From Candidatus Omnitrophota bacterium (GTDB taxonomy: Bacteria > Omnitrophota > Gorgyraeia > JAHJTE01), in contig JAHJTE010000003.1 of NCBI GenBank assembly GCA_018830005.1, positions 7,674 to 71,673 on the forward strand: a stretch of 64,000 bases of DNA, read 5' to 3'. A program made the position numbers and the translations under genes. Shown one piece after another: positions 1 through 64,000 of this stretch. How positions within the stretch are numbered: position 1 is the first letter of the stretch; each line of letters opens with the position of its first letter. The notes under the pieces are model-generated. The model ran no database searches and had not been told where the DNA came from. It saw only the letters and a list, made by a program, of their open reading frames with translations.

Positions 1-10
1 TGCCATAGTC

Positions 11-1090
11 TCACAAGAAAGAGAAGAACTCAACTATCTTCTCTATCACTTTATATCTAATTAAATCGTTATAGAAAACAAATGCGACCAGAACAAGCAA
101 AAGGGCCAAACTTGCTCTATTTAACAACTCTTCGGTTTTATCTGAGAGCGGCTTTTTCCTTATGCGCTCGATAAGTAGAAATAAAAGATGTCCTCCGTCT
201 AAAAGCGGTATGGGCAGGAGATTAAAAATTGCTAAACTTACTCCTAAAACAGCAACTACATGCAGTAGTGCAGCTGGCCCAAATTCGAAGGCCTTATTTG
301 TGGCAAAGAATATTCCCAAGGGGCCTGTGACTGACTCCCTTAATGAGAGGCTACCCAGAAGCATCCTAGATAATGCCTGAAGCGTCAAAGAGGTTATGTC
401 AAATAATCTCTCTGTTCCTTTAGCCAATGCAGGAAATAATCCGTAACTTACTTTTACAGTCTCTTCCGAAGGACTTATTCCAATAAGCGCAATAGTTACT
501 TCTTCGCCCAATAAATTTTTTGTTTTCTTAAATTCAGGCCCTACTGTTAGATTAATTTCTTCTCCATCCCGAACTATTCCTAAATTAACTACCTCGCCTT
601 CTTCTTTATCATGGATAATCGAAGCTACATCCTCCCAATATTGGGTATCCTTCCCATCGATAGAAGTAATAATATCGCCAATTTGTATGCCGGCATGTTT
701 TGCCGGCATATCCTCTAATAATCCACCCACGCTTGTAGTTAAAACAGGAAAGCCGATAAAGAAAATACACCAAAAACAAAAGAAGGACATGAGGTAATTA
801 AACAATGGCCCTGTAATTATTACCTTTGCCCTGTCTTTTAGAGGACGTGCGAGAAATTCATAGCGTTTCCCGCTGTAACTCTCGCGGCTATCTCCAGCCA
901 TCTTTACATAGCCGCCAAGAGGAATAAGGCAGATTACATATTCTGTCTGTTTTCCCTTTATGCTAAATAATTTGGGACCAAACCCCAAAGAGAATCTTTC
1001 TACGCGTATGCCGAGGCATCTTGCAACAATAAAATGACCAAATTCGTGAACAATAATCAATACACTCAATACAGCAAGAAAAATCAACAT
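11..1090 (-). CDS. rseP: RIP site-2 zinc metalloprotease (RseP family)
   Basis: HEFGH zinc motif near the N-terminus, multiple TM segments, central PDZ-like region; classic position downstream of dxr/cdsA/uppS. Confidence 0.9.
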   Translation of the reverse strand: MLIFLAVLSVLIIVHEFGHFIVARCLGIRVERFSLGFGPKLFSIKGKQTEYVICLIPLGGYVKMAGDSRESYSGKRYEFLARPLKDRAKVIITGPLFNYLMSFFCFWCIFFIGFPVLTTSVGGLLEDMPAKHAGIQIGDIITSIDGKDTQYWEDVASIIHDKEEGEVVNLGIVRDGEEINLTVGPEFKKTKNLLGEEVTIALIGISPSEETVKVSYGLFPALAKGTERLFDITSLTLQALSRMLLGSLSLRESVTGPLGIFFATNKAFEFGPAALLHVVAVLGVSLAIFNLLPIPLLDGGHLLFLLIERIRKKPLSDKTEELLNRASLALLLVLVAFVFYNDLIRYKVIEKIVEFFSFL

Positions 1091-1104
1091 GGCCTATCTT
1101 CCTT

Positions 1105-2259
1105 TCAATATATTTTCTTTATAAATTCACGGCTGCGTTTGCGGGTAGAGAAATCAATATTCTCAATATCCTCTAATCTTAAAGAATTGGTCCCCTTATG
1201 ACTTTTGAGTGCCTTTTCTACAACCTTGGGAATACTTGCAAAGTTTAATTCTGAACGCAAGAATGCTGCTACTGCCTCTTCGTTGGCTGCATTTAATACA
1301 GTGCCTGCACTTTGCTTCATTCTAGCTGCCTGATATGCTAAAGACAAACAAGGAAAACGCTTCATATCAGGTTGTGAAAAATCTAAATTCTTTATCTTAT
1401 GAAAATCAAGACTAGGCAAAGGTGACTTAAGACGCTCTGGATACGAGAGTGCAAACTGTATCGGGATTCTCATGTCAGTAATTGATAGCTGTGCTAAAAT
1501 CGAACCATCAATAAACTCAACCATAGAATGCACTGCTGCCTGAGGATGAATCAAGACCTTAATTTTGGCGACATCAACACCAAATAACCATTTTGCCTCA
1601 ATCACCTCTAGTCCCTTATTCATCAACGTAGCTGAATCCACGCTAATCTTTTTGCCCATTGACCAGCGCGGATGACTTAAAACATCTTTTTTATCTACCT
1701 TCCTAAAATCCTTTCTTTTAAAATAAAGCGGCCCCCCGCTTGCTGTCAAAATTATTGATTTTAAGATTCCTAGATTATCTTCCTTGGCTAGACACTGAAA
1801 GATGGCGCACTGTTCACTATCAATCGGAACTAAAGTAGCCTTATGCCGTTGAATTTCCCTCTTAATAATAGAACCAGCGCTTACCAACGCCTCTTTATTA
1901 GCTAATGCAATCTGCTTGCCCGCTTTAATCGCTGCCAGCAACGGATATAAAGCGCTGAATCCGCTTGTTGCAACAAGTATAATATCAGCATTTTTCAAGC
2001 TTGCTAGCTGCTGGATGCCCTCTATGCCTGCAATAACCTTTGTTTTAGAAGGAACTTTTATTTTAAGCGCCTTTACTAGATTATAATCTGCACAAGCCAG
2101 GACCGGGACCTTGAATCTTCTGGCCTGGGAAGCCAAAAGTTCAACATTACTACCAGCAGAAAGACCTACAACAGAAAAGTCTCTTGGAAAACTCTTAATA
2201 ACTTCTAAAGTGCTTCTTCCGATACTACCTGTCGAGCCCAGAATGACTATACGTTTCAT
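1105..2259 (-). CDS. dxr: 1-deoxy-D-xylulose 5-phosphate reductoisomerase
   Basis: N-terminal ILGSTGSIG NADPH-binding motif, 384 aa, conserved uppS-cdsA-dxr-rseP synteny. Confidence 0.93.
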   Translation of the reverse strand: MKRIVILGSTGSIGRSTLEVIKSFPRDFSVVGLSAGSNVELLASQARRFKVPVLACADYNLVKALKIKVPSKTKVIAGIEGIQQLASLKNADIILVATSGFSALYPLLAAIKAGKQIALANKEALVSAGSIIKREIQRHKATLVPIDSEQCAIFQCLAKEDNLGILKSIILTASGGPLYFKRKDFRKVDKKDVLSHPRWSMGKKISVDSATLMNKGLEVIEAKWLFGVDVAKIKVLIHPQAAVHSMVEFIDGSILAQLSITDMRIPIQFALSYPERLKSPLPSLDFHKIKNLDFSQPDMKRFPCLSLAYQAARMKQSAGTVLNAANEEAVAAFLRSELNFASIPKVVEKALKSHKGTNSLRLEDIENIDFSTRKRSREFIKKIY

Positions 2260-2314
2260 TAAAATAAATATTTTGTGATTAGAGTGATTTTTTTAAGAGA
2301 TTAAGGACCAAACT

Positions 2315-3115
2315 CTATTTAAACATAACGCTCATGTAAAAATAAATCGCAGGGGTTGTGAATATAAGACTATCTATAACATCCAATACACCGCCTAATC
2401 CCGGCAAAGCACTACTTGCATCCTTAATGCCACAATCGCGCTTGATTAAAGACTCTGAAAGATCTCCAAACAGAGATAGAACGCCAATAAACACAGCAAG
2501 AAAAGCAAGATGCCAAAAACTAAACATTGGCAGCATTAGTTTACTCAAAAGGCAAAAGACGATATTGAAACCAAGGCCAGCCAATGCCCCTTCAACTGTC
2601 TTTTTAGGACTAATGCGCAAGATAAGTGCATGCCTTCCAAAACGAGAACCTACTAAATAAGCACCTATATCTCCTGCCTTTACTGTAAGAATAAGCATGC
2701 CCACAAGGGCTGGACCATGCGGCAGAAAATACAACTTTATCATAAAGCTGAATAACCAGGAAACATAAAGAATACCAAATAAAGTAACTGAAAGAGAAAC
2801 AACTGAAGTCGTTGCTTCTTTGCGGCTTAATTGCAAAAGGAATAAACAGATAAAGGCAAGTGTAATAAATAATAATTCCCAACTTTTTGTCAACTCAAAC
2901 TTAAAGAAAATCGATATAGGGATGACGATTCCGATTAAGATGCCAAAATAACGAAAGACCTTTACCCCTTTTGTCTCTACCATTTTAAAAAATTCATTTA
3001 AGGCTAAGGCGATTAAGGTAGTCACAACTATGGCAAATAGCCATGATATACGAATAGCTATAACGGTCAGGACAACAAGCGCTAAAGTACTAAAGATTCT
3101 TTTTGTAATTTGCAT
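2315..3115 (-). CDS. cdsA: phosphatidate cytidylyltransferase (CDP-diglyceride synthase)
   Basis: 266-aa polytopic membrane protein between uppS and dxr; C-terminal CTP-transferase signature region (GDLxES-like). Confidence 0.85.
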   Translation of the reverse strand: MQITKRIFSTLALVVLTVIAIRISWLFAIVVTTLIALALNEFFKMVETKGVKVFRYFGILIGIVIPISIFFKFELTKSWELLFITLAFICLFLLQLSRKEATTSVVSLSVTLFGILYVSWLFSFMIKLYFLPHGPALVGMLILTVKAGDIGAYLVGSRFGRHALILRISPKKTVEGALAGLGFNIVFCLLSKLMLPMFSFWHLAFLAVFIGVLSLFGDLSESLIKRDCGIKDASSALPGLGGVLDVIDSLIFTTPAIYFYMSVMFK

Positions 3116-3159
3116 ATAAAAATATTGATTTTAGATAAATCGAGATTATCTAGATAGAT

Positions 3160-3876
3160 CTAGATTCCCCCGAACCTTCTTGAACGTTCTTGATAAGCGC
3201 AAAGCGCGTTGATAAAATCTTTTTGAGTAAAATCAGGCCAGGGCTTCTGACTAAAGTAAAGTTCACTGTAAGAAATCTGCCAAAGCAAGAAATTGCTAAT
3301 CCTTTGTTCGCCGCTTGTACGGATAAGCAAATCAGGATCAGGTAATCCTGCACTATAAAGGTATCTCTCAAACATCGGCTCGTCAATGGAACCTGCCTTT
3401 AACTTATGACTGATCTTATCATGAATAATTTTATTCACAGCATCAACTATCTCCGTGCGCGATCCATAATTTAAGGCCAGATTTAATATCATTCCTGTGT
3501 TCTTTTTGGTTTTTTCTCTTGCCTCTTCAATTGCCTTCAGGAGCACGGTAGGAAATTCTTTAATTCTGCCTATGCATTCAAAGCGAATGTTATTCTCATT
3601 AAAATTCTTTATCTCCTTAACCAAGAGCATCTTTAAAAGCTGCATCAATAGCCCGAGTTCTTTCTTTGGCCGTTTCCAATTTTCTGTAGAGAATGCAAAA
3701 AGAGTAAGGACTTTTATTTTAAGCCTTGCTGCCTCCCTGACTATTTCCCTGACTCTTGCTACGCCCTTTCTGTGGCCTTCAGAGCGCGGTAGATTACGCA
3801 TCTTGGCCCAACGACCATTACCATCCATAATTATGGCCACATGCTGAGGTATTGATTTCAGATTAAGGCTCTTCAT
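3160..3876 (-). CDS. uppS: undecaprenyl-diphosphate synthase (cis-prenyltransferase)
   Basis: HVAIIMDGNGRWA motif near the N-terminus, 238 aa. Confidence 0.95.
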   Translation of the reverse strand: MKSLNLKSIPQHVAIIMDGNGRWAKMRNLPRSEGHRKGVARVREIVREAARLKIKVLTLFAFSTENWKRPKKELGLLMQLLKMLLVKEIKNFNENNIRFECIGRIKEFPTVLLKAIEEAREKTKKNTGMILNLALNYGSRTEIVDAVNKIIHDKISHKLKAGSIDEPMFERYLYSAGLPDPDLLIRTSGEQRISNFLLWQISYSELYFSQKPWPDFTQKDFINALCAYQERSRRFGGI

Positions 3877-3892
3877 ATTAATGCTGTCTCAC

Positions 3893-3921
3893 TTAACAAA
3901 ACGGGGGATTAGATATCCCCC
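3893..3921 (-). terminator. rho-independent terminator candidate after the OmpA-like gene
   Basis: GGGGGAT-5nt-ATCCCCC hairpin (3903-3921) followed on the minus strand by GTTTTGTT. Confidence 0.5.
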
Positions 3922-4009
3922 AAAGAATTGGTACAGAGCGTATTAAAAAATCTAGTAACAATACTAGCTCATAATTTTAACCCTTCTGAATTTGCTTCTA
4001 TACAAAAAT

Positions 4010-4651
4010 CTACTTCAGATTTAGAGCAGGCTTCTTCGGACTAGCCTTTTCTGATTTAGAAATTTCAGGTAAAATTACTATTTCAACGCGTCTATTTTTA
4101 CGCTTTCCTTCTTTAGTCTCGTTGGTATCTACCGGCCTATATTCTCCGTAACCAATTGCAGCCAGCCTCTGAGGCGCTATACCTTTTTTATCAATAAGAT
4201 AATGAACAACGCTGGTAGCTCTTGAGGTAGATAACTCCCAGTTAGACTGCCAGCGAGAATGTTTTATCGGCTGGTTATCAGTATGGCCTTCCACGCCTAC
4301 ATCTAAATCAGGCACAACCTCATTTACAACATCAGCAACCTTATCCAGTATAGGCATAGCGTCTTTCTTAATTTTGGCCTTACCTGAATCAAAGAGAATC
4401 TCAGCTAGAAACGTTACTACCAATCCACGTTCAGCCATTTCTAACTTTACTCCTTTATCTTTAATCTCTTTTGAAAGGCTCTTTCTTAAAGCAGCCCTTG
4501 CTCTTTCTAAATCTTCAAGCTTACTCTCTAGTTCTCCAATCTTCTCTACATCAGAGCGCCTACCTTTTTGAAAAATCAAGGTGCAACCAGTAGTTGCAAA
4601 AGCTATAAATAATACAGTAAAAACAATAATAATGCCTCTTATCTTTATCAT
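4010..4651 (-). CDS. OmpA/MotB-family peptidoglycan-associated (lipo)protein with coiled-coil region
   Basis: Signal peptide with possible lipobox (TTGC), coiled-coil segment, C-terminal OmpA-like domain (TDNQ...NRRVEI). Confidence 0.8.
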   Translation of the reverse strand: MIKIRGIIIVFTVLFIAFATTGCTLIFQKGRRSDVEKIGELESKLEDLERARAALRKSLSKEIKDKGVKLEMAERGLVVTFLAEILFDSGKAKIKKDAMPILDKVADVVNEVVPDLDVGVEGHTDNQPIKHSRWQSNWELSTSRATSVVHYLIDKKGIAPQRLAAIGYGEYRPVDTNETKEGKRKNRRVEIVILPEISKSEKASPKKPALNLK

Positions 4652-4809
4652 CTCGCTCCTCCTTTTTTAACTATACCTCATCTTCACGCACAACTCATGT
4701 GCGTCTATCTATAATAGCTAATTTATCAAGTCTTGTCAATTATAATTGTATCTATAATCAATTGAAAAAGTTGCGATCTCTAGACTTGGCTGTAAGCTAT
4801 AATGATTAA

Positions 4810-5547
4810 CTATTTGCCATGCCAAATTCTAATTTGAAAGATATTAAAAAACATTCTAAGGGAATCTGTCAGGACATTGACCTTCGAACCTCTGACATGC
4901 CTCCATCTTATAGGCACTTCTTTGATTTTGTATCCAAGTTTATTTGCTAGGTAAAGAACTTCCATATCAAAACCAAATCCGTAAATTTTGACTTGAGAAA
5001 ACAAGGGTTTTATGATTTCTTGCCTAAACATTTTAAAGCCACATTGGGTATCTCCTATCTCCTTTAAGAGAAATCTATGTACACAAAAGTTAAATATCTT
5101 TCCCATAAGCCGGCGGTGAATCCTTGCCTTTATTAATTGCTTTTTACCTTTAATGTTCCGGGAACCAATAATAATATCGTAGCCCTCCTGGAAATAGCGG
5201 ATATTACTTTCGATTTCATCAGGAAGGGTTGAACCATCAGCATCAATAAATAAAACAATGTCTCCTCTGGCCCTAAGAATTCCATATTTTACTGCAAAGC
5301 CTTTACCTCTATTGCGCTTTAAGGATGGGACTTGCAGACTAAGATATAGCTTCTTTAGCTCTAGTGCCTCCTCATAAGTCTCATCCGTACTGCCGTCATC
5401 CACTACGATTATCTCATATTTTTTTGAACTCTTATTGCAATAATCAAAAACTGCCATTAGAAAACGTGGCAAGCGTTTAGCTTCATTTTTAGCTGGAATT
5501 ACAATTGAGATATCTATCTTTTCCCTATGAGAGTTTCTGATTGACAT
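4810..5547 (-). CDS. family 2 glycosyltransferase (DPM1/polyprenol-phosphate sugar synthase-like)
   Basis: N-terminal IVIPAKNE...VVDDGS(T)DET GT2 motif, 245 aa, stop/start adjacent to downstream polytopic membrane protein. Confidence 0.8.
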   Translation of the reverse strand: MSIRNSHREKIDISIVIPAKNEAKRLPRFLMAVFDYCNKSSKKYEIIVVDDGSTDETYEEALELKKLYLSLQVPSLKRNRGKGFAVKYGILRARGDIVLFIDADGSTLPDEIESNIRYFQEGYDIIIGSRNIKGKKQLIKARIHRRLMGKIFNFCVHRFLLKEIGDTQCGFKMFRQEIIKPLFSQVKIYGFGFDMEVLYLANKLGYKIKEVPIRWRHVRGSKVNVLTDSLRMFFNIFQIRIWHGK

Positions 5548-5551
5548 TTAA

Positions 5552-6955
5552 TTACCCTGCTAACGCCTTATGTTGAATCTTTCCTGGAAAATTTAACAAT
5601 ATAATAAGAATGACGGCCAATGGAAAGAAATGTAAAATGAGCCTGGAGAGAGTAAATACTTCTAAGATATCATTAAAATTTTTTGTAAATAACGCAACTG
5701 AAAAATGTAAACCAAAAAATAAAGCTAAACTTAGAAGTAGTATCTGAATAGTAAAATTTTGCCTTACTTTTTTTAATTGTATTATAATTCCTAAGAGAAG
5801 AATAAACCAGATTATATTCCAATTAGAAGTCAGAAAAACTTCCTCTATAAACCTTATTAATATCGTCGGGAGTCGGGCAAAAGAAGCTAACTTAAAATCA
5901 AATTGCCACTTCTCATTAACACCTATATTGGCTAATAACTTATACCCAGCATAAAGAGAATAAATTCCAAAGCTGGGAATTACAAATTTAATAAGTTTAG
6001 AAAATGCTTCTTTAAAAACATTGAATTTTTTATGTATAAGAATAAATATCAATAAGATTGTGTGGATGATAAGATATGCTAAACCCTCTAACTTTAGAAA
6101 GGTCCCAAACCCTGAACACAAAGATGCCAAAATCAAATAGCCATCTTGCTTACGATCATTCCATATGAGTAAAAACATTAAACATAAACAATTGTAATAA
6201 AGCATGGATAAATCTCTCATTGAAACTGTCGCATGTTCAAGCAATAAATCCGAAGAAAAAAGCAAAAGACAACCTAAAAGAGCCCACTTCTTATCAGTAT
6301 AAGACTTAAGAAAATGATAAAATACGGTTAGGAAAGAAACAAATGTCAAAGGGAAGATTATCTTTAAATATTGGTCGTTCCATTGGCCAATATTAATTGC
6401 AAGCCAGGTTAAAGAAAATGGAATTTGAAGCGGGAAAGAAGCATGGGGAACATATGCTAGATTATCTAAGGATCGCTCGTAATAAAATACCTTGGCATTA
6501 AAGGCAGCTGTGGCAATAGAATCCCAGGCATATATGGGCAGCGTCAAGCTTCGGAATAATATGTAAAATATGCCGTAGGATACATAAAGGAGTCCTAAAA
6601 CTAAAAAGATGCATTTTAAAAAATTAAAAAGTCCTGTACTGTTATCTTTATTTGACTCTAGAATCCGATCATCGAAATAGGTATATTCTCGAATCGGCTT
6701 ATTTTTGATAAGTATATAAAAAAACAAGCAGAATATTAATACTGCGAGATTTATACTTATTACATTAAATTGTATGCCTAAAGCTGCCAAAAAAAGCATG
6801 CAATGTGCTAAAATTGCCATACCTAAACCATAGGAAACTGCAAGAGACACAGCTGTGCTTATCTTTATCCCTGAACATACATAGCAAAATAGTAAGTAAC
6901 CCGAAATAAAAGGCAATACTAATGCCAAAAAAATCTTTATTCCAAAAAGAGACAT
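5552..6955 (-). CDS. polytopic membrane protein, possible GT-C fold glycosyltransferase (ArnT/PMT-like)
   Basis: 467 aa with more than 10 predicted TM helices; immediately follows DPM1-like GT2 (4-bp gap). Confidence 0.45.
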   Translation of the reverse strand: MSLFGIKIFLALVLPFISGYLLFCYVCSGIKISTAVSLAVSYGLGMAILAHCMLFLAALGIQFNVISINLAVLIFCLFFYILIKNKPIREYTYFDDRILESNKDNSTGLFNFLKCIFLVLGLLYVSYGIFYILFRSLTLPIYAWDSIATAAFNAKVFYYERSLDNLAYVPHASFPLQIPFSLTWLAINIGQWNDQYLKIIFPLTFVSFLTVFYHFLKSYTDKKWALLGCLLLFSSDLLLEHATVSMRDLSMLYYNCLCLMFLLIWNDRKQDGYLILASLCSGFGTFLKLEGLAYLIIHTILLIFILIHKKFNVFKEAFSKLIKFVIPSFGIYSLYAGYKLLANIGVNEKWQFDFKLASFARLPTILIRFIEEVFLTSNWNIIWFILLLGIIIQLKKVRQNFTIQILLLSLALFFGLHFSVALFTKNFNDILEVFTLSRLILHFFPLAVILIILLNFPGKIQHKALAG

Positions 6956-7710
6956 CAGTTCCCCTTAACTCTTGAGCTTAACAAGCTCTCCTCGTCTAAT
7001 TTGTATCTTATAATCTCACCCTCAGGAACAAAGGCTCCTGCATTATCTTTTTGATAAAATACATGGACATCAACGGCTTTATGAGGTGGGTGTACTCTTA
7101 TATCAATGGGATATAGGAAATAAGCTAGTCGTCTTTGAGTCGTCATACCAGGATCCCTATCTAATTTCAAATCTGTGTCAAATTCTGCAACATGCATCCC
7201 AGGTAAATATCGCCTGCATTGCATTGCAAACGCATAAACAGAACCAAATAGAAAATATCTTTTTTCAAAAGAACTCATAGACCTGAATCTAATATCCTTG
7301 CTCAAGAAGTTATTTATATTATGAATTGATTGAACGCTTATTGTAGAAATAAAAACTATCATAGCAATTATAAATGGCCTGTTTAAATAAGAACCTAGCA
7401 ACTCTTTATCTTTTCTTTTACAATTTTTAAAGCGAAAATTAGCAAGGATAGCTATTAAAGAGGAGAAACTAATAATTAAATAGAGATAGAAATAAGGATG
7501 CCTATCGTTGATTAGTTTGCTATAACAGCTATTATAGGAACGCTCTACTTGTAGATTTTTAAAAAATATTAAAATTATTTCTAGAAAAGGAAGTTTCAAA
7601 TGCTGGGCTAATAAAAGGAGTAAAATTAATGAAGTGATTAAAACAATAGAAAAACAATAAAAGACTTCTAATAATAAGGTCTTCCCGGGAGCCTGTCTAG
7701 AAATAGTCAT
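6955..7710 (-). CDS. hypothetical membrane protein
   Basis: 251-aa ORF with N-terminal TM helices, translationally coupled to downstream gene; no recognisable motif. Confidence 0.5.
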   Translation of the reverse strand: MTISRQAPGKTLLLEVFYCFSIVLITSLILLLLLAQHLKLPFLEIILIFFKNLQVERSYNSCYSKLINDRHPYFYLYLIISFSSLIAILANFRFKNCKRKDKELLGSYLNRPFIIAMIVFISTISVQSIHNINNFLSKDIRFRSMSSFEKRYFLFGSVYAFAMQCRRYLPGMHVAEFDTDLKLDRDPGMTTQRRLAYFLYPIDIRVHPPHKAVDVHVFYQKDNAGAFVPEGEIIRYKLDEESLLSSRVKGN

Positions 7711-7767
7711 ATTTAAATTTTATATAATCGGTGTGGGTAGGAATTTTTTGTATGAAAGTGCTATCGG

Positions 7768-9861
7768 CTATTTGAAAAGAGTGTATTTTATAATAAAGGC
7801 CGTAAATACAATAGAAACCATGGACATAAGCTTTATCAAAATATTAAGCGAAGGTCCGGAAGTGTCTTTAAACGGATCTCCGATTGTATCTCCTACTACT
7901 GCTGCCTTATGGGCAGGTGAACCTTTTCCGCCCAGATTGCCTTCCTCTATAAATTTTTTTGCGTTATCCCAGGTGCCGCCGGCATTAGCCATCATAACCG
8001 CTAGAATGAAACCAGAAGCTAATGCGCCCATCAATAGTCCCAGTTCAGCTTCAAGCCCCAGTAGTAAACCAACAATTATAGGAGCACAAATTGCCAAAAG
8101 AGACGGCAGGATCATCTCCTTCTGCGCTGCAATAGTTGCTATCCTTACACAAGAGTCGTAATCAGCACACGCCTTGCCGCTCATAATTCCTTTTATCTGT
8201 TTAAATTGTCTGCGCACTTCAACCACAATCTTTCCTGCAGCATTTCCCACTGCCTTCATAGTAAAAGAGCAGAACAGAAAGGCAAGCATTGATCCAATAA
8301 AAATTCCACACACAAGACGAGGATTCAGAAGGCTAAGATCAATTTTCCCACCTAGAATTTCTATCTGTTCTTTATAGGCAACAATTAAGGCAAGGGCAGT
8401 AAGTGCAGCTGAACCTATAGCAAATCCCTTACCAGTCGCAGCTGTAGTATTGCCTAAAGTATCCAAGCTATCAGTGCGTCTGCGCACCTCTGGTGCAAGA
8501 GACGCCATCTGAGCATTTCCACCAGCGTTATCAGCCACAGGTCCATAGGCATCAGTAGCTAAGGTAATTCCCAACGTACTAAGCATGCCTACGCTTGCAA
8601 TGCCAATGCCGTAAAGTCCTAGGCTAAAATTCCAGGCCCCTCCAGATAAATAAAAGGCACTTAATATACCAACTACAATGAGCATTACTGGAATTGCGGT
8701 AGAAAGCATTCCCACAGACATACCTGCTATAATAACTGTTGCCGGGCCTGTCAGAGTAGCATTAGCAACTTTGATAGTAGGCTTATAGCGGCTGGAAGTA
8801 AAATATTCAGTAGAAAGGCCTAGGAATATACCCACCAGCAACCCTACGATTACGGAAAAATATACACCCAGATACTCTCTTCCTAAACTTTTAGTTATAA
8901 TAAAGTAAGAAAAAATCGCAATAAGAATAGCGGTAATAAAGATTGCTCGCCTTAGTGCGTTTAATAAAACTGCTTGGCCTGCTGCCTCTTTTGTCTTTAC
9001 CAAAAATATACCGATAATCGAGGCGATAACGCCGCAGGCTGCCATAGTCATGGGCACAACTACTCCTTTTACTCCCAAACCAGCTGCTACAGCTAAGGCC
9101 ATTGTTGCCACAATTGAACCAACATAAGATTCATAAAGATCTGCCCCCATTCCGGCAACATCACCAACATTGTCGCCTACGTTATCTGCAATAACTGCAG
9201 GATTTCTCGGATCATCTTCAGGAATGCCTGCCTCGATTTTACCAACTAAATCTGCGCCAACATCAGCGGCCTTAGTAAATATACCTCCTCCCACCCTGGC
9301 AAAAAGTGCTTGGCTGCTTGCACCCATTCCAAAACAAAGCATTGTAGATGTAATTGCGCTTATCTTATCAGTTCCAATAGGAATCGGATGGGTTGAATAA
9401 AACCAATCTAGAAAAAAATACCATATAGATAAATCTAGGAGCCCTAAACCAACAACAACAAGACCCATAACTGCACCAGAATTAAATGCAATTCGCAGGC
9501 CTGAATTAAGACTCTTAATTGCGCCATTAGCAGTGCGATTTCCAGCACGAACTGCAATAGATAATCCAATAAAGCCAGCAAGCCCTGAAAAAAATCCACC
9601 TGACAGGAAAGCAAAAGGAACGAAGATAACTAGATGACCTTTGCTTACCAAGAATAACAACAAGAAAAAAACAATGAAGAAAAATATACCAACTATCTTG
9701 TATTGCTGCTTTATGTAAGTATAGGCGCCTTGACGCACATATCCAGCAATCTCAATCATCTTGCTATTGCCTTCAGGTTGCTTAATTATCCAGACAATCA
9801 AGGCAAATGCTACAAATAAAGCAAGTAAAGAACCGACCGGTGCAAGAAAAATTAAACTCAT
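7768..9861 (-). CDS. hppA: membrane-bound proton/sodium-translocating pyrophosphatase (H+-PPase)
   Basis: 697 aa, about 16 TM helices, characteristic GDNVGDNVGD(V)AGMGADL motifs. Confidence 0.92.
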   Translation of the reverse strand: MSLIFLAPVGSLLALFVAFALIVWIIKQPEGNSKMIEIAGYVRQGAYTYIKQQYKIVGIFFFIVFFLLLFLVSKGHLVIFVPFAFLSGGFFSGLAGFIGLSIAVRAGNRTANGAIKSLNSGLRIAFNSGAVMGLVVVGLGLLDLSIWYFFLDWFYSTHPIPIGTDKISAITSTMLCFGMGASSQALFARVGGGIFTKAADVGADLVGKIEAGIPEDDPRNPAVIADNVGDNVGDVAGMGADLYESYVGSIVATMALAVAAGLGVKGVVVPMTMAACGVIASIIGIFLVKTKEAAGQAVLLNALRRAIFITAILIAIFSYFIITKSLGREYLGVYFSVIVGLLVGIFLGLSTEYFTSSRYKPTIKVANATLTGPATVIIAGMSVGMLSTAIPVMLIVVGILSAFYLSGGAWNFSLGLYGIGIASVGMLSTLGITLATDAYGPVADNAGGNAQMASLAPEVRRRTDSLDTLGNTTAATGKGFAIGSAALTALALIVAYKEQIEILGGKIDLSLLNPRLVCGIFIGSMLAFLFCSFTMKAVGNAAGKIVVEVRRQFKQIKGIMSGKACADYDSCVRIATIAAQKEMILPSLLAICAPIIVGLLLGLEAELGLLMGALASGFILAVMMANAGGTWDNAKKFIEEGNLGGKGSPAHKAAVVGDTIGDPFKDTSGPSLNILIKLMSMVSIVFTAFIIKYTLFK

Positions 9862-9888
9862 TTTTTAATCCTTTCTCCTTATTGACTG

Positions 9889-11163
<1,275 letters not shown>

Positions 11164-11184
11164 CTAAATATATTCTTTACTAAA

Positions 11185-12432
11185 TTACGGTTTCATTGAA
11201 AATATCTTCTTAGCGATATTCGGATGACTAGAGATAAATTTTAATTCATCTTCGGTTAGCGGCTTTTGATTATGGACATTGGCATAGCGAACAAGTTCCA
11301 GAATTTTTGTTGCCTCTTTATCATTTTCGAATTTTATCTCTAGTCTTTCGTAGACATTGCGGAATCCTTTGATGCCTGAGTATTCTCCTGCGGTGATTTT
11401 TCTGCCTGTCTCAACTATATCTGGCTCGCCTCTTCCCAATTCCTCAAAATCAAACAATTCATAGTTGCGTCTGTCTTTTAATGCGCCGTCGGCATGAATT
11501 CCGGATTCATGCGCAAAGGCATTTGCCCCAATCCCCGGCTGATTTATAGGAATCGGAACCCCTAAGGCATAAGAGGTATAAGTGCAAATCTTCCAAGCCA
11601 TTTTTAAGTTAATACGCTCATCCAAGACATATTTTCCTGAAATACCGTTAGCGTATTTAATAGCTAAGATTATACTCACAAGGTCAGCATTACCAGCGCG
11701 CTCTCCCATGCCGTTAACACAGGTATTTATATAAGCGTCAACACCAGCATCAATTGCTGCCATAGCTCCTGCAACTGAATTAGCTATAACCATTCCTAGA
11801 TCATTGTGACAATGTACCTCGATTGGCATCTTAACTCTGTTTGCAATTAATTTTATTCTATCATAAATAGTAAATGGCGATTCACAACCTAACGTATCAC
11901 AATAGCGTAAGCGCTCCGCCCCTGCAGCCTTAGCCGCCTGTGCAAATTCTAATAAATAGTCTATATTGGAACGTGATGCATCCTCAGCATTAACACCGAT
12001 ACTTTTAGCGCCTAATTGCTTTGCGAGCTTCACTGATTTGACCATCTCGGTTATTACGCCTTTATGGTCAAGTTTTCCCCTGAACTTATGGATAATCATC
12101 TGATCACTTGTTGAAATAGAAAGATTAACATAACGCAATCTGGGGATATTGCCAAACGCAGCCCTCACATCAGAAGACGTTGCCCGTAACCAGCCGCTAA
12201 GCCGAATAGGAGATAGAACCTGCGAAGATGCTAATTCTAAATTTGCACTTAGATAATTCTTTTCATGATTTGTAACCGGAAAACCGAATTCGGACTGAAA
12301 TACTCCTATCTGATTCAGATAAACATTAATCATTGTCTTCTGCAGCTTAGAAAGACATATGCGCGAAGTCTGCACGCCATCACGATTAGTCACATCAATA
12401 ATATAAATTTTTGGCTTTTTCATATCCATCAC
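11185..12432 (-). CDS. HMGL-like 2-isopropylmalate/homocitrate/citramalate synthase family protein
   Basis: IIDVTNRDGVQ N-terminal motif, HxH metal ligands, 415 aa without the LeuA C-terminal regulatory domain. Confidence 0.75.
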   Translation of the reverse strand: MMDMKKPKIYIIDVTNRDGVQTSRICLSKLQKTMINVYLNQIGVFQSEFGFPVTNHEKNYLSANLELASSQVLSPIRLSGWLRATSSDVRAAFGNIPRLRYVNLSISTSDQMIIHKFRGKLDHKGVITEMVKSVKLAKQLGAKSIGVNAEDASRSNIDYLLEFAQAAKAAGAERLRYCDTLGCESPFTIYDRIKLIANRVKMPIEVHCHNDLGMVIANSVAGAMAAIDAGVDAYINTCVNGMGERAGNADLVSIILAIKYANGISGKYVLDERINLKMAWKICTYTSYALGVPIPINQPGIGANAFAHESGIHADGALKDRRNYELFDFEELGRGEPDIVETGRKITAGEYSGIKGFRNVYERLEIKFENDKEATKILELVRYANVHNQKPLTEDELKFISSHPNIAKKIFSMKP

Positions 12433-12450
12433 CTGTAATGAAGCGCCTAA

Positions 12451-14031
12451 TTATAATTTGATGAGGCGCACTTTTTTAATATTTTTATTTTTCTTAAGTT
12501 GTGAGATTATTTTATCTGAAATCGGGCTATCAATATTTAAAACAGTAATTGCCTCACCACCGGCTGATTCCCTGCCGAATGTCATGGAGGCTATGTTTAT
12601 ATCATTCTTTCCTAGAATTGTTCCGACCGCACCTATAATGCCTGGTCTGTCGATATTATCTATTACAAGCATAAAACCAAAAGGTGAAATCTCAACATAG
12701 AAGTCCTTTATTATCACAATCCTTGGTTGCGCATTTTCTGAAAGCGTACCAGAGACCTTTAGTTGACCCTTATCCGTTTTTATTGCCACTTCGATTAAAT
12801 TAGTAAATCCTTCAACGCGATTAGATTTTGTCTCATTTATCTTTATCCTGCGCTCTTGGGCTAATGTTAAGGCATTTACGAAATTAACATTGTCTTGTAA
12901 GACCAAAGAAAGAATCCCCTTTGCTATTGCTAATGTCAATGCCTTCAAATCATATTTTACAATCTCACCGCTGTAGGCTATATTTACTTCTTTTATTCTC
13001 CCCTCTACCATCTGGGCCGCAAAAGAGCCTAATTTCTCAGCCAGGATTATGTAAGGATTCATTACCTTGCATACCTCAGCCTCTAGACAGGGATAATTAG
13101 CAGCATTGCGAATTCCGCCTCCGCATAAAGTATCCCTTACCTGCTCAGCAATTTGAACAGCAACATTAACCTGTGCCTCAGCAGTTGAAGCGCCTAGATG
13201 AGGAGTAAGAACGCAACCATCTAAATTAATAAATTCTTTATTGTCTGGTGGCTCTTTTACGTAGACATCCAAGGCAAAACCGCCTATTTTACCTTCTTTA
13301 ACTGCCGTAATAAGTACCTTCTCATCAACTATACCGCCTCTGGCACAATTAATGATTCTAACGTTTTTCTTCATCAGCTTTAAAGATTTAGCTGAGATAA
13401 TATTTCGAGTCTCATCAGTCAAGGGCGTGTGTACGCTAATGTAATCGCTACGGGAAAATAGTACTTTTAATTCTACTAGCTCAACCCCTGACTGCCTTGC
13501 CACCTCTTCCGATAAAAATGGATCGTAGGCAATTACTGTCATCCCAAAGCTGAGCGCTCTCTTGGCAACCTCACTTCCAATCTTACCCATACCAACAAGC
13601 CCTAAGGTCTTGCCGTAAAGTTCAATGCCCATAAATTTGGAACGATTCCAGTCACCCTTTTTCATAGAGGCATCAGCAGAAGCTATATTCCTAGATAAAG
13701 AAAGTATGAGACTCAACGTATGTTCAGCTGTCGAGATGGTATTTCCGGCAGGAGTATTCATAACAATGATACCTTTCCTATTGGCAGCCTGTAAATCTAC
13801 ATTATCAAGACCCACGCCGGCTCTACCTATTACTTTAAGTTTTTTGGCTGCATCAATAATATCTTTGGTAACCTTTGTAGAACTTCTTACAATCAAGGCG
13901 TCATAATCTTTAATAATGCTTTTGAGTTCCTTTGGAGAAAGGTCTGTTTTAACGTCAACCTTAAAGCTTTTTTCTGAATTTAAAATCTTTAAACCTCTTT
14001 CAGCAAGTTTATCGCTGACTAAAATACGCAT
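12451..14031 (-). CDS. serA: D-3-phosphoglycerate dehydrogenase with C-terminal ACT domain
   Basis: 2-hydroxyacid dehydrogenase NAD-binding GxGxxG (GLVGMGKIG), 526 aa with ASB/ACT tail. Confidence 0.9.
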   Translation of the reverse strand: MRILVSDKLAERGLKILNSEKSFKVDVKTDLSPKELKSIIKDYDALIVRSSTKVTKDIIDAAKKLKVIGRAGVGLDNVDLQAANRKGIIVMNTPAGNTISTAEHTLSLILSLSRNIASADASMKKGDWNRSKFMGIELYGKTLGLVGMGKIGSEVAKRALSFGMTVIAYDPFLSEEVARQSGVELVELKVLFSRSDYISVHTPLTDETRNIISAKSLKLMKKNVRIINCARGGIVDEKVLITAVKEGKIGGFALDVYVKEPPDNKEFINLDGCVLTPHLGASTAEAQVNVAVQIAEQVRDTLCGGGIRNAANYPCLEAEVCKVMNPYIILAEKLGSFAAQMVEGRIKEVNIAYSGEIVKYDLKALTLAIAKGILSLVLQDNVNFVNALTLAQERRIKINETKSNRVEGFTNLIEVAIKTDKGQLKVSGTLSENAQPRIVIIKDFYVEISPFGFMLVIDNIDRPGIIGAVGTILGKNDINIASMTFGRESAGGEAITVLNIDSPISDKIISQLKKNKNIKKVRLIKL

Positions 14032-14192
14032 TGCATCCTCCGCATCTTAAAATTTACAATGAAAGACCCTAAATCTATATCGTATCCAAGATATTCTACG
14101 ACAATTCAGAAGAAAAAGCAACAAAATCAGTAAAATTAGTTCTAGTGGATTGAATTAGTAACGGAATGATCAAAACCAGGAAAGTCGCCTAA

Positions 14193-14699
14193 TCAGTTAG
14201 ACTCACTTTTAGAAGACGTCCTTTTTGATTTCAATTTCCTCATTGCCCCAATCCTTCTATACCAAGGAAGATAATCAATTAATAATCTCCCCTTTAGATG
14301 ATCAATCTCATGCTGTATAACTACGGCCAAAAGATCTTCTGCAGAAAGCGTAATCTTCTGATTGTGTTCATTAAGGGCTTTGACCTTGATTTTCTTTGCT
14401 CGCTTTACCTTGACTCTGATTTCCGGCAAGCTCAGGCATCCTTCTTCTATTGATTGAGAGCCTTGGGCCAGGCAAATCTTAGGATTGGCTAATTTCAATG
14501 CCTTATCTCCTAAATCGACCACTAACATCTGTTTATTTAAACCTACCTGGCAGGCAGCAAGGCCCACGCCGCCTGCTTCACGCATCAAGTTGACCATCTC
14601 TTGGAAAATGCGCTTTTCCTCATCTGCCACCTCTCTAATCGCAACGCACTTTTTGCGCAAGATGGAATCACCGTATATCTTTATCTGCATAACCATCAC
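14193..14699 (-). CDS. def: peptide deformylase
   Basis: GxGLAAxQ, EGCLS and HEIDH motifs. Confidence 0.93.
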   Translation of the reverse strand: MMVMQIKIYGDSILRKKCVAIREVADEEKRIFQEMVNLMREAGGVGLAACQVGLNKQMLVVDLGDKALKLANPKICLAQGSQSIEEGCLSLPEIRVKVKRAKKIKVKALNEHNQKITLSAEDLLAVVIQHEIDHLKGRLLIDYLPWYRRIGAMRKLKSKRTSSKSESN

Positions 14700-14787
14700 C
14701 TAATATAAGACTCTTTATAATATCACTCTTTTAGTATTAGCACAATGGGAATAGCTAAAAAGGAAGGATATAACTCTTCATAACAAG

Positions 14788-17700
14788 TTAGCCTTGGGAC
14801 TTATTATCTTTTGAGTGGTTCGCCCTTACAGTAGCATGGTGGACTAACCTTAAAGTTATATCATCAACAATGGCATAGATACAAGGCATAACAATAAGGG
14901 TAAGAAAAGTAGCAAAAAGCAGACCCCAGGCCATTGTCAACGCCATGGGTTTTAGAAATGGGTCAGATCCGCCGATTCCATAAGCAACAGTACTTAAACC
15001 TGCTACAGTGGTCACTGTAGTAAGGATAACTGGCCGTAAGCGCAGGCTTCCTGCCTCCATAATAGAAATACGTCTGTCTACGCCTTTCTTCCTCATCTTA
15101 TTGATTACATCCACAAGGATTATGGAATCATTTACTACAATACCAGCCAAGCCTACTAACCCGAGTAGCACAAAGAAACTAAATGGCTTTCCATGAATAA
15201 GAAGCGCAACCACTACCCCAACTATACCATAAGGAATAGTAAGCATGACCACAAATGGCTGGATCAAGGAATTAAACTGTGTTGCCAGAATCAAAAATAT
15301 GAGAAAGAAGGCAATCCAGAATGCCTGCATGAGGCTATGCATAGATTTCATGGTCTCTTCAGCCTCACCGCCAAAGACTAAATTATATCCCGGATATTTA
15401 TTAGATATTTCCTTGAACCTCTTGGCAACTAATTCGTTTGCCTTGCTGGAAGTAATATTTTTATTATCTACTGCCGCAGTTACTGCTATATTGCGCCGGC
15501 CATCCAAATGCGTAATAGTACGCATCCCCTTTTGTCGGCTGACGCTTGCTACAGCAGAAAGCCTTACTAATTTACCTTTTTCATTAACTACAAGGAGGTC
15601 TTTAAATACATTTAAATTATTACGTTGTGCTTCAGGCAAACGCACCAATACCTTTATTTCCTCCTCGGCCTTTGAACGGGTAATCGTCGAGGCCAGTCCG
15701 CCGCCAAAGGCATTGCGTATACTTTCTGCAACCTGACCTAGAGTTAAATCTGCCTTAAGTGCCTTTTCTTCATCAATGCTAATCTGTAACTCATTTACGC
15801 CTAAATCATAACTGTCATTAATATCATAGACGCCTTTTAAGGTCCCTAAGTACTGTTTGATCTCGCTAGCTATCTCTAAAAGTGAATGGTAGTCATCTCC
15901 ACGAATGCTGATATCAACTGCCTTTCCTACAGGAGGGCCTTCCTTAAGCTCTCTGAAATATAACTTCTCTAATCCAGGCAGCTTTTCTTTCAACTCCTCC
16001 AACTGAGGCCGCAGACTCTCAACAATCTCTTTAGCAGTCTTATCGCGCTTTTGCGCTGCTGTAAGATAGACCATGATTTGAGCTAAGTTAGTGCCCTCTT
16101 TTTGCTGTGGATCAAATCCGCTCTCTTCAGTAAGGACACCGATCTGGGTCTCGTAAGTATCCAAATATTCCTGCGGCATCTGGCTAACAAAGGCCTCAAC
16201 TGGCTGGATAAGATCCTGCATACGCTCTAAAGATGTTCCTTCCGGTGCCTCCGCCCGAATCATAAACTGCTCAACTCCTTCTGAACCAAAAAGGATAAAT
16301 GGAACAAAGAACTTAGCAATGACTAGGGCACTAATAAAGACTACAGCCATGCCTATGGCAACCTTATAGCGATAGACAAGTGCCCTAGCCAAAAGTCCCT
16401 TATAACTCTTTAGTAAGAACTGGAACCATCTCGAATCTTTTTTTGCCGCAATTTTACCCTGTTTATCTTTTTTAAGCGGCCTCATAAAATCACTCAAATG
16501 GCTTGGCAAGATTAAAAACGCCTCAATCAGGCTTGCGCTTAAAGACAGGATGATTACAAGCGGTATTGCCCTAATAAACTTACCTAATATTCCAGTCATA
16601 AATAAAAGGGGCAAGAATGCAGCAATGGTAGTCAATACAGTAGCGGTGACGGGGGCTATGACCTCACTTGTTCCTTTAATCGCCGCCTCTTTAGGAGGCA
16701 TACCTGCTTCAATGTAGCGATAGACATTCTCTGAAATTATTATACCGTCGTCTACGAGTATACCTAAGACAAGAATTAAACCAAACATGGTGATAAGGTT
16801 AATGCTCATACCCAATAAATTCATTATCCAGAAAGTAGCAAGCATTGCAATGGGTATGCCCATTGTGGTAAAGATGGCTGTGCGCGGATGCAGGAATAAA
16901 AAGAGTGTAAACAGGACAAAGAAAAATGCGATTATGCCGTTTGACCGAACTACATTAAGACGCCTTCTGATATAATAGGAAAGGTCATAAAAGGTAGAGA
17001 CCTTTACATTCTCTGGCGCATTAATCGCAAAAGCAGTAATTTCCTTCTTAACATCATCCACAATATTTATCGCATCTGCGCTTTCACGTTTTATAACCGT
17101 TAAGGTGATTGCGCGACTGCCCACTACCCTATTAATCTCGCGTTCATCTTCAAATGTATGGCGTACCTCGGCAATATCTTTAACCCGCAGCCAGTTTCCT
17201 AAATCATTAGCCCTGATAACGCTTTGCTCGATTTCACTTCTGTCTTTAAATTCTGCATCGGTCTTTATGTTAAACTCTATATCGCCATCAGTGAGCCTAC
17301 CTGCGGGCAGGGTTACGTTGCGCCTGGCAATAGCGTCCATAATCTCCTCAAGCGAAATATAATATTCTTTCATCTTGGAGATATCTGGTTCTACCCAGTA
17401 TTCCTCATCGCGCCATCCTAAACGCGAGACCTTAGCCACGCCATCAATATCCTCTAATCTTTCTTTGAGTTGATCAGCCGCTTCCCGAAGCTGAAATTCA
17501 TCTTCCGGGCCGCTTAAGGCCACCTTTATTACTGGAATCTGCTTACTGGAAATCTCTACTACCTGGGGATGTTGATCAACAGCTTTGGGAAAATCACTAA
17601 CCCTATCTACTGCCTTCTGGATATCATCAACCACCTTGCTCTTATCCGAGGCATCAGGAGAAATCTCAATGCCGATGATTGAGGCGCCATCGATTGAACG

Positions 17701-17946
17701 CGAGCTGATACTATGCACGTTGTCGACCTCTTTAAGCTCCTTCTCTAACTTGCTAGTCAGGAGCCTCTCTACCTCTTTGGCCCCTGCGCCTTTATAGAAG
17801 GTACTAACAATAACAGTATCAAAAGAGACCTCTGGAAATGCCTCACGTCTTAAACTAAGAATCGAGAAGGTCCCGGCAATCACAAAAAAGACAGAAAGTA
17901 GATTCACAAACAAAGAATGTTTTACTGAAAACTCAGCGATTTTCAT
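14788..17946 (-). CDS. RND-superfamily efflux transporter (AcrB/HAE-type)
   Basis: 1052 aa, 12-TM layout with two large periplasmic loops; 1-bp stop/start overlap with upstream TolC-like gene. Confidence 0.9.
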   Translation of the reverse strand: MKIAEFSVKHSLFVNLLSVFFVIAGTFSILSLRREAFPEVSFDTVIVSTFYKGAGAKEVERLLTSKLEKELKEVDNVHSISSRSIDGASIIGIEISPDASDKSKVVDDIQKAVDRVSDFPKAVDQHPQVVEISSKQIPVIKVALSGPEDEFQLREAADQLKERLEDIDGVAKVSRLGWRDEEYWVEPDISKMKEYYISLEEIMDAIARRNVTLPAGRLTDGDIEFNIKTDAEFKDRSEIEQSVIRANDLGNWLRVKDIAEVRHTFEDEREINRVVGSRAITLTVIKRESADAINIVDDVKKEITAFAINAPENVKVSTFYDLSYYIRRRLNVVRSNGIIAFFFVLFTLFLFLHPRTAIFTTMGIPIAMLATFWIMNLLGMSINLITMFGLILVLGILVDDGIIISENVYRYIEAGMPPKEAAIKGTSEVIAPVTATVLTTIAAFLPLLFMTGILGKFIRAIPLVIILSLSASLIEAFLILPSHLSDFMRPLKKDKQGKIAAKKDSRWFQFLLKSYKGLLARALVYRYKVAIGMAVVFISALVIAKFFVPFILFGSEGVEQFMIRAEAPEGTSLERMQDLIQPVEAFVSQMPQEYLDTYETQIGVLTEESGFDPQQKEGTNLAQIMVYLTAAQKRDKTAKEIVESLRPQLEELKEKLPGLEKLYFRELKEGPPVGKAVDISIRGDDYHSLLEIASEIKQYLGTLKGVYDINDSYDLGVNELQISIDEEKALKADLTLGQVAESIRNAFGGGLASTITRSKAEEEIKVLVRLPEAQRNNLNVFKDLLVVNEKGKLVRLSAVASVSRQKGMRTITHLDGRRNIAVTAAVDNKNITSSKANELVAKRFKEISNKYPGYNLVFGGEAEETMKSMHSLMQAFWIAFFLIFLILATQFNSLIQPFVVMLTIPYGIVGVVVALLIHGKPFSFFVLLGLVGLAGIVVNDSIILVDVINKMRKKGVDRRISIMEAGSLRLRPVILTTVTTVAGLSTVAYGIGGSDPFLKPMALTMAWGLLFATFLTLIVMPCIYAIVDDITLRLVHHATVRANHSKDNKSQG

Positions 17947-19427
17947 TATAATTCATCCTTCCAGTATTTATCCAGTAACGTATTGCAAGCAACATCTAGA
18001 TCTATCAACTTTTCTTGGTAGTCGTAGATAGATTGCACCAGAGATAATTTGGCATTCAATACGTCTTCATGATAACTAATTAATGTATCACTATCAGACC
18101 TTCCAAAGCCAAAACGCAAATTTTCTGCTGCCAATTTTTTTGCCTCTAAACTAACAATACGTTTGCTGGTTATGGTCTTGCCAATGGCAATATTGACCTG
18201 CTTTACCTTATCATGTAGTTCGCTTACTATCTTCTTCTCTACTTTCTTAAGTAGGACAATCTGTTTTGCCTTCTCTAACTGGGCCTGCTTTAATTTTCCT
18301 CTAGCATCTCTGTTCTCTAAAGGAAGCGAGAATGAAATGCCAATAAAGGATTCCGGGTTATCTTCTTCTCCTATTAGCTTTGCTGCTGTGCCGAAATTGC
18401 TATCTACGCCATTTCGCTTGAATGAAGCATCCAAGTCGATCTCTGGCCATAAATTATTTTTTTTCATCTCTAAATTTATGTCTTTCTTTTCCAAGTGAAC
18501 CTTCTCTTCTTTGTAGTCCCGCCTGTTATCAATCGCAATTTTCAAGGCCTGGATAAGATCTTTTTTTTCAGGCAAGAATAACAATTCATCCTCTGTCCTG
18601 ATATCCATATCAAAGCTCTCATCATCAGCATTAATCTCAAGTAATAAATCGTCTCCAGCCAGATTAAGCAAATCATAGGCAGTCAATAGATCTGATTCTC
18701 GCTTTAAGACAAGGGTATCTATAGCAAAGATTTCCGGATCCTCCACTAAACCAACGCTATATTTGTTCTTATAAATAGAGGCTAGCTCTTGCGCCTTTTC
18801 TAGCATTTCCTTTTTTATTCTCAACTCTTCTTTTCTTAACACCAGTTTCCAGTAAGCCTTTTGCGCGCTAGATAAATATTGCTCAATTTTACCCAGGCTG
18901 GAATAATCAGAGGCCTTTATTTGCAATTTAGTTATCTTGACATCACCTCTATCAATAAGACCAAAGAAATTCTTTCCTAAAGACTGCTTAATAGAAAACT
19001 CCAGGCTCACATCATGGGAAGGATTAAGGCTGGCAAAAGTAGAATTACTAAAGCTGCGTACATCCTCTGCCTCTATACCCAAGGTGGTTCCAGTAGGCAA
19101 TTTCTTCTCCAGGCCTATATTTTTTTCTGAGGTTATTGCCTTAGAGCCAAAAATGGTACTTGTTCTTCCAAGTTGATCATCTGTATATCTAATATGGCCT
19201 GAAAGTATAGTGTCAAATATGGATTGAGTAATCATATCATCTGCCCGCTTGATATATGCATCTAATCTGGCAATCTGGATATCAAGATTATTATATAAGG
19301 CCAGGGCGCTGACATCTTCAATTGAAAGGTATAGAATATCCCTTATCTCCTCAGTCTCATCTGCACGAGAAGACAAAGAGAATATATGAATTACTGCCAA
19401 TGTTATAATAAAGATATTCCTAATCAT
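17946..19427 (-). CDS. TolC-like outer-membrane efflux protein
   Basis: Signal peptide, 493 aa, two coiled-coil/beta repeats typical of OEP family; operon position between marR and RND pump. Confidence 0.8.
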   Translation of the reverse strand: MIRNIFIITLAVIHIFSLSSRADETEEIRDILYLSIEDVSALALYNNLDIQIARLDAYIKRADDMITQSIFDTILSGHIRYTDDQLGRTSTIFGSKAITSEKNIGLEKKLPTGTTLGIEAEDVRSFSNSTFASLNPSHDVSLEFSIKQSLGKNFFGLIDRGDVKITKLQIKASDYSSLGKIEQYLSSAQKAYWKLVLRKEELRIKKEMLEKAQELASIYKNKYSVGLVEDPEIFAIDTLVLKRESDLLTAYDLLNLAGDDLLLEINADDESFDMDIRTEDELLFLPEKKDLIQALKIAIDNRRDYKEEKVHLEKKDINLEMKKNNLWPEIDLDASFKRNGVDSNFGTAAKLIGEEDNPESFIGISFSLPLENRDARGKLKQAQLEKAKQIVLLKKVEKKIVSELHDKVKQVNIAIGKTITSKRIVSLEAKKLAAENLRFGFGRSDSDTLISYHEDVLNAKLSLVQSIYDYQEKLIDLDVACNTLLDKYWKDEL

Positions 19428-19894
19428 TGTGTCTTCTTGTTTTCTTTTCGATGTTCTTCGGAAACAATAACGCTAATCTTCTCTAATATCCTCAAATATT
19501 CCTGCCGGTCTTTTTGGTCTAATTTGGAAAAAATACTCATAACTGCTGCCTTCCTTTGCTCCCTGATTTTCTTCACTAAATTCTCTGCCTTAGGAGTTAA
19601 TGCGATTCTGATAATACGCCTATCTTTTTTATCAAAAAGCCGTTTTACCAAGCCTATTTTATGTAATCTATCGACTAAGCCGCTCATTGCCGGAAGACTT
19701 ACCCCGATATGTATAGCTAATACGCTCATCTTTAAAGAGCCATAGCGAAAGATTAAATCTAAGACTATAAATTGAGGCAGGCTAACCTTTCCACGGAATA
19801 GATCATCTTTCTGTGTGCGCATTACTCCGCGCATGACCGCAGGCATAAGCTCTACAAATCTGCTTACAACTTCTTGTGTACTAAGAGTTTGCAT
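19424..19894 (-). CDS. MarR-family transcriptional regulator
   Basis: 156 aa winged-helix (LDLIFRYGSLKMSVLA...GLVKR), overlaps downstream tolC-like start by 4 bp. Confidence 0.85.
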   Translation of the reverse strand: MQTLSTQEVVSRFVELMPAVMRGVMRTQKDDLFRGKVSLPQFIVLDLIFRYGSLKMSVLAIHIGVSLPAMSGLVDRLHKIGLVKRLFDKKDRRIIRIALTPKAENLVKKIREQRKAAVMSIFSKLDQKDRQEYLRILEKISVIVSEEHRKENKKTQ

Positions 19895-19926
19895 TTTAAG
19901 CCCCTACTATAATTAATATTGCTAAT

Positions 19927-19959
19927 AGTTAATATCCTTAATTATTCTTGATATTAACT
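19927..19959. promoter_or_regulatory. candidate MarR operator: 9-bp inverted repeat AGTTAATAT-N15-ATATTAACT upstream of marR
   Basis: Perfect inverted repeat read directly in the sequence 33-65 bp upstream of the marR start in an AT-rich intergenic region. Confidence 0.4.
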
Positions 19960-20048
19960 ATACCTTATAGATGCCAAATTGTCAAGTCCTAAATTGGCTA
20001 TTTGTTTTTTTAGTTAAATTGGCTTGGGTCCAACCCAGAGGAAAGAAC

Positions 20049-21269
20049 TTAAGGAAGGTTTGAACTTAAACCTATATTAAGACCTTTAAAGACTCTTTCG
20101 AGTCTTGGCAAACTGAGGATATTCATATCTACTAAAACCTGACCTAAATGCATATTAGTATTCCAATGCCTTAAGAGCGCACTTTCCAGCTGTCGAGGAT
20201 TAATTAGTTTTTTATCTAATAATATCTGACCTAATGGCTTATAGCTCTTAGCCTTATTCTTGAGACGATTAGTTCGATGACTAGGCACCTCTTTATCTTC
20301 ATCAAAATTTTGTGCTTGTTCTTTGCTAGCTGTCTTTCTTCTATTGACCAAACTTCTGCTATGTTTGTGCTTTTTAAGATAGCTTTTAATCTCAAAAGCA
20401 ATCTCAACGAATTCAATCAAATTATTAATATTTCTATGTAAATTATTTACGATAGCGATAGATAACCCCATGAGGGGAAAATTGATTATCTTTCCTAATC
20501 TGTCCTTGATTCTTATAAAGCCTTTGTTTCTATCCAGGACAGAGTAGTGAAAAAGGATAAGCTTATCAAATTCATCAATAATGAATCGTGCAATATTTGT
20601 TTCGCGCTGCGGCTGCGTTATGACAACAAAATCATCGCCGCCAATATGAAATAGGAAATCCTCGCCCTGGCCAAATTGCTTAACCGCGGAAGTGATAATA
20701 TGAACTGTCTGCATAATAACCGCATCTCCCAACTTGTAACCATACTTATCATTAAATGATTTAAAATTATTTATATCACAATATAGAAAAGAAAGCGTCT
20801 GTTTAGCCGCTAATTTGCCCTGCACAGTCTTCTCCAACATTCTACTGCCTGGTAATTTTGATAAAGGATTGGCGAAAAATTGATGCTCCGTCCTTCGCAA
20901 GGCCATCTCTATACGCACCTCTAGATCAATTGGATCAGGAGGTTTAGTCAGATAATCATCAAGACCCTGCTCAATCTGTAAAATATCCCGACGCACATTC
21001 TTTTTTCTGATCATCAATAAGAGTGGTATGTGCGCATTATGATAATCAGATTTTAATAACTTAATAACTCCAAAGCCATCAAGACCAGGTAAATCACAAT
21101 CAATGATAATCAAATCAGGTGCAACTCTTGATATAAGCTCGAATGCTGAGGTTCCATCTTTAGTCCAGAGGACATCATATCCCCAACTCTTAATTAACAT
21201 GATAATAATCTCAGCGCAATTGGTATCGTTTGAAGCTAATAGAATTTTTTTACCTTTTGACTCTACCAT
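20049..21269 (-). CDS. response-regulator receiver + GGDEF-family domain (GGDDF variant) + C-terminal MshEN/T2SSE_N-like domain
   Basis: N-terminal REC (DLIIIDCDLPGLDG, phospho-Asp context), central GGDEF fold (DPLSKLPGSR..., HIGGDDF at about 20621-20645), C-terminal tandem LGQILLDKKLI...QLESAL / LGQVLVDMNIL...RLERVF motifs resembling the c-di-GMP-binding MshEN N-terminal domain of GspE/PilB ATPases. Confidence 0.7.
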   Translation of the reverse strand: MVESKGKKILLASNDTNCAEIIIMLIKSWGYDVLWTKDGTSAFELISRVAPDLIIIDCDLPGLDGFGVIKLLKSDYHNAHIPLLLMIRKKNVRRDILQIEQGLDDYLTKPPDPIDLEVRIEMALRRTEHQFFANPLSKLPGSRMLEKTVQGKLAAKQTLSFLYCDINNFKSFNDKYGYKLGDAVIMQTVHIITSAVKQFGQGEDFLFHIGGDDFVVITQPQRETNIARFIIDEFDKLILFHYSVLDRNKGFIRIKDRLGKIINFPLMGLSIAIVNNLHRNINNLIEFVEIAFEIKSYLKKHKHSRSLVNRRKTASKEQAQNFDEDKEVPSHRTNRLKNKAKSYKPLGQILLDKKLINPRQLESALLRHWNTNMHLGQVLVDMNILSLPRLERVFKGLNIGLSSNLP

Positions 21270-21291
21270 AATTAAATTAATGGATTTAAAA

Positions 21292-21576
21292 TCAAGAGAT
21301 TGCTTGTAATGAAGAAATTAAATTCTTTATATCCGGCAAATGAGTAAACAGAAAAGAACAAACAAAAATAATATAAAGCGAGGATAAAATAATAGCAACA
21401 AATGCAATTTTTCTTCCTCTTTGACTATTCTTTTCTTTAGAACGAAGGGCGAGAATAGCAAAAACAATGGCAACTAACGCCTTCTCAATCCCGAGAAGTT
21501 GTACAAATGAGGCAAGTGCAATAACAAGAGAGGCTTGAGCGAATTCATTTACCTTGATATTTCCTGTATCAATCAT
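21292..21576 (-). CDS. small hydrophobic membrane protein (hypothetical)
   Basis: 94 aa, three predicted TM helices, located between two REC genes. Confidence 0.4.
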   Translation of the reverse strand: MIDTGNIKVNEFAQASLVIALASFVQLLGIEKALVAIVFAILALRSKEKNSQRGRKIAFVAIILSSLYIIFVCSFLFTHLPDIKNLISSLQAIS

Positions 21577-21596
21577 GATCTAGGCCTTCCTATTTT

Positions 21597-22016
21597 TTAT
21601 TTATTGGGTTCTTTTTTTGCCTTAGCAAAGAAATGCAAAATGGACTTTATAATATGATCAGCTTCATAAAAATCCTTTGACTTATCAAAGAAGGCATTTG
21701 CCTTTAGCCGATATGCTGCATCTCGGTTCTCTTCTGTGCCGTAAGCAGTGATCATAACCACTGGCAGCTCATCATCCATCTCTCTGATACGACGTAAGGT
21801 TTCAACCCCGTCCATCTCCGGCATACTTATATCCAGAAAAACTATGTTTGGTTTTTGCTGCTTGATAATATCAAGCGCGCCCTTGCCGTTAAAAGCTGTA
21901 CGCACCTTATAACCTTGACTCTTAAGCCAAAATTCCATTGTAGCTACAAAATCCTTTTCGTCATCCACAATAAGTATCTCGATATCTTTATTATGGTTTT
22001 CTATTTTCTTCTCCAT
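21597..22016 (-). CDS. single-domain response regulator (CheY-like receiver)
   Basis: ILIVDDE...FLDISMPEMDG...K receiver motifs, 139 aa, no output domain. Confidence 0.85.
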   Translation of the reverse strand: MEKKIENHNKDIEILIVDDEKDFVATMEFWLKSQGYKVRTAFNGKGALDIIKQQKPNIVFLDISMPEMDGVETLRRIREMDDELPVVMITAYGTEENRDAAYRLKANAFFDKSKDFYEADHIIKSILHFFAKAKKEPNK

Positions 22017-22029
22017 TTGACCTCCTTAT

Positions 22030-24357
22030 TTAATCCTTTACCTCTTTTTTCTCTTGAGTAGAAAATTTCTTAGGAAGTGTAAAACTAAAAGTACTCCCCT
22101 TTCCAATCTCGCTTTTAACCCAAATCTTTCCTTTGTGCAGCTCGACAATTTGTTTACAGATATGAAGCCCTAGGCCTGTGCCGCCTACACCGGCAGGAGA
22201 GATCAAGCTCACCTGCTCAAACTTATCAAATATTCGCTGACAATCCTTCTCCTCAATGCCTATACCATTATCAGTGATACCTACTTCAACAGCCTCAAAA
22301 CTGTTGCCTCCTGAGCCTGCTGTGATATTCTTGCAGGAAATTATAATTTTGCCTTTCTCGGCTATAAATTTAAGCGCATTGCCTATCAAATTAGTTAATA
22401 CTTGATTTATCTTGTCTCTATCTGCTTCTACATCAATCTCCTTCCCGCCTAAACTTAGATCAATTCCAATTTGTTTATCCTTAACCCAAGTATCTAGAGA
22501 TTGCATTACCTCTTGTATAAGTGTGATTAAGTTAAAGGTTGCAGGATTAATACTTATCTTGCCAGCTTCTAACTTAGAAAAATCCAATATATCATCAATC
22601 AGGCGAGAAAGTCTTGAAAGATTAGAATTAGCAATATTTAAAAACTTGTTTTGATCTTCATTTATATCTCCGCAAGCCTTAGAAATCAGAAGCGAAAGAG
22701 ATTTTTTTGTGGCGATTATCGGGGTACGCAATTCATGGCTAACATGTGCAACAAAATCTGACTTCATCTTATCCACTTGCTTTTGACGCGTTATATCACT
22801 AAGCATCATAACCATACCTACGGTATTGCCATTTTCATTCTCTACAACCGCGGTGCTGGCACGCAGAATGCGTTTGGTTTGTTCATCATTACTGCTAAGC
22901 TCAATCTCTTTGCTAACCGCTTCTGCCTCATCAGCCAAATTACCTTTAGCCAATGCAACCAACTGATGGCTGCCTAATCCTTCCTGAAGAAATTTACCTA
23001 TCTTTTCCTTCTTATCTATACCTAATAATTGCTCGGCAGCAGGGTTTATCATCATAACCTTACCTTGTTTATCTACAACAATCATGCCATCAGCAAGATT
23101 TCGTATTACTGTATCAACACGCTCTTTTTCGCCGGCAAGGCGCTTATTTTTTCTTTTCAAATCTTGTGTTGCTTTAGCAATCTCATCGAGCAAAGTCTTG
23201 TCAAAAAGCTTGGCCTTATTTTTGAGTTCTTCATATTCTCTCTTTGCTATGCTAATCTTCTTTCTAGATTCTATTGCATCTTCTAATCTTGCCAGGAGTA
23301 CATCAGAATCTGCTTCCTTTGCGCCCTTTTCTATCAATGCCGCCTTTAGATCTGGAGAAACTCTATTTAATTCTTTACTATCAATTATCAATCTCTTGCT
23401 GCGCTGCAGGAATTTGTTAAGATTAGGTTTTGTTACTTCATAAATCTTAGCTAACATATGAATTTTTAAATTATCATCAAATCCAGATATGATCTCATGC
23501 AGATTATCGATTTCCTTCTTGATCTGGCTGGCACTACTATCTGTATCGATAGACTTTACAATAGCGCGTTCTAGACTAGCAAGTATCCTATCTGGCTTGC
23601 GTTTCTTTTTTATAAGTTCATCACTAAACTCATCGATAATACATTCCCGCAGTTTAGCCAAGACCTTTGCTAGGCTGCCACAGGCAACAGCTGCCTGAAC
23701 AACGATATTGGCAAGCTGGCTAGGTTCAGATAATAGTTTTGAAATAACATCTTCTTTGTGTCTTTCTAAAATTTCTCCTGTTACTTGGCCTTGTAGATAT
23801 TGTTCAAGAATAGCCAGTTCACCTTCATGAGGAACATCCTTTTTGATCTTTTCTTTCTTCTCTAGGAATGCCTCTGCATCTTTCGTCACAGATGAAGTAA
23901 CCTTTTGGCCTTCTTCAACTTTTTCATAATGAACAACATTGGCCTTGATATGACTAAAACCATTGCTTAGAAAGGTTGTTTTAAGCTTCTCTTCATTTTT
24001 ATCCAATTTCTTGCCAATGCTTAGCAGGCTTAATAAATCAGCTAATTCTGATAATTCCATACCTTGCTTAAAAGATATGCTATCTATCTCCAATTCCCTC
24101 ATTTTATCAACCAATTCCTTAGATCCCGCCAATGTAGAAGACAGAGAGATGTCGTTTAAAATAAGTTCTTCTCCTCCAACAAAAATAGTCACCTGGGAAT
24201 TCTCTTTGAGTAGTATAGTAAGATGCTGGTAAAGCTGATTTAGCGACTCTTTAACGATAGGATGTTTTTTGGAATAAAGTGCGATTTTTTTGCTAGTTAT
24301 AAGAATTAACTTGGCAACTTCTAAGTAGACTTTATCTTTTTTGTCTTTATTCGGCAT
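22030..24357 (-). CDS. cytoplasmic PAS-domain sensor histidine kinase
   Basis: 775 aa, no N-terminal TM, PAS-like segment, H-box SHELRTP, G-boxes GGTGLGL in HATPase_c. Confidence 0.85.
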   Translation of the reverse strand: MPNKDKKDKVYLEVAKLILITSKKIALYSKKHPIVKESLNQLYQHLTILLKENSQVTIFVGGEELILNDISLSSTLAGSKELVDKMRELEIDSISFKQGMELSELADLLSLLSIGKKLDKNEEKLKTTFLSNGFSHIKANVVHYEKVEEGQKVTSSVTKDAEAFLEKKEKIKKDVPHEGELAILEQYLQGQVTGEILERHKEDVISKLLSEPSQLANIVVQAAVACGSLAKVLAKLRECIIDEFSDELIKKKRKPDRILASLERAIVKSIDTDSSASQIKKEIDNLHEIISGFDDNLKIHMLAKIYEVTKPNLNKFLQRSKRLIIDSKELNRVSPDLKAALIEKGAKEADSDVLLARLEDAIESRKKISIAKREYEELKNKAKLFDKTLLDEIAKATQDLKRKNKRLAGEKERVDTVIRNLADGMIVVDKQGKVMMINPAAEQLLGIDKKEKIGKFLQEGLGSHQLVALAKGNLADEAEAVSKEIELSSNDEQTKRILRASTAVVENENGNTVGMVMMLSDITRQKQVDKMKSDFVAHVSHELRTPIIATKKSLSLLISKACGDINEDQNKFLNIANSNLSRLSRLIDDILDFSKLEAGKISINPATFNLITLIQEVMQSLDTWVKDKQIGIDLSLGGKEIDVEADRDKINQVLTNLIGNALKFIAEKGKIIISCKNITAGSGGNSFEAVEVGITDNGIGIEEKDCQRIFDKFEQVSLISPAGVGGTGLGLHICKQIVELHKGKIWVKSEIGKGSTFSFTLPKKFSTQEKKEVKD

Positions 24358-24463
24358 TTATTGATTGACTTTATTGAAGACCCCTGTGACCCTAAAGAGG
24401 AGTCGCTTAAGGTGTTTACGCTAGGTAGGCGTCTTAAGACATATGCGAAGGCGGAATTATAAT

Positions 24464-25198
24464 CTACCTCTTAAGCTGACTGGTCAAAACAATCGCATCT
24501 GCTATTTCGCGCATTGATCTGCGTGTATCCATGCTTGTTTTCTGAATCTTACGGAATGCATCCTCTTCGCTTAACCCTTCCTGGCGCATTAATATGCCCT
24601 TAGCACGCTCTACAACCTTTCTCGTAGCCAGCTCTTCTTTGATGATGCTAGACTCTACTATGACCCTGGCATGTTCAATGGCAACAGCTGCCTGATTAGC
24701 CACAGTAGTCAGGACCTTTACTTCAGCATCACTAAACTTGCGGGGCTTTGACGTGTATAAATTAATTACTCCGATGGCCTTATCTTTAATGCTTAATGGC
24801 ACACTTAAAAGAGAGCATAGATTTTCAGTCTTAGCAATATCACGATTGAGATAACGCTGATCTTTCTTAACGTTATGTGCTATTATCGGTCTGTTTTCCT
24901 TCGCCACCAGACCAGCTATGCCTTCACCAAGTTTTATATTCGGCTTCTTGTTATATAAAGGGCTGATTGATTGTGTGGCGCGCACTACCAATTCGCTCCT
25001 AGATTCGTCTAAAAGCATCAAAGAACAAATCTTCGAATTCATAATCTCCGCCGTTACCGTTACAATCAATCGTAAGATATCTGTCAGATAGAGATGTGAG
25101 GTAATAGCCTGGCTTATTTCAGATATTGCCTTTAAGGCTTGAGGGCTTACTGCGGAACTCCTTGTAGATTTTCTTTCTTTTCGGATTCTTCTTCCCAT
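24464..25198 (-). CDS. GAF-ANTAR RNA-binding antitermination-type regulator
   Basis: N-terminal GAF domain, C-terminal ANTAR helix motif (RAKGILMRQEGLSEEDAF...IADAI); overlaps upstream PilP-like gene by about 50 bp. Confidence 0.75.
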   Translation of the reverse strand: MGRRIRKERKSTRSSAVSPQALKAISEISQAITSHLYLTDILRLIVTVTAEIMNSKICSLMLLDESRSELVVRATQSISPLYNKKPNIKLGEGIAGLVAKENRPIIAHNVKKDQRYLNRDIAKTENLCSLLSVPLSIKDKAIGVINLYTSKPRKFSDAEVKVLTTVANQAAVAIEHARVIVESSIIKEELATRKVVERAKGILMRQEGLSEEDAFRKIQKTSMDTRRSMREIADAIVLTSQLKR

Positions 25199-25689
25199 AG
25201 TCTCAGCATAAATTTCTCGCCACCACTTTCAAGCACAACAAAATTAGCTCTAATATCTTTAATGGTAAATCCGGAAATCTTATCACCCGCTTTTAAATTT
25301 TCTTCGTTAATTACAGCTATTGAATCTTTAGGATTATCTTCAGAAATAATCATACCCGAAAGTTCCAATTTTGAAATTTGTTCCATTTTTGCTACCCAAT
25401 TCTGATCTGAAGAACCGCCGAGACTCCTTTTATCCAAAACAAAAGGGTCTCTACCCCAGTCTAAATCTTTGACATCATAGACGTCTTCCTTTTTTGCTGT
25501 ATCTTTAACAGACGTCTTAAAATAAACTAATTCTTTGCTTGACTCATCTTTATCTATGACTTGCGCTGGCGCCGATTTGGGACGCTGCGGCCGGCTGCGA
25601 GTAAACTTTTTTATAGTAGCAAAAACAGCAATTATCGCTATTGTAACAACTATCACTGCAATAATAAGTTCTTTTTGTTGTTTATCCAT
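25147..25689 (-). CDS. PilP/GspC-like protein (paralog 1)
   Basis: N-terminal TM anchor, conserved DWGRDPFVL motif shared with the 39780-40202 paralog, C-terminal beta-rich domain; follows PilO-like gene. Confidence 0.45.
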   Translation of the reverse strand: MDKQQKELIIAVIVVTIAIIAVFATIKKFTRSRPQRPKSAPAQVIDKDESSKELVYFKTSVKDTAKKEDVYDVKDLDWGRDPFVLDKRSLGGSSDQNWVAKMEQISKLELSGMIISEDNPKDSIAVINEENLKAGDKISGFTIKDIRANFVVLESGGEKFMLRLWEEESEKKENLQGVPQ

Positions 25690-26342
25690 TATTTTCTTTT
25701 TTTTCTTTTTAAATGCAGATCGACTCCTTTTTCTACATCTGCTTCTAAATTGAGGGCGCCTCCATGCGAAAGGACAAAGGCCCCAAGTAACAACTCAATT
25801 TCTAATTCTGAAGCCGAACCTTTTAGCTTGCTTATCTTTAACTCATCAAAACTAAAGGCATATTGTGTGTTCTCAAACATAACCTTTAAGAACTCTGTCA
25901 AAGGACGATATCCTGCATTCAATTTTAATTTGATAGGCACTTTATTGAAGATAAGGTCGCTTTTGGTATCTGTTTGTGATTCATATCTCATCGCCTTATC
26001 CGGTTCGATAGAGATAATTTCTATATTAAATTTATCTGCCTGATTAAATAGTTCCTGAAACATACCAGGAAGTTCATTCTGAGAAGGGAATTTATCTTGA
26101 AGTTTCGTAACCTCGGCTTGCATTTTGGCGATTTCTTTCTCATAGCCTTCTGCCTTTACCCTGACCTCCTCTTCCTTAATGTTGATATCAAAATCCTTAA
26201 CCTTTTGCAAAATGCTGGTAATATCGCGTCTTTTTGGCAAATATAAGAATTGCCAGAATATAAAAACAACTATAAACATTATTCCGGCAGAAATCAAAAT
26301 TATGACCTGACGTTTATCAATATTAAATTTTGTGGTGTTCAT
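25689..26342 (-). CDS. PilO/GspM-like bitopic protein (paralog 1)
   Basis: Short cytoplasmic N-terminus, single TM, coiled coil then periplasmic domain; 217 aa; translationally coupled to PilMN and PilP-like genes. Confidence 0.55.
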   Translation of the reverse strand: MNTTKFNIDKRQVIILISAGIMFIVVFIFWQFLYLPKRRDITSILQKVKDFDINIKEEEVRVKAEGYEKEIAKMQAEVTKLQDKFPSQNELPGMFQELFNQADKFNIEIISIEPDKAMRYESQTDTKSDLIFNKVPIKLKLNAGYRPLTEFLKVMFENTQYAFSFDELKISKLKGSASELEIELLLGAFVLSHGGALNLEADVEKGVDLHLKRKKRK

Positions 26343-27946
26343 TCTATTTTTGATAGTTCAACCGTTAACTTAAAATCAATGGCTTCTAGTTGGTCTATCT
26401 CTTCTTTTATGGTCAAGAGGAGATTTACATTATTAAAATAAGGCGAATTCTCTAATTTGAGTAAGAAATCAGCGAGGTAATTTTCAGCTGAGTCTCCAGA
26501 GGCAAAACTCAAACCTCTGATAAAAAATACCGCCTCCTTTTTAAAGAATTCCATATCTAAGAATTCAATGGATCTGGGTATGATTCGACTCAATTCTTTG
26601 AGATAAACGAAAAGTTCTAACTCTGTTCCGATGATCTCCTTAAAGAATCTCTGTCTCTCTATAATATTATCCCTTAATGTCCTCAGTTTTACAAGATTAC
26701 TGTAATAATCATTGTAGGAAGTAAGTATCTTCTGGTAGCGCTTTAATTGTACTGTCATTGAAAGAAAACTAAATATCATCAACACCAACAGGACAGGAGC
26801 GATAATCCGTAATATCTTCTGTTGTATGCCAATTGTCTTTTGAATCTTTACTGATTTAGGCAAGAGATCTACTGTGTCACCTTTTCCTAAACATACACCA
26901 ATACTAGCAGCAAGTGTTGGTAGGATATTCGATAAATCTTTACCCTTAGGAATCTTAGAGGTAATATTGCTGGGCAGGGTTATAAGCTTAGTAGGAATGC
27001 CACCTAAGCCATCACTTACAAAATCAGTCAGATTTTTCAAGTTCGCCCCACCGCCGGCTAGAAAAACCTGATCAATTGCATCAACTTGGAATTCCTCACG
27101 GAAATATCTAAAAGAGCTGCGTATGTCAGTTAAGAGTCTTTCTAAAATCGGCCGCATCAAGACTGAAATCTGCGATAAGGGTATATCCTGAAAACTCGAG
27201 TTGACTTGTGATTTTGCTGGAATGCCGCATTCTCTTTTTATTTCCTCTGCCTTCTTTGCATCCAGCTCTATTTTTTTAGGAAAGGTAACCACAACACCAC
27301 TTAAGGCGCGAGTAAAGCTATCCGAGGCTGTGGTAATCTTTCGAATAAATTGCAGTGTCGCCCCTTTAAAAATTAAAATATTTGTCTTATTTAGACCGAT
27401 GTCAATAACTGCACTTACCTTCTGCACCATTTCCTGCTCTTTCTGCGCAATAAGGTTTGCCAAAGCGAAATGACTTATCGTAATAAATGCTGGCTCAACA
27501 CCTGCTGCTTGCAGCGATTTTACGTGCCTGTCAATTAACGTATTATGAACCGCTACCGCTAATATCTCATTGCGTTTTATTCCATCGCTGCCAGTAATAG
27601 TGTTTAATATTTTTAAGTCAATTTTGCTCTCATCTAAGTTAAAATTTGTCACTTCCTTTAATGACCAGCGCACTGCATCGCGTAAATCTTCCTTGGGCAT
27701 AAAAGGAACAATGGAACGCTTTAAAACTATGTCCTGGCCAGAGACTAAGGAATAAACTTGCGATTCTGCAGTTCCTAATTCTTCTAATACTTCCTTCAAT
27801 AGCGATTGCTTAACTTCGTCGCTAGATTCAGAACCAAACTCTTTAATCACAAAATCCAAGATATCGATTCGGCCATCGCTTCTTTCAATCTTTACGGCCT
27901 TAATTGAATATTGACCTATATCTATACCGATTAAGTATTTTTCCAT
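26339..27946 (-). CDS. PilM-PilN fusion (GspL-like architecture), paralog 1
   Basis: N-terminal actin-like PilM domain (IGIDIGQYSIKAV...), TM helix at about residue 380, then PilN-like periplasmic tail; 535 aa. Confidence 0.7.
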   Translation of the reverse strand: MEKYLIGIDIGQYSIKAVKIERSDGRIDILDFVIKEFGSESSDEVKQSLLKEVLEELGTAESQVYSLVSGQDIVLKRSIVPFMPKEDLRDAVRWSLKEVTNFNLDESKIDLKILNTITGSDGIKRNEILAVAVHNTLIDRHVKSLQAAGVEPAFITISHFALANLIAQKEQEMVQKVSAVIDIGLNKTNILIFKGATLQFIRKITTASDSFTRALSGVVVTFPKKIELDAKKAEEIKRECGIPAKSQVNSSFQDIPLSQISVLMRPILERLLTDIRSSFRYFREEFQVDAIDQVFLAGGGANLKNLTDFVSDGLGGIPTKLITLPSNITSKIPKGKDLSNILPTLAASIGVCLGKGDTVDLLPKSVKIQKTIGIQQKILRIIAPVLLVLMIFSFLSMTVQLKRYQKILTSYNDYYSNLVKLRTLRDNIIERQRFFKEIIGTELELFVYLKELSRIIPRSIEFLDMEFFKKEAVFFIRGLSFASGDSAENYLADFLLKLENSPYFNNVNLLLTIKEEIDQLEAIDFKLTVELSKIE

Positions 27947-27953
27947 ACTAGCC

Positions 27954-28343
27954 CTATTTCAATAACTCGTTTATTTTCTCTAACAAAGTTTCTGGTCTTT
28001 CTGATTTTACTATATAACAATCTGCACCCATATCTTTACCCAGTTGTCTATCCTCATTCTGGCCCCTGGCAGTAAGCATAATAATCGGGATCATACGATA
28101 TTTCTCATCAAATTTTAGAAATCTGCACACCTTATAACCATCCATCTTAGGAAGCATTAAATCCAGAACAATCAAATCAGGTTTTTCGCTCCTTGCCACA
28201 TTTAAACCTTCTTGTCCGTCAATAGCAACTAAGACAGTAAAATTATTTGCCTCAAGCATTGCCTTAATTGCCATTAAAAAATCAGGCTCATCATCAACAA
28301 CAAGAATTCTTTTTTTGGTATTTCCTTTATCTTCTGTCATCAC
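27954..28343 (-). CDS. single-domain response regulator (CheY-like receiver)
   Basis: ILVVDDEPDF...LDLMLPKMDG receiver motifs, 129 aa, 4-bp overlap with upstream histidine kinase. Confidence 0.85.
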   Translation of the reverse strand: MMTEDKGNTKKRILVVDDEPDFLMAIKAMLEANNFTVLVAIDGQEGLNVARSEKPDLIVLDLMLPKMDGYKVCRFLKFDEKYRMIPIIMLTARGQNEDRQLGKDMGADCYIVKSERPETLLEKINELLK

Positions 28344-30049
28344 TTGCCCTCTTTCTTCGTTAATACCTTATTCGCCTCGTTCACTAGCTCGGTCTCGTTA
28401 AGCGCATCATCAGGATAAGTTACAACACCAATCTCAAAATTTAATTTTATTCTACCGCTGGAGGTATTAAACTCAGGCTTTTCCAAAGACTCTCTTACGC
28501 GACCCGCTAAGGCATATGCACCTTCCTTATTGGTATCGGCTAAGATTGCTAGAATTTCTCCTTTTTTGAATCTTATCACAACATCATTAGGCCTGCGCAC
28601 TGTTTTCTTGACAATTGCCTCTAATTCAAACATAAGCCCTAAAATTTCGTCACGTGATAATCGTGTCTTAACTTTAGAGAAATTCTCTACAGCTAATACT
28701 ACCAATGATAAAGAATTATGTTCAGAGCGTGCGCGATTAATCTCATCAGAAACACGTTCAAAGAAATGCTCCTCTTCGTTGAAAATCGGCAGCGTAAAGA
28801 AAAAACTACTTCCCTTATTTAGTTCAGACTCGGCCCAGATCTCACCCTTATGAAGCTTAAGGATCTCCCGGGAGATTGCCAGCCCTAATCCTGTGCCTTT
28901 CTCTCTCTGAGGCAGGTCCCTGTCTAGCTGCTCGAATTTACTAAAAATCTTTTCAATGCTATCAGGCTCAATACCTTTACCAGTATCAGTAACTTCTACC
29001 CGCAAGTATTTTCTCTCTTGGCCCTTTGCTATGGATTTGCTAATAGTCTTTGCGTCTAACAAGACCTTACTGTTCTTTGGGCTGAATTTTATTGCATTAC
29101 CTATTAGATTAGTAAAAACCTCTATAATCCTTTCCCTATCCGCATATATATCGGGTGTTTCTTTAGGAATCCTATTTTCAACATCTATTTGCTTCTCTAG
29201 TAATAATCCCTCGAATGTACGCAAGACCTCAGTTGAGAGATCTGCCATCTTAATCTTTAACCTTTTTAAATCAAATCTACCAGCTTCGATACGAGAGAGT
29301 GAAAGTAAGTTATTAATTAAGCGCGTAAGTCTTTCAATATTAGAATCCATCAACTGCAGGTAGTCTCTCTGCTGTTTATTTATTGCTCCTGCTGCCTCTT
29401 TCAACATTAAAGAAGTAAAGTATCTGCAAGTAGCTAAAGGCGTTCCTAATTCGTGAGAGACATTAGCAACAAAATCAGATTTTAGGAGGTCCAGTTCTTT
29501 CAGCCGCTCATTTGCGCTTAACAATTCCTGGTAAAGACGTGCATTAGAAACAGCTATCGAGGCCTCATTTGCTAAAGCACTTAAAAGCTCTAAATCATCC
29601 TTAGTAAAAATCCTCTTGCCGCGCTTGTTATTGACATTAAGAACGCCGATTACCTGGTCTCTCGCCTTCAAGGGGACACTTAATAGCGACTGGTTATAAT
29701 ATTTACCCTTTTCGCGCGGCCGAAAGCGTCGATCTTTTGATATATCATTGATAAGTAAAGGTTTACCTGTTTTTGCCACCCAACCAGAAACGCCCACACC
29801 TATTTTAACTATCGCCTTTTTTATAACCTCTCTGCTTATACCCTTGGCATACTCTATCCTCAATTCTTTCTTTTGCTTATCCAGAAGCATTAAAGATGAA
29901 CGCTCCACATTTAAGACTTCGACGGTATTGTCAATGATCGATTTAAGGCAACGCTTTAATCCTAGATTAGAGTTTACCTCCTTGGCAATCTTAAAAAGGA
30001 TTTCCAGCCACTGAACCTTATTCTTGAGGTTTCCTTTACTCTTTGGCAT
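28340..30049 (-). CDS. cytoplasmic GAF sensor histidine kinase with C-terminal degenerate GGDEF-like domain
   Basis: GAF domain, H-box SHELGTP, HATPase_c G-boxes (GTGLGLAI), C-terminal about 150 aa with GGDEF-fold spacing but KKGEIL in place of GGDEF. Confidence 0.75.
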   Translation of the reverse strand: MPKSKGNLKNKVQWLEILFKIAKEVNSNLGLKRCLKSIIDNTVEVLNVERSSLMLLDKQKKELRIEYAKGISREVIKKAIVKIGVGVSGWVAKTGKPLLINDISKDRRFRPREKGKYYNQSLLSVPLKARDQVIGVLNVNNKRGKRIFTKDDLELLSALANEASIAVSNARLYQELLSANERLKELDLLKSDFVANVSHELGTPLATCRYFTSLMLKEAAGAINKQQRDYLQLMDSNIERLTRLINNLLSLSRIEAGRFDLKRLKIKMADLSTEVLRTFEGLLLEKQIDVENRIPKETPDIYADRERIIEVFTNLIGNAIKFSPKNSKVLLDAKTISKSIAKGQERKYLRVEVTDTGKGIEPDSIEKIFSKFEQLDRDLPQREKGTGLGLAISREILKLHKGEIWAESELNKGSSFFFTLPIFNEEEHFFERVSDEINRARSEHNSLSLVVLAVENFSKVKTRLSRDEILGLMFELEAIVKKTVRRPNDVVIRFKKGEILAILADTNKEGAYALAGRVRESLEKPEFNTSSGRIKLNFEIGVVTYPDDALNETELVNEANKVLTKKEGK

Positions 30050-30144
30050 TAAAGGAGTTAAATCAAAGATTCAAAAAATACAATACTAAAACTACCTATA
30101 GACTATGTTTTGAATTTATCACAGGCAGAGGCAAAAGTCAAGAT

Positions 30145-32193
30145 TTACTTGAAATCTGGAATCCGCAGTTGCTTCAAAAAGTTCGGATCAACTTTATACC
30201 CATATTTTAACGCCAGCTTTGCGTGTTTTCTGGCTAAATCATTTTCCGGAGGTTCTAAGTTTGCATAGGTCACTGCAAGATTGTTATGCGCTGCTGCAAA
30301 TTTAGGCTCTAAACTAATGGCTTTCTTAAAGGCCTCTACTGCTCTTTTATCACCCAGCTCGCCATAGACAATACCAAGTTTATAATAATCTAAGGCACTG
30401 CCATTTAATAGCTCCAAGGCTCTACTTTTAAAGTAAACAGCTTCTCCTAAATTGCCTAATTTTTCATAAATAAACGCCAATCCAATATATGGTTTACTGT
30501 AATCAGGATTCACCTTTATTGCTGTTTTTAATGTCTCTATTGCTAGATCAATTTCCCCTTCATAATAATATGAAACTCCTAAATTATTATAAGCCAAAAC
30601 AAAAGAAGGATCTAATTCTATAGCCCGCTTAAGATGGTAAATTTCTTTGTCTCTCAAGCCTTTCTTAGCAAAAAGAAGGCCTAAATTATTATGTATTTCA
30701 GCTATATTTGGATTAATAGCCAGCGCCTCTCTAAGATGCTCTTCTGCTAAATCAAAATCATCTTTTTCTAGATACGTGCTAGATAAATTCAGATGAAGAC
30801 GAATCTTTAAAGCTCTAGGAATTATTGGTCTCTTCTTAATCTCTTCCAATGCTATAATAAAATAATTCTCAGCCTCATTTATCTTGCCTTTATTTAATGC
30901 TGCCAGACCTAAATTATTATATCCAGCCATAGAACTCGGCGAGCACCCAACATTATTTAGCCAAAGAGAATATTCATCTTTCCAGATATTATTGCGTCTA
31001 ATTGTCAAAACTGAAAAGAAGATGAGAATGACTGTCGCAACACTAGCTATTAATATCTTCAATGCCTGTTTTTTCCTTGCCTCTACAATATAAAATAACC
31101 TTTCCAAAAATAAAGTAATAGCAATAAATATTCCGATTGCTGGCAAATATAGATGCTGCTCAGCGGCAAGTAGGCTAAGCGTTGCTATAAATTTTGGCAA
31201 AAGATTTACAAAGAACCAAAGAATCGCAAAGCTCAATAACGGGAGTCTTTTATAGGAAGCAATAGAAATAGATATAAGACTAATAATTACTAAGAATGAC
31301 TGCAGGGCATCAGGATTCAACAATGAGCTAAATTCAGGAAAACGTCTTCCTATGCACAAATTGAGAGGGCAGAAAAACAACTTCAAATAAAAAACGCTGA
31401 CATGTAACTGCGTGAAGAAATTTGAATAGAGGCTACGTCGCAGGCCACCGATGTTGGCAATTGCGCCGAAAAGATGGTATTTTAATAAGAGATAAATTAA
31501 AACTACAAAAATAAATAAAAAATAGCGTTTTATAGATGCCTGGGTATCTTTAAGATTATCTTTGCGAAATAAAAAATCATAAACTAGTAAAATAAGAGGA
31601 AAAACAATTATGACCTCTTTGGTCAGTAGGCCTAAGATAAAGACAGCTAAAGAGATCCAGTATGCTTTATCAAAACGGCCAAAGTTACTATGAATGTAGG
31701 AAATTAATCCTACAAGAAAGAAGAAACTCGAAAGCAAAGTTGAGCGACAAGATATATAGATTACTGCTTCAGAATTTATCGGATGAACTACAAACAAAAG
31801 ACTAGTTAAAAATGAAGGCCAAAAAAAGTTATTTTGTAAAAGGGAGCGCAGCAAGAAAAAAACTAAAACAGCATTTAAGAAATGAATAGCAATATTGATT
31901 ATATGATAGCCGGTAGGATTAAGCCTGCCAAAGAAATAATTAAAGACAAATGTCAGCATTAAAAATGGTCGATACATCCCCTTGGCAATCGGAACGGAAG
32001 TCATTTTACCAGATGTAAACAACATATAGACTTTATTAAAATCTTTTATAAAATTATTCTTCACTATCATGCGGCCGTCATCAAAAACAAAAGGAACAGA
32101 CAGGCTTTTAGAATAAAGTACAAAGCATACCAAAAATATAATAATAACCGCAAGGTATTCTTTGTTTCGGTTAAGTAATTTATTTTCCAGCAT
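30145..32193 (-). CDS. polytopic membrane protein with C-terminal TPR repeats (GT-C / PMT_2-like candidate glycosyltransferase)
   Basis: About 11 N-terminal TM helices followed by about 8 TPR units (AxxYNNLG... repeats); 682 aa. Confidence 0.55.
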   Translation of the reverse strand: MLENKLLNRNKEYLAVIIIFLVCFVLYSKSLSVPFVFDDGRMIVKNNFIKDFNKVYMLFTSGKMTSVPIAKGMYRPFLMLTFVFNYFFGRLNPTGYHIINIAIHFLNAVLVFFLLRSLLQNNFFWPSFLTSLLFVVHPINSEAVIYISCRSTLLSSFFFLVGLISYIHSNFGRFDKAYWISLAVFILGLLTKEVIIVFPLILLVYDFLFRKDNLKDTQASIKRYFLFIFVVLIYLLLKYHLFGAIANIGGLRRSLYSNFFTQLHVSVFYLKLFFCPLNLCIGRRFPEFSSLLNPDALQSFLVIISLISISIASYKRLPLLSFAILWFFVNLLPKFIATLSLLAAEQHLYLPAIGIFIAITLFLERLFYIVEARKKQALKILIASVATVILIFFSVLTIRRNNIWKDEYSLWLNNVGCSPSSMAGYNNLGLAALNKGKINEAENYFIIALEEIKKRPIIPRALKIRLHLNLSSTYLEKDDFDLAEEHLREALAINPNIAEIHNNLGLLFAKKGLRDKEIYHLKRAIELDPSFVLAYNNLGVSYYYEGEIDLAIETLKTAIKVNPDYSKPYIGLAFIYEKLGNLGEAVYFKSRALELLNGSALDYYKLGIVYGELGDKRAVEAFKKAISLEPKFAAAHNNLAVTYANLEPPENDLARKHAKLALKYGYKVDPNFLKQLRIPDFK

Positions 32194-32260
32194 CTTCTAT
32201 TAAATTTTCACTAAATTATCTTTCGGGCCCAGAAGGAAACTCGAATAATTATATTTATTA

Positions 32261-33115
32261 CTAGGGATTATTTTCGGTACGATCAAGCCGTAGCTGCGCA
32301 ATCTGTTCAGAGATAAGCCCGAGCATAAATATAGTTATGCTTGATGTAAAAAGTAGAGCAGACATATTAGTAAAACTGTGGAAGGAAATAAAAGTGTAGA
32401 GGTAATTGCCCATCCCCAAAAAAAACAATAAAAAGCTAATCGGAAGAAATACCCTAAAGGGCGAAAAGACTGTAGCAATCTTTGCAATTATCAGTAAAAA
32501 TCGTATACCATCAGATAAGGGCTTTATTTTGCTTTTTCCTTTTCTGGCGAGTGCAGTTATTGGAACATACTTAATACTTCTGCCGCTACGAAGTATTGCC
32601 AAAGTAAGGGTAGTAGGATAAGAAAAGCCATTAGGTAAAAGGTAGAGAAATTTTAAAGCCAAATCTTTTCTTATCACCCTAAAACCAGATGTTAAATCCT
32701 GTATCTTAAACCTTGTTACATAGCTTGCAAACCAATTATAAATTATGTTAGCTGTTCTGCGAGCTGGTGCATGAGAATCTTTACTTCTTGCTCCTACAAC
32801 CATATCATATTTATCAATATATTCTAAAATCCTGGCTATATCAGCAGGGTTATGCTGTCCATCGCCATCCATGAATACTAATATGTCTGCCTTGGCTACT
32901 CTTATGCCTGTTTTTACGCTAGCGCCATTACCCATACGATAGGGATGGCTTATGACAAGTGCTCCAGAATCTCTAGCAACCTTGGCGCTATTATCAGAAG
33001 AACAATCATCTACAACTAAAATCTGGAATTCCTTTTTTATACTATTTTTTATTTCTTTTATAACCTGACTAATGTTCTCTTCTTCGTTAAAGATTGGTAA
33101 AATTATATCTATCAT
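32261..33115 (-). CDS. family 2 glycosyltransferase, GtrB/ArnC-like polyprenol-phosphate sugar synthase
   Basis: N-terminal GT2 motif (ILPIFNEE...VVDDCSSD), DxD, two C-terminal TM helices typical of GtrB/ArnC. Confidence 0.8.
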   Translation of the reverse strand: MIDIILPIFNEEENISQVIKEIKNSIKKEFQILVVDDCSSDNSAKVARDSGALVISHPYRMGNGASVKTGIRVAKADILVFMDGDGQHNPADIARILEYIDKYDMVVGARSKDSHAPARRTANIIYNWFASYVTRFKIQDLTSGFRVIRKDLALKFLYLLPNGFSYPTTLTLAILRSGRSIKYVPITALARKGKSKIKPLSDGIRFLLIIAKIATVFSPFRVFLPISFLLFFLGMGNYLYTFISFHSFTNMSALLFTSSITIFMLGLISEQIAQLRLDRTENNP

Positions 33116-33148
33116 CTTTAGCTATTACTTAACTTCCTTTATTCTAAC

Positions 33149-33176
33149 AAAAAGGGGAGAAAAAAACCTCCCCTTT
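33149..33176 (-). terminator. rho-independent terminator after pilin gene (bidirectional-capable)
   Basis: AGGGGAG-8nt-CTCCCCT hairpin flanked by an A-run and a T-run, located 60 bp beyond the pilin stop codon. Confidence 0.6.
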
Positions 33177-33235
33177 TATCTTCAAATTAAAAATCCGTTC
33201 GCTCTAAAACCAAAGCAACATAACTAAATAAAAAA

Positions 33236-33592
33236 TTACGGCCAGGCTAAACCACCGCCAGCAGTACCTATTGTACCGGTGGCAGGATTGTAAGTCCAAT
33301 TAAATGTGCCGGCTGCAACCCCTGTGCTAGCTGTCAACTGAGTTAAGTCCGTATCTAACTGAGCGATTAAAGCAACATCACTAGCAGGAAATACAGGATT
33401 ACCCGCAACAGCGCCAGAGGCATAGAATAATTGGGCTGAAGCGCGCAAAGCACCCAATTCGGCCATTGCAGTTGCCTGTCTTGCATCATCAGCCAAGTTA
33501 ACAAATCTTGGAACAGCAACAGCGGCTAAAATTGCTAATAATGCCAGGACTATAACTAATTCAATTAATGTAAAACCGCTTAATCTATTCAT
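33236..33592 (-). CDS. type IV pilin (major pilin paralog)
   Basis: Class III signal MNRLSG|FTLIELVIV (Gly-1, Glu+5), hydrophobic alpha1 helix, Thr/Gly/Ala-rich C-terminal tail; N-terminus near-identical to the pilin at 45084-45533. Confidence 0.85.
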   Translation of the reverse strand: MNRLSGFTLIELVIVLALLAILAAVAVPRFVNLADDARQATAMAELGALRASAQLFYASGAVAGNPVFPASDVALIAQLDTDLTQLTASTGVAAGTFNWTYNPATGTIGTAGGGLAWP

Positions 33593-33771
33593 CAGATCTC
33601 ACCTCCCTCACAAAACATAATTATTACTAACTTAACATCCAAGTAGAAACTTGTCAAGATTTTTTTCTCAATAACATTAATTAAAGTATAGCCTAAAAAA
33701 ATACCTATTGCAAGCAAAATTGTCAATAATTATAACTCGTTGAAAAATAAGGAATTGGAAAAGAAGTTACT

Positions 33772-34542
33772 TTATGCTTGCCTCTTTTTAAATCTTCTCC
33801 TTATCTCTTCTTTTATTAAATCTGAGCCTGTAAAAACACCTAAAAGAAGAGAAAAACCAGTAATTAATATCCTGTCTAAAATAGCTAAAGACAAGGCAAC
33901 GTTAAGGCTAAGGCCGTTTTCCATTAACAGTAAAACCAACCCTGTATCTTTAAATCCTAAGCCAGCAGGTGCGGGAGATAAATACCCCAAGACAAAGGAC
34001 ATGGAGATAATCTTTAAAATATCTAAAAAATGGGGATGAAAATTAAAAAATTCAAAAAGTAAATAATAATAGAGAACTACCAATGCCATATTCAAAATAA
34101 CAAACGGCAGGATGCAAAAAACGCTTTTTAGCTTTTCCTTAAAATATCTTAAGGCCTCTCTTATTGATAAAGCAAGTTTGTGCTTTCTTCTTGCAACTAT
34201 TATCAATAAAAGAATTAATATTATTACAAATGCTAAAGGAACCCTCCTGATGAATCCCGCCCCAAAGTAGGCGCCAAGGAGGAGCCACAATGATACGGAA
34301 AGAAACTCTAGAATAATAAAGGCACTTAAGGCATTGGGGAAGGCTAACTTTTTATGTCGAGAAAAATAACTGCTTACAATATAGCCTGCACCTGTAAAAA
34401 GACATTTATTCAGGGCCCTGGCAAGACAAGTTAATTTAAAGGATTCGCCTAACTTTATCTCTTTTCCAAGCAGGATATAAAAATTTAGGGCTTGAATAAT
34501 GGAAATTAAAAACAGGATTAAAATAATAAAGAATGTTCCCAT
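33772..34542 (-). CDS. polytopic membrane protein (hypothetical; possibly flippase-like / UPF0104-like)
   Basis: 256 aa, about 8 TM helices; lies in the glycan gene neighbourhood. Confidence 0.4.
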   Translation of the reverse strand: MGTFFIILILFLISIIQALNFYILLGKEIKLGESFKLTCLARALNKCLFTGAGYIVSSYFSRHKKLAFPNALSAFIILEFLSVSLWLLLGAYFGAGFIRRVPLAFVIILILLLIIVARRKHKLALSIREALRYFKEKLKSVFCILPFVILNMALVVLYYYLLFEFFNFHPHFLDILKIISMSFVLGYLSPAPAGLGFKDTGLVLLLMENGLSLNVALSLAILDRILITGFSLLLGVFTGSDLIKEEIRRRFKKRQA

Positions 34543-34660
34543 AACAAAGGTTAAAAAATCGAGTCCTTAAACACTCTCAGATACGGAAAGAAGAAATAGT
34601 CCTTTATCTATTATACCATCAGAAAAAGCAGAGTTAAGAAATTTCTAAATAAATCCAACC

Positions 34661-34689
34661 TTGACTACTCTTGTTTAGGAGCCTAAAAT
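34661..34689 (+). promoter_or_regulatory. sigma70-type promoter candidate for FkbM methyltransferase gene
   Basis: TTGACT-17 bp-TAAAAT 50-80 bp upstream of the ATG, with AAGGAG RBS at 34723-34729. Confidence 0.5.
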
Positions 34690-34738
34690 AGCTGTTAGAA
34701 TTAACTAACTACAAGCTTATATAAGGAGATATCATCCC

Positions 34739-35617
34739 ATGCTAGAAATCAGTACAATTAAAGACGCAATATTTATCTTGAAAAGATTTGGGATAAGACA
34801 TGCTTTCGGAAGATTCGAAGATTTAGTCTTAATTAAAAAAGAAGAAAGAAGAAAAAACAAATTATATAAAAAATTAAAGCCGCAAGGAAGATTAAGGAAG
34901 AATATACTTGGAAACACAATGCAATTAGATATGAATGACTTTGGAATACATAGGGATTTATTTCTAGATGGAATCCGAGAGCCGCAGGCTACGCAACATT
35001 TAATGCAGCTCTTAGGTAAAGATGATATAGTCCTAGAGGTGGGAGCCAATATTGGCTATTATGTTCTTATAGAATCTCGACTCTGTAAAAAGATTTACGC
35101 CGTTGAGCCAATAACTGAAAATATAAATAATCTAAAGATAAATATTGAATTAAACCAATGCAGGAATGTAGCGGTATTTCAAACAGCCTTTGGTGCTGAA
35201 AGAACCAAAAAAACTATGTATATATCAAAAAAAAGTAACTGGCACAGTTTCTATCCTAAAAAGAATATAATAAAAAAACTATCTGTTGAAATGGATAGCG
35301 TTGATAATTTTCTTAAAGACAAGGAGAAACCTACTTTTCTACGTATGGATGTTGAGGGATACGAACTGAATATATTAAAAGGCATGCAGGAAACCTTAAA
35401 AAATATAAAAAGATTATTTATTGAGGTGCATGCCGATATATTAGCATTAGAAGAAACGCAAGAATTGATCGAGATCTTAAGAAAAAATTCATTTCGGCCT
35501 GAATTAATAATTAAATATGACCGGCCTAAATTCTCTAAAATTCTACCTAATGATTATATCAATAAGATTTATGACGGAGACAAAGGAGGCTATGAAATAT
35601 TTTTTTCTAAATTCTAA
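34739..35617 (+). CDS. FkbM-family SAM-dependent methyltransferase
   Basis: VLEVGANIGYY SAM-binding motif characteristic of the FkbM domain, 292 aa. Confidence 0.75.
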   Translation: MLEISTIKDAIFILKRFGIRHAFGRFEDLVLIKKEERRKNKLYKKLKPQGRLRKNILGNTMQLDMNDFGIHRDLFLDGIREPQATQHLMQLLGKDDIVLEVGANIGYYVLIESRLCKKIYAVEPITENINNLKINIELNQCRNVAVFQTAFGAERTKKTMYISKKSNWHSFYPKKNIIKKLSVEMDSVDNFLKDKEKPTFLRMDVEGYELNILKGMQETLKNIKRLFIEVHADILALEETQELIEILRKNSFRPELIIKYDRPKFSKILPNDYINKIYDGDKGGYEIFFSKF

Positions 35618-35628
35618 GGCTGACTACT

Positions 35629-36720
35629 TTAATATTGCTTGGCAAGAATATAGTCTACTATCTCTTGGGAAGGCCTGCACTTGGCATCTTGAGGCGTTTT
35701 TCTTTTGAAGTTTTTATAATTATCCAAAAAAATACTTATCTCTTCTGGTGAAAACTTAGAAAGCACTACATTTTCCCCTAATCCCTCCATTCTTTCAGTA
35801 TGATTTCTCATAAGCAGGCATGGCTTGTCTAAATAGAAGCTCTCCTCCTGAATGCTGCCTCCATCGCTAATAATAAACTCGCAATTCTTTAGTAAATGAA
35901 GGAATTCAGAATGTGAAACAACCGACAGGCAATTAATATTATCAAGCTTATCAATCTCTTCATTAAGATGGAATCTCTTGAGTAAATTAACTGTGGGAGG
36001 GTCCTGAATAAAAATTACAGGAAATCTCTTTGCGACTTCCCTGATAAGACCTATCAAAAGTTTCAATCTCTTTTTGCGAAAGATATTCTCCGCCCTATGA
36101 AAGGTTACAAGCACATACTTTTCAAAATCCAATTTTAGTTCACTCCCTTTACTCAGAGTATAGGCGGTTGCTTCAAAGGAAGTATTAGCAGAAAGTAAAA
36201 CTGACTTTTTTTCACAACCAATTTTTCTCAAGTTTTCAAAGGCCCAGGATGAAGGAGCAAATAATATATCAGACCATCTAACAATAAGATTCCTTATAAT
36301 CTCTTCTGGGAAAGGATTGAAATAATTAAAGGAAAACAGACCGGATTCTATATGCGCTACCTTTAATTTTGCTCTTTTGGCTAAATATAAGGCAATGAGT
36401 GAAGAAAGCGGCTCTCCATGAATAAGACAAACGCCAGAGGTGTCTAAGAATATTTCTTTTCTTATGCGTTTGTAAGATAGGCTTTTGAATAATACATCTT
36501 TTAACCACATGAATATTTTCAAAATACTGGAAGCATTCTCTCCTTTTGATAGAACTACAGAGGGACCGTCTAACTCAAATTCTTTTCTTAATTCACTCGT
36601 GATTAGAGAATGCTGGCCTAAGTCTATAAGATTAAACTTAATGCCTCGCTCTTTGAGCCGCTGCATTACTGGCGCCATCTTTATAAATTGCGCTTTTGTC
36701 CCAATAGCTATATGGATCAT
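35629..36720 (-). CDS. UDP-N-acetylglucosamine 2-epimerase-like (WecB/GT28-like fold) protein
   Basis: N-terminal GTKAQFIKMAPV resembling the WecB GTRPEAIKMAP motif; 363 aa. Confidence 0.55.
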   Translation of the reverse strand: MIHIAIGTKAQFIKMAPVMQRLKERGIKFNLIDLGQHSLITSELRKEFELDGPSVVLSKGENASSILKIFMWLKDVLFKSLSYKRIRKEIFLDTSGVCLIHGEPLSSLIALYLAKRAKLKVAHIESGLFSFNYFNPFPEEIIRNLIVRWSDILFAPSSWAFENLRKIGCEKKSVLLSANTSFEATAYTLSKGSELKLDFEKYVLVTFHRAENIFRKKRLKLLIGLIREVAKRFPVIFIQDPPTVNLLKRFHLNEEIDKLDNINCLSVVSHSEFLHLLKNCEFIISDGGSIQEESFYLDKPCLLMRNHTERMEGLGENVVLSKFSPEEISIFLDNYKNFKRKTPQDAKCRPSQEIVDYILAKQY

Positions 36721-36820
36721 ATTAGTTTAATGAAGAATTTCAGGTATAATTTTCAAAGGAAGGAAAGAATGTTTCTTGATGAGGGTCATCATCCTGAATG
36801 TAGCATTTCTTAGATACAAA

Positions 36821-38035
36821 TTATTTCAAGAACAATCTCGACATATTCCACATCGGCAAAAATATCGCAAGGGCTAGACCGAGCACAATCAATGCCAAAA
36901 CAACTATTAGTATCGGCTCAATCAAGGTCGTCATATTCTTTACTGCGCTATCCACCTCTGAGTCGAAATGTTCAGAAATCTTAATCAATAGAGTATCTAC
37001 AGTTCCGCTCTCCTCTCCTGCGCCAACCATATGCACGACCATTGGCGGAAATACCTTATGCAAGGCAAGCGGATCAGCCATACCCCTGCCTTCTTTAACA
37101 TTGTCTCGAACATCATCCAGGGCTTGCATTACAACAACATTGCCTAAAACACTCTTGGTAATATCCAGTGCCTTCAAAACAGGCAGGCCGCTTTGCATAA
37201 GCGTACCTAAGATCCGAGAGAATCTAGCCATAATTGCGTTATTAATTATCTTGCCAAAGACAGGTACCTTTAATATAAATTTACTCCACATAATATTACC
37301 TATCTTGGTACGCAGGAAAAACTTAAAACCAGTTATTAAAAGGATTATCAGAATCAAAAATATATACCAGTAGCTTTGAAATAGTTCATTGATCTTCAAC
37401 ATAACCCTGGTAGGAAGCGGCAATTCTGTATTGAATTTGGCAAAAAGGGCGGCAAACTTAGGCAAGATAAAAGTAGTAATTCCAATAAATACAGCAAATA
37501 TAGCTATAAGCACCACCATGGGATAACGTGTTGCTGTTTTTATCTGCGTGCTTGTCGCATCTTCTTTTTCTCCTAACTCCGCAATCCGCAGTAAGATATC
37601 GTGCAATTTTCCTGAGCTTTCACCTGCACGCACCATATTAATATAAAGGGTAGAAAACACATTCGAAAACCGCCCCAGGGAATCTGAGAATTCACTTCCT
37701 GCTTCTATGTCCTTCTTTATCTTACTAACTATCTCCTTTAATCGCCAGTTCTCTGTCTGATCTTCCAATGCCCTTAATGAAGTCATAATCGGCATGCCTG
37801 CGCCTTCAAATGTAGCCAGCTGCCTGGTCATCATATTAATATCTTTCAAACTTATTGTTTTAAGCCTTCTTTTTAAGTTCAAAATGCCTGTTAGGCCTTT
37901 CTGTTCACTAATCTTTATCGGCGTATAGCCCATATTTTTGAAATACTCAATGAGCATTTCAGTATTTTTAGCCGAGATTACGCCGCCTATTGCCTTGCCT
38001 GTTCTATCTCTTACTTTATAATTGAAATTAGGCAT
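36821..38035 (-). CDS. type IV pilus/T2SS inner-membrane platform protein (PilC/GspF family), copy 1
   Basis: 404 aa, two GspF repeats, 3 TM helices, conserved C-terminal LIEPILIVVL...F motif. Confidence 0.88.
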   Translation of the reverse strand: MPNFNYKVRDRTGKAIGGVISAKNTEMLIEYFKNMGYTPIKISEQKGLTGILNLKRRLKTISLKDINMMTRQLATFEGAGMPIMTSLRALEDQTENWRLKEIVSKIKKDIEAGSEFSDSLGRFSNVFSTLYINMVRAGESSGKLHDILLRIAELGEKEDATSTQIKTATRYPMVVLIAIFAVFIGITTFILPKFAALFAKFNTELPLPTRVMLKINELFQSYWYIFLILIILLITGFKFFLRTKIGNIMWSKFILKVPVFGKIINNAIMARFSRILGTLMQSGLPVLKALDITKSVLGNVVVMQALDDVRDNVKEGRGMADPLALHKVFPPMVVHMVGAGEESGTVDTLLIKISEHFDSEVDSAVKNMTTLIEPILIVVLALIVLGLALAIFLPMWNMSRLFLK

Positions 38036-38047
38036 TGTATTTTTGGC

Positions 38048-39757
38048 TTAGGCCTGTGTCTGTGTCTGGGTTATGCGCAAAATCTCCTCAATAGAAGTCA
38101 AGCCCCTTGTTGCCTTCTCTAGGCCATCGTCCCTTAAGGTTATTAGGCCTCCCTTTCTTGCCTCGCGCATTATTACATCACTTGAGGCCTTGGCAACTGC
38201 TATCTCTCTGAGTGCCTCATCCATTAACATTACCTCAAAGACTGCGATTCTCCCCTTATAGCCGATATTAGAACAGTGACGGCAACCCACAGCCTTAAAG
38301 AATTTATAATCTTTATTCTTTTCTAATCGCAATTCTGTCAATAGCTGCTCACTGGGAGAATAGGCCTGTTTACAATTATCGCAGAGGACGCGCGCCAGCC
38401 TTTGAGCTACTACACCGATTAAGGAAGATGAAATCAAAAACGGCTCAGCCCCCATATCGATCATTCGCGTTATTGCTCCGGGGGCATCATTGGTATGCAA
38501 AGTTGAAAATACGAGCTGGCCAATTAAAGCAGCGTGGATTGAAATCTCAAGTGTCTCTAAGTCTCTAATTTCACCAACCATAATTACATTTGGATCTTGC
38601 CTTAATATCGAACGCAAGCCTGATGCGAATGTAAGGCCTGCCTTGGGATTAACTTGGGACTGTCTAATCAATGGCAATTTATACTCAACAGGATCTTCCA
38701 AAGTAATAATATTCTTGCCAATTGTATTTATTGTCTGCAACGTTGAATAAAGCGTAGTTGTTTTTCCGCTTCCAGTAGGGCCAGTAACAAGAATTATGCC
38801 GTAAGGATTGCGTATCATCTCTTGGAATTTATCAAGCGCCTGTTTAGAAAATCCTAAATCCCTAAGACCAATAAGAAGGCTACTTTTATCTAGTAGCCTC
38901 ATCACTATATTTTCACCATGGATAGTGGGAAAAGAAGAAACCCTTAAATCCACTTCAATCTTGCCTAATTTAAAAGTAAAGCCTCCATCCTGGGGTCTTC
39001 TTTTTTCTGCAATATCCATTTTAGAAAGAATCTTTACGCGCGAGATTATACCACTCATCAAGAATTTTGGCGGAGACGGCTTCTCATAAAGGATACCGTC
39101 TATACGAAAACGTATTCTTAATTGCTGTTCATCCGGCTCGATGTGAATATCAGAGGCCTTCTCTTTTATTGCCTGGACAATAAGAAGATTAACCAGGCGT
39201 ATCAGGGGTGCTTCTTCAGCCAATTTGGAGGAATCCTTTATATCATCTACTCTCTTGAGCTTCTCAATCATCTTATTTATATCTTCCTCATCAATATCTT
39301 CCACAATCTGTTCAATATCACCCTTGACACCATAATAAGAATCAATAGCAGTGCCAATTAACTGACCAATACTCAAAACCGGATCTATGTCACACTCGCT
39401 CTTTAAACGTACTTCATCAATAGCGATAATATCAGAAGGATCAGCCATAGCCACAGTCAGGCTATTGCCGACTTTAAACAATGGAATAAGCGTATACTTA
39501 CTAGCTACTTCTTTAGGAATTAGCTTTAAGACTTCTTTATCAATTGTATAATCAGCCAAGTCAATAAAGGGCACGCCAATTTCTTTGGCAATTATTGCTG
39601 CTATCTTTTCATTATTAACCACGCCCTGCTTAATCAGAACCTTCTCCAGAGAAAGGGCATTCTTTTTTGCTTCTTCTTTGGCAAGCTTTAAGCGCTCCTT
39701 GGAAATCAACTCCTCATCCAGAAGTATCGCTTCTAAAATCTTCTTACCTTGCGTCAT
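38048..39757 (-). CDS. type IV pilus/T2SS assembly ATPase (PilB/GspE family) with N-terminal MshEN/T2SSE_N domain, copy 1
   Basis: 569 aa, Walker A GPTGSGKTTTL, Asp box, His box, tetracysteine CxxC...CxxC, N-terminal T2SSE_N domain. Confidence 0.92.
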   Translation of the reverse strand: MTQGKKILEAILLDEELISKERLKLAKEEAKKNALSLEKVLIKQGVVNNEKIAAIIAKEIGVPFIDLADYTIDKEVLKLIPKEVASKYTLIPLFKVGNSLTVAMADPSDIIAIDEVRLKSECDIDPVLSIGQLIGTAIDSYYGVKGDIEQIVEDIDEEDINKMIEKLKRVDDIKDSSKLAEEAPLIRLVNLLIVQAIKEKASDIHIEPDEQQLRIRFRIDGILYEKPSPPKFLMSGIISRVKILSKMDIAEKRRPQDGGFTFKLGKIEVDLRVSSFPTIHGENIVMRLLDKSSLLIGLRDLGFSKQALDKFQEMIRNPYGIILVTGPTGSGKTTTLYSTLQTINTIGKNIITLEDPVEYKLPLIRQSQVNPKAGLTFASGLRSILRQDPNVIMVGEIRDLETLEISIHAALIGQLVFSTLHTNDAPGAITRMIDMGAEPFLISSSLIGVVAQRLARVLCDNCKQAYSPSEQLLTELRLEKNKDYKFFKAVGCRHCSNIGYKGRIAVFEVMLMDEALREIAVAKASSDVIMREARKGGLITLRDDGLEKATRGLTSIEEILRITQTQTQA

Positions 39758-39779
39758 CTTATAACCCCCGCGATTAAAA

Positions 39780-40202
39780 TTATAGTCTCAATTCAAATTC
39801 CTTTTCGCCATCATGTAGTATAACACGATCTTTAAGAATATCCACTACTTCATTGCCTTCGACTCTATCTCCAACTCTCACTATTTCTTCGTTGATAATA
39901 GCCTGAGGAGAATCAGCGTCCCAAAGGATACCTATGAGATTTAACCCAGTCACAGCGGTTATCCCCTCAGCCAAAACAAAAGGATTTCTACCCCAGTCTT
40001 TAAACTCGCTATCATTTCTCTTTTTGATCTCTTTCTTACCCCAGAAAACGAACCTGCTTGCAATATCTTCTTCTCTGGAAACTGATGCTGCTTCACCAGG
40101 ATAGGTCTTCACTCGCCTAACATTCTTAAATAAAGAAACCCAGACAAAAATCATTATTATAATTAAAATTCCTAAGATTATATTCCGGATATTTTTACCC
40201 AT
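39780..40202 (-). CDS. PilP/GspC-like protein (paralog 2)
   Basis: N-terminal TM anchor, DWGRNPFVL motif shared with 25147-25689, C-terminal beta domain; 140 aa. Confidence 0.45.
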   Translation of the reverse strand: MGKNIRNIILGILIIIMIFVWVSLFKNVRRVKTYPGEAASVSREEDIASRFVFWGKKEIKKRNDSEFKDWGRNPFVLAEGITAVTGLNLIGILWDADSPQAIINEEIVRVGDRVEGNEVVDILKDRVILHDGEKEFELRL

Positions 40203-40203
40203 G

Positions 40204-40725
40204 TTAATCAGATCTTAAATATATACCCAATTCCAAAGACGCCTTTAAATTAGGCAGTGACTCTTCAGCTCTGGTAATCTCCAATTGTTTAAGCACAACA
40301 ACACTCTTCTCCAGGCCTTCTAAAGCTCCCAAGAAGCTACCCAAGGCCTTAAAATCGCAAACTGATTCGATAGCTATAGGTAAAATCTGATAATCCTCTC
40401 CCAGGCTTATTATCTTCTCTGGTTTTACAGAATCTAAATTAATACCTAATGTACTTGCTACTTTCGTCAATTCATCTAGGGCCCCTAGTTCATCCTCAGA
40501 ATAAGAAATAATCCTTGCCTTTATCTTATCGCTGAGAGCAATTTGCTCTTTTACCTTTAGGAGTTCTCCATACTGCTGGTTATATCGTGCATTCAATTCA
40601 CCTAGACTCTTAGCTAAAGGAATATAGATAAAAATAAGGGAAAATATTAAAATAATAAAGAGGATTCCAGTAATAATGATAAATCTGTTATTTATAAATA
40701 TCTTCTTTAGGCTAAACTTAGGCAT
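40204..40725 (-). CDS. PilO/GspM-like bitopic protein (paralog 2)
   Basis: Single TM then coiled coil and periplasmic domain, 173 aa, between PilMN and PilP-like genes. Confidence 0.55.
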   Translation of the reverse strand: MPKFSLKKIFINNRFIIITGILFIILIFSLIFIYIPLAKSLGELNARYNQQYGELLKVKEQIALSDKIKARIISYSEDELGALDELTKVASTLGINLDSVKPEKIISLGEDYQILPIAIESVCDFKALGSFLGALEGLEKSVVVLKQLEITRAEESLPNLKASLELGIYLRSD

Positions 40726-40734
40726 TGGAAAGAA

Positions 40735-42438
40735 TTACTCCACCTGACATTTTAATTTAAATTCTACTCTTGGAAATTTCTCATCCTTTACTCTTTTGCT
40801 CTGGATGAGACTAACATTTTTAAAAATTCCTTTCTCTAGAGAAAGCATAAAATCAGAAAGCACATCTTCCGTGCTTTCAATCTTAGAGATAATCACCCCT
40901 TCAAAGAGCAATTCTTCCTTATCATAAGAAAGGCGCTCAAGATAAATATTCTTTGGAATGACATTGCTTATTTCACGAAAGACTTCCATCCAGCGCGGCT
41001 CTCGCGCATAGATCTGGCCCACTATTCCTTTAAGCGAGGCCTCTTTCTGTCTATAGCGCTGGCTGTAGATTTGAGCCTCAATCGCACCCAGACGCCTAAT
41101 CATGCCGCTATGGGCAAACTTCATTCCGAGAAATATTACCAGAGCCATTATAACAAATAACGTAATAATCAACTCAGAGGTTAATCTTTTTATAAATAGC
41201 TTATTCTGCTCTTTTATCTCTTCTGGCAGCAGATTGATCTCTGGGGTGCCGGTTTTAAACTGATTTATCATGCTTTTGGCAGCACCAATACAGGCAAAGA
41301 AAGTTACTGCTTTATTTAGCTCCTCTTGGCTTCTGTAGTCTGAACTAGGAACTTGGCTAAAAGGATCGCCTAGCTCAACCAGAATGCCCAAACTCTGTGC
41401 CAGGAAGGCATCCACGCCTTTAAGATTCGCCCCTCTGCCAATTAGGACGAGGCGGCTTACAGAAGATGCCTGAAACTCCTCATAGTAATAATCAAAGGAA
41501 TGCGTAATCTCGCTAGCTAATTTTTCTATTTCTGGACGGATTAACGATAGCACCTGACTGCAGGTTATATTTTTACCTGCAATTGACTCACTCCCTGCTT
41601 TGGGTATTCCGCACTCTTTCTTAATCTGCTCTGCCTCGGCGAAACTTAAGGTAACCCTCCCCTTTTGTGTTTCCAAAACTGTAGTCATTGCCTTTGTAAT
41701 ACTGCTTCCTGTAACTGGCAGCTGACGAGAAAAAACAAACTTACTGCCTCTATTTATAATCAGTTGCGTATGAGACGTTCCTAGATCAACAAAGGCCACT
41801 GTCTCATCGCCTGCTGTATCAGGCTTCAATAAATTATACTCAATACAAGTTGAGAGACTCACAAATGATGACGGAGTTACCTTGACCTCTTTAAAAAGGT
41901 ACAGGTAATGATTAATCGTATCTTTTGAAAAAGCAACAGTGAAAATTTCATCTTTAGTCTCACCTTCTACATCTACCTTACCAATAATCTTAAAATCAAT
42001 ACAGGCTTCTTCTAATGAAAAATTAATAAAATCCTTCATCTTCCAATGTATTGCCTGTTTAAGCTCATTATCGCTAATTAAAGGAGTAAGGATTCTTTTT
42101 TCAATACCCTTAATATCGCCCACCACGCAAATCACTTTTGTCCTTTTAAGATCCTTATCCGCAAAGACCTTTTTTAGGGCCTTTATTATCTCCTTATTCT
42201 TTTCCTTATCTGTCTTATCGTTACCTCTTGTAGAAGAAATAGCTATCATCTCAGAGCTTGAAAGATACCAATCGCCTCCTCTGCGCTGCCTCTTAAACTG
42301 AACAACCTTTATATCTTGGCATCCAATATCTACAGCCACAATCAGCTCTACCTCAAGGCCTACAGGAAGAACCTCACCCAGCAAGCTTATAGAAGTCGCC
42401 TTGATTTTACTAACTAATTTTGCAACATCAATCTTCAT
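40735..42438 (-). CDS. PilM-PilN fusion (GspL-like architecture), paralog 2
   Basis: Actin-like PilM/FtsA-type N-terminal domain, TM helix at about residue 420, PilN-like C-terminal region; 567 aa. Confidence 0.65.
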   Translation of the reverse strand: MKIDVAKLVSKIKATSISLLGEVLPVGLEVELIVAVDIGCQDIKVVQFKRQRRGGDWYLSSSEMIAISSTRGNDKTDKEKNKEIIKALKKVFADKDLKRTKVICVVGDIKGIEKRILTPLISDNELKQAIHWKMKDFINFSLEEACIDFKIIGKVDVEGETKDEIFTVAFSKDTINHYLYLFKEVKVTPSSFVSLSTCIEYNLLKPDTAGDETVAFVDLGTSHTQLIINRGSKFVFSRQLPVTGSSITKAMTTVLETQKGRVTLSFAEAEQIKKECGIPKAGSESIAGKNITCSQVLSLIRPEIEKLASEITHSFDYYYEEFQASSVSRLVLIGRGANLKGVDAFLAQSLGILVELGDPFSQVPSSDYRSQEELNKAVTFFACIGAAKSMINQFKTGTPEINLLPEEIKEQNKLFIKRLTSELIITLFVIMALVIFLGMKFAHSGMIRRLGAIEAQIYSQRYRQKEASLKGIVGQIYAREPRWMEVFREISNVIPKNIYLERLSYDKEELLFEGVIISKIESTEDVLSDFMLSLEKGIFKNVSLIQSKRVKDEKFPRVEFKLKCQVE

Positions 42439-42454
42439 ATAATTCTTCTGACCC

Positions 42455-44095
42455 TTAAGGGATTTCTCGCCAGTATTTCTGCAAGTTAGAATCTTCTAAA
42501 AATGTATCTAAATACTTATTGCCGTCGTCTTTAATCACCATCTTCACGCGTCGGGAAACATTGCCTTTTTTACCTACAGCATCTATCAGGAAACTATTTG
42601 TATAGTAGGAAAATTCCGTTGAGTTACAATTTACATAGGTATCTGGCATATCTGCTCTGGGTGCTAACCAAGAGCTATCAGCATAATTTAATATCCTATT
42701 CTTTTGATCATCAGTTAAGGAAAGTCCCATAATAAAATCATAAAAATCAGTAGTTACTGAAGAATCGGAATTGTAAAAACAGGTGAATGGAGCGATATTT
42801 CTTTTATTGATAATTTCAGTAGCCAAGGTTCTGGATAAGGTTGTCCCGAGAAACGTATCAAATATTGCCTCTAAGACTAGACTTGAAGCGGTATTGATAT
42901 TAACCGGCGCCCTAGCAGCGTCTCTTTCGAATCTATTGCTTCCCAGATCAGGACGACGTACAGCGTAACCATTTACATAGGAATAGACCGTAATATAATC
43001 TTTAATTTGCTCAAATTCTGCCTGGCTCAAAGCAGGATCTAGAGATATATTTTTTATTTCTTCGATTGAGCCAAAAGGTTTATCATCTGAACCCAGCCAA
43101 CCCAACTCATCTGTCTCGTCAGTAAATCCATCTGCATCGTCATTAACACCAGCTACACCAGGCCGTAGATCTGGGCCGTTTCGGTAAGCTACAACTGCTG
43201 TGGCAATATTCGCTGCTCGTGTTGAACCTATCCCGGCCTTTCTGAACAGCCATTGCAAAAAAGCGATATTACCATAACGCGAAGCATAATTTATATTCAC
43301 CTTGCTTGATTCGTCAATTATATCTACGGATTCTATTTCACCCTCACTTAAAGTAATATTATTGAATCCCGAATACCAATCTTCAGTATTGGTATCTATC
43401 TCATATTCCACTCTTAAAAAGAGGTAATCCAGCTCTACATCCCTATTGCTAGAACCACGCGCCAAGGCCCTTATTCTAAAATTTGGACTGTTTATAATCG
43501 ACCAATCCCAGCTCCTGTCGCGAGTTATATCTACATATCCAAAGCTATAAGAGGTTGAACTAACCTGAAATCTACCAGTTCTATTTCCTGGTTCTGGAAA
43601 TACACCTGTTGTTGTATATGATATATCTAACCTTGGATTTTTTCCTCCACTAGAACTCTTTCTAAATCTTACTCCAATCTCCACATTTTTTATGCGCGTG
43701 CCCAAATAATTTCTATCAAAATCATAGACTATTACATCAGTGCCCGGATTTTGCGCATCCATAGTAAGATATCCATCAACTGTCTCTGCATAGTAGCGCA
43801 CGCGATTTCTTTCTGCCTCATCTGCCCCTGCAGAACCTTCTGTTCTGACTCCTCTTAAATCCGCAGTGCCAGTCTGAGTAGTAGTTAAGACATCATCTCG
43901 AATCTCTCTTATGCCCTGCTCTATTCCTGCCTCAGCCAAGGCAAGTGCCTTAGCATAATCAAGATTGTTAGCTGCCTGGCGCATTTCAGTAGTAGCAATA
44001 AACAAATACACCGCAACAATAACAGTCAATAAAACAAAGAACAAAAGGATTGTAATTAGTATAAAACCGCTTCGGTTAGCGGAAGGAAAATACAT
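42455..44095 (-). CDS. PilX-N-terminal-domain pilus-associated large protein (PilX/PilY/GspK-like minor pilin or tip protein)
   Basis: N-terminal RSGFILITILLFFVLLTVIVAV hydrophobic segment typical of the PilX_N domain, 546 aa mostly beta-rich extracellular region. Confidence 0.55.
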   Translation of the reverse strand: MYFPSANRSGFILITILLFFVLLTVIVAVYLFIATTEMRQAANNLDYAKALALAEAGIEQGIREIRDDVLTTTQTGTADLRGVRTEGSAGADEAERNRVRYYAETVDGYLTMDAQNPGTDVIVYDFDRNYLGTRIKNVEIGVRFRKSSSGGKNPRLDISYTTTGVFPEPGNRTGRFQVSSTSYSFGYVDITRDRSWDWSIINSPNFRIRALARGSSNRDVELDYLFLRVEYEIDTNTEDWYSGFNNITLSEGEIESVDIIDESSKVNINYASRYGNIAFLQWLFRKAGIGSTRAANIATAVVAYRNGPDLRPGVAGVNDDADGFTDETDELGWLGSDDKPFGSIEEIKNISLDPALSQAEFEQIKDYITVYSYVNGYAVRRPDLGSNRFERDAARAPVNINTASSLVLEAIFDTFLGTTLSRTLATEIINKRNIAPFTCFYNSDSSVTTDFYDFIMGLSLTDDQKNRILNYADSSWLAPRADMPDTYVNCNSTEFSYYTNSFLIDAVGKKGNVSRRVKMVIKDDGNKYLDTFLEDSNLQKYWREIP

Positions 44096-44167
44096 TATCT
44101 AAATTCCAAAATCCCTGCTCTTGAGAACAGACAGGCAAATGGTAAAATTCACTTAATTTTTCTTGAT

Positions 44168-44692
44168 CTATAAATTCCTCAACTTAACATTAAACCGTAA
44201 TTTAATAACCTCATCATCAATCTGGCTTTGGATATCAACCTTAAGCGCTCGGATCAAAGATAGAGTTATGGGCTGGCTAAGAGGTTGACTATTCTGATCA
44301 AAATAAGTGATTGAAAAAATATCTACATTTTCTAAAATTTCTTGATTTAAACCAGGACCTTGACTGCGATAAAGCCCATCTCCTGCTAGGCCTGACCAAG
44401 AAAAAGCTATATCTTCTAGAGCTGTCTCTTTCAGGCCATTGTCATTTAAATCTTTCCAAAAAGTAATTTGATTATCACCCGCATCACTAATCTCAAGGCC
44501 AGCTCTTAACTCCTTAAGCATGCTTTCAACTACATTTGAAGCTGTAAGCCTAGCCTCAGTATGGCCAGATTCAACTGGCCAGGAGCGAAAAAGCGACATG
44601 CTTATCAGAGTTACGGCTGAAATCAAGACGCTAATCAGCCCAACACTTACAAGCACCTCAATTAAGGTTAAACCGCGATTGGAAATAGACAT
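44168..44692 (-). CDS. prepilin-type minor pilin/pseudopilin (PilW/GspJ-like)
   Basis: MSISNRG|LTLIEVLV class III signal with Glu+5; 174 aa. Confidence 0.75.
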   Translation of the reverse strand: MSISNRGLTLIEVLVSVGLISVLISAVTLISMSLFRSWPVESGHTEARLTASNVVESMLKELRAGLEISDAGDNQITFWKDLNDNGLKETALEDIAFSWSGLAGDGLYRSQGPGLNQEILENVDIFSITYFDQNSQPLSQPITLSLIRALKVDIQSQIDDEVIKLRFNVKLRNL

Positions 44693-44707
44693 TTTGCGAC
44701 TTTGCTA

Positions 44708-45064
44708 TTAAATATCCGAAACGTAACTTGCTAAACTAATGCTAACCTCACCGCCCTTAGCCTGCCAGAAAACATCTATTTGGACTTCTTTCAATCCTGA
44801 CTGTATTGCCGAAACCTGCACTTCTCGTTCGTAATCAGAAAAGTCAGGGACCTGGGCTCTAGTCTCATTAGCTACGTTGGCAAAGGTGAGATTTCTTATA
44901 TCTTCTAATTTCTCCTCAAGCAAATTCTTTGCTTGCGCAAACTCCTTTACCTGAGTGCTTTCTGAAAGACCGATGGAAAAAGAATTTACTAAACCCACAA
45001 GACCTATAGAAAGCAACACTGTTGCCAAGAGCAATTCCAGGAGACTAAAGCCTTTTTCTTTCAC
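44708..45064 (-). CDS. prepilin-type minor pilin/pseudopilin (PilV/GspI-like)
   Basis: MKEKG|FSLLELLLATVLL class III signal with Glu+5; 118 aa. Confidence 0.75.
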   Translation of the reverse strand: MKEKGFSLLELLLATVLLSIGLVGLVNSFSIGLSESTQVKEFAQAKNLLEEKLEDIRNLTFANVANETRAQVPDFSDYEREVQVSAIQSGLKEVQIDVFWQAKGGEVSISLASYVSDI

Positions 45065-45083
45065 TTCTTGAATATCTCAAAGA

Positions 45084-45533
45084 TTAAGGCTTAGTACCGT
45101 TTGTTGCATAGACATCATCGCCAATAGTACCTGCGATTACACCAGTTGCTGAGCTTATGCCAGTAATGGTTGAAGTACCATCCGGACCATCAGACCATAT
45201 TACATAGAATTCTCCTCCTCCATCAGTGTCAAATTTATATTCAACACCAGTATTACTAAAAGGGTCAATAAGTTCACTTTCGATAAGCTGTGGGCTTGTT
45301 GCTACTAATTCATCCTGCCAGTCATCTGCGTTGGCATCATCAGGAAACACGCCATGGTGTATCCTATATGCCTCAACCGCAGCCTTTAAAGCAGCAGTTT
45401 CTCCTGCTGCCACAGCAGTATTTGCCTCATCCCGCATACCCAGGAATCTGGGAACAGTAATCCCTACGAGAATTGCAATAACCGCAATGACAATTAACAA
45501 CTCAATCAACGTAAAACCTGCTAACCTTCTCAT
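45084..45533 (-). CDS. type IV major pilin (PilA/GspG-like); likely true start at internal Met (MRRLAGFTLIELL)
   Basis: Class III signal MRRLAG|FTLIELLIVIAVIAIL, Glu+5, C-terminal Ser/Thr/Gly-rich tail; ORF track extends 12 codons upstream with no pilin-like leader. Confidence 0.85.
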   Translation of the reverse strand: MRRLAGFTLIELLIVIAVIAILVGITVPRFLGMRDEANTAVAAGETAALKAAVEAYRIHHGVFPDDANADDWQDELVATSPQLIESELIDPFSNTGVEYKFDTDGGGEFYVIWSDGPDGTSTITGISSATGVIAGTIGDDVYATNGTKP

Positions 45534-45600
45534 AAAGCCACCTCCATAAGATTTAGCGCCGATTGTCATCTGATCGAACAGATGACCTTAATCGACGAAT

Positions 45601-46830
45601 TTAATGTTTTAGGGCCCTTATTACCTTCACCATATCAAATACAGGCATTAACATCGAGGCCATAATAAAAGCAACTATACCGCCGATTATCAACAAAAAC
45701 AAAGGCTCAATAAAACTAATCAACCGTCTCAGATGATAATCGATAAGACGCTCGTAATAATCAGACAGCTTAAAACACATTTCAGCTATGTTTCCGCTTT
45801 GTTCGCCCGCTGAAATCATCTGCAAGACATCAGCAGGAAAATGACCGCTCATCTTCAAGGACTCAGAAAGCATAGCGCCTTCTTCTACTAATCGCATGCT
45901 TGCCTCAATTGTCCTTGAGATCACTACATTACCCATCACCTCCTTTGAAACCTCCAAAGACTTTAATATCGGTACACCACTTGCTTCCATGGTTGCCAGT
46001 GTACGGCTAAAACGAGAAATACTTAAACGTCGAAAAATAGATCCTAAAAGCGGCAGTTTTAATTTTAATCCATCAAAATAAATTCTGCCTTTTTTAGTAT
46101 TAATAATCCATTTTAACACAAAGATTAAAATAAAAATAGCAATTAAAAACAATAACCAGTGACTTCGTATAGAAATGCCTACGTTATTCAAGATTCTAGT
46201 AGATAGAGGCAAGTTAATATTTGCCTTTTGAAAGATTGTAATAAAATTTGGAACCACAAAGCTGGTGATGAATATTATTAACGCTGCGCTGGCAACAGTT
46301 AAGAGCGCAGGATAAAACAAGGCTGATTTAACCTTGGAACGCAGCTCGAAATCTGACTCAGCAAATTGAGAAAACCTGGCTAAGACGTCAGACAACTTTC
46401 CGCTTGTCTCCCCTGCCTTAACCATATGCACTAGAAGCTTGGGAAAAACTCGACCTTGATTATCTAGGGCCTTGGATAGGCTCGAGCCAGATTCGATTTG
46501 CCGAGCAATATTTTCTAATACAGCTTTAAAACGCTTATTTGTAATCTGTCCGGCCAAGGTAGTGAGTGTGCCTAAAATTGGAAGTCCAGAATGAATAAGA
46601 TTCGCAAATTGAATATAAAATATAAGTTTCTCTGTTTGGCTGATAGAGGAAAACCTGTTGAACCAATCATTGATATTGATTCCAGCTACGCCCTTAGCCC
46701 TTAAATCAATGACTAAATAATCCATCTTATGCAGTTTATCAATCGCCTCATTCTGCGACTCGGCCTGGAAATTACCCTTTATTAAATTGCCTTTTTTGTC
46801 TCTAGCTTTATAAACAAAAACTCCTGACAT
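45601..46830 (-). CDS. type IV pilus/T2SS platform protein (PilC/GspF family), copy 2
   Basis: 409 aa, duplicated GspF domain, 3 TM helices, diverged from copy 1 but same architecture. Confidence 0.88.
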   Translation of the reverse strand: MSGVFVYKARDKKGNLIKGNFQAESQNEAIDKLHKMDYLVIDLRAKGVAGININDWFNRFSSISQTEKLIFYIQFANLIHSGLPILGTLTTLAGQITNKRFKAVLENIARQIESGSSLSKALDNQGRVFPKLLVHMVKAGETSGKLSDVLARFSQFAESDFELRSKVKSALFYPALLTVASAALIIFITSFVVPNFITIFQKANINLPLSTRILNNVGISIRSHWLLFLIAIFILIFVLKWIINTKKGRIYFDGLKLKLPLLGSIFRRLSISRFSRTLATMEASGVPILKSLEVSKEVMGNVVISRTIEASMRLVEEGAMLSESLKMSGHFPADVLQMISAGEQSGNIAEMCFKLSDYYERLIDYHLRRLISFIEPLFLLIIGGIVAFIMASMLMPVFDMVKVIRALKH

Positions 46831-46854
46831 AAATCTCCTTTGGCGGTATTTATA

Positions 46855-48549
46855 TTATTCTTCCGTAACCCTCATTATTTCTTCAATAGTGGTAATACCA
46901 GAGGTGATTTTGTTTAAACCTGCTTCTCTTAAACTACGCATGCCTAATCTTGCAGCAGTTAGACGGATAGCACTGGTAGATACCTTATTTATAGCGAGGT
47001 CTTTAATCGCCTCGTGCATAATAAGCAGTTCAAAAATCGCTGCCCTGCCGTGAAAACCAGTATCAAAACACTTCTTGCAGCCCTTTGCCTGATAAAAATT
47101 CTTTGTAGATAACTCTTTTTTCTTTGGAATATTAAGACTTGCCAGGACCTTATCAGAAACATTATAGCTGGCTTTGCAGTCCGGACAAAGCCGCCTTACC
47201 AACCTCTGCGCAATTATACCAATAACTGATGAGGCGATCAGAAAAGGTTCTATGCCCATATCAATAAGGCGCGTTATTGCTCCTGGCGCGTCGTTTGTAT
47301 GCAAGGTCGATAACACCAGATGCCCTGTTAAGGCAGAATGTATGGCAATCTCGGCTGTCTCTTTATCGCGAATCTCTCCTACCATTATTATATCCGGATC
47401 CTGGCGTAAAATCGAACGCAATCCATTTGCAAACGTAAGATTTACCTTTGGATTGACCTGAATTTGACGTACTCCTTCAAGATGGTATTCTACAGGATCC
47501 TCAATAGTAATAATATTCTTATCCGCAGAGTTTATCTTACTTAAAGAGGCATAGAGCGTAGTTGTCTTTCCACTACCTGTTGGTCCTGTAACCAGAATAA
47601 TGCCGTGGGGCCTTGTGATTAATTGGGAATATTTTTCCAGTTCCTCATTTTCAAAACCTAAATCTGTCAAACTAAAATTTAGCTGTGTAGTATCAAGTAA
47701 TCTTAAAACGATATTCTCCCCGAAAACAGTAGGAACAGTCGAGACCCTAATATCAATGCGCCTATTTTCAAGTTTTACCTGAAAGCGGCCATCCTGAGGA
47801 ATTCTGCGCTCTGAAATATCAAGATTGGCAAGTATCTTTATGCGAGAAATCACTGCCTGCTGCAAGTGCTTTGGCGGAGACTCTACTTCATGCAACATGC
47901 CATCAATGCGATAACGCACTCTTATCGTATCTTCTTCTGGCTCAATGTGGATATCGCTTGCCTCTTCTTTAATTGCCTTCATTACAAGAAGATTTACTAG
48001 TCTAATAAGGGGCGGTTCCTGCGCCAGATTCTGGAGACGTTTGACTGAGACTTCTTTACCTGCCTTTAAATCATTTTCTACTTGCTCTAATTCTTCTACA
48101 ATCTGATCAATGCTTGTCTTGGCTCCATAGTAAGACTCAATCGCCTTGCGGATATCGGATTCCTTAGCGACTACAGCCTCAATAGTAAGTCCAGACATCA
48201 TGCGAATCTTATCCTGGGCAACAATATTTAGTGGCTCGGCCATAGCGCAGGTTAGAGTGTTGGCGATTTTAAAAACCGGCATAAGTTCATATTGCTGCGC
48301 AACCTCTCTGGGCACAAATTGTAATATCGCAGGGTCAATCAAATAACTGCTTAAATCAATACTGGGAATCCCTAAATGCGAACTTAAAAAAGAGACAAAA
48401 GAATCTTCATCTATAAATTCCAGCTTAAGAATTGCTTTGCGCAGGGAAATACCAGCTCTTTTTGCTTCTTTTTCAGCCTGTTTAACCTGTTCTTGAGTAA
48501 TCAGTCCTGTCTGGACCAAACTCTGTATTAAAGACTTCTTTTCCTTCAT
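46855..48549 (-). CDS. type IV pilus/T2SS assembly ATPase (PilB/GspE family) with N-terminal T2SSE_N domain, copy 2
   Basis: 564 aa, Walker A GPTGSGKTTTL, tetracysteine motif, N-terminal MshEN-like domain; paralogous to 38048-39757. Confidence 0.92.
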   Translation of the reverse strand: MKEKKSLIQSLVQTGLITQEQVKQAEKEAKRAGISLRKAILKLEFIDEDSFVSFLSSHLGIPSIDLSSYLIDPAILQFVPREVAQQYELMPVFKIANTLTCAMAEPLNIVAQDKIRMMSGLTIEAVVAKESDIRKAIESYYGAKTSIDQIVEELEQVENDLKAGKEVSVKRLQNLAQEPPLIRLVNLLVMKAIKEEASDIHIEPEEDTIRVRYRIDGMLHEVESPPKHLQQAVISRIKILANLDISERRIPQDGRFQVKLENRRIDIRVSTVPTVFGENIVLRLLDTTQLNFSLTDLGFENEELEKYSQLITRPHGIILVTGPTGSGKTTTLYASLSKINSADKNIITIEDPVEYHLEGVRQIQVNPKVNLTFANGLRSILRQDPDIIMVGEIRDKETAEIAIHSALTGHLVLSTLHTNDAPGAITRLIDMGIEPFLIASSVIGIIAQRLVRRLCPDCKASYNVSDKVLASLNIPKKKELSTKNFYQAKGCKKCFDTGFHGRAAIFELLIMHEAIKDLAINKVSTSAIRLTAARLGMRSLREAGLNKITSGITTIEEIMRVTEE

Positions 48550-48576
48550 AGGATCCTTCCTTTAACCGCCTTTTAA

Positions 48577-50700
48577 TTAATCCGCAGCCTTGGGTACCGT
48601 AAACATTTCATCAATGACGCTATCAATATCTCTCTGCATACCTCTTCTATACCATCCGGGAATCCTGCGCTCAAGTGAGCGCTTAAAATCATTTCTGACC
48701 CAACTCAGTCTGGGAGTATGTATCGTGCCTCTTAAGGTAAAAGGAAACTCTACAAATGGTGAAACATCTCCAATTACCTTAAGTAATTTCTTAAATTGAG
48801 CCGATTCTGCCAAGACCTCCTGACTAAATTGCGCGCTAAAGTAACCAGAGACCTGATTATCATTATTAATATGCATATTTGTTTTTAAAATTGCGTCTTT
48901 TCCCCAGCTCTTGAGTCCATATCTGTAAATTCCTTGTTCTAGAAATGAAAAATTTAACTGCATTCTATCAAAATCAATAACCTTTAAAGATTTAATCTTC
49001 ATGTATTCTGATAAACCTAATAAAATAGCTGTTTCTTTAAGCTGGCCGTCTTGTATTAATAATACACCTTCGCAGAATTGATTGCCTTGCGAACGGACAA
49101 ATAACTTTGCAGAGACTTCACCTAAAAGATTGTAGGGCAAATTAAGGCTGGTCTGAATCTCGGCAGCATTGATTCCTTCTGCATGCAATCGTAATGTATG
49201 CTTATAGACTGGAGAGGATTCAATATTAAGATCGCCGGAAACCTTACCGTTAAAACCAGAAAGAAGAATGTTTTTAATCTCAAGGCCTTTTTCGTTAAAA
49301 TCCAGATTAGCAGACAGATTAGAAAAATTCAATTGCTTATCCTTCTCCCCCTCTGCCTTCTTAGCCAGGACTGAAAAGATTATTCCATTGATCGACAATA
49401 AACCTTTATCTTCCTCCTGCGAAAACTTAAAATCCTCAATCTTCAAAGAATTTAAATTGTTATCTGCTGACTCAAAAGTAACCTCTGCGTTGCCTAGAAT
49501 ACAAGGACCCTTCTTCTTGAAAAGAGCCTTTGCCTCTATTGAACGCGGCAAGAAGGCAATGGCCTTATCAGGGTCTTTTATGATGATATCTGCGGTTAAC
49601 TTTATTATATCTTTCTTTTGGCGAATTTCACTATTTAATCTAAGCGGTATATCATTGACAATGAAGAACAGATTATCTACTTTTAGCCCCCTATCTGTCA
49701 AATAGACCTTTCCTACAATATTTTTAACTAATGGCAAGGGCGCATAATGAGAACTCGCACCCAAGAAATTTAAGGCTAGGACAAATTTCAAATCATCAAC
49801 AGGGCCTCTGACATTAGCAGCTAAATTAAAGGTACCATGTGTGCCAAAATCCTTAACTAGAGATTGTATGTTCTCAATAGAAAGATTGCTGGAATTGATA
49901 ATGACATTAATCAAGGGTGTCTTGCTTTTAAAATTTTTAACCAGGGCATTACCCGTAATATGATCATAGCCTAGGGACAGATCGAATCTCTCAACAAGAA
50001 ATTCGTTATCTTTCAAATTCGCCAAAAACTCATAACCTAAATTCTGAACTAATAGCTCCCTTCTAAAAAACCGCGCAAACGAAGAATCTGGTAAAAACTT
50101 ACACTCTATAGTAAGCGAACCTTGAGAGAATATTTCCTCCTTACGGATAAGAATACGCCCCCCAAGTTTAGCAAGCCATACCCCACCTTGGTCTTGCGAA
50201 CTATCAATAAAAATAAACTTTAATGCCTTAACAATAACGTTAGGATTTTTAAAATCAACCTCTAAAGGGATAATCTGATTTTTTAAAAATTCTTCGTAAG
50301 CTGCCTTGGCGATTGCTGCTAATCTATCCAGGCTCTTGAAATCCTTGTCTACATAGACAGCCGCGTCTTTACATCTTAATCTATTAACGTTGAGCTTCTT
50401 AAGGAAAACATCAAAGGCGTCAAAACCAAAGCTGAGCCTCTTGGCCTTAAAGAGCAGTTTTGGCGGAGTGGAATTATCTATTACTGCCAGGTTATGAAGG
50501 GTTATGCCGCTTACAACATCAAAAGTAACTGCAGAAAGATAAATCTTACCCAGAGACTCATCGATATTATTATTTATCTTGCTAGTATAGCGGAAGAGAA
50601 ATAAAGACAGGTAGAGCTGAATTATAATAACGAAGCAAAGGAGGAAAAATATTATGCTTAATATGCGTTTAGGGCGAAACGCTAAGGAAAAGTTTATCAT
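48577..50700 (-). CDS. large N-terminally membrane-anchored periplasmic protein (AsmA-like? hypothetical)
   Basis: 707 aa, single N-terminal TM, long beta-rich region; directly downstream of pilB copy 2. Confidence 0.35.
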   Translation of the reverse strand: MINFSLAFRPKRILSIIFFLLCFVIIIQLYLSLFLFRYTSKINNNIDESLGKIYLSAVTFDVVSGITLHNLAVIDNSTPPKLLFKAKRLSFGFDAFDVFLKKLNVNRLRCKDAAVYVDKDFKSLDRLAAIAKAAYEEFLKNQIIPLEVDFKNPNVIVKALKFIFIDSSQDQGGVWLAKLGGRILIRKEEIFSQGSLTIECKFLPDSSFARFFRRELLVQNLGYEFLANLKDNEFLVERFDLSLGYDHITGNALVKNFKSKTPLINVIINSSNLSIENIQSLVKDFGTHGTFNLAANVRGPVDDLKFVLALNFLGASSHYAPLPLVKNIVGKVYLTDRGLKVDNLFFIVNDIPLRLNSEIRQKKDIIKLTADIIIKDPDKAIAFLPRSIEAKALFKKKGPCILGNAEVTFESADNNLNSLKIEDFKFSQEEDKGLLSINGIIFSVLAKKAEGEKDKQLNFSNLSANLDFNEKGLEIKNILLSGFNGKVSGDLNIESSPVYKHTLRLHAEGINAAEIQTSLNLPYNLLGEVSAKLFVRSQGNQFCEGVLLIQDGQLKETAILLGLSEYMKIKSLKVIDFDRMQLNFSFLEQGIYRYGLKSWGKDAILKTNMHINNDNQVSGYFSAQFSQEVLAESAQFKKLLKVIGDVSPFVEFPFTLRGTIHTPRLSWVRNDFKRSLERRIPGWYRRGMQRDIDSVIDEMFTVPKAAD

Positions 50701-51253
50701 TCTGGAATATGTCTATTTTATCTACATATTCTTTTAATAGATAAGTGTTGCCAAGTAGTGAGGTTATGCTTTTCTCTTTAAATTCCGAGAAGACAAAAAA
50801 GACTGGACTTGCAAAAAATTCATTCCTGATTTCTTTTATCAACGCTTGCGTCTTATCGCTCTTCTCCCATTTGACATCAGAGATAATCTTATAGAGGATG
50901 CTCTTAGTAAAAAGGCTCAATTTACTTTCTGGATAAGAATTTAGAAGATCAACCAATTCAGGAATGGCCATTGAAAACTCTGACTTCAAAAAATAATATT
51001 CGGCTATAGCGAATTTAGCCTCGGCAGCATACCTGTACTCAGAATCTTCTCTTAAGAGTTCAGTCAAACTCAAAAAAGCAAAATCCTGCCTTCCCTCCTT
51101 GGCAAAATGCCGAGCGTCATTATAAAGAGCATCAACAGAAGTAAAAGAAGCACAGGATGTTAAAACTCCTAAGCAGGAGAATATCAAAATAAATATCACA
51201 ATCCTTGGTTTCAATTTACCCCCTCCAATAGCCTTGCCTCTTGCCTTAGGCAA
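50669..51253 (-). CDS. lipoprotein with TPR-like helical repeats (hypothetical)
   Basis: Signal peptide with lipobox LTSC, 194 aa helical; overlaps downstream gene by 32 bp. Confidence 0.45.
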   Translation of the reverse strand: MPKARGKAIGGGKLKPRIVIFILIFSCLGVLTSCASFTSVDALYNDARHFAKEGRQDFAFLSLTELLREDSEYRYAAEAKFAIAEYYFLKSEFSMAIPELVDLLNSYPESKLSLFTKSILYKIISDVKWEKSDKTQALIKEIRNEFFASPVFFVFSEFKEKSITSLLGNTYLLKEYVDKIDIFQNDKLFLSVSP

Positions 51254-51314
51254 GAATACAGCAAGTTCATTTGGCCTTATTTTTCAGTTATTATAACACC
51301 TTACTTGCGTTAAA

Positions 51315-51731
51315 TCAATAAGTTAAGTATTTACGTAGGAGCTTCCATGTATTACGGCCAACCTTGCCATCAACCAAAAGATCATGCGTCTTCTGAAAGG
51401 CCCTGATAGCCGCTTTTGTCTTTGGGCCTAACTTGCCATCAATTTTATCAACATCAAAACCAGCGGACTTTAGGGCCTTCTGTATCTCTTCCACATTGCC
51501 AGGGAGATTTGACTCAACTTCCTGCTGTATTTGTTCAGGGGCATCTTTCTCTTCTTCCTCCTGCAACTCCTCGGCTAGAATAGAGGCATTAATCGTTGAC
51601 ATATCCACAATAATCTCAGGCACATCAGACTGCGCACCTATAAGTGTTTGCTTTCTTATATTAAATATAATCTGCAAAATTATAAATATAATAAATACTG
51701 TAATTAAGCCTGACCAGAATTTTTTAGACAT
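51315..51731 (-). CDS. membrane-anchored peptidoglycan-binding domain protein
   Basis: N-terminal TM, acidic linker, C-terminal PG_binding_1-like motif (DGKLGPKTKAAIRAFQ...DGKVG). Confidence 0.6.
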   Translation of the reverse strand: MSKKFWSGLITVFIIFIILQIIFNIRKQTLIGAQSDVPEIIVDMSTINASILAEELQEEEEKDAPEQIQQEVESNLPGNVEEIQKALKSAGFDVDKIDGKLGPKTKAAIRAFQKTHDLLVDGKVGRNTWKLLRKYLTY

Positions 51732-51757
51732 TATTTCCTAGCAATTAGTGATCTTGA

Positions 51758-52024
51758 CTACTTATGAATCTTTTTCTCCTTAATCTTGCCTATATTTATT
51801 ACTGTTGCTGTTCGCCTCGTCTTGTAGGTAGCCCTCCGTTTCGTAAAATACACCTTCCCTGTTTCTAATGCATAAAGGGTACCTCTACCACCAACATGAA
51901 TACCCGGTTTCCACTTTCCGCCCTCGCGAGTAAGAATCGCACCCTTTCTGACTTCTTCACCAGAACTCACCTTTAATCCTCTAGTCTCTTTATAATTTAT
52001 ATGAGACAACCCGCCTTTTCTCAT
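51758..52024 (-). CDS. rpmA: divergent ribosomal protein bL27 homolog
   Basis: Core GEEV.KGAIL.R..G.K...G.HVG.GR..TLYA...GKVYF aligns with the bL27 consensus; 88 aa; N-terminus lacks the canonical AHKK. Confidence 0.55.
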   Translation of the reverse strand: MRKGGLSHINYKETRGLKVSSGEEVRKGAILTREGGKWKPGIHVGGRGTLYALETGKVYFTKRRATYKTRRTATVINIGKIKEKKIHK

Positions 52025-52045
52025 CCAAGCCTCCTGATTTTGATT

Positions 52046-52915
52046 TTATTCACAGTTTTCATCACATGGCTCCATGTGGATTACGACATCGCTTACTCCT
52101 GCAATCTCCTTCTTGATTTTTTGTTCAATAAATGAACTCAAATCATGGGCATCAGCAAATCTTGTGCGCTTATTGATTAGAACATGTAAATCCATATGGA
52201 CATCATCAGCCCTGCCGCGTGTTCTAATCTTGTGACATTTTATTACGCCCGGCACCTCAAGACAAATCTGTTCAATCCTTTTTGCCTCAACAACAGTAGT
52301 ATCGCATAGCACCTTTGAGGCCTCAAGAATTATCTCAACTGCAACCTTTCCGATAAAAATACTGATCATTAAAGCAATAATGGGATCTAACATTACCATG
52401 CCCATCTTCACAGCTAAAAAACTAAAAAGAACTGACAAAGACGTAAAGATATCTGCTCTCGTATGCATGGAATCCGAAATCAGTATATCACTAGCAAGAC
52501 GCTTTCCTTCTCTATGCTCATAAATCATAACTCCTAGATTAATTGCCAACGTCAACAGCATCACACTTACGCTGACAATATCAATGTTGGGCGTAATTGG
52601 ACTGATTACCCTTTTTAGACTTAAAGAAATAATATTAAAACAAGCCAAAAAAAGCAATAAGGCTATGCCGATTGAAGTAAGTGTCTCGTATTTCTTATGG
52701 CCATAGGGATGATCTTTATCAAGAGGCAGATAAGCAATCCAAACCCCCAGTAATCCGATGATATTAGAGGCACTATCTGAAAAGGAATGAAAACTATCTG
52801 CAACCATACTTGTACTGCCTATTTTCTGGCCGAAAATAAATTTAGCCAAGGCCACAGCAAAATTTAGAAACAGGGTTAAAATAAGCACCCTCTTGATTTG
52901 GCTACCCTTTCCCAT
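52046..52915 (-). CDS. cation diffusion facilitator family metal efflux transporter
   Basis: 6 TM helices, HSFSD/ADSFH motifs, C-terminal cytoplasmic domain; 289 aa. Confidence 0.85.
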   Translation of the reverse strand: MGKGSQIKRVLILTLFLNFAVALAKFIFGQKIGSTSMVADSFHSFSDSASNIIGLLGVWIAYLPLDKDHPYGHKKYETLTSIGIALLLFLACFNIISLSLKRVISPITPNIDIVSVSVMLLTLAINLGVMIYEHREGKRLASDILISDSMHTRADIFTSLSVLFSFLAVKMGMVMLDPIIALMISIFIGKVAVEIILEASKVLCDTTVVEAKRIEQICLEVPGVIKCHKIRTRGRADDVHMDLHVLINKRTRFADAHDLSSFIEQKIKKEIAGVSDVVIHMEPCDENCE

Positions 52916-53101
52916 GTCTATCCTTTTTCTACTATAATTAATAAATCCCTATCTTGCCGCTAGGAAGCAAAGAAAAAAATGAATGGAACCTCGCGAGTTT
53001 ACCCTATAAAATGCGCCCTATAATTGTGCAAATTCTGCAGGGAAACATTTTACAGGACTGCTCCAACAAGCTCCATTCAAAGTCCCTTCTATTCAGTCTT
53101 C

Positions 53102-53524
53102 CTATTTTGCTACTTTAAATTTTTCGTTTAATTTCGAAAAGATATAAGAAGATGCTGCGTCCTGTAGGTGGCTATTCAAACAAATTATCTCTACGCTGGT
53201 AAGATTGGGTTTTTCTGCTTTGAAAAATAAACCTACCTCCGTAGTGTCAATTGCGTCTTCAAAATTAATCGCTATAATCTGACCTATCTGGCTATCTTTT
53301 TTAAAGACTTCAGCCTCCATGCTTTCTAAGATTTCCAGGCACTCAGTAAAACAGCCAGAAAAAGAACATCGAAAGGCCGCTACTTCCCCTTGGCCTCTTT
53401 TTCTCTCAAGTGCCTCTGTGGATGAACCCCAGAATTTCTTTCCTGCCTCTTGTAAGTTTGCACAACTTACCAGGGGAATCGAAAGAATACAGATAAAAAT
53501 TAAAGTTCTAAATTTCCCATTCAT
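53102..53524 (-). CDS. lipoprotein (hypothetical)
   Basis: Signal peptide with lipobox LVSC, 140 aa, Cys-containing. Confidence 0.4.
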   Translation of the reverse strand: MNGKFRTLIFICILSIPLVSCANLQEAGKKFWGSSTEALERKRGQGEVAAFRCSFSGCFTECLEILESMEAEVFKKDSQIGQIIAINFEDAIDTTEVGLFFKAEKPNLTSVEIICLNSHLQDAASSYIFSKLNEKFKVAK

Positions 53525-53649
53525 TGTTGCTAATTATACCAAGAAAACGTCTCTTTTGCAAATATCTAACTAAACTAACAAGGTGAAGTCTCTTACTAGA
53601 CGAGAAAGGCTTATGGCTCTCTAGAAAAACCCCCTGCCTAGTTTCTGGC

Positions 53650-55035
53650 CTATTTTGGGTCACTGATCAACACTGACTTTATCTTCTTCCAGCGGCCTAT
53701 CTCAAACCAGATCAAAATAAGGATGCCATTTAGAGCATAGGAAGTAGCAAGTGCCAACCATACTCCGTATAACCCTAAGGAAGTGTACTTAGAAAGGTAG
53801 AATGCTGCAGGTATCAAATACAACCATAAGCTAAAAAGCGCAATCAACATTGGGACCAGTGTATCTCCTGCACCTCCTAAGGCCCTATTTAATACCAGAC
53901 CCAAAGCAATAAAAACATAAAAGGGAGCGCAGGTCTTGATAAACTCAGAACCCAATAGCACAACTTCAATATTCTTCGTAAATACCGAAATAACCTCTTT
54001 TGAGAAATAAAATAAAAGGATGCCGACAATCGCCATAATTATAAAATCGAAACCGGTTGCAACCCAAGCGCTTTTTCTAGCGCGAAGGATCTTTCCTGCA
54101 CCCATATTCTGCCCCATCATAGTTGCTGCAGCCACACCCAATGCAAACGCAGGCATCAATATATTAAAATTAATTCGCATGACAATACCAAAGGCAGCAA
54201 CAGCAACAGTTCCAAAACTAGCAACAATACCAATTAAAACCATGCCCGACACAGACCTAAAGAGCATTTGCAATCCTGCAGGCAGACCAATCTTGACTAC
54301 CTGCCTAATAACTCCAAAGTCAAATCTATAGTTTTTAAAATCAACGCTTACTCGACTCTTTCGGCTGTTAAGAAGTCTTAATGCTAAAAATGCTGAGATA
54401 CCTTGACCAATAATAGTTGCTACCGCTGCACCACTTGTTCCCATTCGGGGTAGGCCAAACCAACCAAAGATAAACACAGGGTCAAGAATAATATTAAATA
54501 TGTTGGCAAGTCCCATAAACACCATGGTCGGCAACACATCACCTGCTCCCTGCAAAACCGAATTCCCCAAAAAAAGCAGTATCAACGTAAAGCTCCCTAG
54601 CATCAATATCTTTAGATAATTCTCACCCTGTAAAATTACCTCACTGCTAGCTCCCAGAATGAATAACAAATTATTTGAGAAAAACATACCTATGATTGCT
54701 GCGATTAACGCAAGTATCAATCCTAAGGCCAATGACTGAATCGCAATAATATCAGCGCCTCTTCTATTCTTGGCTCCGACATTTTTTGCTACTAGAGAAA
54801 TCGTTCCAATTGAAATACCGCTTACTAAAGTAAAAACAAACATCATTACTGTGCTGCTTATTGCAACAGCAGCGATTGAATCCGGCCCCAGACGACCTAC
54901 CCAAAACATATCGACAAGACTTTGCATACCATGCAACAAGGCACCCACCATAAGCGGCAAAGACAAGGCTATAATATTCTTAAGGATACTCCCCTGGGTA
55001 TAATTGTTGTCTCTTGCAAATAGTTTTTTAATCAT
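53650..55035 (-). CDS. MATE-family efflux transporter
   Basis: 461 aa, 12 TM helices, NorM-like N-terminal motif (LSLPLMVGALLHGMQSLVDMFWVGRLG). Confidence 0.85.
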   Translation of the reverse strand: MIKKLFARDNNYTQGSILKNIIALSLPLMVGALLHGMQSLVDMFWVGRLGPDSIAAVAISSTVMMFVFTLVSGISIGTISLVAKNVGAKNRRGADIIAIQSLALGLILALIAAIIGMFFSNNLLFILGASSEVILQGENYLKILMLGSFTLILLFLGNSVLQGAGDVLPTMVFMGLANIFNIILDPVFIFGWFGLPRMGTSGAAVATIIGQGISAFLALRLLNSRKSRVSVDFKNYRFDFGVIRQVVKIGLPAGLQMLFRSVSGMVLIGIVASFGTVAVAAFGIVMRINFNILMPAFALGVAAATMMGQNMGAGKILRARKSAWVATGFDFIIMAIVGILLFYFSKEVISVFTKNIEVVLLGSEFIKTCAPFYVFIALGLVLNRALGGAGDTLVPMLIALFSLWLYLIPAAFYLSKYTSLGLYGVWLALATSYALNGILILIWFEIGRWKKIKSVLISDPK

Positions 55036-55112
55036 GCCTAAATAAAGAAAAATGCTGATGACTTTTTTGCCATCAGCTATTTAAAAGTTATATTTTTTAA
55101 AGGCCTTAAAAC

Positions 55113-56801
55113 TCAAGTCTTAAAAGCAGAATTCTTTTCCAGGACTGCGAAGTCTGCCTTTTTAACCTTATCATAAGAAAACTGCCCCAAGGCAGCTTGA
55201 GCAATATTCGTAAGGTGATCTGCAACCTTCTCCAGATTATTGATAAAATCAACATAAATCATTGCGCTTAAAGGCTCGCATTTCTTCTCGCACAACCTTT
55301 TTGTATGTTCGTCGAAAAACTTAACATGAATACGATTTACCTCACCCTCTAAAACTAAAACGCGCTTGGCGCAATTCTCATCAGAAGTCAAAATAGCAGG
55401 AATAACATTTTCGAACATCTCTTCAATCTTACCGTAGATAGTACGCATCTCAGCAATCGCATTGTTGGAAAATTTTACTTTTTCAGAAACAATCCTTTCT
55501 ATCAACTCGCCTACATTTACAGCATGGTCTGAGATTCTTTCGATATCATTAATCGTATGTAAAAGCGGCGGTAGTTGTTCTGATATATTTAACGTAAGGG
55601 CATCGGTTGAAAGTTTGGCTAAATAGAAGGTAATATCATGTTGAATATTATCAATCGCATCTTCGGTAGTCTTTATATGTTGGATTGTTTTTTTATTTTC
55701 CTCAAAGAAACTCGTCACTGCCAAGGCAAATACCTTCTTTGCCATACCCGCCATATAGGCAATTTCTTTTTTGGCAGCATCAATGGCAAGATGAGGAGTT
55801 GCAAGCAATTTATCCTGAAGATATTTCATCTCTCCGCTAATATAGGCGTCCTCTCCGGAAATAATATGTTTGATAAACTTAGAGGTAATGCCGATAATAG
55901 GGATAAATACCAAGGCATTCACAACATTGAACAATGTATGGGCATTGGCAATGTTTCTTGCGATAGTGTCTGTGTTAATAACTCCCGGCGTAATCCAATC
56001 AACGACTTTAGGGAATATTCCCCAATAAGTAAGAAAACCAAAATAGACCACACCGATAATATTAAATATAGTATGAAAACAGGCCATGCGTTTAGCAGAA
56101 AGTGTCCCGCCAATACTGGCAAGCCAGGCAGTAACCGTTGTGCCAATGTTATTGCCTAATAGTATATAGATGGCTGCCTGAAAATCAATCAGACCTGCAC
56201 CGCTTAAGGCAATTAACATACCTACAGAAGCAGAGCTTGATTGAACCAAACTCGTAAAAATTGTGCCGGCTAAAATTCCTAGAAGAGGTTTTTGAGAACA
56301 TTGGGCAAAGAAATTATGCACCGCGGAAATATCCTTAAGCGGCTTTGCTACTCCGGACATAATTGACAGGCCTAAAAATAAGATACCCAATGCAAGTATT
56401 ACCTGACCCCAAAACTGCGTTTTCATCCTGCGAGAAAAAAGCATCATAAATAAACCCAGTCCTATAGCAGGTAATGCATATTGAGATATCTTAAAGGCAA
56501 TAATCTGGGCAGTAATAGTGGTACCGATATTTGCTCCCACAACTACACTTGCAGATTGAGCTAAGGAAATAATTCCGGCATTAATCAAACCAACGAGAAT
56601 GATAGTAGTCGCACTACTTGACTGGATTAATCCTGTAACTAAAGTTCCTGTGGCAATGCCCTTAAAAGGATTGCCAGTCAAAGAACGCAGTAACCTTCTC
56701 AGCTTAGTTCCAGCAACCTTCTGCAGTCCTTCGGAAAGGAATCTCATTCCAAAGATAAAAAGGCCTAGTCCACCAACTATTCCGAAAATAATATCTTTCA
56801 T
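55113..56801 (-). CDS. Na+/phosphate cotransporter (NptA family) with C-terminal PhoU-like domains
   Basis: Duplicated QSSSAT/QSSSAS motifs typical of the Na/Pi-cotransporter II-related family, then a soluble PhoU-like helical tail; 562 aa. Confidence 0.85.
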   Translation of the reverse strand: MKDIIFGIVGGLGLFIFGMRFLSEGLQKVAGTKLRRLLRSLTGNPFKGIATGTLVTGLIQSSSATTIILVGLINAGIISLAQSASVVVGANIGTTITAQIIAFKISQYALPAIGLGLFMMLFSRRMKTQFWGQVILALGILFLGLSIMSGVAKPLKDISAVHNFFAQCSQKPLLGILAGTIFTSLVQSSSASVGMLIALSGAGLIDFQAAIYILLGNNIGTTVTAWLASIGGTLSAKRMACFHTIFNIIGVVYFGFLTYWGIFPKVVDWITPGVINTDTIARNIANAHTLFNVVNALVFIPIIGITSKFIKHIISGEDAYISGEMKYLQDKLLATPHLAIDAAKKEIAYMAGMAKKVFALAVTSFFEENKKTIQHIKTTEDAIDNIQHDITFYLAKLSTDALTLNISEQLPPLLHTINDIERISDHAVNVGELIERIVSEKVKFSNNAIAEMRTIYGKIEEMFENVIPAILTSDENCAKRVLVLEGEVNRIHVKFFDEHTKRLCEKKCEPLSAMIYVDFINNLEKVADHLTNIAQAALGQFSYDKVKKADFAVLEKNSAFKT

Positions 56802-56856
56802 AATTTCAAAGTTTTCCCTTTAATCCAGTATACAATAACATAAAAAAAAATTAGAT

Positions 56857-57333
56857 TCAAGTTAAATTAAATAACGATTTCTTCTGACACTTCCGGCATA
56901 TATGCACTTCGCTAATTTTATCATTTAGCCTTACATTAATGTGGTTAGCCTTATAAATAGGGCTCTTGCAATAGTCACAGCTAAATTTTTTGAAACAGGC
57001 CCGAGAGTTAACATTCCATTTAGAAATAATACGTATAAATTCGGATTTTAATTTTGCAGGAGGTGATAAATCTCTAATCTTTAAGTTGACTTTTACTTTA
57101 GGGTAGGAAATTTTTAAATTCTTCTGGCAGTTCCTACACAGGTGCAGAGGCGTCTTAAATTGCGCGATATAGAGCCAATGATGCCAGGCGCGCCTTAAGA
57201 CCCTACGGCAGTTTCCACATTTAAAAATTCGATAAACTCTGCCTGGCTTAATATGCCATGTCTTTACTATCTTTAGAAGTTGTTCCTGGGCTATATTAAG
57301 GTTTGCCTTCTGACTTTGACTCTTTTTGTGCAC
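56857..57333 (-). CDS. basic Cys-rich protein with two tandem CxxC...CxxC zinc-ribbon-like modules (hypothetical)
   Basis: KCGNCRR...CRNCQK and SCDYCKS...CRKCQK repeats; 158 aa; start 10 bp after the TreT stop. Confidence 0.5.
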   Translation of the reverse strand: MHKKSQSQKANLNIAQEQLLKIVKTWHIKPGRVYRIFKCGNCRRVLRRAWHHWLYIAQFKTPLHLCRNCQKNLKISYPKVKVNLKIRDLSPPAKLKSEFIRIISKWNVNSRACFKKFSCDYCKSPIYKANHINVRLNDKISEVHICRKCQKKSLFNLT

Positions 57334-57342
57334 CTTATTGAC

Positions 57343-58776
57343 TTAACTATTATTCCTCTTCGACTCCCAGATTGTTTTCACCTTACTTTTTAAATCATCA
57401 CTAGAGAAAGGCCATACAGTGCGGCCATAGAGCGCCTGCCTAATCTCCTGATAGGTCAAATCATTGATCCTAAAAGGCGGGATCTTATTGTCGATTTCCA
57501 AATAATAACGCATTAATATTAAATGTTTTTTCAGCATTTGAGGAAGAAGAAAATTTCTTTTTACATACTCATGAGCCTCTTTTCCCATTTTCTTGCGCAT
57601 CTGACCATCTTCTATTAAGGTCTTCATCCCGCACGCAACAGATTTTCTGTCATCAGGATTAACAAGAAAACCATTCGCTCCGTGTACAACCTGCTTCTGT
57701 ATGCCGCCGACCCTGCTTCCGATAACCGGCGTAGCGTGCCAAAGCGCCTCGGTGACAACAAGCCCAAAGCCTTCCTTGGTGGAAATATGTACAAAACAAT
57801 TTGCAATTGACATAAGCGAACCAATGACAATATCATTATTTTCCACGTTTAGAAGTAGATGAATATCCTTATCATCTTGGGCCTCCTGAGATACCTGGTT
57901 ATACATATCTATTCCCTCGGGGTCATCTGTAGCACTATTACCTACAATTATAAGAAGTGGTTTTAACTTCGCTGATATATTTTTCTTTAGCAGTTTAAAT
58001 GACTGAATTATGCCCTTTTGATTTTTATGAATGTCATAGCGAGAGACGGCGGCAATTATCGGCCGCTGCGGATCGATATTATGCTTATTAAATAAGTCAC
58101 TTAAATTATTCAGCGCTTCTTTCCTGGAAAATAATTTATTCTTAGCCCGCAGTGGATCTATTGAGGGCGTAATTTCATAAATAGGAATCTGAAGATTGCC
58201 TTTAGCAAAATCTTTTGTGCTAAATATCGCTCCTTCGTATTGATTAATATAAGGCAAGAGAAATCTCCAGATACGTCTGCTTGCATTAGAGGTATCAATG
58301 TGGCAGCGCCAGATAATATGTCCATAAATATTGCCGTACATGATGAGCGCTGCTGGCTGCGGGTCGTGGACAGTAACCATGTGACCAACTATTTTTACCT
58401 TTCTCGTATTTTCACTTAGGGTATCTAAATATGCGTGGAAGATTTCCTCTAAGGTTATCGGCTGATCAACTCCCTGAATTAAATTATGGAATTTTTTGGT
58501 CACTGCGAAAAAGTCAGGACTGCCTTCCAAAACAAACCAGCGACAATCTATGCCTAGACCTCTTGCCAAAGGTATAACTCCCTGCAGCATCTCAGCAACT
58601 CCTCCTCCTACAAATGTTGAGTTCACATTAGCCCATACCTTGCCAGAAAGAGGCTCTGCTAACCATCTCAGCTCATCAACAAAGTGCTTGCCTGAAAATT
58701 CTTCATAACGTGAGATATCTACAGGCTTTAAACGAACATATTCGTTCTTAAATTTCCTCGAACGATCATCAAACAT
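57343..58776 (-). CDS. treT: trehalose glycosyltransferring synthase (TreT-like, GT4 family)
   Basis: NVNSTFVGGGVAEML...RWFVLEG, HDPQPAAL and WRCHID motifs match my recollection of archaeal/bacterial TreT; 477 aa. Confidence 0.7.
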   Translation of the reverse strand: MFDDRSRKFKNEYVRLKPVDISRYEEFSGKHFVDELRWLAEPLSGKVWANVNSTFVGGGVAEMLQGVIPLARGLGIDCRWFVLEGSPDFFAVTKKFHNLIQGVDQPITLEEIFHAYLDTLSENTRKVKIVGHMVTVHDPQPAALIMYGNIYGHIIWRCHIDTSNASRRIWRFLLPYINQYEGAIFSTKDFAKGNLQIPIYEITPSIDPLRAKNKLFSRKEALNNLSDLFNKHNIDPQRPIIAAVSRYDIHKNQKGIIQSFKLLKKNISAKLKPLLIIVGNSATDDPEGIDMYNQVSQEAQDDKDIHLLLNVENNDIVIGSLMSIANCFVHISTKEGFGLVVTEALWHATPVIGSRVGGIQKQVVHGANGFLVNPDDRKSVACGMKTLIEDGQMRKKMGKEAHEYVKRNFLLPQMLKKHLILMRYYLEIDNKIPPFRINDLTYQEIRQALYGRTVWPFSSDDLKSKVKTIWESKRNNS

Positions 58777-58921
58777 GTATCCTCCTTGAATCTATAACAA
58801 AAGCTATTAGATTTTATTTTACCTTAGTTTTAAAAAATGTCAAAACACAAATGAAAAATTTAATTACACAGATTATTTCAAAGAAATTTAAAAATAGACT
58901 TTTCTATATTTTTCTAATAGA

Positions 58922-59908
58922 ATGATACCTATGTTAAGAATCAGAAATTTAAAAATAGAGCCTGCGTTAATTTTGGCACCAATGTCAGGCATAAGCGATG
59001 TCCCGTTTAGAAAGATCATGAGGAAATTCGGCGTGCATCTGGCCTTCATGGAGATGCTTAATGTCAGGGCCCTACCATGCGCGAGGCAAAAAATTGATAG
59101 CTTGTTTAAACTTGAAAGTAGTGACTGGCCAGTCGGTATTCAATTATTAGGCACTGAAGAAAAATTTATTTTAAGGGCCTTAGAGATCCTCCATAAATAT
59201 AAATTAAGTATTATTGACTTTAATGCAGCCTGCCCTGTCAGAAAAGTAGTACGGCGTGGCGAAGGCGCAGCGCTTCTAAGGGAACCTAAAAAGCTATACA
59301 GGTTATTGAAGCTAATTAGAAAAAATACAGATTTGGCGCTTTCAGTGAAGCTAAGAACCGGCTGGAGTAAATCTTGCGTTAATGCGGTTGATATTGCAAG
59401 CTATGTCCAAGATGCAGGTCTAGACTGCATCTTTATCCACGGAAGGACAAGAGAACAGAAATATAGCGGTAATGTAGATTATGAAACAATAAAAAGAGTA
59501 AAGAAATCTGTCTCTATTCCCGTAGTTGCAAGTGGTGATATATTCTCAGCAGCTCTTGCAAAAAAGATGTTAGATGAAACCGCTGCTGACGGGCTCCTCT
59601 TAGCACGTGGAACGCTGGGACACCCTTGGTTGTTTAAAGAAATAAAGACGTATCTAGAAAGCGGCGTTGTGCCTAAGCTGCCCTCACTCGCCCAAAAATT
59701 CAAGGTTATCTTCCAACACCTTGATTTTTTAATTGATTTCTATGGAGAAAAAACAGCCTTAATTAAATTTCGCAAATTTATAGGCTGGTATCTTAAGGGT
59801 GAAAAGAATATCCGTGCAATCCGAAAACAAAGTAGTCAGATAAAAACCAAAAAAGAATTATCTAATCTGTTAAATAAATTCAGATTAATAAAAAAGGAGC
59901 TCAAATGA
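58922..59908 (+). CDS. dus: tRNA-dihydrouridine synthase
   Basis: ILAPMSGISDVPFR N-terminal FMN-TIM barrel motif, catalytic Cys (NAACP), 328 aa. Confidence 0.88.
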   Translation: MIPMLRIRNLKIEPALILAPMSGISDVPFRKIMRKFGVHLAFMEMLNVRALPCARQKIDSLFKLESSDWPVGIQLLGTEEKFILRALEILHKYKLSIIDFNAACPVRKVVRRGEGAALLREPKKLYRLLKLIRKNTDLALSVKLRTGWSKSCVNAVDIASYVQDAGLDCIFIHGRTREQKYSGNVDYETIKRVKKSVSIPVVASGDIFSAALAKKMLDETAADGLLLARGTLGHPWLFKEIKTYLESGVVPKLPSLAQKFKVIFQHLDFLIDFYGEKTALIKFRKFIGWYLKGEKNIRAIRKQSSQIKTKKELSNLLNKFRLIKKELK

Positions 59909-60468
59909 ACAAGAATGCGCTGATTATATTAGCGGATGGTTTTGAGGAGATTGAGGCGATTTCAGTGATTGATATACTGCGCCGGGCCTTTATCCACATA
60001 ACTGTCTGCGGCCTAGATAATATCACCCTGACAGGCTCGAGGAATATAAAAGTCCAAGCAGATATGAAACTCGATGACTTTAATGAAGATGTGGATGCCT
60101 TAGTCTTGCCTGGAGGCTCAAAAGGCGCTGATAACCTTTCTAAGTCCAATAAAGTTAAAGAATTAATCCTAAGGCTGAATCAAGAAAATAAGATAATCGC
60201 TTCGATATGCGCTAGTCCAGCGATTCTACTTGCACCACTGGGGATTTTAGATAAAAAATCAGCAACATGTTATCCGGGAATGCAAGATAAATTCTCTACT
60301 AGTACAAAATATGAAGAAAAAGATGTGGTTATAGATGGTAATTTAATAACGAGTCGCGGTCCGGCAACGGCAATTTCCTTTGCATTAAAAATTGTCGAGA
60401 AATTAACTAACGAAGATAGCGCTGAAGATATAAGAAAAAAATTATTGGCTCCTAGATATGCCGGATAG
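59905..60468 (+). CDS. DJ-1/PfpI (ThiJ) family protein
   Basis: 187 aa, nucleophile elbow IASICASP, overlaps dus stop by 4 bp. Confidence 0.85.
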   Translation: MNKNALIILADGFEEIEAISVIDILRRAFIHITVCGLDNITLTGSRNIKVQADMKLDDFNEDVDALVLPGGSKGADNLSKSNKVKELILRLNQENKIIASICASPAILLAPLGILDKKSATCYPGMQDKFSTSTKYEEKDVVIDGNLITSRGPATAISFALKIVEKLTNEDSAEDIRKKLLAPRYAG

Positions 60469-61293
60469 GAATTCGAATAAGCAGATTGAAAGATCCTTAC
60501 TATAGCCGCCTTCTAAGACACAAAATTTTGGCTTACCTAACTTAGCAATCAATTCACCTATTATTCTATAGCTAGTCTTATCTAGCTTAATCCCTCCTAA
60601 GGGATCTCTTGCGTAGGTATCAAAGCCAGCAGAGACAGCTATTAAATCTGGATTAAAGTCGCTTGTAATCTTAAGAGCATTATTGAATACGCTAAGATAC
60701 TCGGCCTCTTCGGTTCCCGCTGCCAGAGGAAAATTATAACAATTCTTATCGCTCTCCAACCCTGTGCCAGGATAGAGCGGGCTTTGGTGCAGCGAAAGAT
60801 AAATAATGTCTTCTGCTCCCTTAAATATATCCTCTGTTCCATTACCGTGGTGACAATCAAAATCAATTATGGCTATTCTCCTGCCCTCACCGCGCATCTT
60901 CTCTACAGCGATTGCAATATTATTAAAATAACAAAATCCACCCAGGCAATCACGTGTTGCGTGATGTCCTGGCGGCCGCATAAGAGAAATTGAGACGCCA
61001 AATTTGATACTGAGCTCTGAAGCTAAAATAGCAGCCCCGGCTGAAAGTGCTGCATATTCGAAGATATTAGAAAATGCTGGCGTATCAGGGTCGTAGAATT
61101 CCCCGCTTTTTACCTCCTGCAATAATTTAGCGCTGTGCACCCTAAGGATATCTTCCTCAGAACAAGAACTAGGTTCAATAAACTTGAAATCCTTGCTCTT
61201 AAGAAGCTCGTAACAGCGCTTTAGCCTCTGGGGAGATTCAGGATGTCCTGCCTGCTCAAATTCAAAGCATTTTTTTGAGAAAATAATTTTCAT
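60442..61293 (-). CDS. histone deacetylase / acetoin utilisation (AcuC/AphA) family deacetylase
   Basis: DFDCHHGNG metal-binding motif, 283 aa. Confidence 0.8.
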   Translation of the reverse strand: MKIIFSKKCFEFEQAGHPESPQRLKRCYELLKSKDFKFIEPSSCSEEDILRVHSAKLLQEVKSGEFYDPDTPAFSNIFEYAALSAGAAILASELSIKFGVSISLMRPPGHHATRDCLGGFCYFNNIAIAVEKMRGEGRRIAIIDFDCHHGNGTEDIFKGAEDIIYLSLHQSPLYPGTGLESDKNCYNFPLAAGTEEAEYLSVFNNALKITSDFNPDLIAVSAGFDTYARDPLGGIKLDKTSYRIIGELIAKLGKPKFCVLEGGYSKDLSICLFEFLSGISRSQ

Positions 61294-61454
61294 CGCTAAT
61301 TGTCTTTGGAAATAAGCTGTCTAAAAAATAAAAGAGTAGCTCTAGATAGTGAAGGATTGCACTACTTCTTTATCCTTGCTACTCTCTTTGCGTCCCGGCT
61401 GGAAATCTTAACTCTTTAGGAGGCTTGCTAGTTAAGACTTCAGGAAGGCATGCT

Positions 61455-61715
61455 TTATTCAGTTACCTTAAAAACAACATCATTCTCGTGAACCTTGCTA
61501 GTAACCTTGATACCAACAGAATCCCCTGCATTTGCCTCAGTTGCATCTTTATGTTCTACCTGCATAGAATCGACTGTCTGCTGGAAATCTTCTGAATGCC
61601 CCTTAATATGGATTGCATCACCTACTTTCAGAGAATCCGTAAGTTCAATTATTGCTACACCTATCTTACTAAAATAATGGCTGATCTTTCCAATCTCTTT
61701 CTCTGGCATATTCAC
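61455..61715 (-). CDS. small hypothetical protein (possible EF-Tu domain-2-like beta-barrel)
   Basis: 86-aa ORF with RBS context, coupled to the hemerythrin-like gene. Confidence 0.35.
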   Translation of the reverse strand: MNMPEKEIGKISHYFSKIGVAIIELTDSLKVGDAIHIKGHSEDFQQTVDSMQVEHKDATEANAGDSVGIKVTSKVHENDVVFKVTE

Positions 61716-61736
61716 CTCCTTTAATAAGCCTCACTT

Positions 61737-62261
61737 CTATAAATCACTAACAAGCTGCCTATATTTTTCATGTAAAATAGCCTGATCAAAATCGCTAAAT
61801 CTTTCAAGTATGATCTTCTGTTCAGACTCACTAAATAACTTAATTGACTTAGGGAAAAATACTGACTCTTCTTTGCCTTCATGCAATTTTAAAAGAGAAT
61901 GGTAATCCTGGATTAAAGAATCCAACTCGTAAGAATCAGCAAAATCGCCTTGCTTAAATTGTTGATAGAAGTAACACATCTTCTCCTGCATCTTCCTAAA
62001 ACCTACATGCTCAAGCTTTAACTCTTCCATTAAATTCTTTAAATCAACTGATAGATTCTTTAATTCACATTCAGCGAAAAGGATTCTCTCTTCCTTACCA
62101 TGATGGCCAAGATCAGCATAAGAACATAAAAAATCGATAAATTGACTTAGGTCTTGCAGGCAGGATTTATCTCCTCGCCAGTCCTTAGATTTATTGAGCA
62201 TTTGAACACCTGCACGCTCAATCAACTTATGTTCGATTACCAGAAATTGGATAGGACTCAT
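61737..62261 (-). CDS. hemerythrin-like HHE cation-binding domain protein
   Basis: H...E and HHGKEERILF motifs typical of hemerythrin-like di-iron domains; 174 aa. Confidence 0.5.
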   Translation of the reverse strand: MSPIQFLVIEHKLIERAGVQMLNKSKDWRGDKSCLQDLSQFIDFLCSYADLGHHGKEERILFAECELKNLSVDLKNLMEELKLEHVGFRKMQEKMCYFYQQFKQGDFADSYELDSLIQDYHSLLKLHEGKEESVFFPKSIKLFSESEQKIILERFSDFDQAILHEKYRQLVSDL

Positions 62262-62404
62262 AGAGACTATTATACTCCTTACTTAAAAAAATACACAAGA
62301 AAAAAATACTTGGCATCTTGAAATATTACTCTGGCTATGGCATACTTTATTCGGAAACAACAGGAGGTATCAAGATAGCGCAAGCTATCAGGTTTATCAC
62401 CTAC

Positions 62405-62436
62405 AAAAAGGCCTCATAATCTATGGGGCCTTTTTT
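62405..62436 (-). terminator. rho-independent terminator immediately after the 62440-62991 gene
   Basis: AAAAAGGCC-13nt-GGCCTTTTT perfect hairpin with flanking A/T runs, starts 4 bp beyond the stop codon. Confidence 0.65.
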
Positions 62437-62439
62437 GTC

Positions 62440-62991
62440 TCATACTAGCTTGGCAATGATTCCTGAAAGGACAGCTACATCTTCCGTAGAAAAAATATCC
62501 TCTATACTACTGTCAAAAAGGATGTTGGCTTCAGCGGGAAATTCCTCATCCTCACCCCAGAGCGAAATCATGACTGGAACGTTTCTGAAGGCCTCAAGCA
62601 CAATAGAACAATCGCTGTATTGTATTTTTTTTCCAGGAAGTCTTTCTAAACAGTCCAGCAGACTACTGGGGGATTTGCCATACTTTCGGATAATCGGATC
62701 AATTGTCCTCTTACGGAATGCATCGTAATAGCCTTTGCCTCCGGCAAGTTGCTGAAAACTAATCCAGTTTTCCTTAATCTGAGGCAGGCCTTTTAATTTT
62801 TGAATAAGATAGTGCAAGATTAAAATGCTTATATACTCGGGAGAGACTGCATTGCAGGATAAAGAAAACACCTTCCTCTTATTGGTGTCTATCTCGTACT
62901 TATCAGCCAGGAATGCCGTATTGATTTTTTCTTCTCTAGTAAGCTGACTTACTTTATCCCAGGCATTCTGAAAAGCTACATCATAACCCAT
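62440..62991 (-). CDS. hypothetical protein (DUF-type, conserved Cys residues)
   Basis: 183-aa ORF ending at a strong terminator; no recognisable catalytic motif. Confidence 0.4.
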   Translation of the reverse strand: MGYDVAFQNAWDKVSQLTREEKINTAFLADKYEIDTNKRKVFSLSCNAVSPEYISILILHYLIQKLKGLPQIKENWISFQQLAGGKGYYDAFRKRTIDPIIRKYGKSPSSLLDCLERLPGKKIQYSDCSIVLEAFRNVPVMISLWGEDEEFPAEANILFDSSIEDIFSTEDVAVLSGIIAKLV

Positions 62992-62994
62992 AGA

Positions 62995-63942
62995 TTATTT
63001 GGGCTCTATCTCTTTTAAATACTTATAATAATCGCTGTCAGTTGTCAGGATTATAGTGCTTTTATCATCAATACTTTCAGAATAGGTCTCCAGCGTCTTT
63101 AAAAATGAGTAAAATTGAACATCTTTATTGTAGGCATCAGCGTAAATCTTAATTGCCTCAGCATCAGCCTCTCCTTTAATGACTTGGGCCTTTTTATAGG
63201 CCTCTGAGGTAATCTGCTTTAATTCTTTTCCAACTTGACCTTCAATCTCTGCCGCTTTACCTTGACCTTCGGAACGATATTCTTCTGCAGCGCGTTTTCT
63301 TTCGGCAATCATACGTTCATAGACCTTTTTGCGCACATCTTCAACGTAATTTATTCGCTTTATGCGCACATCAACCAGCTCAATACCATATTGAGGCGCT
63401 AATTTGCTCGCCTTCATCAAAATCAACTTATCTAATTCTTCTCGTCCAAGTTTAATACGCTCCAGTGCCTCCTCTGGAACAGAGACATCCTCTTCTAGCT
63501 TTTCGCTATCCAGGATACGATTTGTATCTCTGACAGCCTCTACCAAGAGATGACTGGTGATAACATCACGCGTTGCGGAATTGATAATGTCATCCACTCT
63601 AGCATGAGCAGCAAGCTCATTACCAACTGCCTGCAAAAAGTCTAAGGCATTAACTATCTTCCAGCGCGCATATGCATCCACCCAGATATATTTTTTATCC
63701 CGCGTAGGAATCTGATTAGGGTCACCATCCCATTCTAATAACCTCTTTTCAAAATAATGTGCCTGTTGAATTAGGGGTTTCTTAAAATGTAGTCCAGCCG
63801 TAGTTATAGGTTCGCCTACCGGTTCTCCAAACTGGGTTATAACTACCTGCTTTGTCTCATCAATAATAAAAACCAAACCTGTAGCAAATAAACCGATTAT
63901 TAAAATCAACAAAACTCCTGCGATATTAACAAAATTTTTCAT
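62995..63942 (-). CDS. hflC: SPFH/band-7 family protease modulator (HflC-like)
   Basis: N-terminal TM, SPFH domain, coiled-coil C-terminus; 315 aa; probable hflK partner starts just beyond the window end. Confidence 0.8.
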   Translation of the reverse strand: MKNFVNIAGVLLILIIGLFATGLVFIIDETKQVVITQFGEPVGEPITTAGLHFKKPLIQQAHYFEKRLLEWDGDPNQIPTRDKKYIWVDAYARWKIVNALDFLQAVGNELAAHARVDDIINSATRDVITSHLLVEAVRDTNRILDSEKLEEDVSVPEEALERIKLGREELDKLILMKASKLAPQYGIELVDVRIKRINYVEDVRKKVYERMIAERKRAAEEYRSEGQGKAAEIEGQVGKELKQITSEAYKKAQVIKGEADAEAIKIYADAYNKDVQFYSFLKTLETYSESIDDKSTIILTTDSDYYKYLKEIEPK

Positions 63943-64000
63943 TGCTTTGCCTCCCCGATATTCAACAACGGCAAAATAGAAGATTGCTTCGGATCTATTA

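Follow-up and report, generated by a model that had tools for sequence, protein, structure and literature searches.

A response regulator of Candidatus Omnitrophota that joins a GGDDF-type GGDEF domain, probably a diguanylate cyclase, to a C-terminal MshEN_N-type domain

The 406-aa protein encoded on the minus strand at 20049–21269 of the window, the 64,000-nucleotide stretch of Candidatus Omnitrophota DNA analysed here, is most likely a two-component response regulator that makes c-di-GMP and carries a tethered MshEN_N-type domain. The boundaries and the identity of its three domains, a receiver (REC), a GGDEF domain and an MshEN_N module, are established by sequence profiles, predicted fold and motif spacing. 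This bears out the tripartite REC-GGDEF-MshEN-like organization that had been proposed from the sequence alone (hereafter, the sequence-only reading). The domain assignments of that reading stand, whereas its suggestions of an unusual architecture, of competition with the pilus motors and of a connection with pilus genes need qualification. A public protein of a 'Candidatus Omnitrophica' metagenome-assembled genome (P0001), annotated as 'diguanylate cyclase' and nothing more, matches it with 100% identity. The AF2 model of the whole protein has a mean pLDDT of 87 and a pTM of 0.79. The reading that we prefer, to which we give an even chance of being correct, is that the protein is a WspR/DgcR-type REC diguanylate cyclase of an ancient GGDDF sub-family, and that the MshEN_N tail it has gained senses the c-di-GMP product. 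The features of the gene are as follows.

20049..21269, minus strand: open reading frame for REC-GGDEF(GGDDF)-linker-MshEN_N, 406 aa, ATG start (open reading frame list)
20910..21245, minus strand: REC domain, residues 9–120 (Pfam PF00072, E = 7.3e-15)
20340..20867, minus strand: GGDEF-fold domain, residues 135–310 (Pfam PF00990, E = 1.5e-15, residues 135–232)
20658..20669, minus strand: I-site position, Q201-G-E-D204, no RxxD (alignment columns)
20628..20642, minus strand: GGDDF signature, residues 210–214, with H208 just before it (read from the sequence)
20250..20339, minus strand: linker, residues 311–340, low-confidence and probably flexible (AF2 pLDDT 49–59; column consensus unconserved)
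20166..20237, minus strand: MshEN_N motif I, residues 345–368, PLGQILLDKKLINPRQLESALLRH (9/11 relaxed Wang positions)
20151..20165, minus strand: five-residue spacer W369-N-T-N-M373 (W369 in 117/119 homologues; same length as the MshE spacer)
20079..20150, minus strand: MshEN_N motif II, residues 374–397, HLGQVLVDMNILSLPRLERVFKGL (8/11 relaxed Wang positions)

For the GGDEF domain, the PF00990 match scored 57.8 bits (cut-off 23.8) and aligned profile positions 5–105 of 161. The phmmer search matched the domain to DgcZ (7.7e-8) and to 34 other GGDEF structures. AF2 predicted a complete GGDEF fold, with pLDDT > 90 through residues 140–310, and the top Foldseek matches of this fold were WspR, PleD, DgcR and DosC. 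These results confirm the GGDEF fold with a GGDDF signature that the sequence-only reading had placed at about 20621–20645. The signature departs from [G/A/S]G[D/E]E[F/Y] in having Asp for the catalytic Glu, and His (H208) is found for Arg at the position before GG. G210, G211, D212, D213, F214 and H208 are invariant in all 119 homologues of the alignment from which the column counts were taken.

D165, F169, K170, N173, D174, G181, D182, E289, E293, K295, R310 and R311 are also invariant (119/119), K299 is kept in 118 of the 119, and in the phmmer alignment the invariant residues are in register with DIDxFKxxNDxxGHxxGD...GGEEF of DgcZ. From the equivalent positions in PleD numbering, we take D165, K170, N173, D174, D182, K295 and K299 to be the metal-binding Asp, guanine-reading Asn/Asp and phosphate-binding Lys set. 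Since residues of active-site type are conserved across 119 homologues, as would be expected of an enzyme and not of a decayed domain, the GGDDF domain is probably catalytic, and the canonical Asp at D182 predicts GTP/GTP substrate specificity.

If, conversely, the GGDDF domain were dead, the protein would be a phosphorylation-gated receptor or adaptor for c-di-GMP or another nucleotide, of the FimX/PelD/SgmT type, sensing c-di-GMP made elsewhere; we regard this as unlikely. The off-consensus signature, the His just before GG and the partial coverage of the Pfam profile are consistent with a dead domain, as is the neighbouring GAF-histidine kinase, whose degenerate GGDEF indicates that non-catalytic GGDEF domains are in use at this locus. 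The published precedents differ, in that the GGDDF-EAL protein PA3258, the one further tested example cited, is inactive, with no cyclase phenotype, whereas the GGDDF domain of GSU1937 from Geobacter sulfurreducens is catalytically active in vivo (PMC8835794). GSU1937 is a Hypr GGDEF protein in which Ser accompanies cGAMP synthesis, in contrast to D182 here, and its N-terminal domains are different. A dead domain would also be difficult to reconcile with the invariance of every metal-, guanine- and phosphate-binding residue of active cyclases, with a signature that is invariant over phylum-level distances, and with a complete, confidently predicted fold. In addition, degenerate GGDEF domains of the receptor type normally bind through an RxxD I-site. 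That site is missing here, as the sequence-only reading had noted, its position being occupied by QGED (residues 201–204).

Receiver domains are marked by an Asp at the end of beta-3, a Lys at the end of beta-5, an acidic pair and a Thr/Ser switch residue. The PF00072 match of the present receiver scored 55.5 bits (cut-off 30.2), and its AF2 model superposed on the PhoB, VicR and MtrA receivers at 1.6–2.0 Å in Foldseek. The phospho-acceptor D57 is kept in 118 of the 119 homologues. The Lys of beta-5 is K109 in this protein; in the family, this position is Lys in 63/119 and Asn in 48/119. The residue at the end of beta-4 is I87 instead of the usual Thr/Ser (Ile in 114/119), and the acidic pair after beta-1 is replaced by S13-N14-D15; the AF2 secondary structure and CheY numbering served to assign both positions. 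Because of I87, of the Asn found for Lys in 40% of the family and of S13-N14 in this copy, it is not certain that the 406-aa protein is controlled by phosphorylation.

The closest characterized relatives in overall design are WspR (Pseudomonas aeruginosa, 3BRE), PleD (Caulobacter crescentus, 1W25/2V0N) and DgcR (Leptospira, 6ZXB), which share the receiver, the helical linker and the GGDEF domain with the present protein at 17–22% identity, their metal-, guanine- and phosphate-binding residues being conserved in register. The present protein differs from all three in having GGDDF for GG[DE]EF, His for Arg before GG, no RxxD and no Thr/Ser switch, and in the additional C-terminal MshEN_N.

MshEN_N consists of two 24-residue motifs separated by a five-residue spacer, each motif following the consensus RLGxx(L/V/I)(L/V/I)xxG(L/V/I)(L/V/I)xxxxLxxxLxxQ, of which a relaxed version has also been given (Wang 2016, PMC5013675). 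The C-terminal tail of the 406-aa protein has the same 24+5+24 layout, a 53-residue four-helix module in which AF2 places helices at residues 346–352 and 358–370 (motif I) and 375–381 and 387–396 (motif II). In a phmmer search of 177,635 PDB sequences, the 68-aa tail alone matched Thermus PilF (2e-10), the GSPII-A domain of PilF (1.3e-4) and MshE 5HTL (1.9e-3). With a profile of the family, hmmsearch against the PDB gave PilF at 6.9e-24 and Vibrio cholerae MshE 5HTL at 5.5e-13 (chain residues 7–62), and nothing unrelated below E = 0.4. The same profile, run against the 310 six-frame open reading frames of the window, matched this protein and the N-termini of two GspE/PilB ATPases only. The AF2 model of the isolated tail (pLDDT 91.6) superposed on c-di-GMP-bound 5HTL with a TM score of 0.85 at 0.8 Å, and its top 13 Foldseek matches were all MshEN/GSPII domains. 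The tail is thus the MshEN_N half (53 aa) of MshEN, homologous by profile and fold, and the tandem motifs of about 24 residues that the sequence-only reading had likened to MshEN/T2SSE_N are located at residues 345–368 and 374–397.

The Pfam model named 'MshEN' (PF05157) did not match the 406-aa protein at E <= 10, and NCBIfam gave no MshEN match for the tail. PF05157 aligns with residues ~60–145 of the ATPases in the window and with residues 393–474 of the long-form homologue P0053 (E = 9e-13), a region downstream of its motifs. It therefore misses the tail because it models only T2SSE_N1, the second subdomain of MshEN, which the tail is without: the alpha/beta T2SSE_N1 (MshEN_C) subdomain is absent, and the protein ends nine residues after motif II. 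The Pfam comparison that had been proposed for the tail consequently gave no match and yet no refutation. Sub-threshold similarity of the tail to DUF4388 (E = 0.0016), and faint FumaraseC_C and HTH_AraC matches in homologues, were taken as noise of short helical motifs.

These weak matches, the lack of PF05157 and NCBIfam matches and the Foldseek E-value of only 0.018 for the 61-aa tail model would fit a tail that is an unrelated helical extension, resembling MshEN by a chance match of amphipathic helices. This explanation is barely credible, since the profile matches to MshE and PilF extend over exactly the 53-residue module, the 24+5+24 spacing is exact, and the long forms of the family run on from this region into a T2SSE_N1 subdomain that Pfam does detect, whereas the Pfam model leaves the motif region itself uncovered. 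The profile search, the long-form T2SSE_N1 and the structural superposition together refute it.

Homology to MshEN_N does not assure c-di-GMP binding. MshEN_N(1–62) alone binds c-di-GMP with a Kd of 0.35 uM, and the backbone amides of its Leu-Gly pairs, which are lost in non-binders such as XpsE, read the guanine (PMC5013675). The present tail keeps the two Leu-Gly pairs and, at each of the four guanine-contact positions, Leu or Phe. In contrast, position 1 of the two motifs is P345 and H374 (consensus Arg), position 24 is H368 and L397 (consensus Gln), and the turn Gly at position 10 is replaced by K354 and N383. In GSPII-A of PilF, H33, S39 and R62, at equivalent positions, are incompatible with c-di-GMP binding, and a His at position 24 together with a non-Arg residue at position 1 of motif II abolishes it. 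Published mutagenesis of the same MshEN_N positions points both ways. Because this copy departs from the consensus at experimentally important positions, and because its best single-sequence PDB match is the non-binding GSPII-A, binding of c-di-GMP by its tail is uncertain.

It is accordingly possible, though doubtful, that the GGDDF domain has cyclase activity while the four-helix tail of this copy or clade does not bind and instead serves docking or dimerisation, as in PilF GSPII-A and XpsE, with the PilM-N/PilO platform or a GspE/PilB ATPase as a possible docking target. The modest scores on the relaxed motif (9/11 and 8/11) agree with such a role; for motif II, this copy falls in the lowest class, which holds 8 of the 74 short forms, whereas all 45 long-form relatives score 11/11. 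In the clade of homologues P0002–P0010, G383 and Q397 are consistently lost and the rest is kept, suggesting a conserved, non-canonical function. Against a non-binding tail, the Leu-Gly pairs that XpsE-type non-binders have lost are invariant, as are the guanine-contacting Leu/Phe residues, and the predicted structure is closest to ligand-bound MshE. P345, G347, Q348, L361, L365 and H368, and likewise Q360 and W369, are invariant or nearly so across the family, and P345, Q348, Q360, H368 and W369 resemble a conserved pocket rather than drift.

Compared with MshE (5HTL) and the GSPII-B/C domains of Thermus PilF, the tail shares the motif spacing, the four-helix bundle, the Leu-Gly pairs and the Leu contacts, whereas it lies at the C terminus of a cyclase instead of the N terminus of a secretion ATPase, lacks T2SSE_N1, and has a motif I that starts with Pro and ends with His-Trp. 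Motif II of this copy starts with His, is without the turn Gly and ends with Leu. Like the tail, GSPII-A (9G1W) ends motif I with His (position 24) and begins motif II with a residue other than Arg; it differs in having Ala for the Gly of motif II, in its N-cap-extended helix 1 and in its close packing against a C-terminal subdomain. Both Gly residues are lost in XpsE of Xanthomonas; the present tail retains them and lacks a C-terminal subdomain.

The REC-GGDDF-MshEN_N architecture is shared by more than 120 full-length homologues from Omnitrophota, in two forms: one of about 400 aa, with MshEN_N only, and one of about 485 aa, with the full MshEN. Motif I carries a private signature, PLGQ...HW, across this family. 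A search with the tail profile among 1.84 billion representative sequences yielded 14,354 MshEN_N-like proteins; multi-repeat proteins topped the list, which makes this search uninformative on architectures. Among the best 150 of the 14,354, the LGQ...HW variant occurred only in fragments of the same Omnitrophota family. The REC-GGDDF core without an I-site, by comparison, is an old family of many phyla with the signature GH(I/V)GGDDF, and in this wider, mostly tail-less family the Arg of RxxD was found in 0 of 71 members. The MshEN_N tail is an Omnitrophota addition to the old core, and the order REC-GGDEF-MshEN_N, together with the PLGQ...HW signature, is specific to the family of that phylum. 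Since the missing I-site dates back to the REC-GGDDF family as a whole, it was not given up specifically in exchange for the tail, which weakens the idea of MshEN_N as a substitute for a lost I-site.

In known proteins, MshEN is fused to REC, HD-GYP, cyclase and CheA domains, for example in Bd2402 (REC-MshEN_N-UNK), MXAN_2809 (MshEN-HD-GYP-REC-DUF4388) and MXAN_7396 ((MshEN_N)2-REC-ACyc) (PMC5013675). These fusions likewise combine MshEN_N with a receiver and nucleotide-signalling enzymes, whereas GGDEF is in none of those listed. The literature searched contained no paper describing a GGDEF-MshEN fusion and nothing relevant on c-di-GMP or pili in Omnitrophota. The REC-GGDEF-MshEN_N combination is real, common in Omnitrophota and unstudied in the literature searched; the 'unusual architecture' of the sequence-only reading is undescribed there, but it is not rare.

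The surroundings of the gene in the window contain the following features.

21292..24357, minus strand: upstream genes of the probable operon (Pfam; intergenic gaps 13–22 nt)
21292–21576, minus strand: DUF4190 small membrane protein (Pfam)
21597–22016, minus strand: single-domain REC (Pfam)
22030–24357, minus strand: PAS-histidine kinase, PAS-HisKA-HATPase (Pfam)
24464..30049, minus strand: GAF-ANTAR, T2SSB-like, PilO, PilM-N fusion, REC, and GAF-histidine kinase with degenerate GGDEF (Pfam)
25147–27946, minus strand: PilM-N fusion (26339–27946), PilO and T2SSB-like genes within this block (Pfam)
38048..39757, minus strand: GspE/PilB ATPase A (Pfam T2SSE, and MshEN at residues 61–144; profile E = 6e-3)
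46855..48549, minus strand: GspE/PilB ATPase B (Pfam; profile E = 9e-5)

The PAS kinase is encoded in the same orientation, two or three genes 5' of the cyclase gene, and the order PAS-histidine kinase, REC, DUF4190 is the same in two homologous loci. A terminator scan 3' of the cyclase gene found no terminator. Past the gene, it showed only a strong promoter-like site that would serve the MarR operon downstream.

The whole block, including PilMN and PilO, is kept in two other genomes, and the segment from GAF-ANTAR to the GAF-histidine kinase is conserved only in the clade of at least 65% identity. Three relatives of about 50% identity lie upstream of purB-purC-purL, two long-form relatives have another conserved context, and more distant members adjoin purine-biosynthesis or unrelated genes. 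The link to pilus genes proposed from the sequence thus holds within the clade of at least 65% identity, where PilMN/PilO are conserved alongside, and a family-wide genomic link to pili is rejected.

The two PilB paralogues do carry the same N-terminal domain, as had been suggested, but the binding glycines are lost in both: the two motif glycines of MshEN_N are replaced by Glu/Glu in ATPase A and by Ile/Arg in ATPase B, and both domains are predicted not to bind c-di-GMP. The suggestion that the protein competes with the pilus motors for c-di-GMP therefore loses its basis.

Under the preferred reading of a cyclase that senses its own product, the adjacent PAS kinase would phosphorylate D57, and the receiver and its long alpha-5 helix would bring two subunits together, in the manner of DgcR and WspR. 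Two GGDDF domains would then condense 2 GTP to c-di-GMP, and the tethered MshEN_N would capture this product in cis. The capture could either feed back on the RxxD-less cyclase or switch the tail to a state in which it touches a partner, for which the co-conserved PilM-N/PilO/T2SSB-like platform is the likely candidate in this clade. A precedent for local signalling from a diguanylate cyclase to MshEN is found in Escherichia coli, where the C-terminal MshEN of NfrB (GT2-MshEN) is an allosteric c-di-GMP input served locally by its dedicated cyclase DgcJ (PMC8669469). DgcJ and NfrB are two interacting proteins, whereas here a single polypeptide would hold both parts, with the cyclase as the only output domain.

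A further reading, which we consider distinctly improbable, is that these proteins are 'make-and-sense' devices of Omnitrophota, in which the private, invariant pocket of P345, Q348, Q360, H368 and W369, standing where canonical MshEN has its Arg and Gln, would be retuned to the protein's own product or to pGpG, cGAMP or GTP. The loaded tail would then act in trans on pilus or secretion platforms whose ATPases lack the binding glycines, like the two ATPases of the window. The cyclase would in that case have taken over the receptor domain from the motor.

Networks of c-di-GMP signalling face a specificity problem, as many cyclases share one diffusible messenger. If the mechanism outlined above for the cyclase that senses its product is true, the source and the first receptor reside in one polypeptide, and local c-di-GMP signalling would be carried to an extreme. 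Linking a cyclase covalently to a high-affinity receptor would be the simplest design of this kind, and would also provide a route of regulation for a cyclase without an I-site. The signature of GGDDF and His, invariant over many phyla, bears on whether GGDDF domains are active in general. The family is large, extends throughout the Omnitrophota, uncultured and often ultra-small bacteria, and carries no annotation beyond 'diguanylate cyclase' at present. Because its short form escapes the MshEN model of Pfam, censuses of c-di-GMP receptors undercount it.

The ORF at 20049–21269 (minus strand) is one reading frame with an ATG start, and its 406-aa product is 100% identical to a public 'Candidatus Omnitrophica' MAG protein, encoded on a 302-kb contig and named just 'diguanylate cyclase'. 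The GC content of the locus (0.36) is near that of the remaining window (0.33–0.43), and there is therefore no sign of recent import. Pfam assigned residues 9–120 to a receiver (REC) domain (E = 7.3e-15) and residues 135–232 to a GGDEF domain (E = 1.5e-15), the latter alignment spanning just positions 5–105 of the 161 in the profile. NCBIfam gave partial matches to PleD, DgcR, and further REC or GGDEF models, none of them close to its equivalog cut-off. The AlphaFold2 model calculated from 119 homologues was confident (mean pLDDT 87, pTM 0.79), with the GGDEF fold complete to residue ~310, and the closest PDB structures were the REC-GGDEF cyclases WspR, PleD, and DgcR (E = 5e-18 to 1e-14). A low-confidence linker (residues 311–340, pLDDT ~50) is followed by four short helices (346–352, 358–370, 375–381, and 387–396; pLDDT 87–96).

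The tail containing these helices, PLGQILLDKKLINPRQLESALLRH-WNTNM-HLGQVLVDMNILSLPRLERVFKGL, is spaced 24+5+24, as in MshEN_N, the subdomain that binds c-di-GMP (Wang et al. 2016, PMC5013675). Pfam PF05157 ('MshEN') did not match the tail even at E ≤ 10. This profile aligns to residues 59–145 of the two GspE/PilB ATPases in the window, and to residues 393–474 of a 482-aa homologue, downstream of its motifs; PF05157 therefore models the T2SSE_N1 half, which is absent from the target, and judging from these alignments its negative result is uninformative on the MshEN_N module. Among PDB sequences, the 68-aa tail alone matched Thermus PilF (E = 2.1e-10), PilF GSPII-A (E = 1.3e-4), and V. cholerae MshE 5HTL (E = 1.9e-3, chain residues 7–54). 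A profile built from 34 family tails matched PilF (6.9e-24), 5HTL (5.5e-13 over chain residues 7–62), and Geobacter and Myxococcus PilB, with no unrelated PDB chain at E < 0.4. The model of the isolated tail (pLDDT 91.6) superimposed on c-di-GMP-bound 5HTL with a TM score of 0.85 and an rmsd of 0.8 Å, and its top 13 PDB structural matches were all MshEN/GSPII domains. Because the sequence, profile, and structure matches were all positive, the homology of the tail to MshEN_N is secure. Pfam, the tail profile, the model, and the 24+5+24 spacing thus bear out the anatomy proposed in the sequence-only reading, a REC-GGDEF(GGDDF) protein lacking RxxD with an MshEN-like tail.

The signature G210-G-D-D-F214 (nt 20628–20642) breaks the usual active-site rule of GGDEF cyclases, [GAS]G[DE]E[FY]. 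The I-site, the usual route by which dead GGDEF domains serve as receptors, is absent, RxxD being replaced by Q201-G-E-D204. In the alignment, D165, K170, N173, D174, D182, K295, and K299 are in register with the metal-, guanine-, and phosphate-binding residues of DgcZ, and the catalytic-type residues are all invariant across phyla. Because of this invariance and the missing I-site, we favour an enzyme rather than a dead receptor; D182, the canonical Asp and not the Hypr Ser, predicts GTP+GTP as the substrate. Among GGDDF precedents, Geobacter GSU1937 is active in vivo and the GGDDF-EAL protein PA3258 is inactive (PMC8835794). The receiver has D57 and K109, with S13-N14-D15 after beta-1. Its switch position, usually Thr/Ser, is Ile in 114/119 homologues, and the Lys position is Asn in 48/119. 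From these residues, phosphorylation appears plausible, not certain.

The best 120 database matches were all full-length Omnitrophota proteins with the same domain order, in a short form of ~400 aa, like the target, and a long form of ~485 aa that runs on into a Pfam-detected T2SSE_N1; GGDDF and the His before it do not vary among 119 homologues. When GTDB species, each represented by one genome, were searched for the patterns H[IV]GGDDF and DD[YF][LI]x[KN]PPDP, at least 595 relatives emerged. Most were tail-less REC-GGDDF proteins of ~310 aa, from Actinomycetota, Chloroflexota (e.g., Herpetosiphon aurantiacus DSM 785, L031 10001–10936), Elusimicrobia, Eisenbacteria, Clostridia, and others, whereas the MshEN_N tail was confined to Omnitrophota-type MAGs. 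The Arg of RxxD occurred in 0/71 wider-family sequences. Since tail-less, I-site-less relatives span many phyla, the REC-GGDDF core is, by this distribution, an old family without an I-site, and the tail a lineage-specific addition. No characterised member of the REC-GGDDF family was found. Separately, at E ≤ 0.001 the MshEN_N profile matched 14,354 cluster representatives. Proteins of 200–1,500 aa with 3–9 tandem copies are numerous among them, and therefore poly-MshEN_N proteins seem far commoner than published architecture lists imply.

For the binding site, motif I scores 9/11 on Wang's relaxed motif, missing at K354 (turn Gly) and H368 (Gln), and motif II scores 8/11, missing at H374 (Arg/Lys), N383 (Gly), and L397 (Gln). 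Both Leu-Gly pairs, whose backbone amides read guanine O6/N7 in MshEN_N (Wang et al. 2016, PMC5013675), and the base-packing Leu/Phe positions are retained; the non-binder XpsE lacks these determinants (PMC5013675). Neither motif has the stacking Arg or the Gln that binds ribose/phosphate, and the closest single PDB match is the non-binder PilF GSPII-A, where a His in position 24 and a Ser in motif II position 1 do not permit binding (PMC12002112). The main rival reading, that the tail in the target's clade is a non-binding docking module, draws on these losses and is rather unlikely in our estimate. Among 119 homologues, G347, Q348, L361, L365, H368, and G376 are invariant, and P345 (117/119), W369 (117/119), and Q360 (112/119) nearly so. 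Motif II is canonical (11/11) in 45/45 long forms and 24/74 short forms, the target's clade lying at the divergent end, and the 'LGQ...HW' variant was confined to fragments of the target's own family among the best 150 of the 14,354 representatives. We read the module as functional, and as a probable ligand pocket; that the target's own tail binds c-di-GMP canonically and with high affinity is about an even bet. The reading we prefer, a diguanylate cyclase under kinase control and without an I-site, whose tethered MshEN_N module would sense the enzyme's own product, stands in our judgement evenly poised between right and wrong.

The gene is the last of a tight minus-strand run (gaps of 13–22 nt), whose other members were assigned by Pfam:

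22030–24357, minus strand, PAS-histidine kinase, first of the run
21597–22016, minus strand, single-domain REC, second of the run
21292–21576, minus strand, DUF4190 membrane protein, directly upstream of the target

In the 154-nt gap between its stop codon and a MarR gene lies a strong, near-consensus sigma-70-type promoter-like site (TTGACA-17-TATAGT, 19985–19957, minus strand, 11 of 12). The MarR gene heads a MarR-TolC-like-RND efflux run.

Further upstream are genes for GAF-ANTAR, T2SSB-like, PilO, PilM-N fusion, and REC proteins and a GAF-kinase whose GGDEF is degenerate. Within this block, 24464–30049 holds the PilM-N fusion, PilO, and T2SSB/PilP-like genes without an adjacent ATPase, platform protein, or secretin, flanked by two two-component systems and the GAF-ANTAR RNA-binding regulator. 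The PilM-N/PilO block is common to three genomes (the window; L001 1–5161; L084 588–6205), with a GIY-YIG gene inserted between PilMN and PilO in L001. The GAF-HisKA-HATPase protein (28340–30049) has a C-terminal GGDEF-family domain without GG[DE]EF (...RFKKGEILAIL...) and thus joins a degenerate GGDEF to a histidine kinase, an arrangement present in both syntenic loci.

The MshEN_N regions of the ATPases at 38048–39757 and 46855–48549 align to the family profile (E = 6e-3 and 9e-5) and keep the helices. Each has lost the glycine of both motifs (to Glu/Glu and Ile/Arg, respectively) along with several Leu/Gln positions, and both are predicted not to bind c-di-GMP as MshE does. The upstream block is kept whole in two homologous loci at 65–66% identity and is not conserved in more distant relatives. 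The earlier proposal that the protein could compete with or signal to the pilus motors has weak support; the idea of competition loses its basis with the predicted non-binding of the ATPases. A 707-aa ORF (48577–50700) directly upstream of a GspE/GspF pair had no Pfam match at E ≤ 0.001, and a 546-aa ORF (42455–44095) matched only T2SSK, below threshold; each may be a divergent component of the secretin or minor-pseudopilin type.

Two long forms share a context unlike the target's. Three short-form relatives (~47–51% identity) lie directly upstream of purB-purC-purL on the same strand, in clusters that include purB, purC, purL, and purQ/purF/purM/purD, with differing upstream neighbours:

L002, 9001–14178, pur-linked locus
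L085, 2293–9746, pur-linked locus
L087, 8001–17233, pur-linked locus

A GTP-consuming cyclase beside pur genes may be meaningful or mere inherited gene order.

MshEN and MshEN_N are known fused to REC, HD-GYP, adenylate/guanylate cyclase, CheA, CheX, kinases, and glycosyltransferases, and MshEN_N(1–62) by itself binds c-di-GMP (Wang et al., PMC5013675). That architecture list contains no GGDEF fusion, and a full-text literature search for GGDEF-MshEN fusions found none. The closest functional analogy is DgcJ-NfrB, in which a specific cyclase locally feeds a C-terminal MshEN (PMC8669469); cyclase and MshEN are separate proteins there, whereas the target joins them in a single chain. The architecture is a new combination of known kinds, a REC-GGDEF cyclase and an MshEN_N receptor. 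The ~310-aa REC-GGDEF family (L012 and L017–L083 from other genomes), with invariant 'GH(I/V)GGDDF' and 'DDYLxKPPDP' and no RxxD, is apparently uncharacterised, and its strictly kept non-canonical GGDDF makes it worth separate study. Within an uncultured phylum the tailed architecture itself occurs in abundance; it is under-annotated.

Follow-up and report, generated by a model that had tools for sequence, protein, structure and literature searches.

A PilMNO-type signalling operon of Candidatus Omnitrophota as the probable alignment subcomplex of a second type IV filament machine

We conclude that a six-gene operon of Candidatus Omnitrophota bacterium (assembly GCA_018830005.1) probably supplies a split machine, the second of two type IV filament machines, with its inner-membrane alignment subcomplex. 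The operon lies in a 64-kb stretch of contig JAHJTE010000003.1 (positions 7,674–71,673, forward strand), here called the window, and both machines fall within a co-directional superlocus of about 30 kb (window ~20–52 kb). Machine A would consist of X194-X707-E2-F2-pseudopilins-K-MN1-O1-P1, and machine B of E1-F1, a glycosylation island with the pilin, and then a promoter driving HK-REC-MN2-O2-P2-ANTAR (Table 1).

ORF calls and Pfam searches place the six genes on the minus strand at 24464–30049, in the order histidine kinase (HK, with a GAF domain), receiver (REC), PilM-PilN fusion, PilO, GspC/PilP-like protein and GAF-ANTAR protein. A preliminary description of this DNA had named the same genes, and all six ORFs are present with domain calls matched by Pfam; profile searches upheld PilM, PilN, PilO and T2SSC-type homology for the 535-, 217- and 180-aa proteins. 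Its starting edge, 25147, was misplaced and left off most of the ANTAR gene. Adjacent genes overlap by 4 nt (HK/REC and PilMN/PilO), 1 nt (PilO/PilP) and 52 nt (PilP/ANTAR), with a 7-nt gap at REC/PilMN. The six look like a single transcription unit, as had been proposed, and the promoter heading them is invariant in an alignment of five genomes in which the intergenic DNA on either side diverges. Tight translational coupling would deliver regulator and scaffold together. At least seven contigs of related Omnitrophota show synteny across the block: HK-REC-PilMN-PilO-PilP-ANTAR-PAS_HK-REC-REC_GGDEF, including the signalling genes downstream of ANTAR (20049–24357), is kept in L001, L002, L004, L005 and L088/L089 (protein identity 46–87%), and L003, a truncated contig with the same sequence as L002, has the same order as far as PilO. 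This gene arrangement is more than chance.

Table 1. Features of the superlocus, in window coordinates.
Feature	Position (strand)	Evidence or remarks
REC-GGDEF protein	20049-21269 (-)	GGDDF signature
94-aa two-TM ORF	21292-21576 (-)	resembles DUF4190 gene annotated at same place in L002
REC_b	21597-22016 (-)	
PAS-HK	22030-24357 (-)	
GAF-ANTAR RNA-binding regulator	24464-25198 (-)	Pfam; ANTAR domain 79 bits
P2, TM-anchored, GspC-HR/PilP/GspB-C-type	25147-25689 (-)	Pfam T2SSB 30.5 bits (cutoff 28.4)
O2, PilO-like bitopic protein	25689-26342 (-)	Pfam PF04350, E=3e-7, 31 bits (cutoff 22)
MN2, PilM-PilN fusion	26339-27946 (-)	PilM_2 98 bits (cutoff 27); PilN 23.6 bits (cutoff 22.8)
REC_a, stand-alone CheY-like Response_reg	27954-28343 (-)	Pfam
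Soluble HK, GAF-HisKA-HATPase_c-degenerate GGDEF	28340-30049 (-)	Pfam, ortholog alignment
HK-operon promoter, sigma-70-type	30113-30141 (-)	TTGACT, 17 nt, extended -10 TGaTAAATT; also flagged by scan
Polytopic membrane + TPR protein	30145-32193 (-)	Pfam
GT2 glycosyltransferase	32261-33115 (-)	Pfam
Terminator-like hairpin at pilin	33156-33173 (-)	
Candidate major pilin, machine B	33236-33592 (-)	prepilin signal MNRLSG/FTLIELV
Pilin promoter	33629-33657 (-)	conserved
F1, machine B platform	36821-38035 (-)	Pfam
E1, machine B assembly ATPase	38048-39757 (-)	Pfam
Machine A	39780-51731 (-)	Pfam, NCBIfam

MN2 matches TIGR01175 (pilM; E=7e-37) and P2 matches GspC_delta over residues 7–173 (E=2.5e-9), all NCBIfam scores being far below the equivalog cutoffs. 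Ortholog alignment divides MN2 into an actin-like PilM domain, an intact INLLP-type linker motif (VDLLP), a TM helix and a periplasmic PilN domain. The C-terminal domain of P2 is of the T2SSB/CdsD_C/T2SSC type (Pfam), and its family profile matches the GspC HR domain (PDB 2LNV, E=0.0013). The second PilMN-PilO-PilP set reported earlier, MN1-O1-P1, is present at 39780–42438. MN1 and MN2 are 25% identical over their full length, and P1, a 140-aa ORF (39780–40202) with no Pfam match, is a paralog of the 180-aa P2 (E=2e-14); O1 and O2, which had also been taken as paralogs, show no significant similarity by BLASTP. Identity to close relatives is 56–63% for MN2, 56–60% for O2 and 46–49% for P2, and 50–54%, 45–46% and 45–48% for MN1, O1 and P1. 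MN2, O2 and P2 thus evolve at rates like those of the other set.

The preliminary description saw an orphan scaffold 12 kb from a complete pilus locus. Neither adjective is supported: the window holds two T2SSE, two T2SSF and two each of MN, O and P on one strand, and in close relatives (L085, L087) E1-F1 is followed immediately by a 118-aa-type pilin, then by glycosylation genes, a TPR protein and the HK operon. The operon itself does lack an ATPase, platform protein, pilin and secretin, as stated, and no secretin, prepilin peptidase (PilD) or PilT is encoded anywhere in the 64-kb window. Machine A comprises a PG-binding protein, X194, X707, E2, F2, a GspG-like protein, two minor pseudopilins, a GspK-like protein, MN1, O1 and P1, in an order identical in L085 and L087. 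In a distant Omnitrophota (L086) a cluster of HK-REC-REC-E-F-G-psp-psp-x-MN-O-P is followed by unrelated genes; its E, F, MN, O and P best match E2, F2, MN1, O1 and P1, and in trees it groups with E2 (73/100), F2 (99/100) and MN1 (100/100 bootstraps). Because this MN1-type cluster is self-contained with a single E/F, machine A needs only one such pair; L086 assigns E2, F2 and MN1 together, which leaves E1-F1-pilin for MN2-O2-P2. By elimination and synteny, then, MN2-O2-P2 would serve E1-F1. Against machine B, MN2-O2-P2 lies 8.9 kb from E1-F1, with a plus-strand gene in between, and belongs to an operon with its own promoter. Neither machine has a linked secretin despite the HR/PilP-type domain, whose only known role is binding a secretin N0 domain; in other genomes, 58 of 80 loci have a secretin downstream of PilMN.

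We consider it unlikely that MN2-O2-P2 is a signal-controlled alternative to MN1-O1-P1 on either or both motors, the kinase-driven operon re-tooling one machine, for example between secretion-like and pilus-like modes. Two distant paralog sets are indeed retained in parallel, the MN2 operon has a promoter of its own, and E1 and E2 are 52% identical, with no resolution of their positions relative to outgroups in the tree. However, F1 and F2 are only ~31–32% identical, and F1/F2 and MN1/MN2 fall in different clades, which points to dedicated partner sets that diverged together; L086, moreover, has the MN1 type with one E/F pair alone.

Clusters from another phylum point the same way as the dedicated machine B that we favour. 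Single-copy complete clusters of Thermodesulfobacteriota (HK-REC-F-pseudopilins-MN-O-P-secretin-AAA_22-TPR-E) score higher with F1 than with F2 (327–347 vs 250–276 bits), with MN2 than with MN1 (179–204 vs 130–173 bits) and with REC_a than with REC_b (129–140 vs 72–79 bits), and their PilO matches O2 only. F1 groups with platform proteins of secretin-containing MSH-like clusters (80–85/100 bootstraps), and with those of the Thermodesulfobacteriota clusters at 80/100; the placement of MN2 is weak (58/100 with L006). Its out-of-clade relatives L011 and L006 have the order fusion-PilO-PilP-secretin-AAA_22-TPR-T2SSE, the ATPase carrying an MshEN domain.

Orthologous HK-REC pairs head these complete, secretin-containing MSH-like clusters of Thermodesulfobacteriota. 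REC_a is 84–87% identical in close relatives and 53–56% identical to the receivers heading the Thermodesulfobacteriota clusters, and in the alignment the kinases share a HisKA-HATPase core and a degenerate GGDEF with the RxxD kept (RPND or RKAD). In the window kinase this C-terminal domain, missed earlier, reads KKGEI, with RPND at the I-site position; the H-box and the receiver Asp are intact, and there is no TM segment. On these comparisons the kinase and CheY-like receiver are most likely ancestral companions of this machine class, with no new wiring. The claim of a layout unlike canonical T4P, T2SS or Pil-Chp was therefore overstated; the M. xanthus T4aP cluster also contains pilR2S2 (PMC6060248).

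The HK-REC pair has long accompanied such machines and is no sign of a new sensory device. That MN2-O2-P2 is instead a non-filament, envelope-spanning sensor or scaffold feeding the kinase, receiver and ANTAR regulator, as the preliminary description suggested, is quite unlikely, and it gained no specific support. An operon with its own promoter and signalling genes at its head, an HR-type domain without a secretin partner in the window, and the GAF-ANTAR gene with three more signalling genes downstream would fit it. Yet the soluble kinase has no TM segment for coupling to a membrane scaffold, in other phyla this HK-REC pair stands at the head of complete filament machines, and by gene counts E1-F1-pilin would lack an alignment complex if MN2-O2-P2 did not serve it. 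In substitution rates and motifs, MN2, O2 and P2 are like the machine-embedded paralogs, and the secretin is equally missing for machine A, so its absence is not specific to this module. The description's fallback, a scaffold for the motors of the other locus, comes close to the machine B reading.

For machine B, the GAF domain of the kinase would sense a ligand, and the RxxD of its degenerate GGDEF, a four-residue motif, may bind c-di-GMP, as in SgmT. The kinase would phosphorylate the single-domain receiver, which has no DNA-binding output and so would act post-translationally on the cytoplasmic machine face (PilM ring, ATPase or platform) and thereby switch filament assembly on or off, in the manner of PilG/PilH-type CheY proteins.

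The operon resembles PilM-PilN-PilO-PilP of the T4aP (P. aeruginosa, M. xanthus) in parts and gene order, sharing an actin-like PilM, the INLLP-type PilN motif, bitopic PilN/PilO and a small periplasmic beta-domain protein. It differs from the T4aP in its PilM-PilN fusion, in a fourth protein that is TM-anchored and GspC-HR/GspB-like where the T4aP has the PilP lipoprotein, in having no pilQ secretin next in line, and in the HK, REC and ANTAR genes that share the operon. The Vibrio MSH cluster (MshI-J-K-L-M-N-E-G) likewise has a PilM-PilN-type fusion, MshI, followed by PilO-like and PilP-like genes, but the window lacks its secretin and AAA_22 protein, and neither window ATPase has the MshEN c-di-GMP-binding motif. 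In the T2SS, GspL corresponds to a PilM-PilN fusion and GspM to PilO, P2 matches GspC models, and machine A follows the order E-F-G-...-K-L-M; the window has no GspD, and the C-terminal PDZ or coiled coil of GspC is missing from P2.

In M. xanthus pilS2-pilR2 lies just upstream of pilMNOPQ. In Pil-Chp systems the single-domain receivers PilG and PilH tune T4P extension and retraction post-translationally, whereas the window receiver's partner is a classical HisKA kinase, and no CheA, CheW, MCP or CheB/R genes occur in the window. PilS/PilR and PilS2/PilR2 are, as in the window, a kinase and response regulator inside a pilus cluster, and they are needed for pilus function (PMC6060248). PilR-type proteins are NtrC-class sigma-54 activators, in contrast to the window receiver, which has no output domain, and to the pilin promoter, which is sigma-70-type. 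M. xanthus SgmT is a GAF-HK-REC-GGDEF c-di-GMP receptor (PMC3509222), likened to the window kinase by domain layout; it differs in carrying its receiver internally, as a hybrid kinase, and in being paired with the DNA-binding regulator DigR.

The GAF-ANTAR protein (PDB matches Rv1626, NasR) resembles ANTAR antiterminators (AmiR, NasR, EutV, Rv1626; PMC12591593) in fusing ANTAR to a sensor domain, and differs in sitting in a pilus operon with no target RNA detected nearby. Relatives 56–69% identical lie within GS/NadE/GOGAT operons beside a conserved leader, a terminator/antiterminator with a hexaloop hairpin that has no Rfam entry; its covariance model gave 31 hits at nitrogen-assimilation operons. 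That the protein is a dedicated local regulator of pilus genes, antiterminating transcription at pilin/motor leaders or on into the signalling genes that follow, seems very unlikely. In every clade member its gene overlaps P2 by 34–52 nt, implying co-expression, and in a second lineage (L146/L147) a GAF-ANTAR gene lies 540 nt past a T2SS-like F-G-K-L-M cluster. Nevertheless, the window gave no Rfam hit, no dual A-N-N-G-N-N hexaloop hairpins occur near the locus, and with the leader model neither the window nor close relatives gave a credible match, the best in the window (E=0.11, filters off) falling within an H+-PPase gene. Conservation does not extend to the spacer between ANTAR and PAS_HK (25–248 nt, or an inserted gene), and ~75 of 80 metagenomic loci of the family lack pilus linkage, ~40 of them adjoining nitrogen-assimilation genes. 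The link to the pilus scaffold noted earlier is real but confined to this clade: a nitrogen-assimilation antiterminator family appears, from these comparisons, to have been captured into the operon in one Omnitrophota clade, a clade-specific oddity that most likely acts on RNAs encoded at other places in the genome.

The glycosylation island that separates the pilin from the HK operon is variable: it includes the TPR protein and GT2 here, and PMT_2, GT4 and methyltransferase genes in relatives. The pilin gene has a strong GGAGGTGA ribosome-binding site.

The operon considered here runs from a GAF-type histidine kinase (HK) through a stand-alone receiver (REC_a), a PilM-PilN fusion (MN2), a PilO protein (O2) and a 180-aa GspC/PilP-like protein (P2) to a GAF-ANTAR regulator, with junctions in that order of -4, +7, -4, -1 and -52 nt. 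All six genes named in the preliminary description are present and its domain calls are upheld by Pfam, although its boundary at 25147 leaves out most of the ANTAR gene; it had also missed the C-terminal GGDEF-like part of HK. The profile check that it proposed placed the PilM, PilN and PilO domains above their curated cutoffs. MN2 matches PilM_2 (PF11104) over residues 7-352 at 98 bits (cutoff 27), and it matches TIGR01175 at E=7e-37, yet with 127 bits where the cutoff is 133. Its PilN part scores marginally with PF05137 (23.6 bits, cutoff 22.8) and contains VDLLPKS (ortholog consensus INLxP, an INLLP-type PilM-binding motif) followed by a hydrophobic helix. O2 matches PF04350 at 31.1 bits (cutoff 22), with an N-terminal hydrophobic helix visible in the sequence. 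P2 reaches 30.5 bits with T2SSB (cutoff 28.4) and scores under the Pfam cutoff for T2SSC; NCBIfam GspC_delta is matched at E=2.5e-9, but at 37 bits against a cutoff of 150. A profile of the P2 family finds the GspC HR domain 2LNV in the PDB at E=0.0013, and the AF2 model of P2, with the in-window paralog as alignment, is too poor for judging the fold (pLDDT 43). The GAF-ANTAR protein matches PF03861 at 79 bits (cutoff 27.3) and Rv1626 in the PDB at E=7.6e-11.

Positions of the operon genes and other features in the window and in related loci (L-numbers)
Feature	Position	Strand	Basis
HK: GAF-HisKA-HATPase_c and C-terminal GGDEF-like domain	window 28340-30049	minus	Pfam
Degenerate GGDEF with position-conserved RxxD	window 28340-28750; also L008, L009, L011, L017		
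REC_a: stand-alone receiver, 129 aa	window 27954-28343	minus	Pfam
MN2: PilM_2 and PilN fusion	window 26339-27946	minus	Pfam
O2: PilO	window 25689-26342	minus	Pfam
P2: C-terminal ~50 residues match T2SSB, CdsD_C, T2SSC	window 25147-25689	minus	Pfam
GAF-ANTAR	window 24464-25198	minus	Pfam
HK upstream promoter	window 30113-30141		
Island between F1/pilin and HK operon	window 30145-36720		
PG_binding_1 protein, X194, X707	window 48577-51731	minus	
REC-GGDEF C-terminal tandem repeats	window 20049-20250		
Relaxed dual A-N-N-G-N-N hairpin match	window 3952-4006	minus	
Leader RNA examples	L113:975-1054; L118:1593-1675; L090:8875-8954		set L090-L167, alignment A8
GAF-ANTAR near T2SS-like cluster	L146:3985-7267; L147:5459-8741		
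GIY-YIG protein gene, 86 aa	L001:11635-11895		
23S_rRNA_IVP (PF05635) proteins	L001:7415-7786; L085:14452-14832; L086:6085-6468		

Orthologs of the PilMN fusion were found as seven other Omnitrophota proteins, at about 56-63% identity. The synteny that the preliminary description proposed to seek in related genomes was recovered: judged in every sufficiently long contig, the order HK-REC-PilMN-PilO-PilP-GAF_ANTAR-PAS_HK-REC-REC_GGDEF is kept in L001, L002, L004, L005 and L088/L089. Identities between relatives and the window are 70-72% for HK, 84-87% for REC, 59-63% for PilMN, 56-60% for PilO, 46-49% for PilP and 76-78% for ANTAR. Upstream of HK, a promoter (TTGACT-17 nt-TGaTAAATT) has stayed unchanged in five genomes amid intergenic DNA that has diverged. 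From the conserved order and invariant promoter we conclude that the six genes are a real, promoter-headed and selected unit. Conserved neighbours beyond the ANTAR gene are a PAS-HK, a receiver (REC_b), a 94-aa two-TM ORF resembling a DUF4190 gene annotated at the same place in L002, and a REC-GGDEF protein (GGDDF signature). Because the spacer between the ANTAR and PAS-HK genes varies among relatives (25-248 nt, or a gene inserted), the genes from PAS-HK onward may or may not share the HK-operon transcript. The pilin gene has a conserved -35/-10 type promoter (TTGACA-17-TGtTAAGTT), the ribosome-binding site GGAGGTGA and a terminator-like hairpin after it. Scanned generically for promoters and terminators, the region 19.5-39 kb did not rise above shuffled background, and the only promoters used here are these two, both upheld by cross-genome conservation.

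In the direction of transcription, the genes upstream of the HK operon begin with a PG-binding protein, X194, X707, a T2SSE ATPase (E2) and a T2SSF platform protein (F2), followed by a GspG-like pseudopilin, two further N-methyl pseudopilins and a GspK-like protein. PilMN (MN1), PilO (O1), a 140-aa ORF (P1), T2SSE (E1) and T2SSF (F1) come next, then an epimerase, a plus-strand methyltransferase, an LPG-synthase-like membrane protein and a 118-aa pilin (prepilin site G|FTLIE), and finally a GT2, a polytopic TPR protein and the HK operon. The 140-aa ORF is a paralog of P2 (E=2e-14), MN1 and MN2 are 25% identical over their full length, and E1 and E2 are 52% identical. Inventory and paralogy thus show that ATPase, platform protein and MN-O-P set each occur twice within the window, and the earlier view of MN2-O2-P2 as an orphan sensory module is not supported. 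Orthologs of MN1 and MN2 share contigs in relatives. The order in L085 and L087 is E2-F2-pseudopilins-K-MN1-O1-P1-E1-F1-pilin-GT2-PMT_2...-TPR-HK operon, so that in relatives the pilin directly follows F1.

Pairing MN1-O1-P1 with E1-F1 would correspond to an MSH-like order (I-J-K-E-G); we reject this pairing because of L086, a locus of a more distant Omnitrophota genome. There, HK-REC-REC-E-F-G-psp-psp-x-MN-O-P is followed by unrelated genes, and the proteins have E2, F2, MN1, O1 and P1 as best matches. Neighbour-joining places them with the first set (machine A) with bootstraps of 73 for E, 99 for F and 100 for MN (of 100). A single E/F pair thus completes machine A, an assignment that is well supported, and the self-sufficiency of machine A leaves E1-F1-pilin (machine B) without an alignment complex unless it is served by MN2-O2-P2. 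By elimination, MN2-O2-P2 is assigned as the alignment set of machine B. Single-copy clusters of Thermodesulfobacteriota and Syntrophaceae (L007-L019) score higher to F1 than to F2 and to MN2 than to MN1, match O2 only, and have REC_a scoring above REC_b. F1 groups with these clusters at a bootstrap of 80/100; the placement of MN2 is weak (58/100 with L006). The best reading of the HK operon is that it forms one half, split off and headed by regulators, of a second type IV filament machine.

F1/pilin and the HK operon are separated by an island that differs among L001, L002, L004, L085 and L087 and always ends in the polytopic TPR protein. Across relatives it holds genes for GT2, GT4, PMT_2 GT-C proteins, methyltransferases, an epimerase and an LPG-synthase-like protein, and is plausibly a pilin-glycosylation island.

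The regulator wiring had been described as not matching canonical T4P, T2SS or Pil-Chp layouts. The kinase-receiver pair, however, also heads pilus clusters in Thermodesulfobacteriota, which read HK-REC-F-pseudopilins-PilMN fusion-PilO-PilP-Secretin-AAA_22-TPR-T2SSE, and HK and REC genes are embedded in the clusters of L086 and L035 (Omnitrophota) as well. The Thermodesulfobacteriota receivers (123 aa) are 53-56% identical to REC_a. Their kinases and the window HK have a common HisKA-HATPase core and C-terminal GGDEF-like domain, the sole difference being the N-terminal sensor, GAF in the window and REC in Thermodesulfobacteriota. The GGDEF is degenerate and preceded, at a distance of exactly five residues, by RxxD: the window HK reads RPND-VVIRF-KKGEI and its Thermodesulfobacteriota orthologs read RKAD-ILLRR-EKEKI. 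These motifs suggest that the kinases of the pilus clusters are a conserved, putative c-di-GMP-receptor kinase. Precedents are the M. xanthus T4aP clusters, which contain the kinases and regulators pilR1S1 and pilR2S2 (PMC6060248), and SgmT, a GAF-kinase-GGDEF protein that is a c-di-GMP receptor (PMC3509222). Recurrence across phyla and these precedents make the HK-REC wiring a conserved feature of the machine class, in which the pair is ancestral. To our knowledge, from a check that was not exhaustive, an HK(dGGDEF)-CheY pair of this kind has not previously been described.

HK has an intact H-box (SHELGTPL) and no TM segment. In REC_a, the acidic pocket is present together with the phospho-acceptor Asp (LIVLDLMLPKMDG), and an output domain is lacking. 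The most economical model we infer has four steps. GAF would sense a ligand, with c-di-GMP possibly bound at the I-site-like RxxD; HK would transfer phosphate to REC_a; REC_a~P would have the cytoplasmic face of the machine as its direct target; and the downstream PAS-HK, REC_b and REC-GGDDF proteins would feed the same second-messenger circuit. PilS-PilR differs in that its regulator is of the NtrC type (receiver-AAA+-HTH) and the pilin promoter depends on sigma-54, whereas REC_a is without an output domain and the pilin promoter here is of the -35/-10 type. Markers of Pil-Chp (CheA-type kinase, CheW, MCP) were absent from the Pfam matches of all window ORFs of at least 110 aa.

The gene order of the Vibrio MSH pilus is MshI-J-K-L-M-N-E. 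The Thermodesulfobacteriota clusters correspond to it from the fusion (MshI) through PilO (J), PilP (K), secretin (L), AAA (M) and TPR (N) to the ATPase (E), as found in L011 and L006; in the window, by contrast, GAF-ANTAR follows MN2-O2-P2 and E1 follows MN1-O1-P1. The tandem 24-residue c-di-GMP-binding motif of the MshE N-terminus, in strict and relaxed forms (PMC5013675), had no match among the window proteins, both ATPases included. At the C-terminus of the REC-GGDEF protein, a 24-residue 'xLGQxLxD...' repeat occurs twice in tandem, spaced by 5 residues, which is an MshEN-like layout. MshEN-type c-di-GMP binding, suspected for this tandem and expected for both ATPases, was rejected; the tandem fails the relaxed motif, and its scores of 9/11 and 8/11 equal those of an unrelated H+-PPase segment.

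A secretin ORF lies downstream of PilMN in 58/80 loci of other genomes, in most cases immediately behind PilO and PilP. With a profile built from 59 secretin ORFs, neither the six-frame window (best E=0.11) nor the L001-L005, L085-L087 and L035 loci gave a match. Within the 64-kb window there is also no prepilin peptidase (A24) and no PilT-type retraction ATPase. ATPases, platforms, pilins and alignment sets are present in the window; the other locus, earlier called a complete pilus locus, is not complete there, since secretin, peptidase and PilT are missing from these 64 kb. The HR-type proteins of both sets are without a visible secretin partner. Across the clade (window, L001-L005 and L085-L087), neither machine has a linked gene for a secretin, a prepilin peptidase or PilT.

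L085 and L087 retain the PG_binding_1 protein, X194 and X707 directly ahead of E2, where T2SS operons instead have gspC and gspD. X194 has weak BamD/YbgF-like TPR similarity. X707, locus tag KJ593_06835, belongs to a family with only five members in the protein search, and its sequence has no Pfam, NCBIfam or PDB match. That it is a divergent secretin was ruled out (hhalign probability 0.4%). Its AF2 model (pLDDT 57) has a TM helix, then a long beta-hairpin array, and Foldseek against the PDB returned only weak ApoB and LptD-like sheets (TM-score <=0.25). With modest confidence, X707 is predicted to consist of a TM helix and a beta-hairpin array with no convincing structural match.

In the window operon, the GAF-ANTAR gene takes the slot of the secretin in related clusters. 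A metagenome scan gave >250 relatives of this gene, of which 80 were taken at 56-78% identity. Among those examined, it is near filament genes only in L088/L089, of the window's clade, and in L146/L147; elsewhere it belongs, often as two tandem copies, to operons that also encode glutamine synthetase, glutamine-dependent NAD synthetase and subunits of glutamate synthase. Next to the GAF-ANTAR genes of these nitrogen operons is a conserved element of ~80 nt, in every case on the sense strand. It consists of a first hairpin and T-tract, the hairpin AGAAC-AAnGGC-GTTCT, whose hexaloop carries the A-N-N-G signature of ANTAR, then a hairpin that varies with compensatory changes, and finally AGAACGCC-TTTTT. 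AGAACGCC can pair with GGCGTTCT to give an intrinsic terminator, overlapped by the hexaloop hairpin. The operons with this leader carry GS, NadE, GltB/GltD, LuxR-type and possibly Amt-like genes. R1, a covariance model built on the leader, has 31 matches at E<=1e-3 in 48 loci, 13 of them outside the seed, upstream of NadE, GltD, LuxR-type and ~410-440-aa genes. No Rfam family matches this candidate ANTAR leader RNA, which is newly recognised.

Run with filters off, R1 gave nothing credible in the window (best E=0.11, within the H+-PPase gene), nor did it in close relatives. ANTAR targets in the window were rejected, as Rfam, strict and relaxed dual-hexaloop scans and R1 were all negative. Compared with ANTAR antitermination systems, the window has the ANTAR domain and lacks the dual-hairpin/terminator RNA target in a regulated neighbour's leader. 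The nitrogen-operon neighbours and the leader's absence from the window point to a nitrogen-regulon antiterminator that most likely landed in the pilus operon in one clade and has its targets elsewhere. No paper that connects ANTAR with type IV pili came up in our literature search. The sole intergenic relaxed dual-hairpin match (stems 5 and 5, gap 23), between an OmpA-family gene and the undecaprenyl-diphosphate synthase gene, is probably due to chance. In L146 and L147, a second lineage, 540 nt separate a GAF-ANTAR gene (57% identical) from the T2SS-like F-G-...-K-L-M cluster upstream of it, either an independent filament-ANTAR pairing or a coincidence.

Omnitrophota are uncultured and mostly ultra-small, and type IV pili have been proposed for their host attachment (PMC10066038); the supplements of the Omnitrophota paper hold no pilQ, secretin or pilM entries. 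Newly added here are that the clade encodes two separate filament machines, that one of them is split by the presumed pilin-glycosylation island, and that a c-di-GMP-receptor-like kinase and CheY-like receiver accompany the machine class across phyla. These give concrete handles on attachment control in such cells, and the false lead of an orphan sensory PilMNOP is removed. Three puzzles stand out: secretin-less machines, X707 at the T2SS secretin position, and a nitrogen-type antiterminator in a pilus operon. One joint reading, which we hold to be quite improbable, is that a nitrogen-status GAF-ANTAR was captured in the secretin slot and couples expression of the pilus-B scaffold to the nitrogen regulon, both machines being without a classical secretin and the clade-restricted, beta-rich X707 possibly an envelope component. 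Such coupling, if true, could for instance let starvation trigger attachment to a host or partner. Further interest attaches to the cross-phylum HK(dGGDEF)-CheY pair and to the captured antiterminator with its leader RNA.

Small genes are also inserted in the pilus clusters of relatives. The GIY-YIG protein gene of L001 lies between PilMN and PilO, and genes for four-helix 23S_rRNA_IVP proteins lie between E and F or before HK in L001, L085 and L086; they look like mobile insertions.

Follow-up and report, generated by a model that had tools for sequence, protein, structure and literature searches.

TfpW of Pseudomonas aeruginosa is reportedly a GT-C arabinofuranosyltransferase for group IV pilins (Kus et al. 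2008), and GtrA, GtrB and GtrC are said to form a three-component type of periplasmic glycosylation (Mann & Whitfield 2016). TfpW is a 646-aa protein with 11 transmembrane (TM) helices, a DDX motif and a TPR domain; its gene directly follows pilA, and the enzyme is needed for pilin glycosylation (bioRxiv 10.1101/2020.04.19.049825). Loci of this kind typically carry a terminator between the pilin and accessory genes (PMC11841053). In Gtr systems, a single sugar is attached to undecaprenyl phosphate by a GT2 enzyme, exported by a flippase and transferred at the periplasmic face by a GT-C (PMC11127046). Related pairings of a GtrB- or Ppm1-type synthase with a GT-C, namely streptococcal GtrB/PgtC2 and Pgf and actinobacterial Ppm1/Pmt, O-glycosylate Ser/Thr-rich extracytoplasmic segments (PMC11092751). 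Eukaryotic TMTC1-4 are protein O-mannosyltransferases of CAZy family GT105 (PMC7801869).

A second type IV pilus operon holds the sugar genes

The window (the whole stretch of 64,000 nucleotides analysed here) derives from an uncultured Omnitrophota bacterium, in which a set of glycosylation genes is part of a second type IV pilus-like operon and not a free-standing locus. The two halves of the pilus operon lie on either side of the sugar genes, PilB and PilC upstream (36821-39757) and a block common in gene order to five related contigs (L001, L003, L004, L006 and L008) downstream (25147-30049):

38048-39757, minus strand: PilB-like ATPase with MshEN domain (T2SSE 7e-134, MshEN 1e-16)
36821-38035, minus strand: PilC-like platform protein (T2SSF 7.8e-55)
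28340-30049, minus strand: GAF-HisKA-HATPase-GGDEF kinase (HK)
27954-28343, minus strand: response regulator (RR)
26339-27946, minus strand: PilM-PilN fusion
25689-26342, minus strand: PilO
25147-25689, minus strand: T2SSB-like protein

The six open reading frames between these halves, found at the coordinates and on the strands given by the earlier sequence-only reading, are listed with the elements around the pilin gene:

35629-36720, minus strand: 363-aa WecB-like enzyme of the UDP-GlcNAc 2-epimerase family (Epimerase_2, PF02350 6.4e-48)
34739-35617, plus strand: 292-aa FkbM-family methyltransferase (PF05050 1.3e-18; TIGR01444 2.4e-26)
33772-34542, minus strand: 256-aa polytopic LPG_synthase_TM/TIGR00374 flippase-like protein (PF03706 1.8e-13, above cutoff; TIGR00374 4e-6)
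33698-33726, minus strand: sigma-70-like promoter match upstream of the pilin, TTGACA-17-TATTTT (consensus match only)
33236-33592, minus strand: 118-aa prepilin, candidate acceptor (N_methyl 7e-8; TIGR02532)
33146-33177, minus strand: intrinsic terminator between pilin and GT2, a hairpin (AAAAGGGGAGG-loop-CTCCCCTTTT) followed by a T tract (U-tract in the transcript)
32261-33115, minus strand: 284-aa GT2, polyprenyl-phosphate sugar synthase of the DPM1/GtrB/ArnC type (PF00535 1.7e-27)
30145-32193, minus strand: 682-aa GT-C glycosyltransferase, proposed pilin-recognizing transferase (TPR Pfam matches, homologues, AF2 model)

No pilin besides the 118-aa protein was found in the surrounding PilB-PilC...PilMNO operon, and this corrects the protein's earlier description as a paralogue embedded in a glycosylation locus. 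The other pilin of the window, MRRLAGFTLIEL, is encoded at 45084-45569 (minus strand). Their N-termini, previously called near-identical, do have 10 of 12 residues in common, but the similarity is generic: it reflects a class III signal peptide and alpha-1 helix, and is therefore no evidence for recent paralogy. Overall the two pilins are 42% identical, mostly in the N-terminal helix.

The prepilin has a 6-aa leader (MNRLSG/FTLIE) and a mature form of 112 aa, lacks Cys and Lys, and is 56-62% identical to its orthologues. Ten Ser/Thr fall within residues 81-110; the C-terminal tail had been supposed to be the part that is decorated, but no feature marks it out as such. The structure model of this pilin, built from single-sequence input, is of modest confidence (pLDDT 72). 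A ribosome-binding site (GGAGG) is present at the gene, and the evidence for the promoter is weak because shuffled sequence leads one to expect no fewer matches of this kind than the region has. The terminator claimed for the pilin gene at 33149-33176 is real, and a matching hairpin lies between pilin and GT2 in all five related loci; it is proposed to be an attenuator, separating the highly expressed pilin from the downstream enzymes.

The lipid-sugar synthase and the TPR-bearing GT-C

The GT2 is a predicted polyprenyl-phosphate sugar synthase by family. Its closest relatives in the PDB are Pyrococcus furiosus DPMS (5mlz, 3.6e-13), ArnC and GtrB (sll0501); its top NCBIfam matches (AglJ, PpgS and Dol-P-hexose transferase) are all under cutoff, and PgfS matches weakly. 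Together with two C-terminal TM segments at residues 206-240 and 250-269 (by hydropathy), these matches bear out the GtrB/ArnC-like assignment first made from the translation. The enzyme is 62-68% identical among orthologous loci, and across phyla 50-55% in pilin-linked loci vs at most 36% in unlinked ones.

Fold and homology identify the 682-aa membrane protein with TPR repeats as a GT-C glycosyltransferase, with predicted activity, as had been suspected from its layout. It consists of a TMTC-like N-domain of 11 TM helices (residues 1 to ~405) and a periplasmic C-terminal TPR domain (residues ~423-665). TPR profiles match the protein itself, and PMT_2 is seen in its homologues but not in the protein, the N-domain of which is below Pfam thresholds (including those of TMTC_DUF1736 and PMT_2) and has no PDB sequence match. 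TMTC4 is among the homologues, in which PMT_2, PMT and TMTC_DUF1736 domains are found; a pairwise alignment with insect TMTC4 covers residues 13-419 at 25% identity (E=1e-20). The AlphaFold (AF2) model of the N-domain has a pLDDT of 92.6, and its Foldseek matches among solved structures are almost exclusively GT-C enzymes, with probability 1.00 for ArnT, STT3, Pmt4 (TMq 0.59), AglB, PglB and DPY19. Conserved motifs comprise FVFDD (D38-D39), YRP (74-76), R150, K192-E193 and Y269-x6-P276; across 27 diverse homologues, D38 and R150 show no variation and D39 and K192 hardly any. D38/D39, R150 and K192 correspond to the TMTC motifs M1, M3 and M4 (PMC7801869). In the window subclade, the M5 'DW' metal ligand is replaced by C-I-G-R and the phosphate-binding Arg of M7 ('ERxxY') by Q (H in other Omnitrophota), so donor and metal handling are unlike those of characterized GT-Cs.

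These two substitutions would be compatible with the protein being mainly a non-catalytic factor for pilus biogenesis or stability, a PilF/PilW/Tgl-like TPR scaffold on a degenerate GT-C anchor, as would the identity of the best NCBIfam matches to the TPR region (PilW, Tgl and GltE, all far under cutoff). Such a role is very improbable. The TPR matches are generic repeat matches, and a dedicated, highly conserved lipid-sugar synthase is always found beside the protein. Moreover, conservation extends to the DD of the catalytic loop, R150, K192-E193 and Y-x6-P, and NLCIGR, the altered M5 segment, does not vary among six sequences of 49-55% identity, which indicates selection on the active site and argues against a scaffold.

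The protein has parallels among described enzymes. It shares with TMTC1-4 sequence homology across the whole N-domain, the 11 TM helices and lumenal or periplasmic TPR domain, the motifs DD, (S)YRP, R(xD), KE and E..Y and, as proposed here, an adhesion-related acceptor and a polyprenol-phosphate monosaccharide donor made by a DPM1-type GT2. It differs in being bacterial and periplasmic, in the replaced M5 and M7 residues and in its proposed acceptor, a pilin in place of cadherins; the presence of WecB-like and methyltransferase genes makes mannose an improbable sugar. By its published description, TfpW matches the protein in size (~650 aa), in its essential DDX motif in the first periplasmic loop and Y-x6-P in a later loop, in its periplasmic C-terminal TPR domain and in the position of its gene downstream of the pilin inside the pilin operon, and it targets pilin Ser/Thr. 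However, the spacing of the second proline differs (Y-x6-P-x9-P in the window, YX6PFX7P in TfpW), the window GT2 sits between pilin and GT-C, and TfpW draws on polyprenyl-P-D-Araf, for which a GtrA-like protein and a PRPP-transferase/DprE1/E2 pathway are used, whereas the window donor is proposed to come from the DPM1/GtrB-type GT2, aided by the WecB-like epimerase, the methyltransferase and the flippase-like protein, which is of the MprF type.

The accessory cassette

The flippase-like protein, FkbM methyltransferase and WecB-like epimerase reported beside the pilin are all confirmed by their Pfam matches. The first has about 6-7 hydrophobic segments, with homologues in the same cassettes of L005, L009 and L015, and is proposed as the flippase of the lipid-linked sugar, a role we assume. 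The FkbM protein is a putative sugar O-methylase; the equivalent slot in L015, L003 and L005 holds a SAM methyltransferase of another family. The WecB-like enzyme, proposed to supply a nucleotide sugar, scores 163.7 bits against TIGR00236 (cutoff 210) and has homologues in the cassettes of L004, L005, L009 and L015 (1e-93 to 4e-124); relatives without WecB retain the same GT2. The locus follows the synthase/flippase/GT-C logic of GtrA/GtrB/GtrC, but a GtrA-type flippase is absent from it and the LPG_synthase_TM protein takes the place of that small protein; Gtr systems also target O-antigen and not protein, and their GT-Cs are without TPR domains.

Variation in this cassette bears on whether the genes are a mobile island of glycan diversity that came to lie in the pilus operon by chance, functionally unconnected to the pilin. 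Cassette content differs among close relatives, in two different slots; FkbM is encoded opposite to its neighbours and has a GC of 0.307, the lowest in the locus, and genes resembling selfish elements (23S_rRNA_IVP, GIY-YIG) occur within the same operon of relatives. Hitch-hiking is nevertheless the least probable of the alternatives, and a highly unlikely one: the GT2 and TPR GT-C core is fixed in place among related contigs with only the accessory genes varying, the triad is found again in unrelated phyla, and pilins are enriched near the GT-C as detailed below.

Conservation of the pilin-GT2-GT-C linkage

A survey of the gene set in other genomes, which the sequence-only reading had proposed, recovered the linkage with pilins both within and beyond the phylum. 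The order PilB-PilC-pilin-terminator-GT2-[variable sugar cassette]-GT-C-HK-RR-PilMNO is found in 5/5 related Omnitrophota contigs, and the more distant L015 is colinear (pilin-GT-C-GT2-WecB-methyltransferase-flippase-like), with a methyltransferase of a different family. Triads of pilin, GT-C and GT2 occur in Desulfobacterota and in Beta- and Gammaproteobacteria, and a Bacteroidales contig has a pilin-GT-C pair. A short pilin lies 64-138 bp upstream of a TMTC-like GT-C on the same strand in nine contigs (L011, L014, L015, L032, L035, L044, L055, L056 and L059), and 42-75 bp upstream in 3/3 sampled proteobacterial contigs. Of 22 pilin ORFs, 15 have a GT-C no more than 1.5 kb away, although such zones make up 27% of the surveyed sequence (p=8e-5), and pilin-linked GT-Cs group in coherent clades.

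At E<=1e-3 the huge TMTC-like family comprises 79,933 representative clusters, and many of its loci are without a nearby pilin; pilin specificity is therefore not a property of the whole family. The GT2/flippase/GT-C system may glycosylate something other than the major pilin, its place in the pilus operon then reflecting co-regulation alone. Such a target could be the pilus machinery, an envelope glycan or other proteins exposed to the periplasm, the last by general O-glycosylation of the kind carried out by actinobacterial Pmt or streptococcal GtrB/PgtC2. Most sampled family members have no pilin neighbour, the window subclade has the GT2, and often a 3-4 kb cassette, between pilin and GT-C, and GtrB-type synthases with GT-Cs modify O-antigen (PMC11127046) or many Ser/Thr-rich proteins (PMC11092751). 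On balance another target is unlikely, although it has more weight than the other alternatives: pilin linkage is clade-wide, strand-consistent and often immediate, spans four phyla with a co-conserved GT2, and TfpW, of the same architecture and position, modifies the neighbouring pilin. Domain annotation of the operon showed no genes for O-antigen or capsule. The broad-spectrum GtrB/PgtC2, Pgf and Ppm1/Pmt systems differ from the window in having genes unlinked to their substrates, no TPR domain and no pilus association. PglL/TfpO/PilO (Wzy_C; Neisseria, Pseudomonas group I and Acinetobacter), often encoded beside the pilin gene, likewise O-glycosylate type IV pilins in the periplasm, with a suggested role in phage or immune evasion, but belong to another enzyme family and chemistry, with en bloc transfer from undecaprenyl-PP-oligosaccharide; Pfam annotation of the locus gave no Wzy_C protein.

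Proposed route of pilin glycosylation

[quoted passage not shown] The WecB-like epimerase would yield a UDP-HexNAc-type sugar, which the FkbM methyltransferase may modify. The GT2, held by its two C-terminal TM helices, would then place one sugar on polyprenyl (undecaprenyl) phosphate at the cytoplasmic face, and the LPG_synthase_TM protein would bring the lipid-linked sugar to the periplasmic face. There, the TPR domain of the TMTC-like GT-C may grip membrane-anchored prepilin or pilin, and the enzyme, relying on the DD of its first periplasmic loop, would transfer the sugar to Ser/Thr of the globular part of the pilin before assembly. The terminator after the pilin would hold enzyme transcripts far below those of the pilin, and strain-to-strain exchange of cassettes (extra PMT_2 GT-Cs, GT4, methyltransferases and epimerase) may diversify the glycan.

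Since the pairing of pilin and sugar-transfer genes recurs in several phyla, the pilus is most likely sugar-coated, most likely through a little-studied variant of a known mechanism. Such a glycan may serve to mask the pilus against phages or hosts, or to stabilize the filament.

Genomic context of the locus

The minus strand of the window, which comes from a Candidatus Omnitrophota bacterium, carries two tandem type IV pilus-like clusters, A and B, the second of which surrounds the candidate glycosylation genes:

40204-48549, minus strand: cluster A, encoding PilB, PilC, a GspG-like pilin, two minor pilins, a T2SSK-like protein, a PilMN fusion and PilO
38048-39757, minus strand: cluster B, PilB with an MshEN domain
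36821-38035, minus strand: cluster B, PilC
35629-36720, minus strand: WecB-like epimerase
34739-35617, plus strand: FkbM methyltransferase
33772-34542, minus strand: flippase-like LPG_synthase_TM protein
33236-33592, minus strand: 118-aa prepilin (mature form 112 aa)
32261-33115, minus strand: 284-aa family 2 glycosyltransferase (GT2)
30145-32193, minus strand: 682-aa TPR membrane protein (GT-C)
25147-30049, minus strand: cluster B downstream part, encoding a GAF-HisKA-GGDEF kinase, a response regulator, a PilMN fusion, PilO and a T2SSB-like protein

In cluster B, PilB and PilC are followed by the six genes from the epimerase to the GT-C, and then by the kinase, response regulator, PilMN, PilO and T2SSB-like genes. 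The sequence-only reading had called these six open reading frames and guessed their domains; all were recovered where it had placed them, and the guesses were borne out by matches to TPR (C-terminal third of the 682-aa protein), GT2, prepilin N-methylation, LPG_synthase_TM/flippase-like, FkbM and WecB-type Epimerase_2 domains. It had further described a pilin paralog embedded in a glycosylation locus. The sugar-gene neighbours are indeed present, but the pilin is cluster B's own rather than a stray paralog: the 118-aa protein is the only one in cluster B with pilin motifs and pilus genes lie on both sides, and the sugar genes hence sit inside a pilus operon, grouped about the pilin that belongs to it.

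The two clusters differ in content, with minor pilins and the T2SSK-like protein confined to A and glycosylation genes confined to B, and PilM and PilN are fused in both (567 and 535 aa). No PilT-like retraction ATPase or recognisable secretin was found among the proteins scanned. Directly upstream of the cluster A PilB, 707-aa (48577-50700, minus strand) and 194-aa (50669-51253, minus strand) open reading frames without a Pfam match at E<=0.001 lie where one might look for a secretin or pilotin. MshEN, the c-di-GMP-binding N-domain of MshE, is present on both PilB-like ATPases (38048-39757 and 46855-48549), and the GAF-HisKA-HATPase-GGDEF hybrid kinase and response regulator of cluster B lie between the glycosylation genes and PilMN; together, the ATPases and the kinase suggest c-di-GMP-controlled pilus extension. 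In a more distant Omnitrophota locus (L015; L numbers denote related loci on other genomes' contigs), a PilZ protein adjoins PilM. Immediately after the pilus genes of cluster B comes a GAF-ANTAR regulator, an RNA-binding antiterminator (24464-25198, minus strand), which is kept at the same position in L001, L003, L004 and L006.

The pilin and its terminator

The pilin has a class III signal peptide (MNRLSG/FTLIEL) and a hydrophobic alpha-1 helix, matches N_methyl and TIGR02532, and is linked to PilB, PilC and PilMNO. A second pilin (MRRLAGFTLIEL) lies at 45084-45569. The near-identity of the two N-termini, to which the sequence-only reading had drawn attention, is real, but is explained by the generic class III signal peptide and alpha-1 helix; overall, the proteins are 42% identical. 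The strong terminator proposed at 33149-33176 is a good intrinsic terminator, consisting of a AAAAGGGGAGG / CTCCCCTTTT hairpin and a T-tract, and an equivalent hairpin occupies the pilin-GT2 gap in five related contigs.

Ten Ser/Thr residues fall within pilin residues 81-110. The pilin structure is a single-sequence model of moderate confidence only and was hence left out of site choice. The mature protein contains 22% Ala and no Lys, Cys or His; orthologous pilins have Lys, so the Lys-free state is strain-specific. The GC content of the pilin gene (0.454, against 0.31-0.36 in its neighbours) could be read as horizontal transfer, but this was rejected because the Ala/Gly-rich composition of the protein accounts for it. 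Near the C-terminus, a [ST]-[ST/A]-G-x-[IVLM] motif (PATGTI in the window, residues 103-108) aligns across phyla in GT-C-adjacent pilins, namely those of the window, L001-L015, L035, L044, L046, L055 and L056. It may form a structural turn or serve as a site of recognition or glycosylation.

The TPR membrane protein as a GT-C enzyme

The 682-aa protein had been assigned a GT-C/PMT-like layout with TPRs. Profile searches bear out the TPR repeats (residues 423-665), but the protein does not match PMT_2, PMT or TMTC_DUF1736 by its own sequence: the N-terminal 420 residues have no Pfam family even at E<=10, no PDB sequence match and no NCBIfam match. Nor did a 27-sequence profile of the family detect a solved relative in the PDB, its TPR match there being spurious; no solved structure of the TMTC branch of GT-C enzymes was detected by sequence. 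As the N-domain lies below these Pfam thresholds, it is treated as a remote relative rather than a member.

Homology to GT-C enzymes is nonetheless demonstrable. A phmmer search recovered 140 homologues among the candidates scored, several carrying PMT_2, PMT or TMTC_DUF1736, and its matches included an insect TMTC4 (E=1.4e-12, in a database of 5.8e9 sequences), which BLASTP aligned with residues 13-419 at 25% identity (E=1e-20). Pfam matches among the 27 homologues were to PMT_2 (six), PMT (two) and DUF1736 (four). An AlphaFold2 model built with these homologues has a pLDDT of 92.6 and a pTM of 0.93, and the best 20 Foldseek matches to it in the PDB are all GT-C enzymes (probability 1.00, TMq 0.36-0.59); the closest solved structures are ArnT, STT3 (yeast and human OST), Pmt4, AglB, PglB, DPY19, AftA and ALG9. 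The TMTC4 homology and the model matches thus answer whether the TPR membrane protein is a GT-C transferase in the affirmative, and it is predicted to be of the TMTC/PMT_2 kind.

Helix order in the model agrees with TM1-TM11, as does hydropathy, and residues 255-274 correspond to a juxtamembrane helix. On this 11-TM fit to the TMTC topology (PMC7801869), both the DD loop and the TPR domain would be periplasmic, the orientation being deduced from the positive charge of the N-terminus and from where the DD loop has to lie. The acidic DD/DxD motif, FVFDD38-39, follows TM1 in the first extracytoplasmic loop; among the 27 homologues, D38 is invariant and D39 is present in at least 90%, and DD is universal in 28 representatives. 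Seven ligand motifs are described for TMTCs, M1-M7: DD, SHKSYRP, RxD, KE(T/Q)xxT, DW, PxxP and ERxxY (PMC7801869). The window's enzyme keeps M1 (FVFDD38-39), M2 (YRP74-76), M3 (R150) and M4 (K192-E193), and partly keeps M6 (P333, its first Pro) and M7 (E345 and Y349). The M7 Arg is His in Omnitrophota and Gln (Q346) in the window. The M5 'DW' metal ligand, D/H-rich in most relatives, is replaced by N-L-C-I-G-R in the window's subclade (G282-R283 in the window). As the substituted segment is invariant across six sequences that are 49-55% identical, the alignments suggest an altered active site that is still under selection, rather than decay.

The TMTC-like GT-C family comprises 79,933 representative clusters at E<=1e-3. 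Many genomes encode two to four tandem TPR paralogues (including L005, L009, L012, L013, L019, L037 and L064), and some loci with these enzymes are without any pilin; the family clearly has other acceptors besides pilins.

The synthase, the putative flippase and the accessory enzymes

The GT2 (PF00535) had been described as GtrB/ArnC-like with C-terminal TM helices. Hydropathy confirms two C-terminal hydrophobic segments, and finds none in the epimerase or methyltransferase. The best PDB matches are the Pyrococcus Dol-P-Man synthase (DPMS), ArnC and the GtrB homologue sll0501, and the motif D83-G-D85-GQH aligns with DADLQH of DPMS (D-x-D-x-Q-H). These matches, a GT-A catalytic domain with the DxD motif and the membrane anchors place polyprenyl-phosphate synthases as its closest relatives. 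All NCBIfam equivalogs score far below cutoff, the nearest being AglJ (129.5 bits against a cutoff of 325), PpgS and Dol-P-hexose transferases. Assignment as a polyprenyl-phosphate monosaccharide synthase is well supported at the level of class but not at that of a specific sugar.

The locus has no GtrA-family protein; the third slot beside the synthase and GT-C is held by the LPG_synthase_TM protein, which passes its Pfam cutoff and also matches TIGR00374 ('flippase-like'). That it flips the lipid-linked sugar is an assumption, drawn from the analogy to the flippase domain of MprF and to the GtrA slot of three-component systems (PMC11127046). The WecB-like enzyme scores below the TIGR00236 cutoff. 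The FkbM gene is the sole plus-strand gene of the locus and has its lowest GC (0.307). It is convergent with WecB, from which 11 bases separate it, and divergent from the flippase-like gene, with a spacer of 196 bp between the two. Its strand, spacing and GC are consistent with a recently swapped cassette element. The spacer has promoter-like matches on both strands; such matches were dropped as evidence, their count equalling shuffle expectation.

Two other routes were rejected. A PglL/TfpO-type O-oligosaccharyltransferase was dropped for lack of a Wzy_C match in any locus protein, and ArnT-type lipid A modification was dropped in view of the pilus-operon context and the TPR domain of the GT-C.

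Conservation of the pilin linkage

The linkage of this gene set to pilins recurs in related genomes. Five orthologous Omnitrophota loci (L001, L003, L004, L006 and L008) share the order PilB-PilC-pilin-terminator-GT2-(cassette)-TPR GT-C-HK/GGDEF-RR-PilMN-PilO-T2SSB, with identities to the window of 49-55% (GT-C), 56-62% (pilin) and 62-68% (GT2). Variation among the orthologous loci is confined to the cassette, which in relatives contains one or two extra TPR-less PMT_2 GT-Cs, a GT4, SAM methyltransferases or a WecB homologue; the window's cassette (WecB, FkbM and flippase-like) is in another slot, between PilC and the pilin. The more distant L015 (GT-C 38% and GT2 60% identical) is colinear as pilin-pilin-GT-C-GT2-WecB-methyltransferase-LPG_synthase_TM, with Methyltransf_11 replacing FkbM. 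In L003 (3482-3862, 12145-12516 and 16365-16625) and L005 (13291-13641), the pilus operon also contains 23S_rRNA_IVP genes, encoding four-helix-bundle proteins, and a GIY-YIG gene. The window lacks these insertions, which look selfish or mobile.

When one genome per species was scanned with an alignment of closer GT-C homologues, 58 loci with TMTC-like GT-Cs emerged. In nine, a short pilin lies 64-138 bp upstream of the GT-C on the same strand: L011, L014 and L015 (Omnitrophota), L032 (a Bacteroidales MAG), L035, L044, L055 and L056 (Desulfobacterota) and L059 (a gammaproteobacterium). L010 and L053 have divergent pilin genes within 260 bp of the GT-C. The pilins of the nine loci are usually Cys-free and Ser/Thr-rich, and most are 106-125 aa when mature. 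A large proteobacterial clade shows PilA-GT-C-(GT-C)-GT2-sugar genes in all three sampled members (L065-L067), with the GT-C immediately after the pilin, and one of these loci sits behind PilS-PilR. Overall, 15 of 22 pilin open reading frames lie within 1.5 kb of a GT-C, a zone making up 27% of the sequence (p=8e-5), and of the seven 'distal' ones, six belong to the orthologous loci, where they share an operon with the GT-C. In a neighbour-joining tree, pilin-linked GT-Cs form coherent clades apart from large clades without pilins. The GT2 is unusually well conserved: in Syntrophaceae and Proteobacteria it is 50-55% identical to the window's, whereas the GT-C there is only 24-28% identical; in loci without pilins, GT2 identity is at most 36%.

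Comparison with known glycosylation systems

By described architecture and position rather than by sequence, TfpW of Pseudomonas aeruginosa group IV is the nearest functional precedent. This 646-aa, 11-TM GT-C has an essential DDX motif, Y-x6-P and a TPR domain in the periplasm; its gene directly follows pilA, and pilin O-arabinosylation requires it (bioRxiv 10.1101/2020.04.19.049825). The window likewise has the order pilin-terminator-GT2-GT-C in a pilin operon, with the GT-C downstream of the pilin and of DDX and TPR architecture. However, the TfpW donor comes from an Araf pathway, whereas the window encodes a GtrB-type GT2; no PRPP transferase or DprE1/DprE2 was found among the six locus genes or their operon neighbours. 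The TfpW motif is YX6PFX7P; in the window, Y269-x6-P276 is conserved family-wide, but Leu stands where TfpW has the Phe, and the second Pro comes one position later (P-x9-P). Among the more than 3,366 relatives of about 650 aa that a proteobacterial homologue search recovered, none bore the name TfpW (AAM52060.1), and a tblastn search for TfpW against plasmids gave no match.

Eukaryotic TMTC1-4, which share the architecture, can be shown to be remote homologues. The synthase and GT-C logic is common to Gtr, streptococcal GtrB/PgtC2 and Pgf (PMC11092751) and actinobacterial Ppm1/Pmt, but these systems, unlike the window, have neither a TPR domain nor pilin linkage. PglL/TfpO enzymes are unrelated. 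Two recent Omnitrophota genome surveys treat type IV pili but not pilin glycosylation.

The locus appears from its sequence to be a TfpW-like three-component pilin glycosylation system, not a new principle. Its particulars are that the donor comes from another branch, that the putative flippase is of MprF type, that the active site of the GT-C is a variant one and that the genes are nested in a c-di-GMP-associated second pilus operon. The pilin-glycosylation interpretation of the sequence-only reading is supported as far as this kind of analysis reaches.

Proposed mechanism and significance

The proposed process is a three-component periplasmic O-glycosylation of the pilin. GT2 would load a monosaccharide, possibly a HexNAc from the WecB-like enzyme methylated by FkbM, onto polyprenyl phosphate, and the flippase-like protein would expose the lipid-linked sugar to the periplasm. 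The TPR domain of the GT-C would bind the membrane-anchored pilin, which is the probable acceptor, and the enzyme would pass the sugar to Ser/Thr. The terminator would hold enzyme expression low relative to the pilin, and the extra GT-Cs, GT4s and methyltransferases of relatives would give rise to different glycans.

Pilin glycosylation alters phage and host recognition, filament solubility and surface chemistry. To our knowledge, the established enzymes are of only two types, PglL/TfpO and the single characterised GT-C TfpW. Omnitrophota are ultra-small and possibly host-dependent, and a role in attachment is proposed for their type IV pili (PMC10066038). Judging from the present locus, Omnitrophota appear to conserve a TfpW-like route that draws on a GtrB-type lipid-monosaccharide synthase, and the swapping of accessory cassettes indicates that pilus glycans diversify at strain level.

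The most interesting aspect is the conserved pilin-GT-C-GT2 triad, spread over several phyla and tied to the TMTC branch of GT-C enzymes, for which the locus offers a natural, genetically linked, putative enzyme-substrate pair. A tentative and rather less probable extension is that TPR-bearing TMTC-like GT-Cs and one conserved GtrB-like GT2 form a large, ancient and unrecognised family of pilin-dedicated O-glycosyltransferases, spanning at least Omnitrophota, Desulfobacterota, Bacteroidota and Beta/Gammaproteobacteria, with TfpW as a specialised offshoot. If true, the bacterial GT-Cs would be prokaryotic counterparts of the animal cadherin O-mannosyltransferases TMTC1-4, the pair would be tractable for TMTC biochemistry, and many environmental type IV pili would be glycosylated, including the short 'e-pilin-like' pilins of Syntrophaceae.
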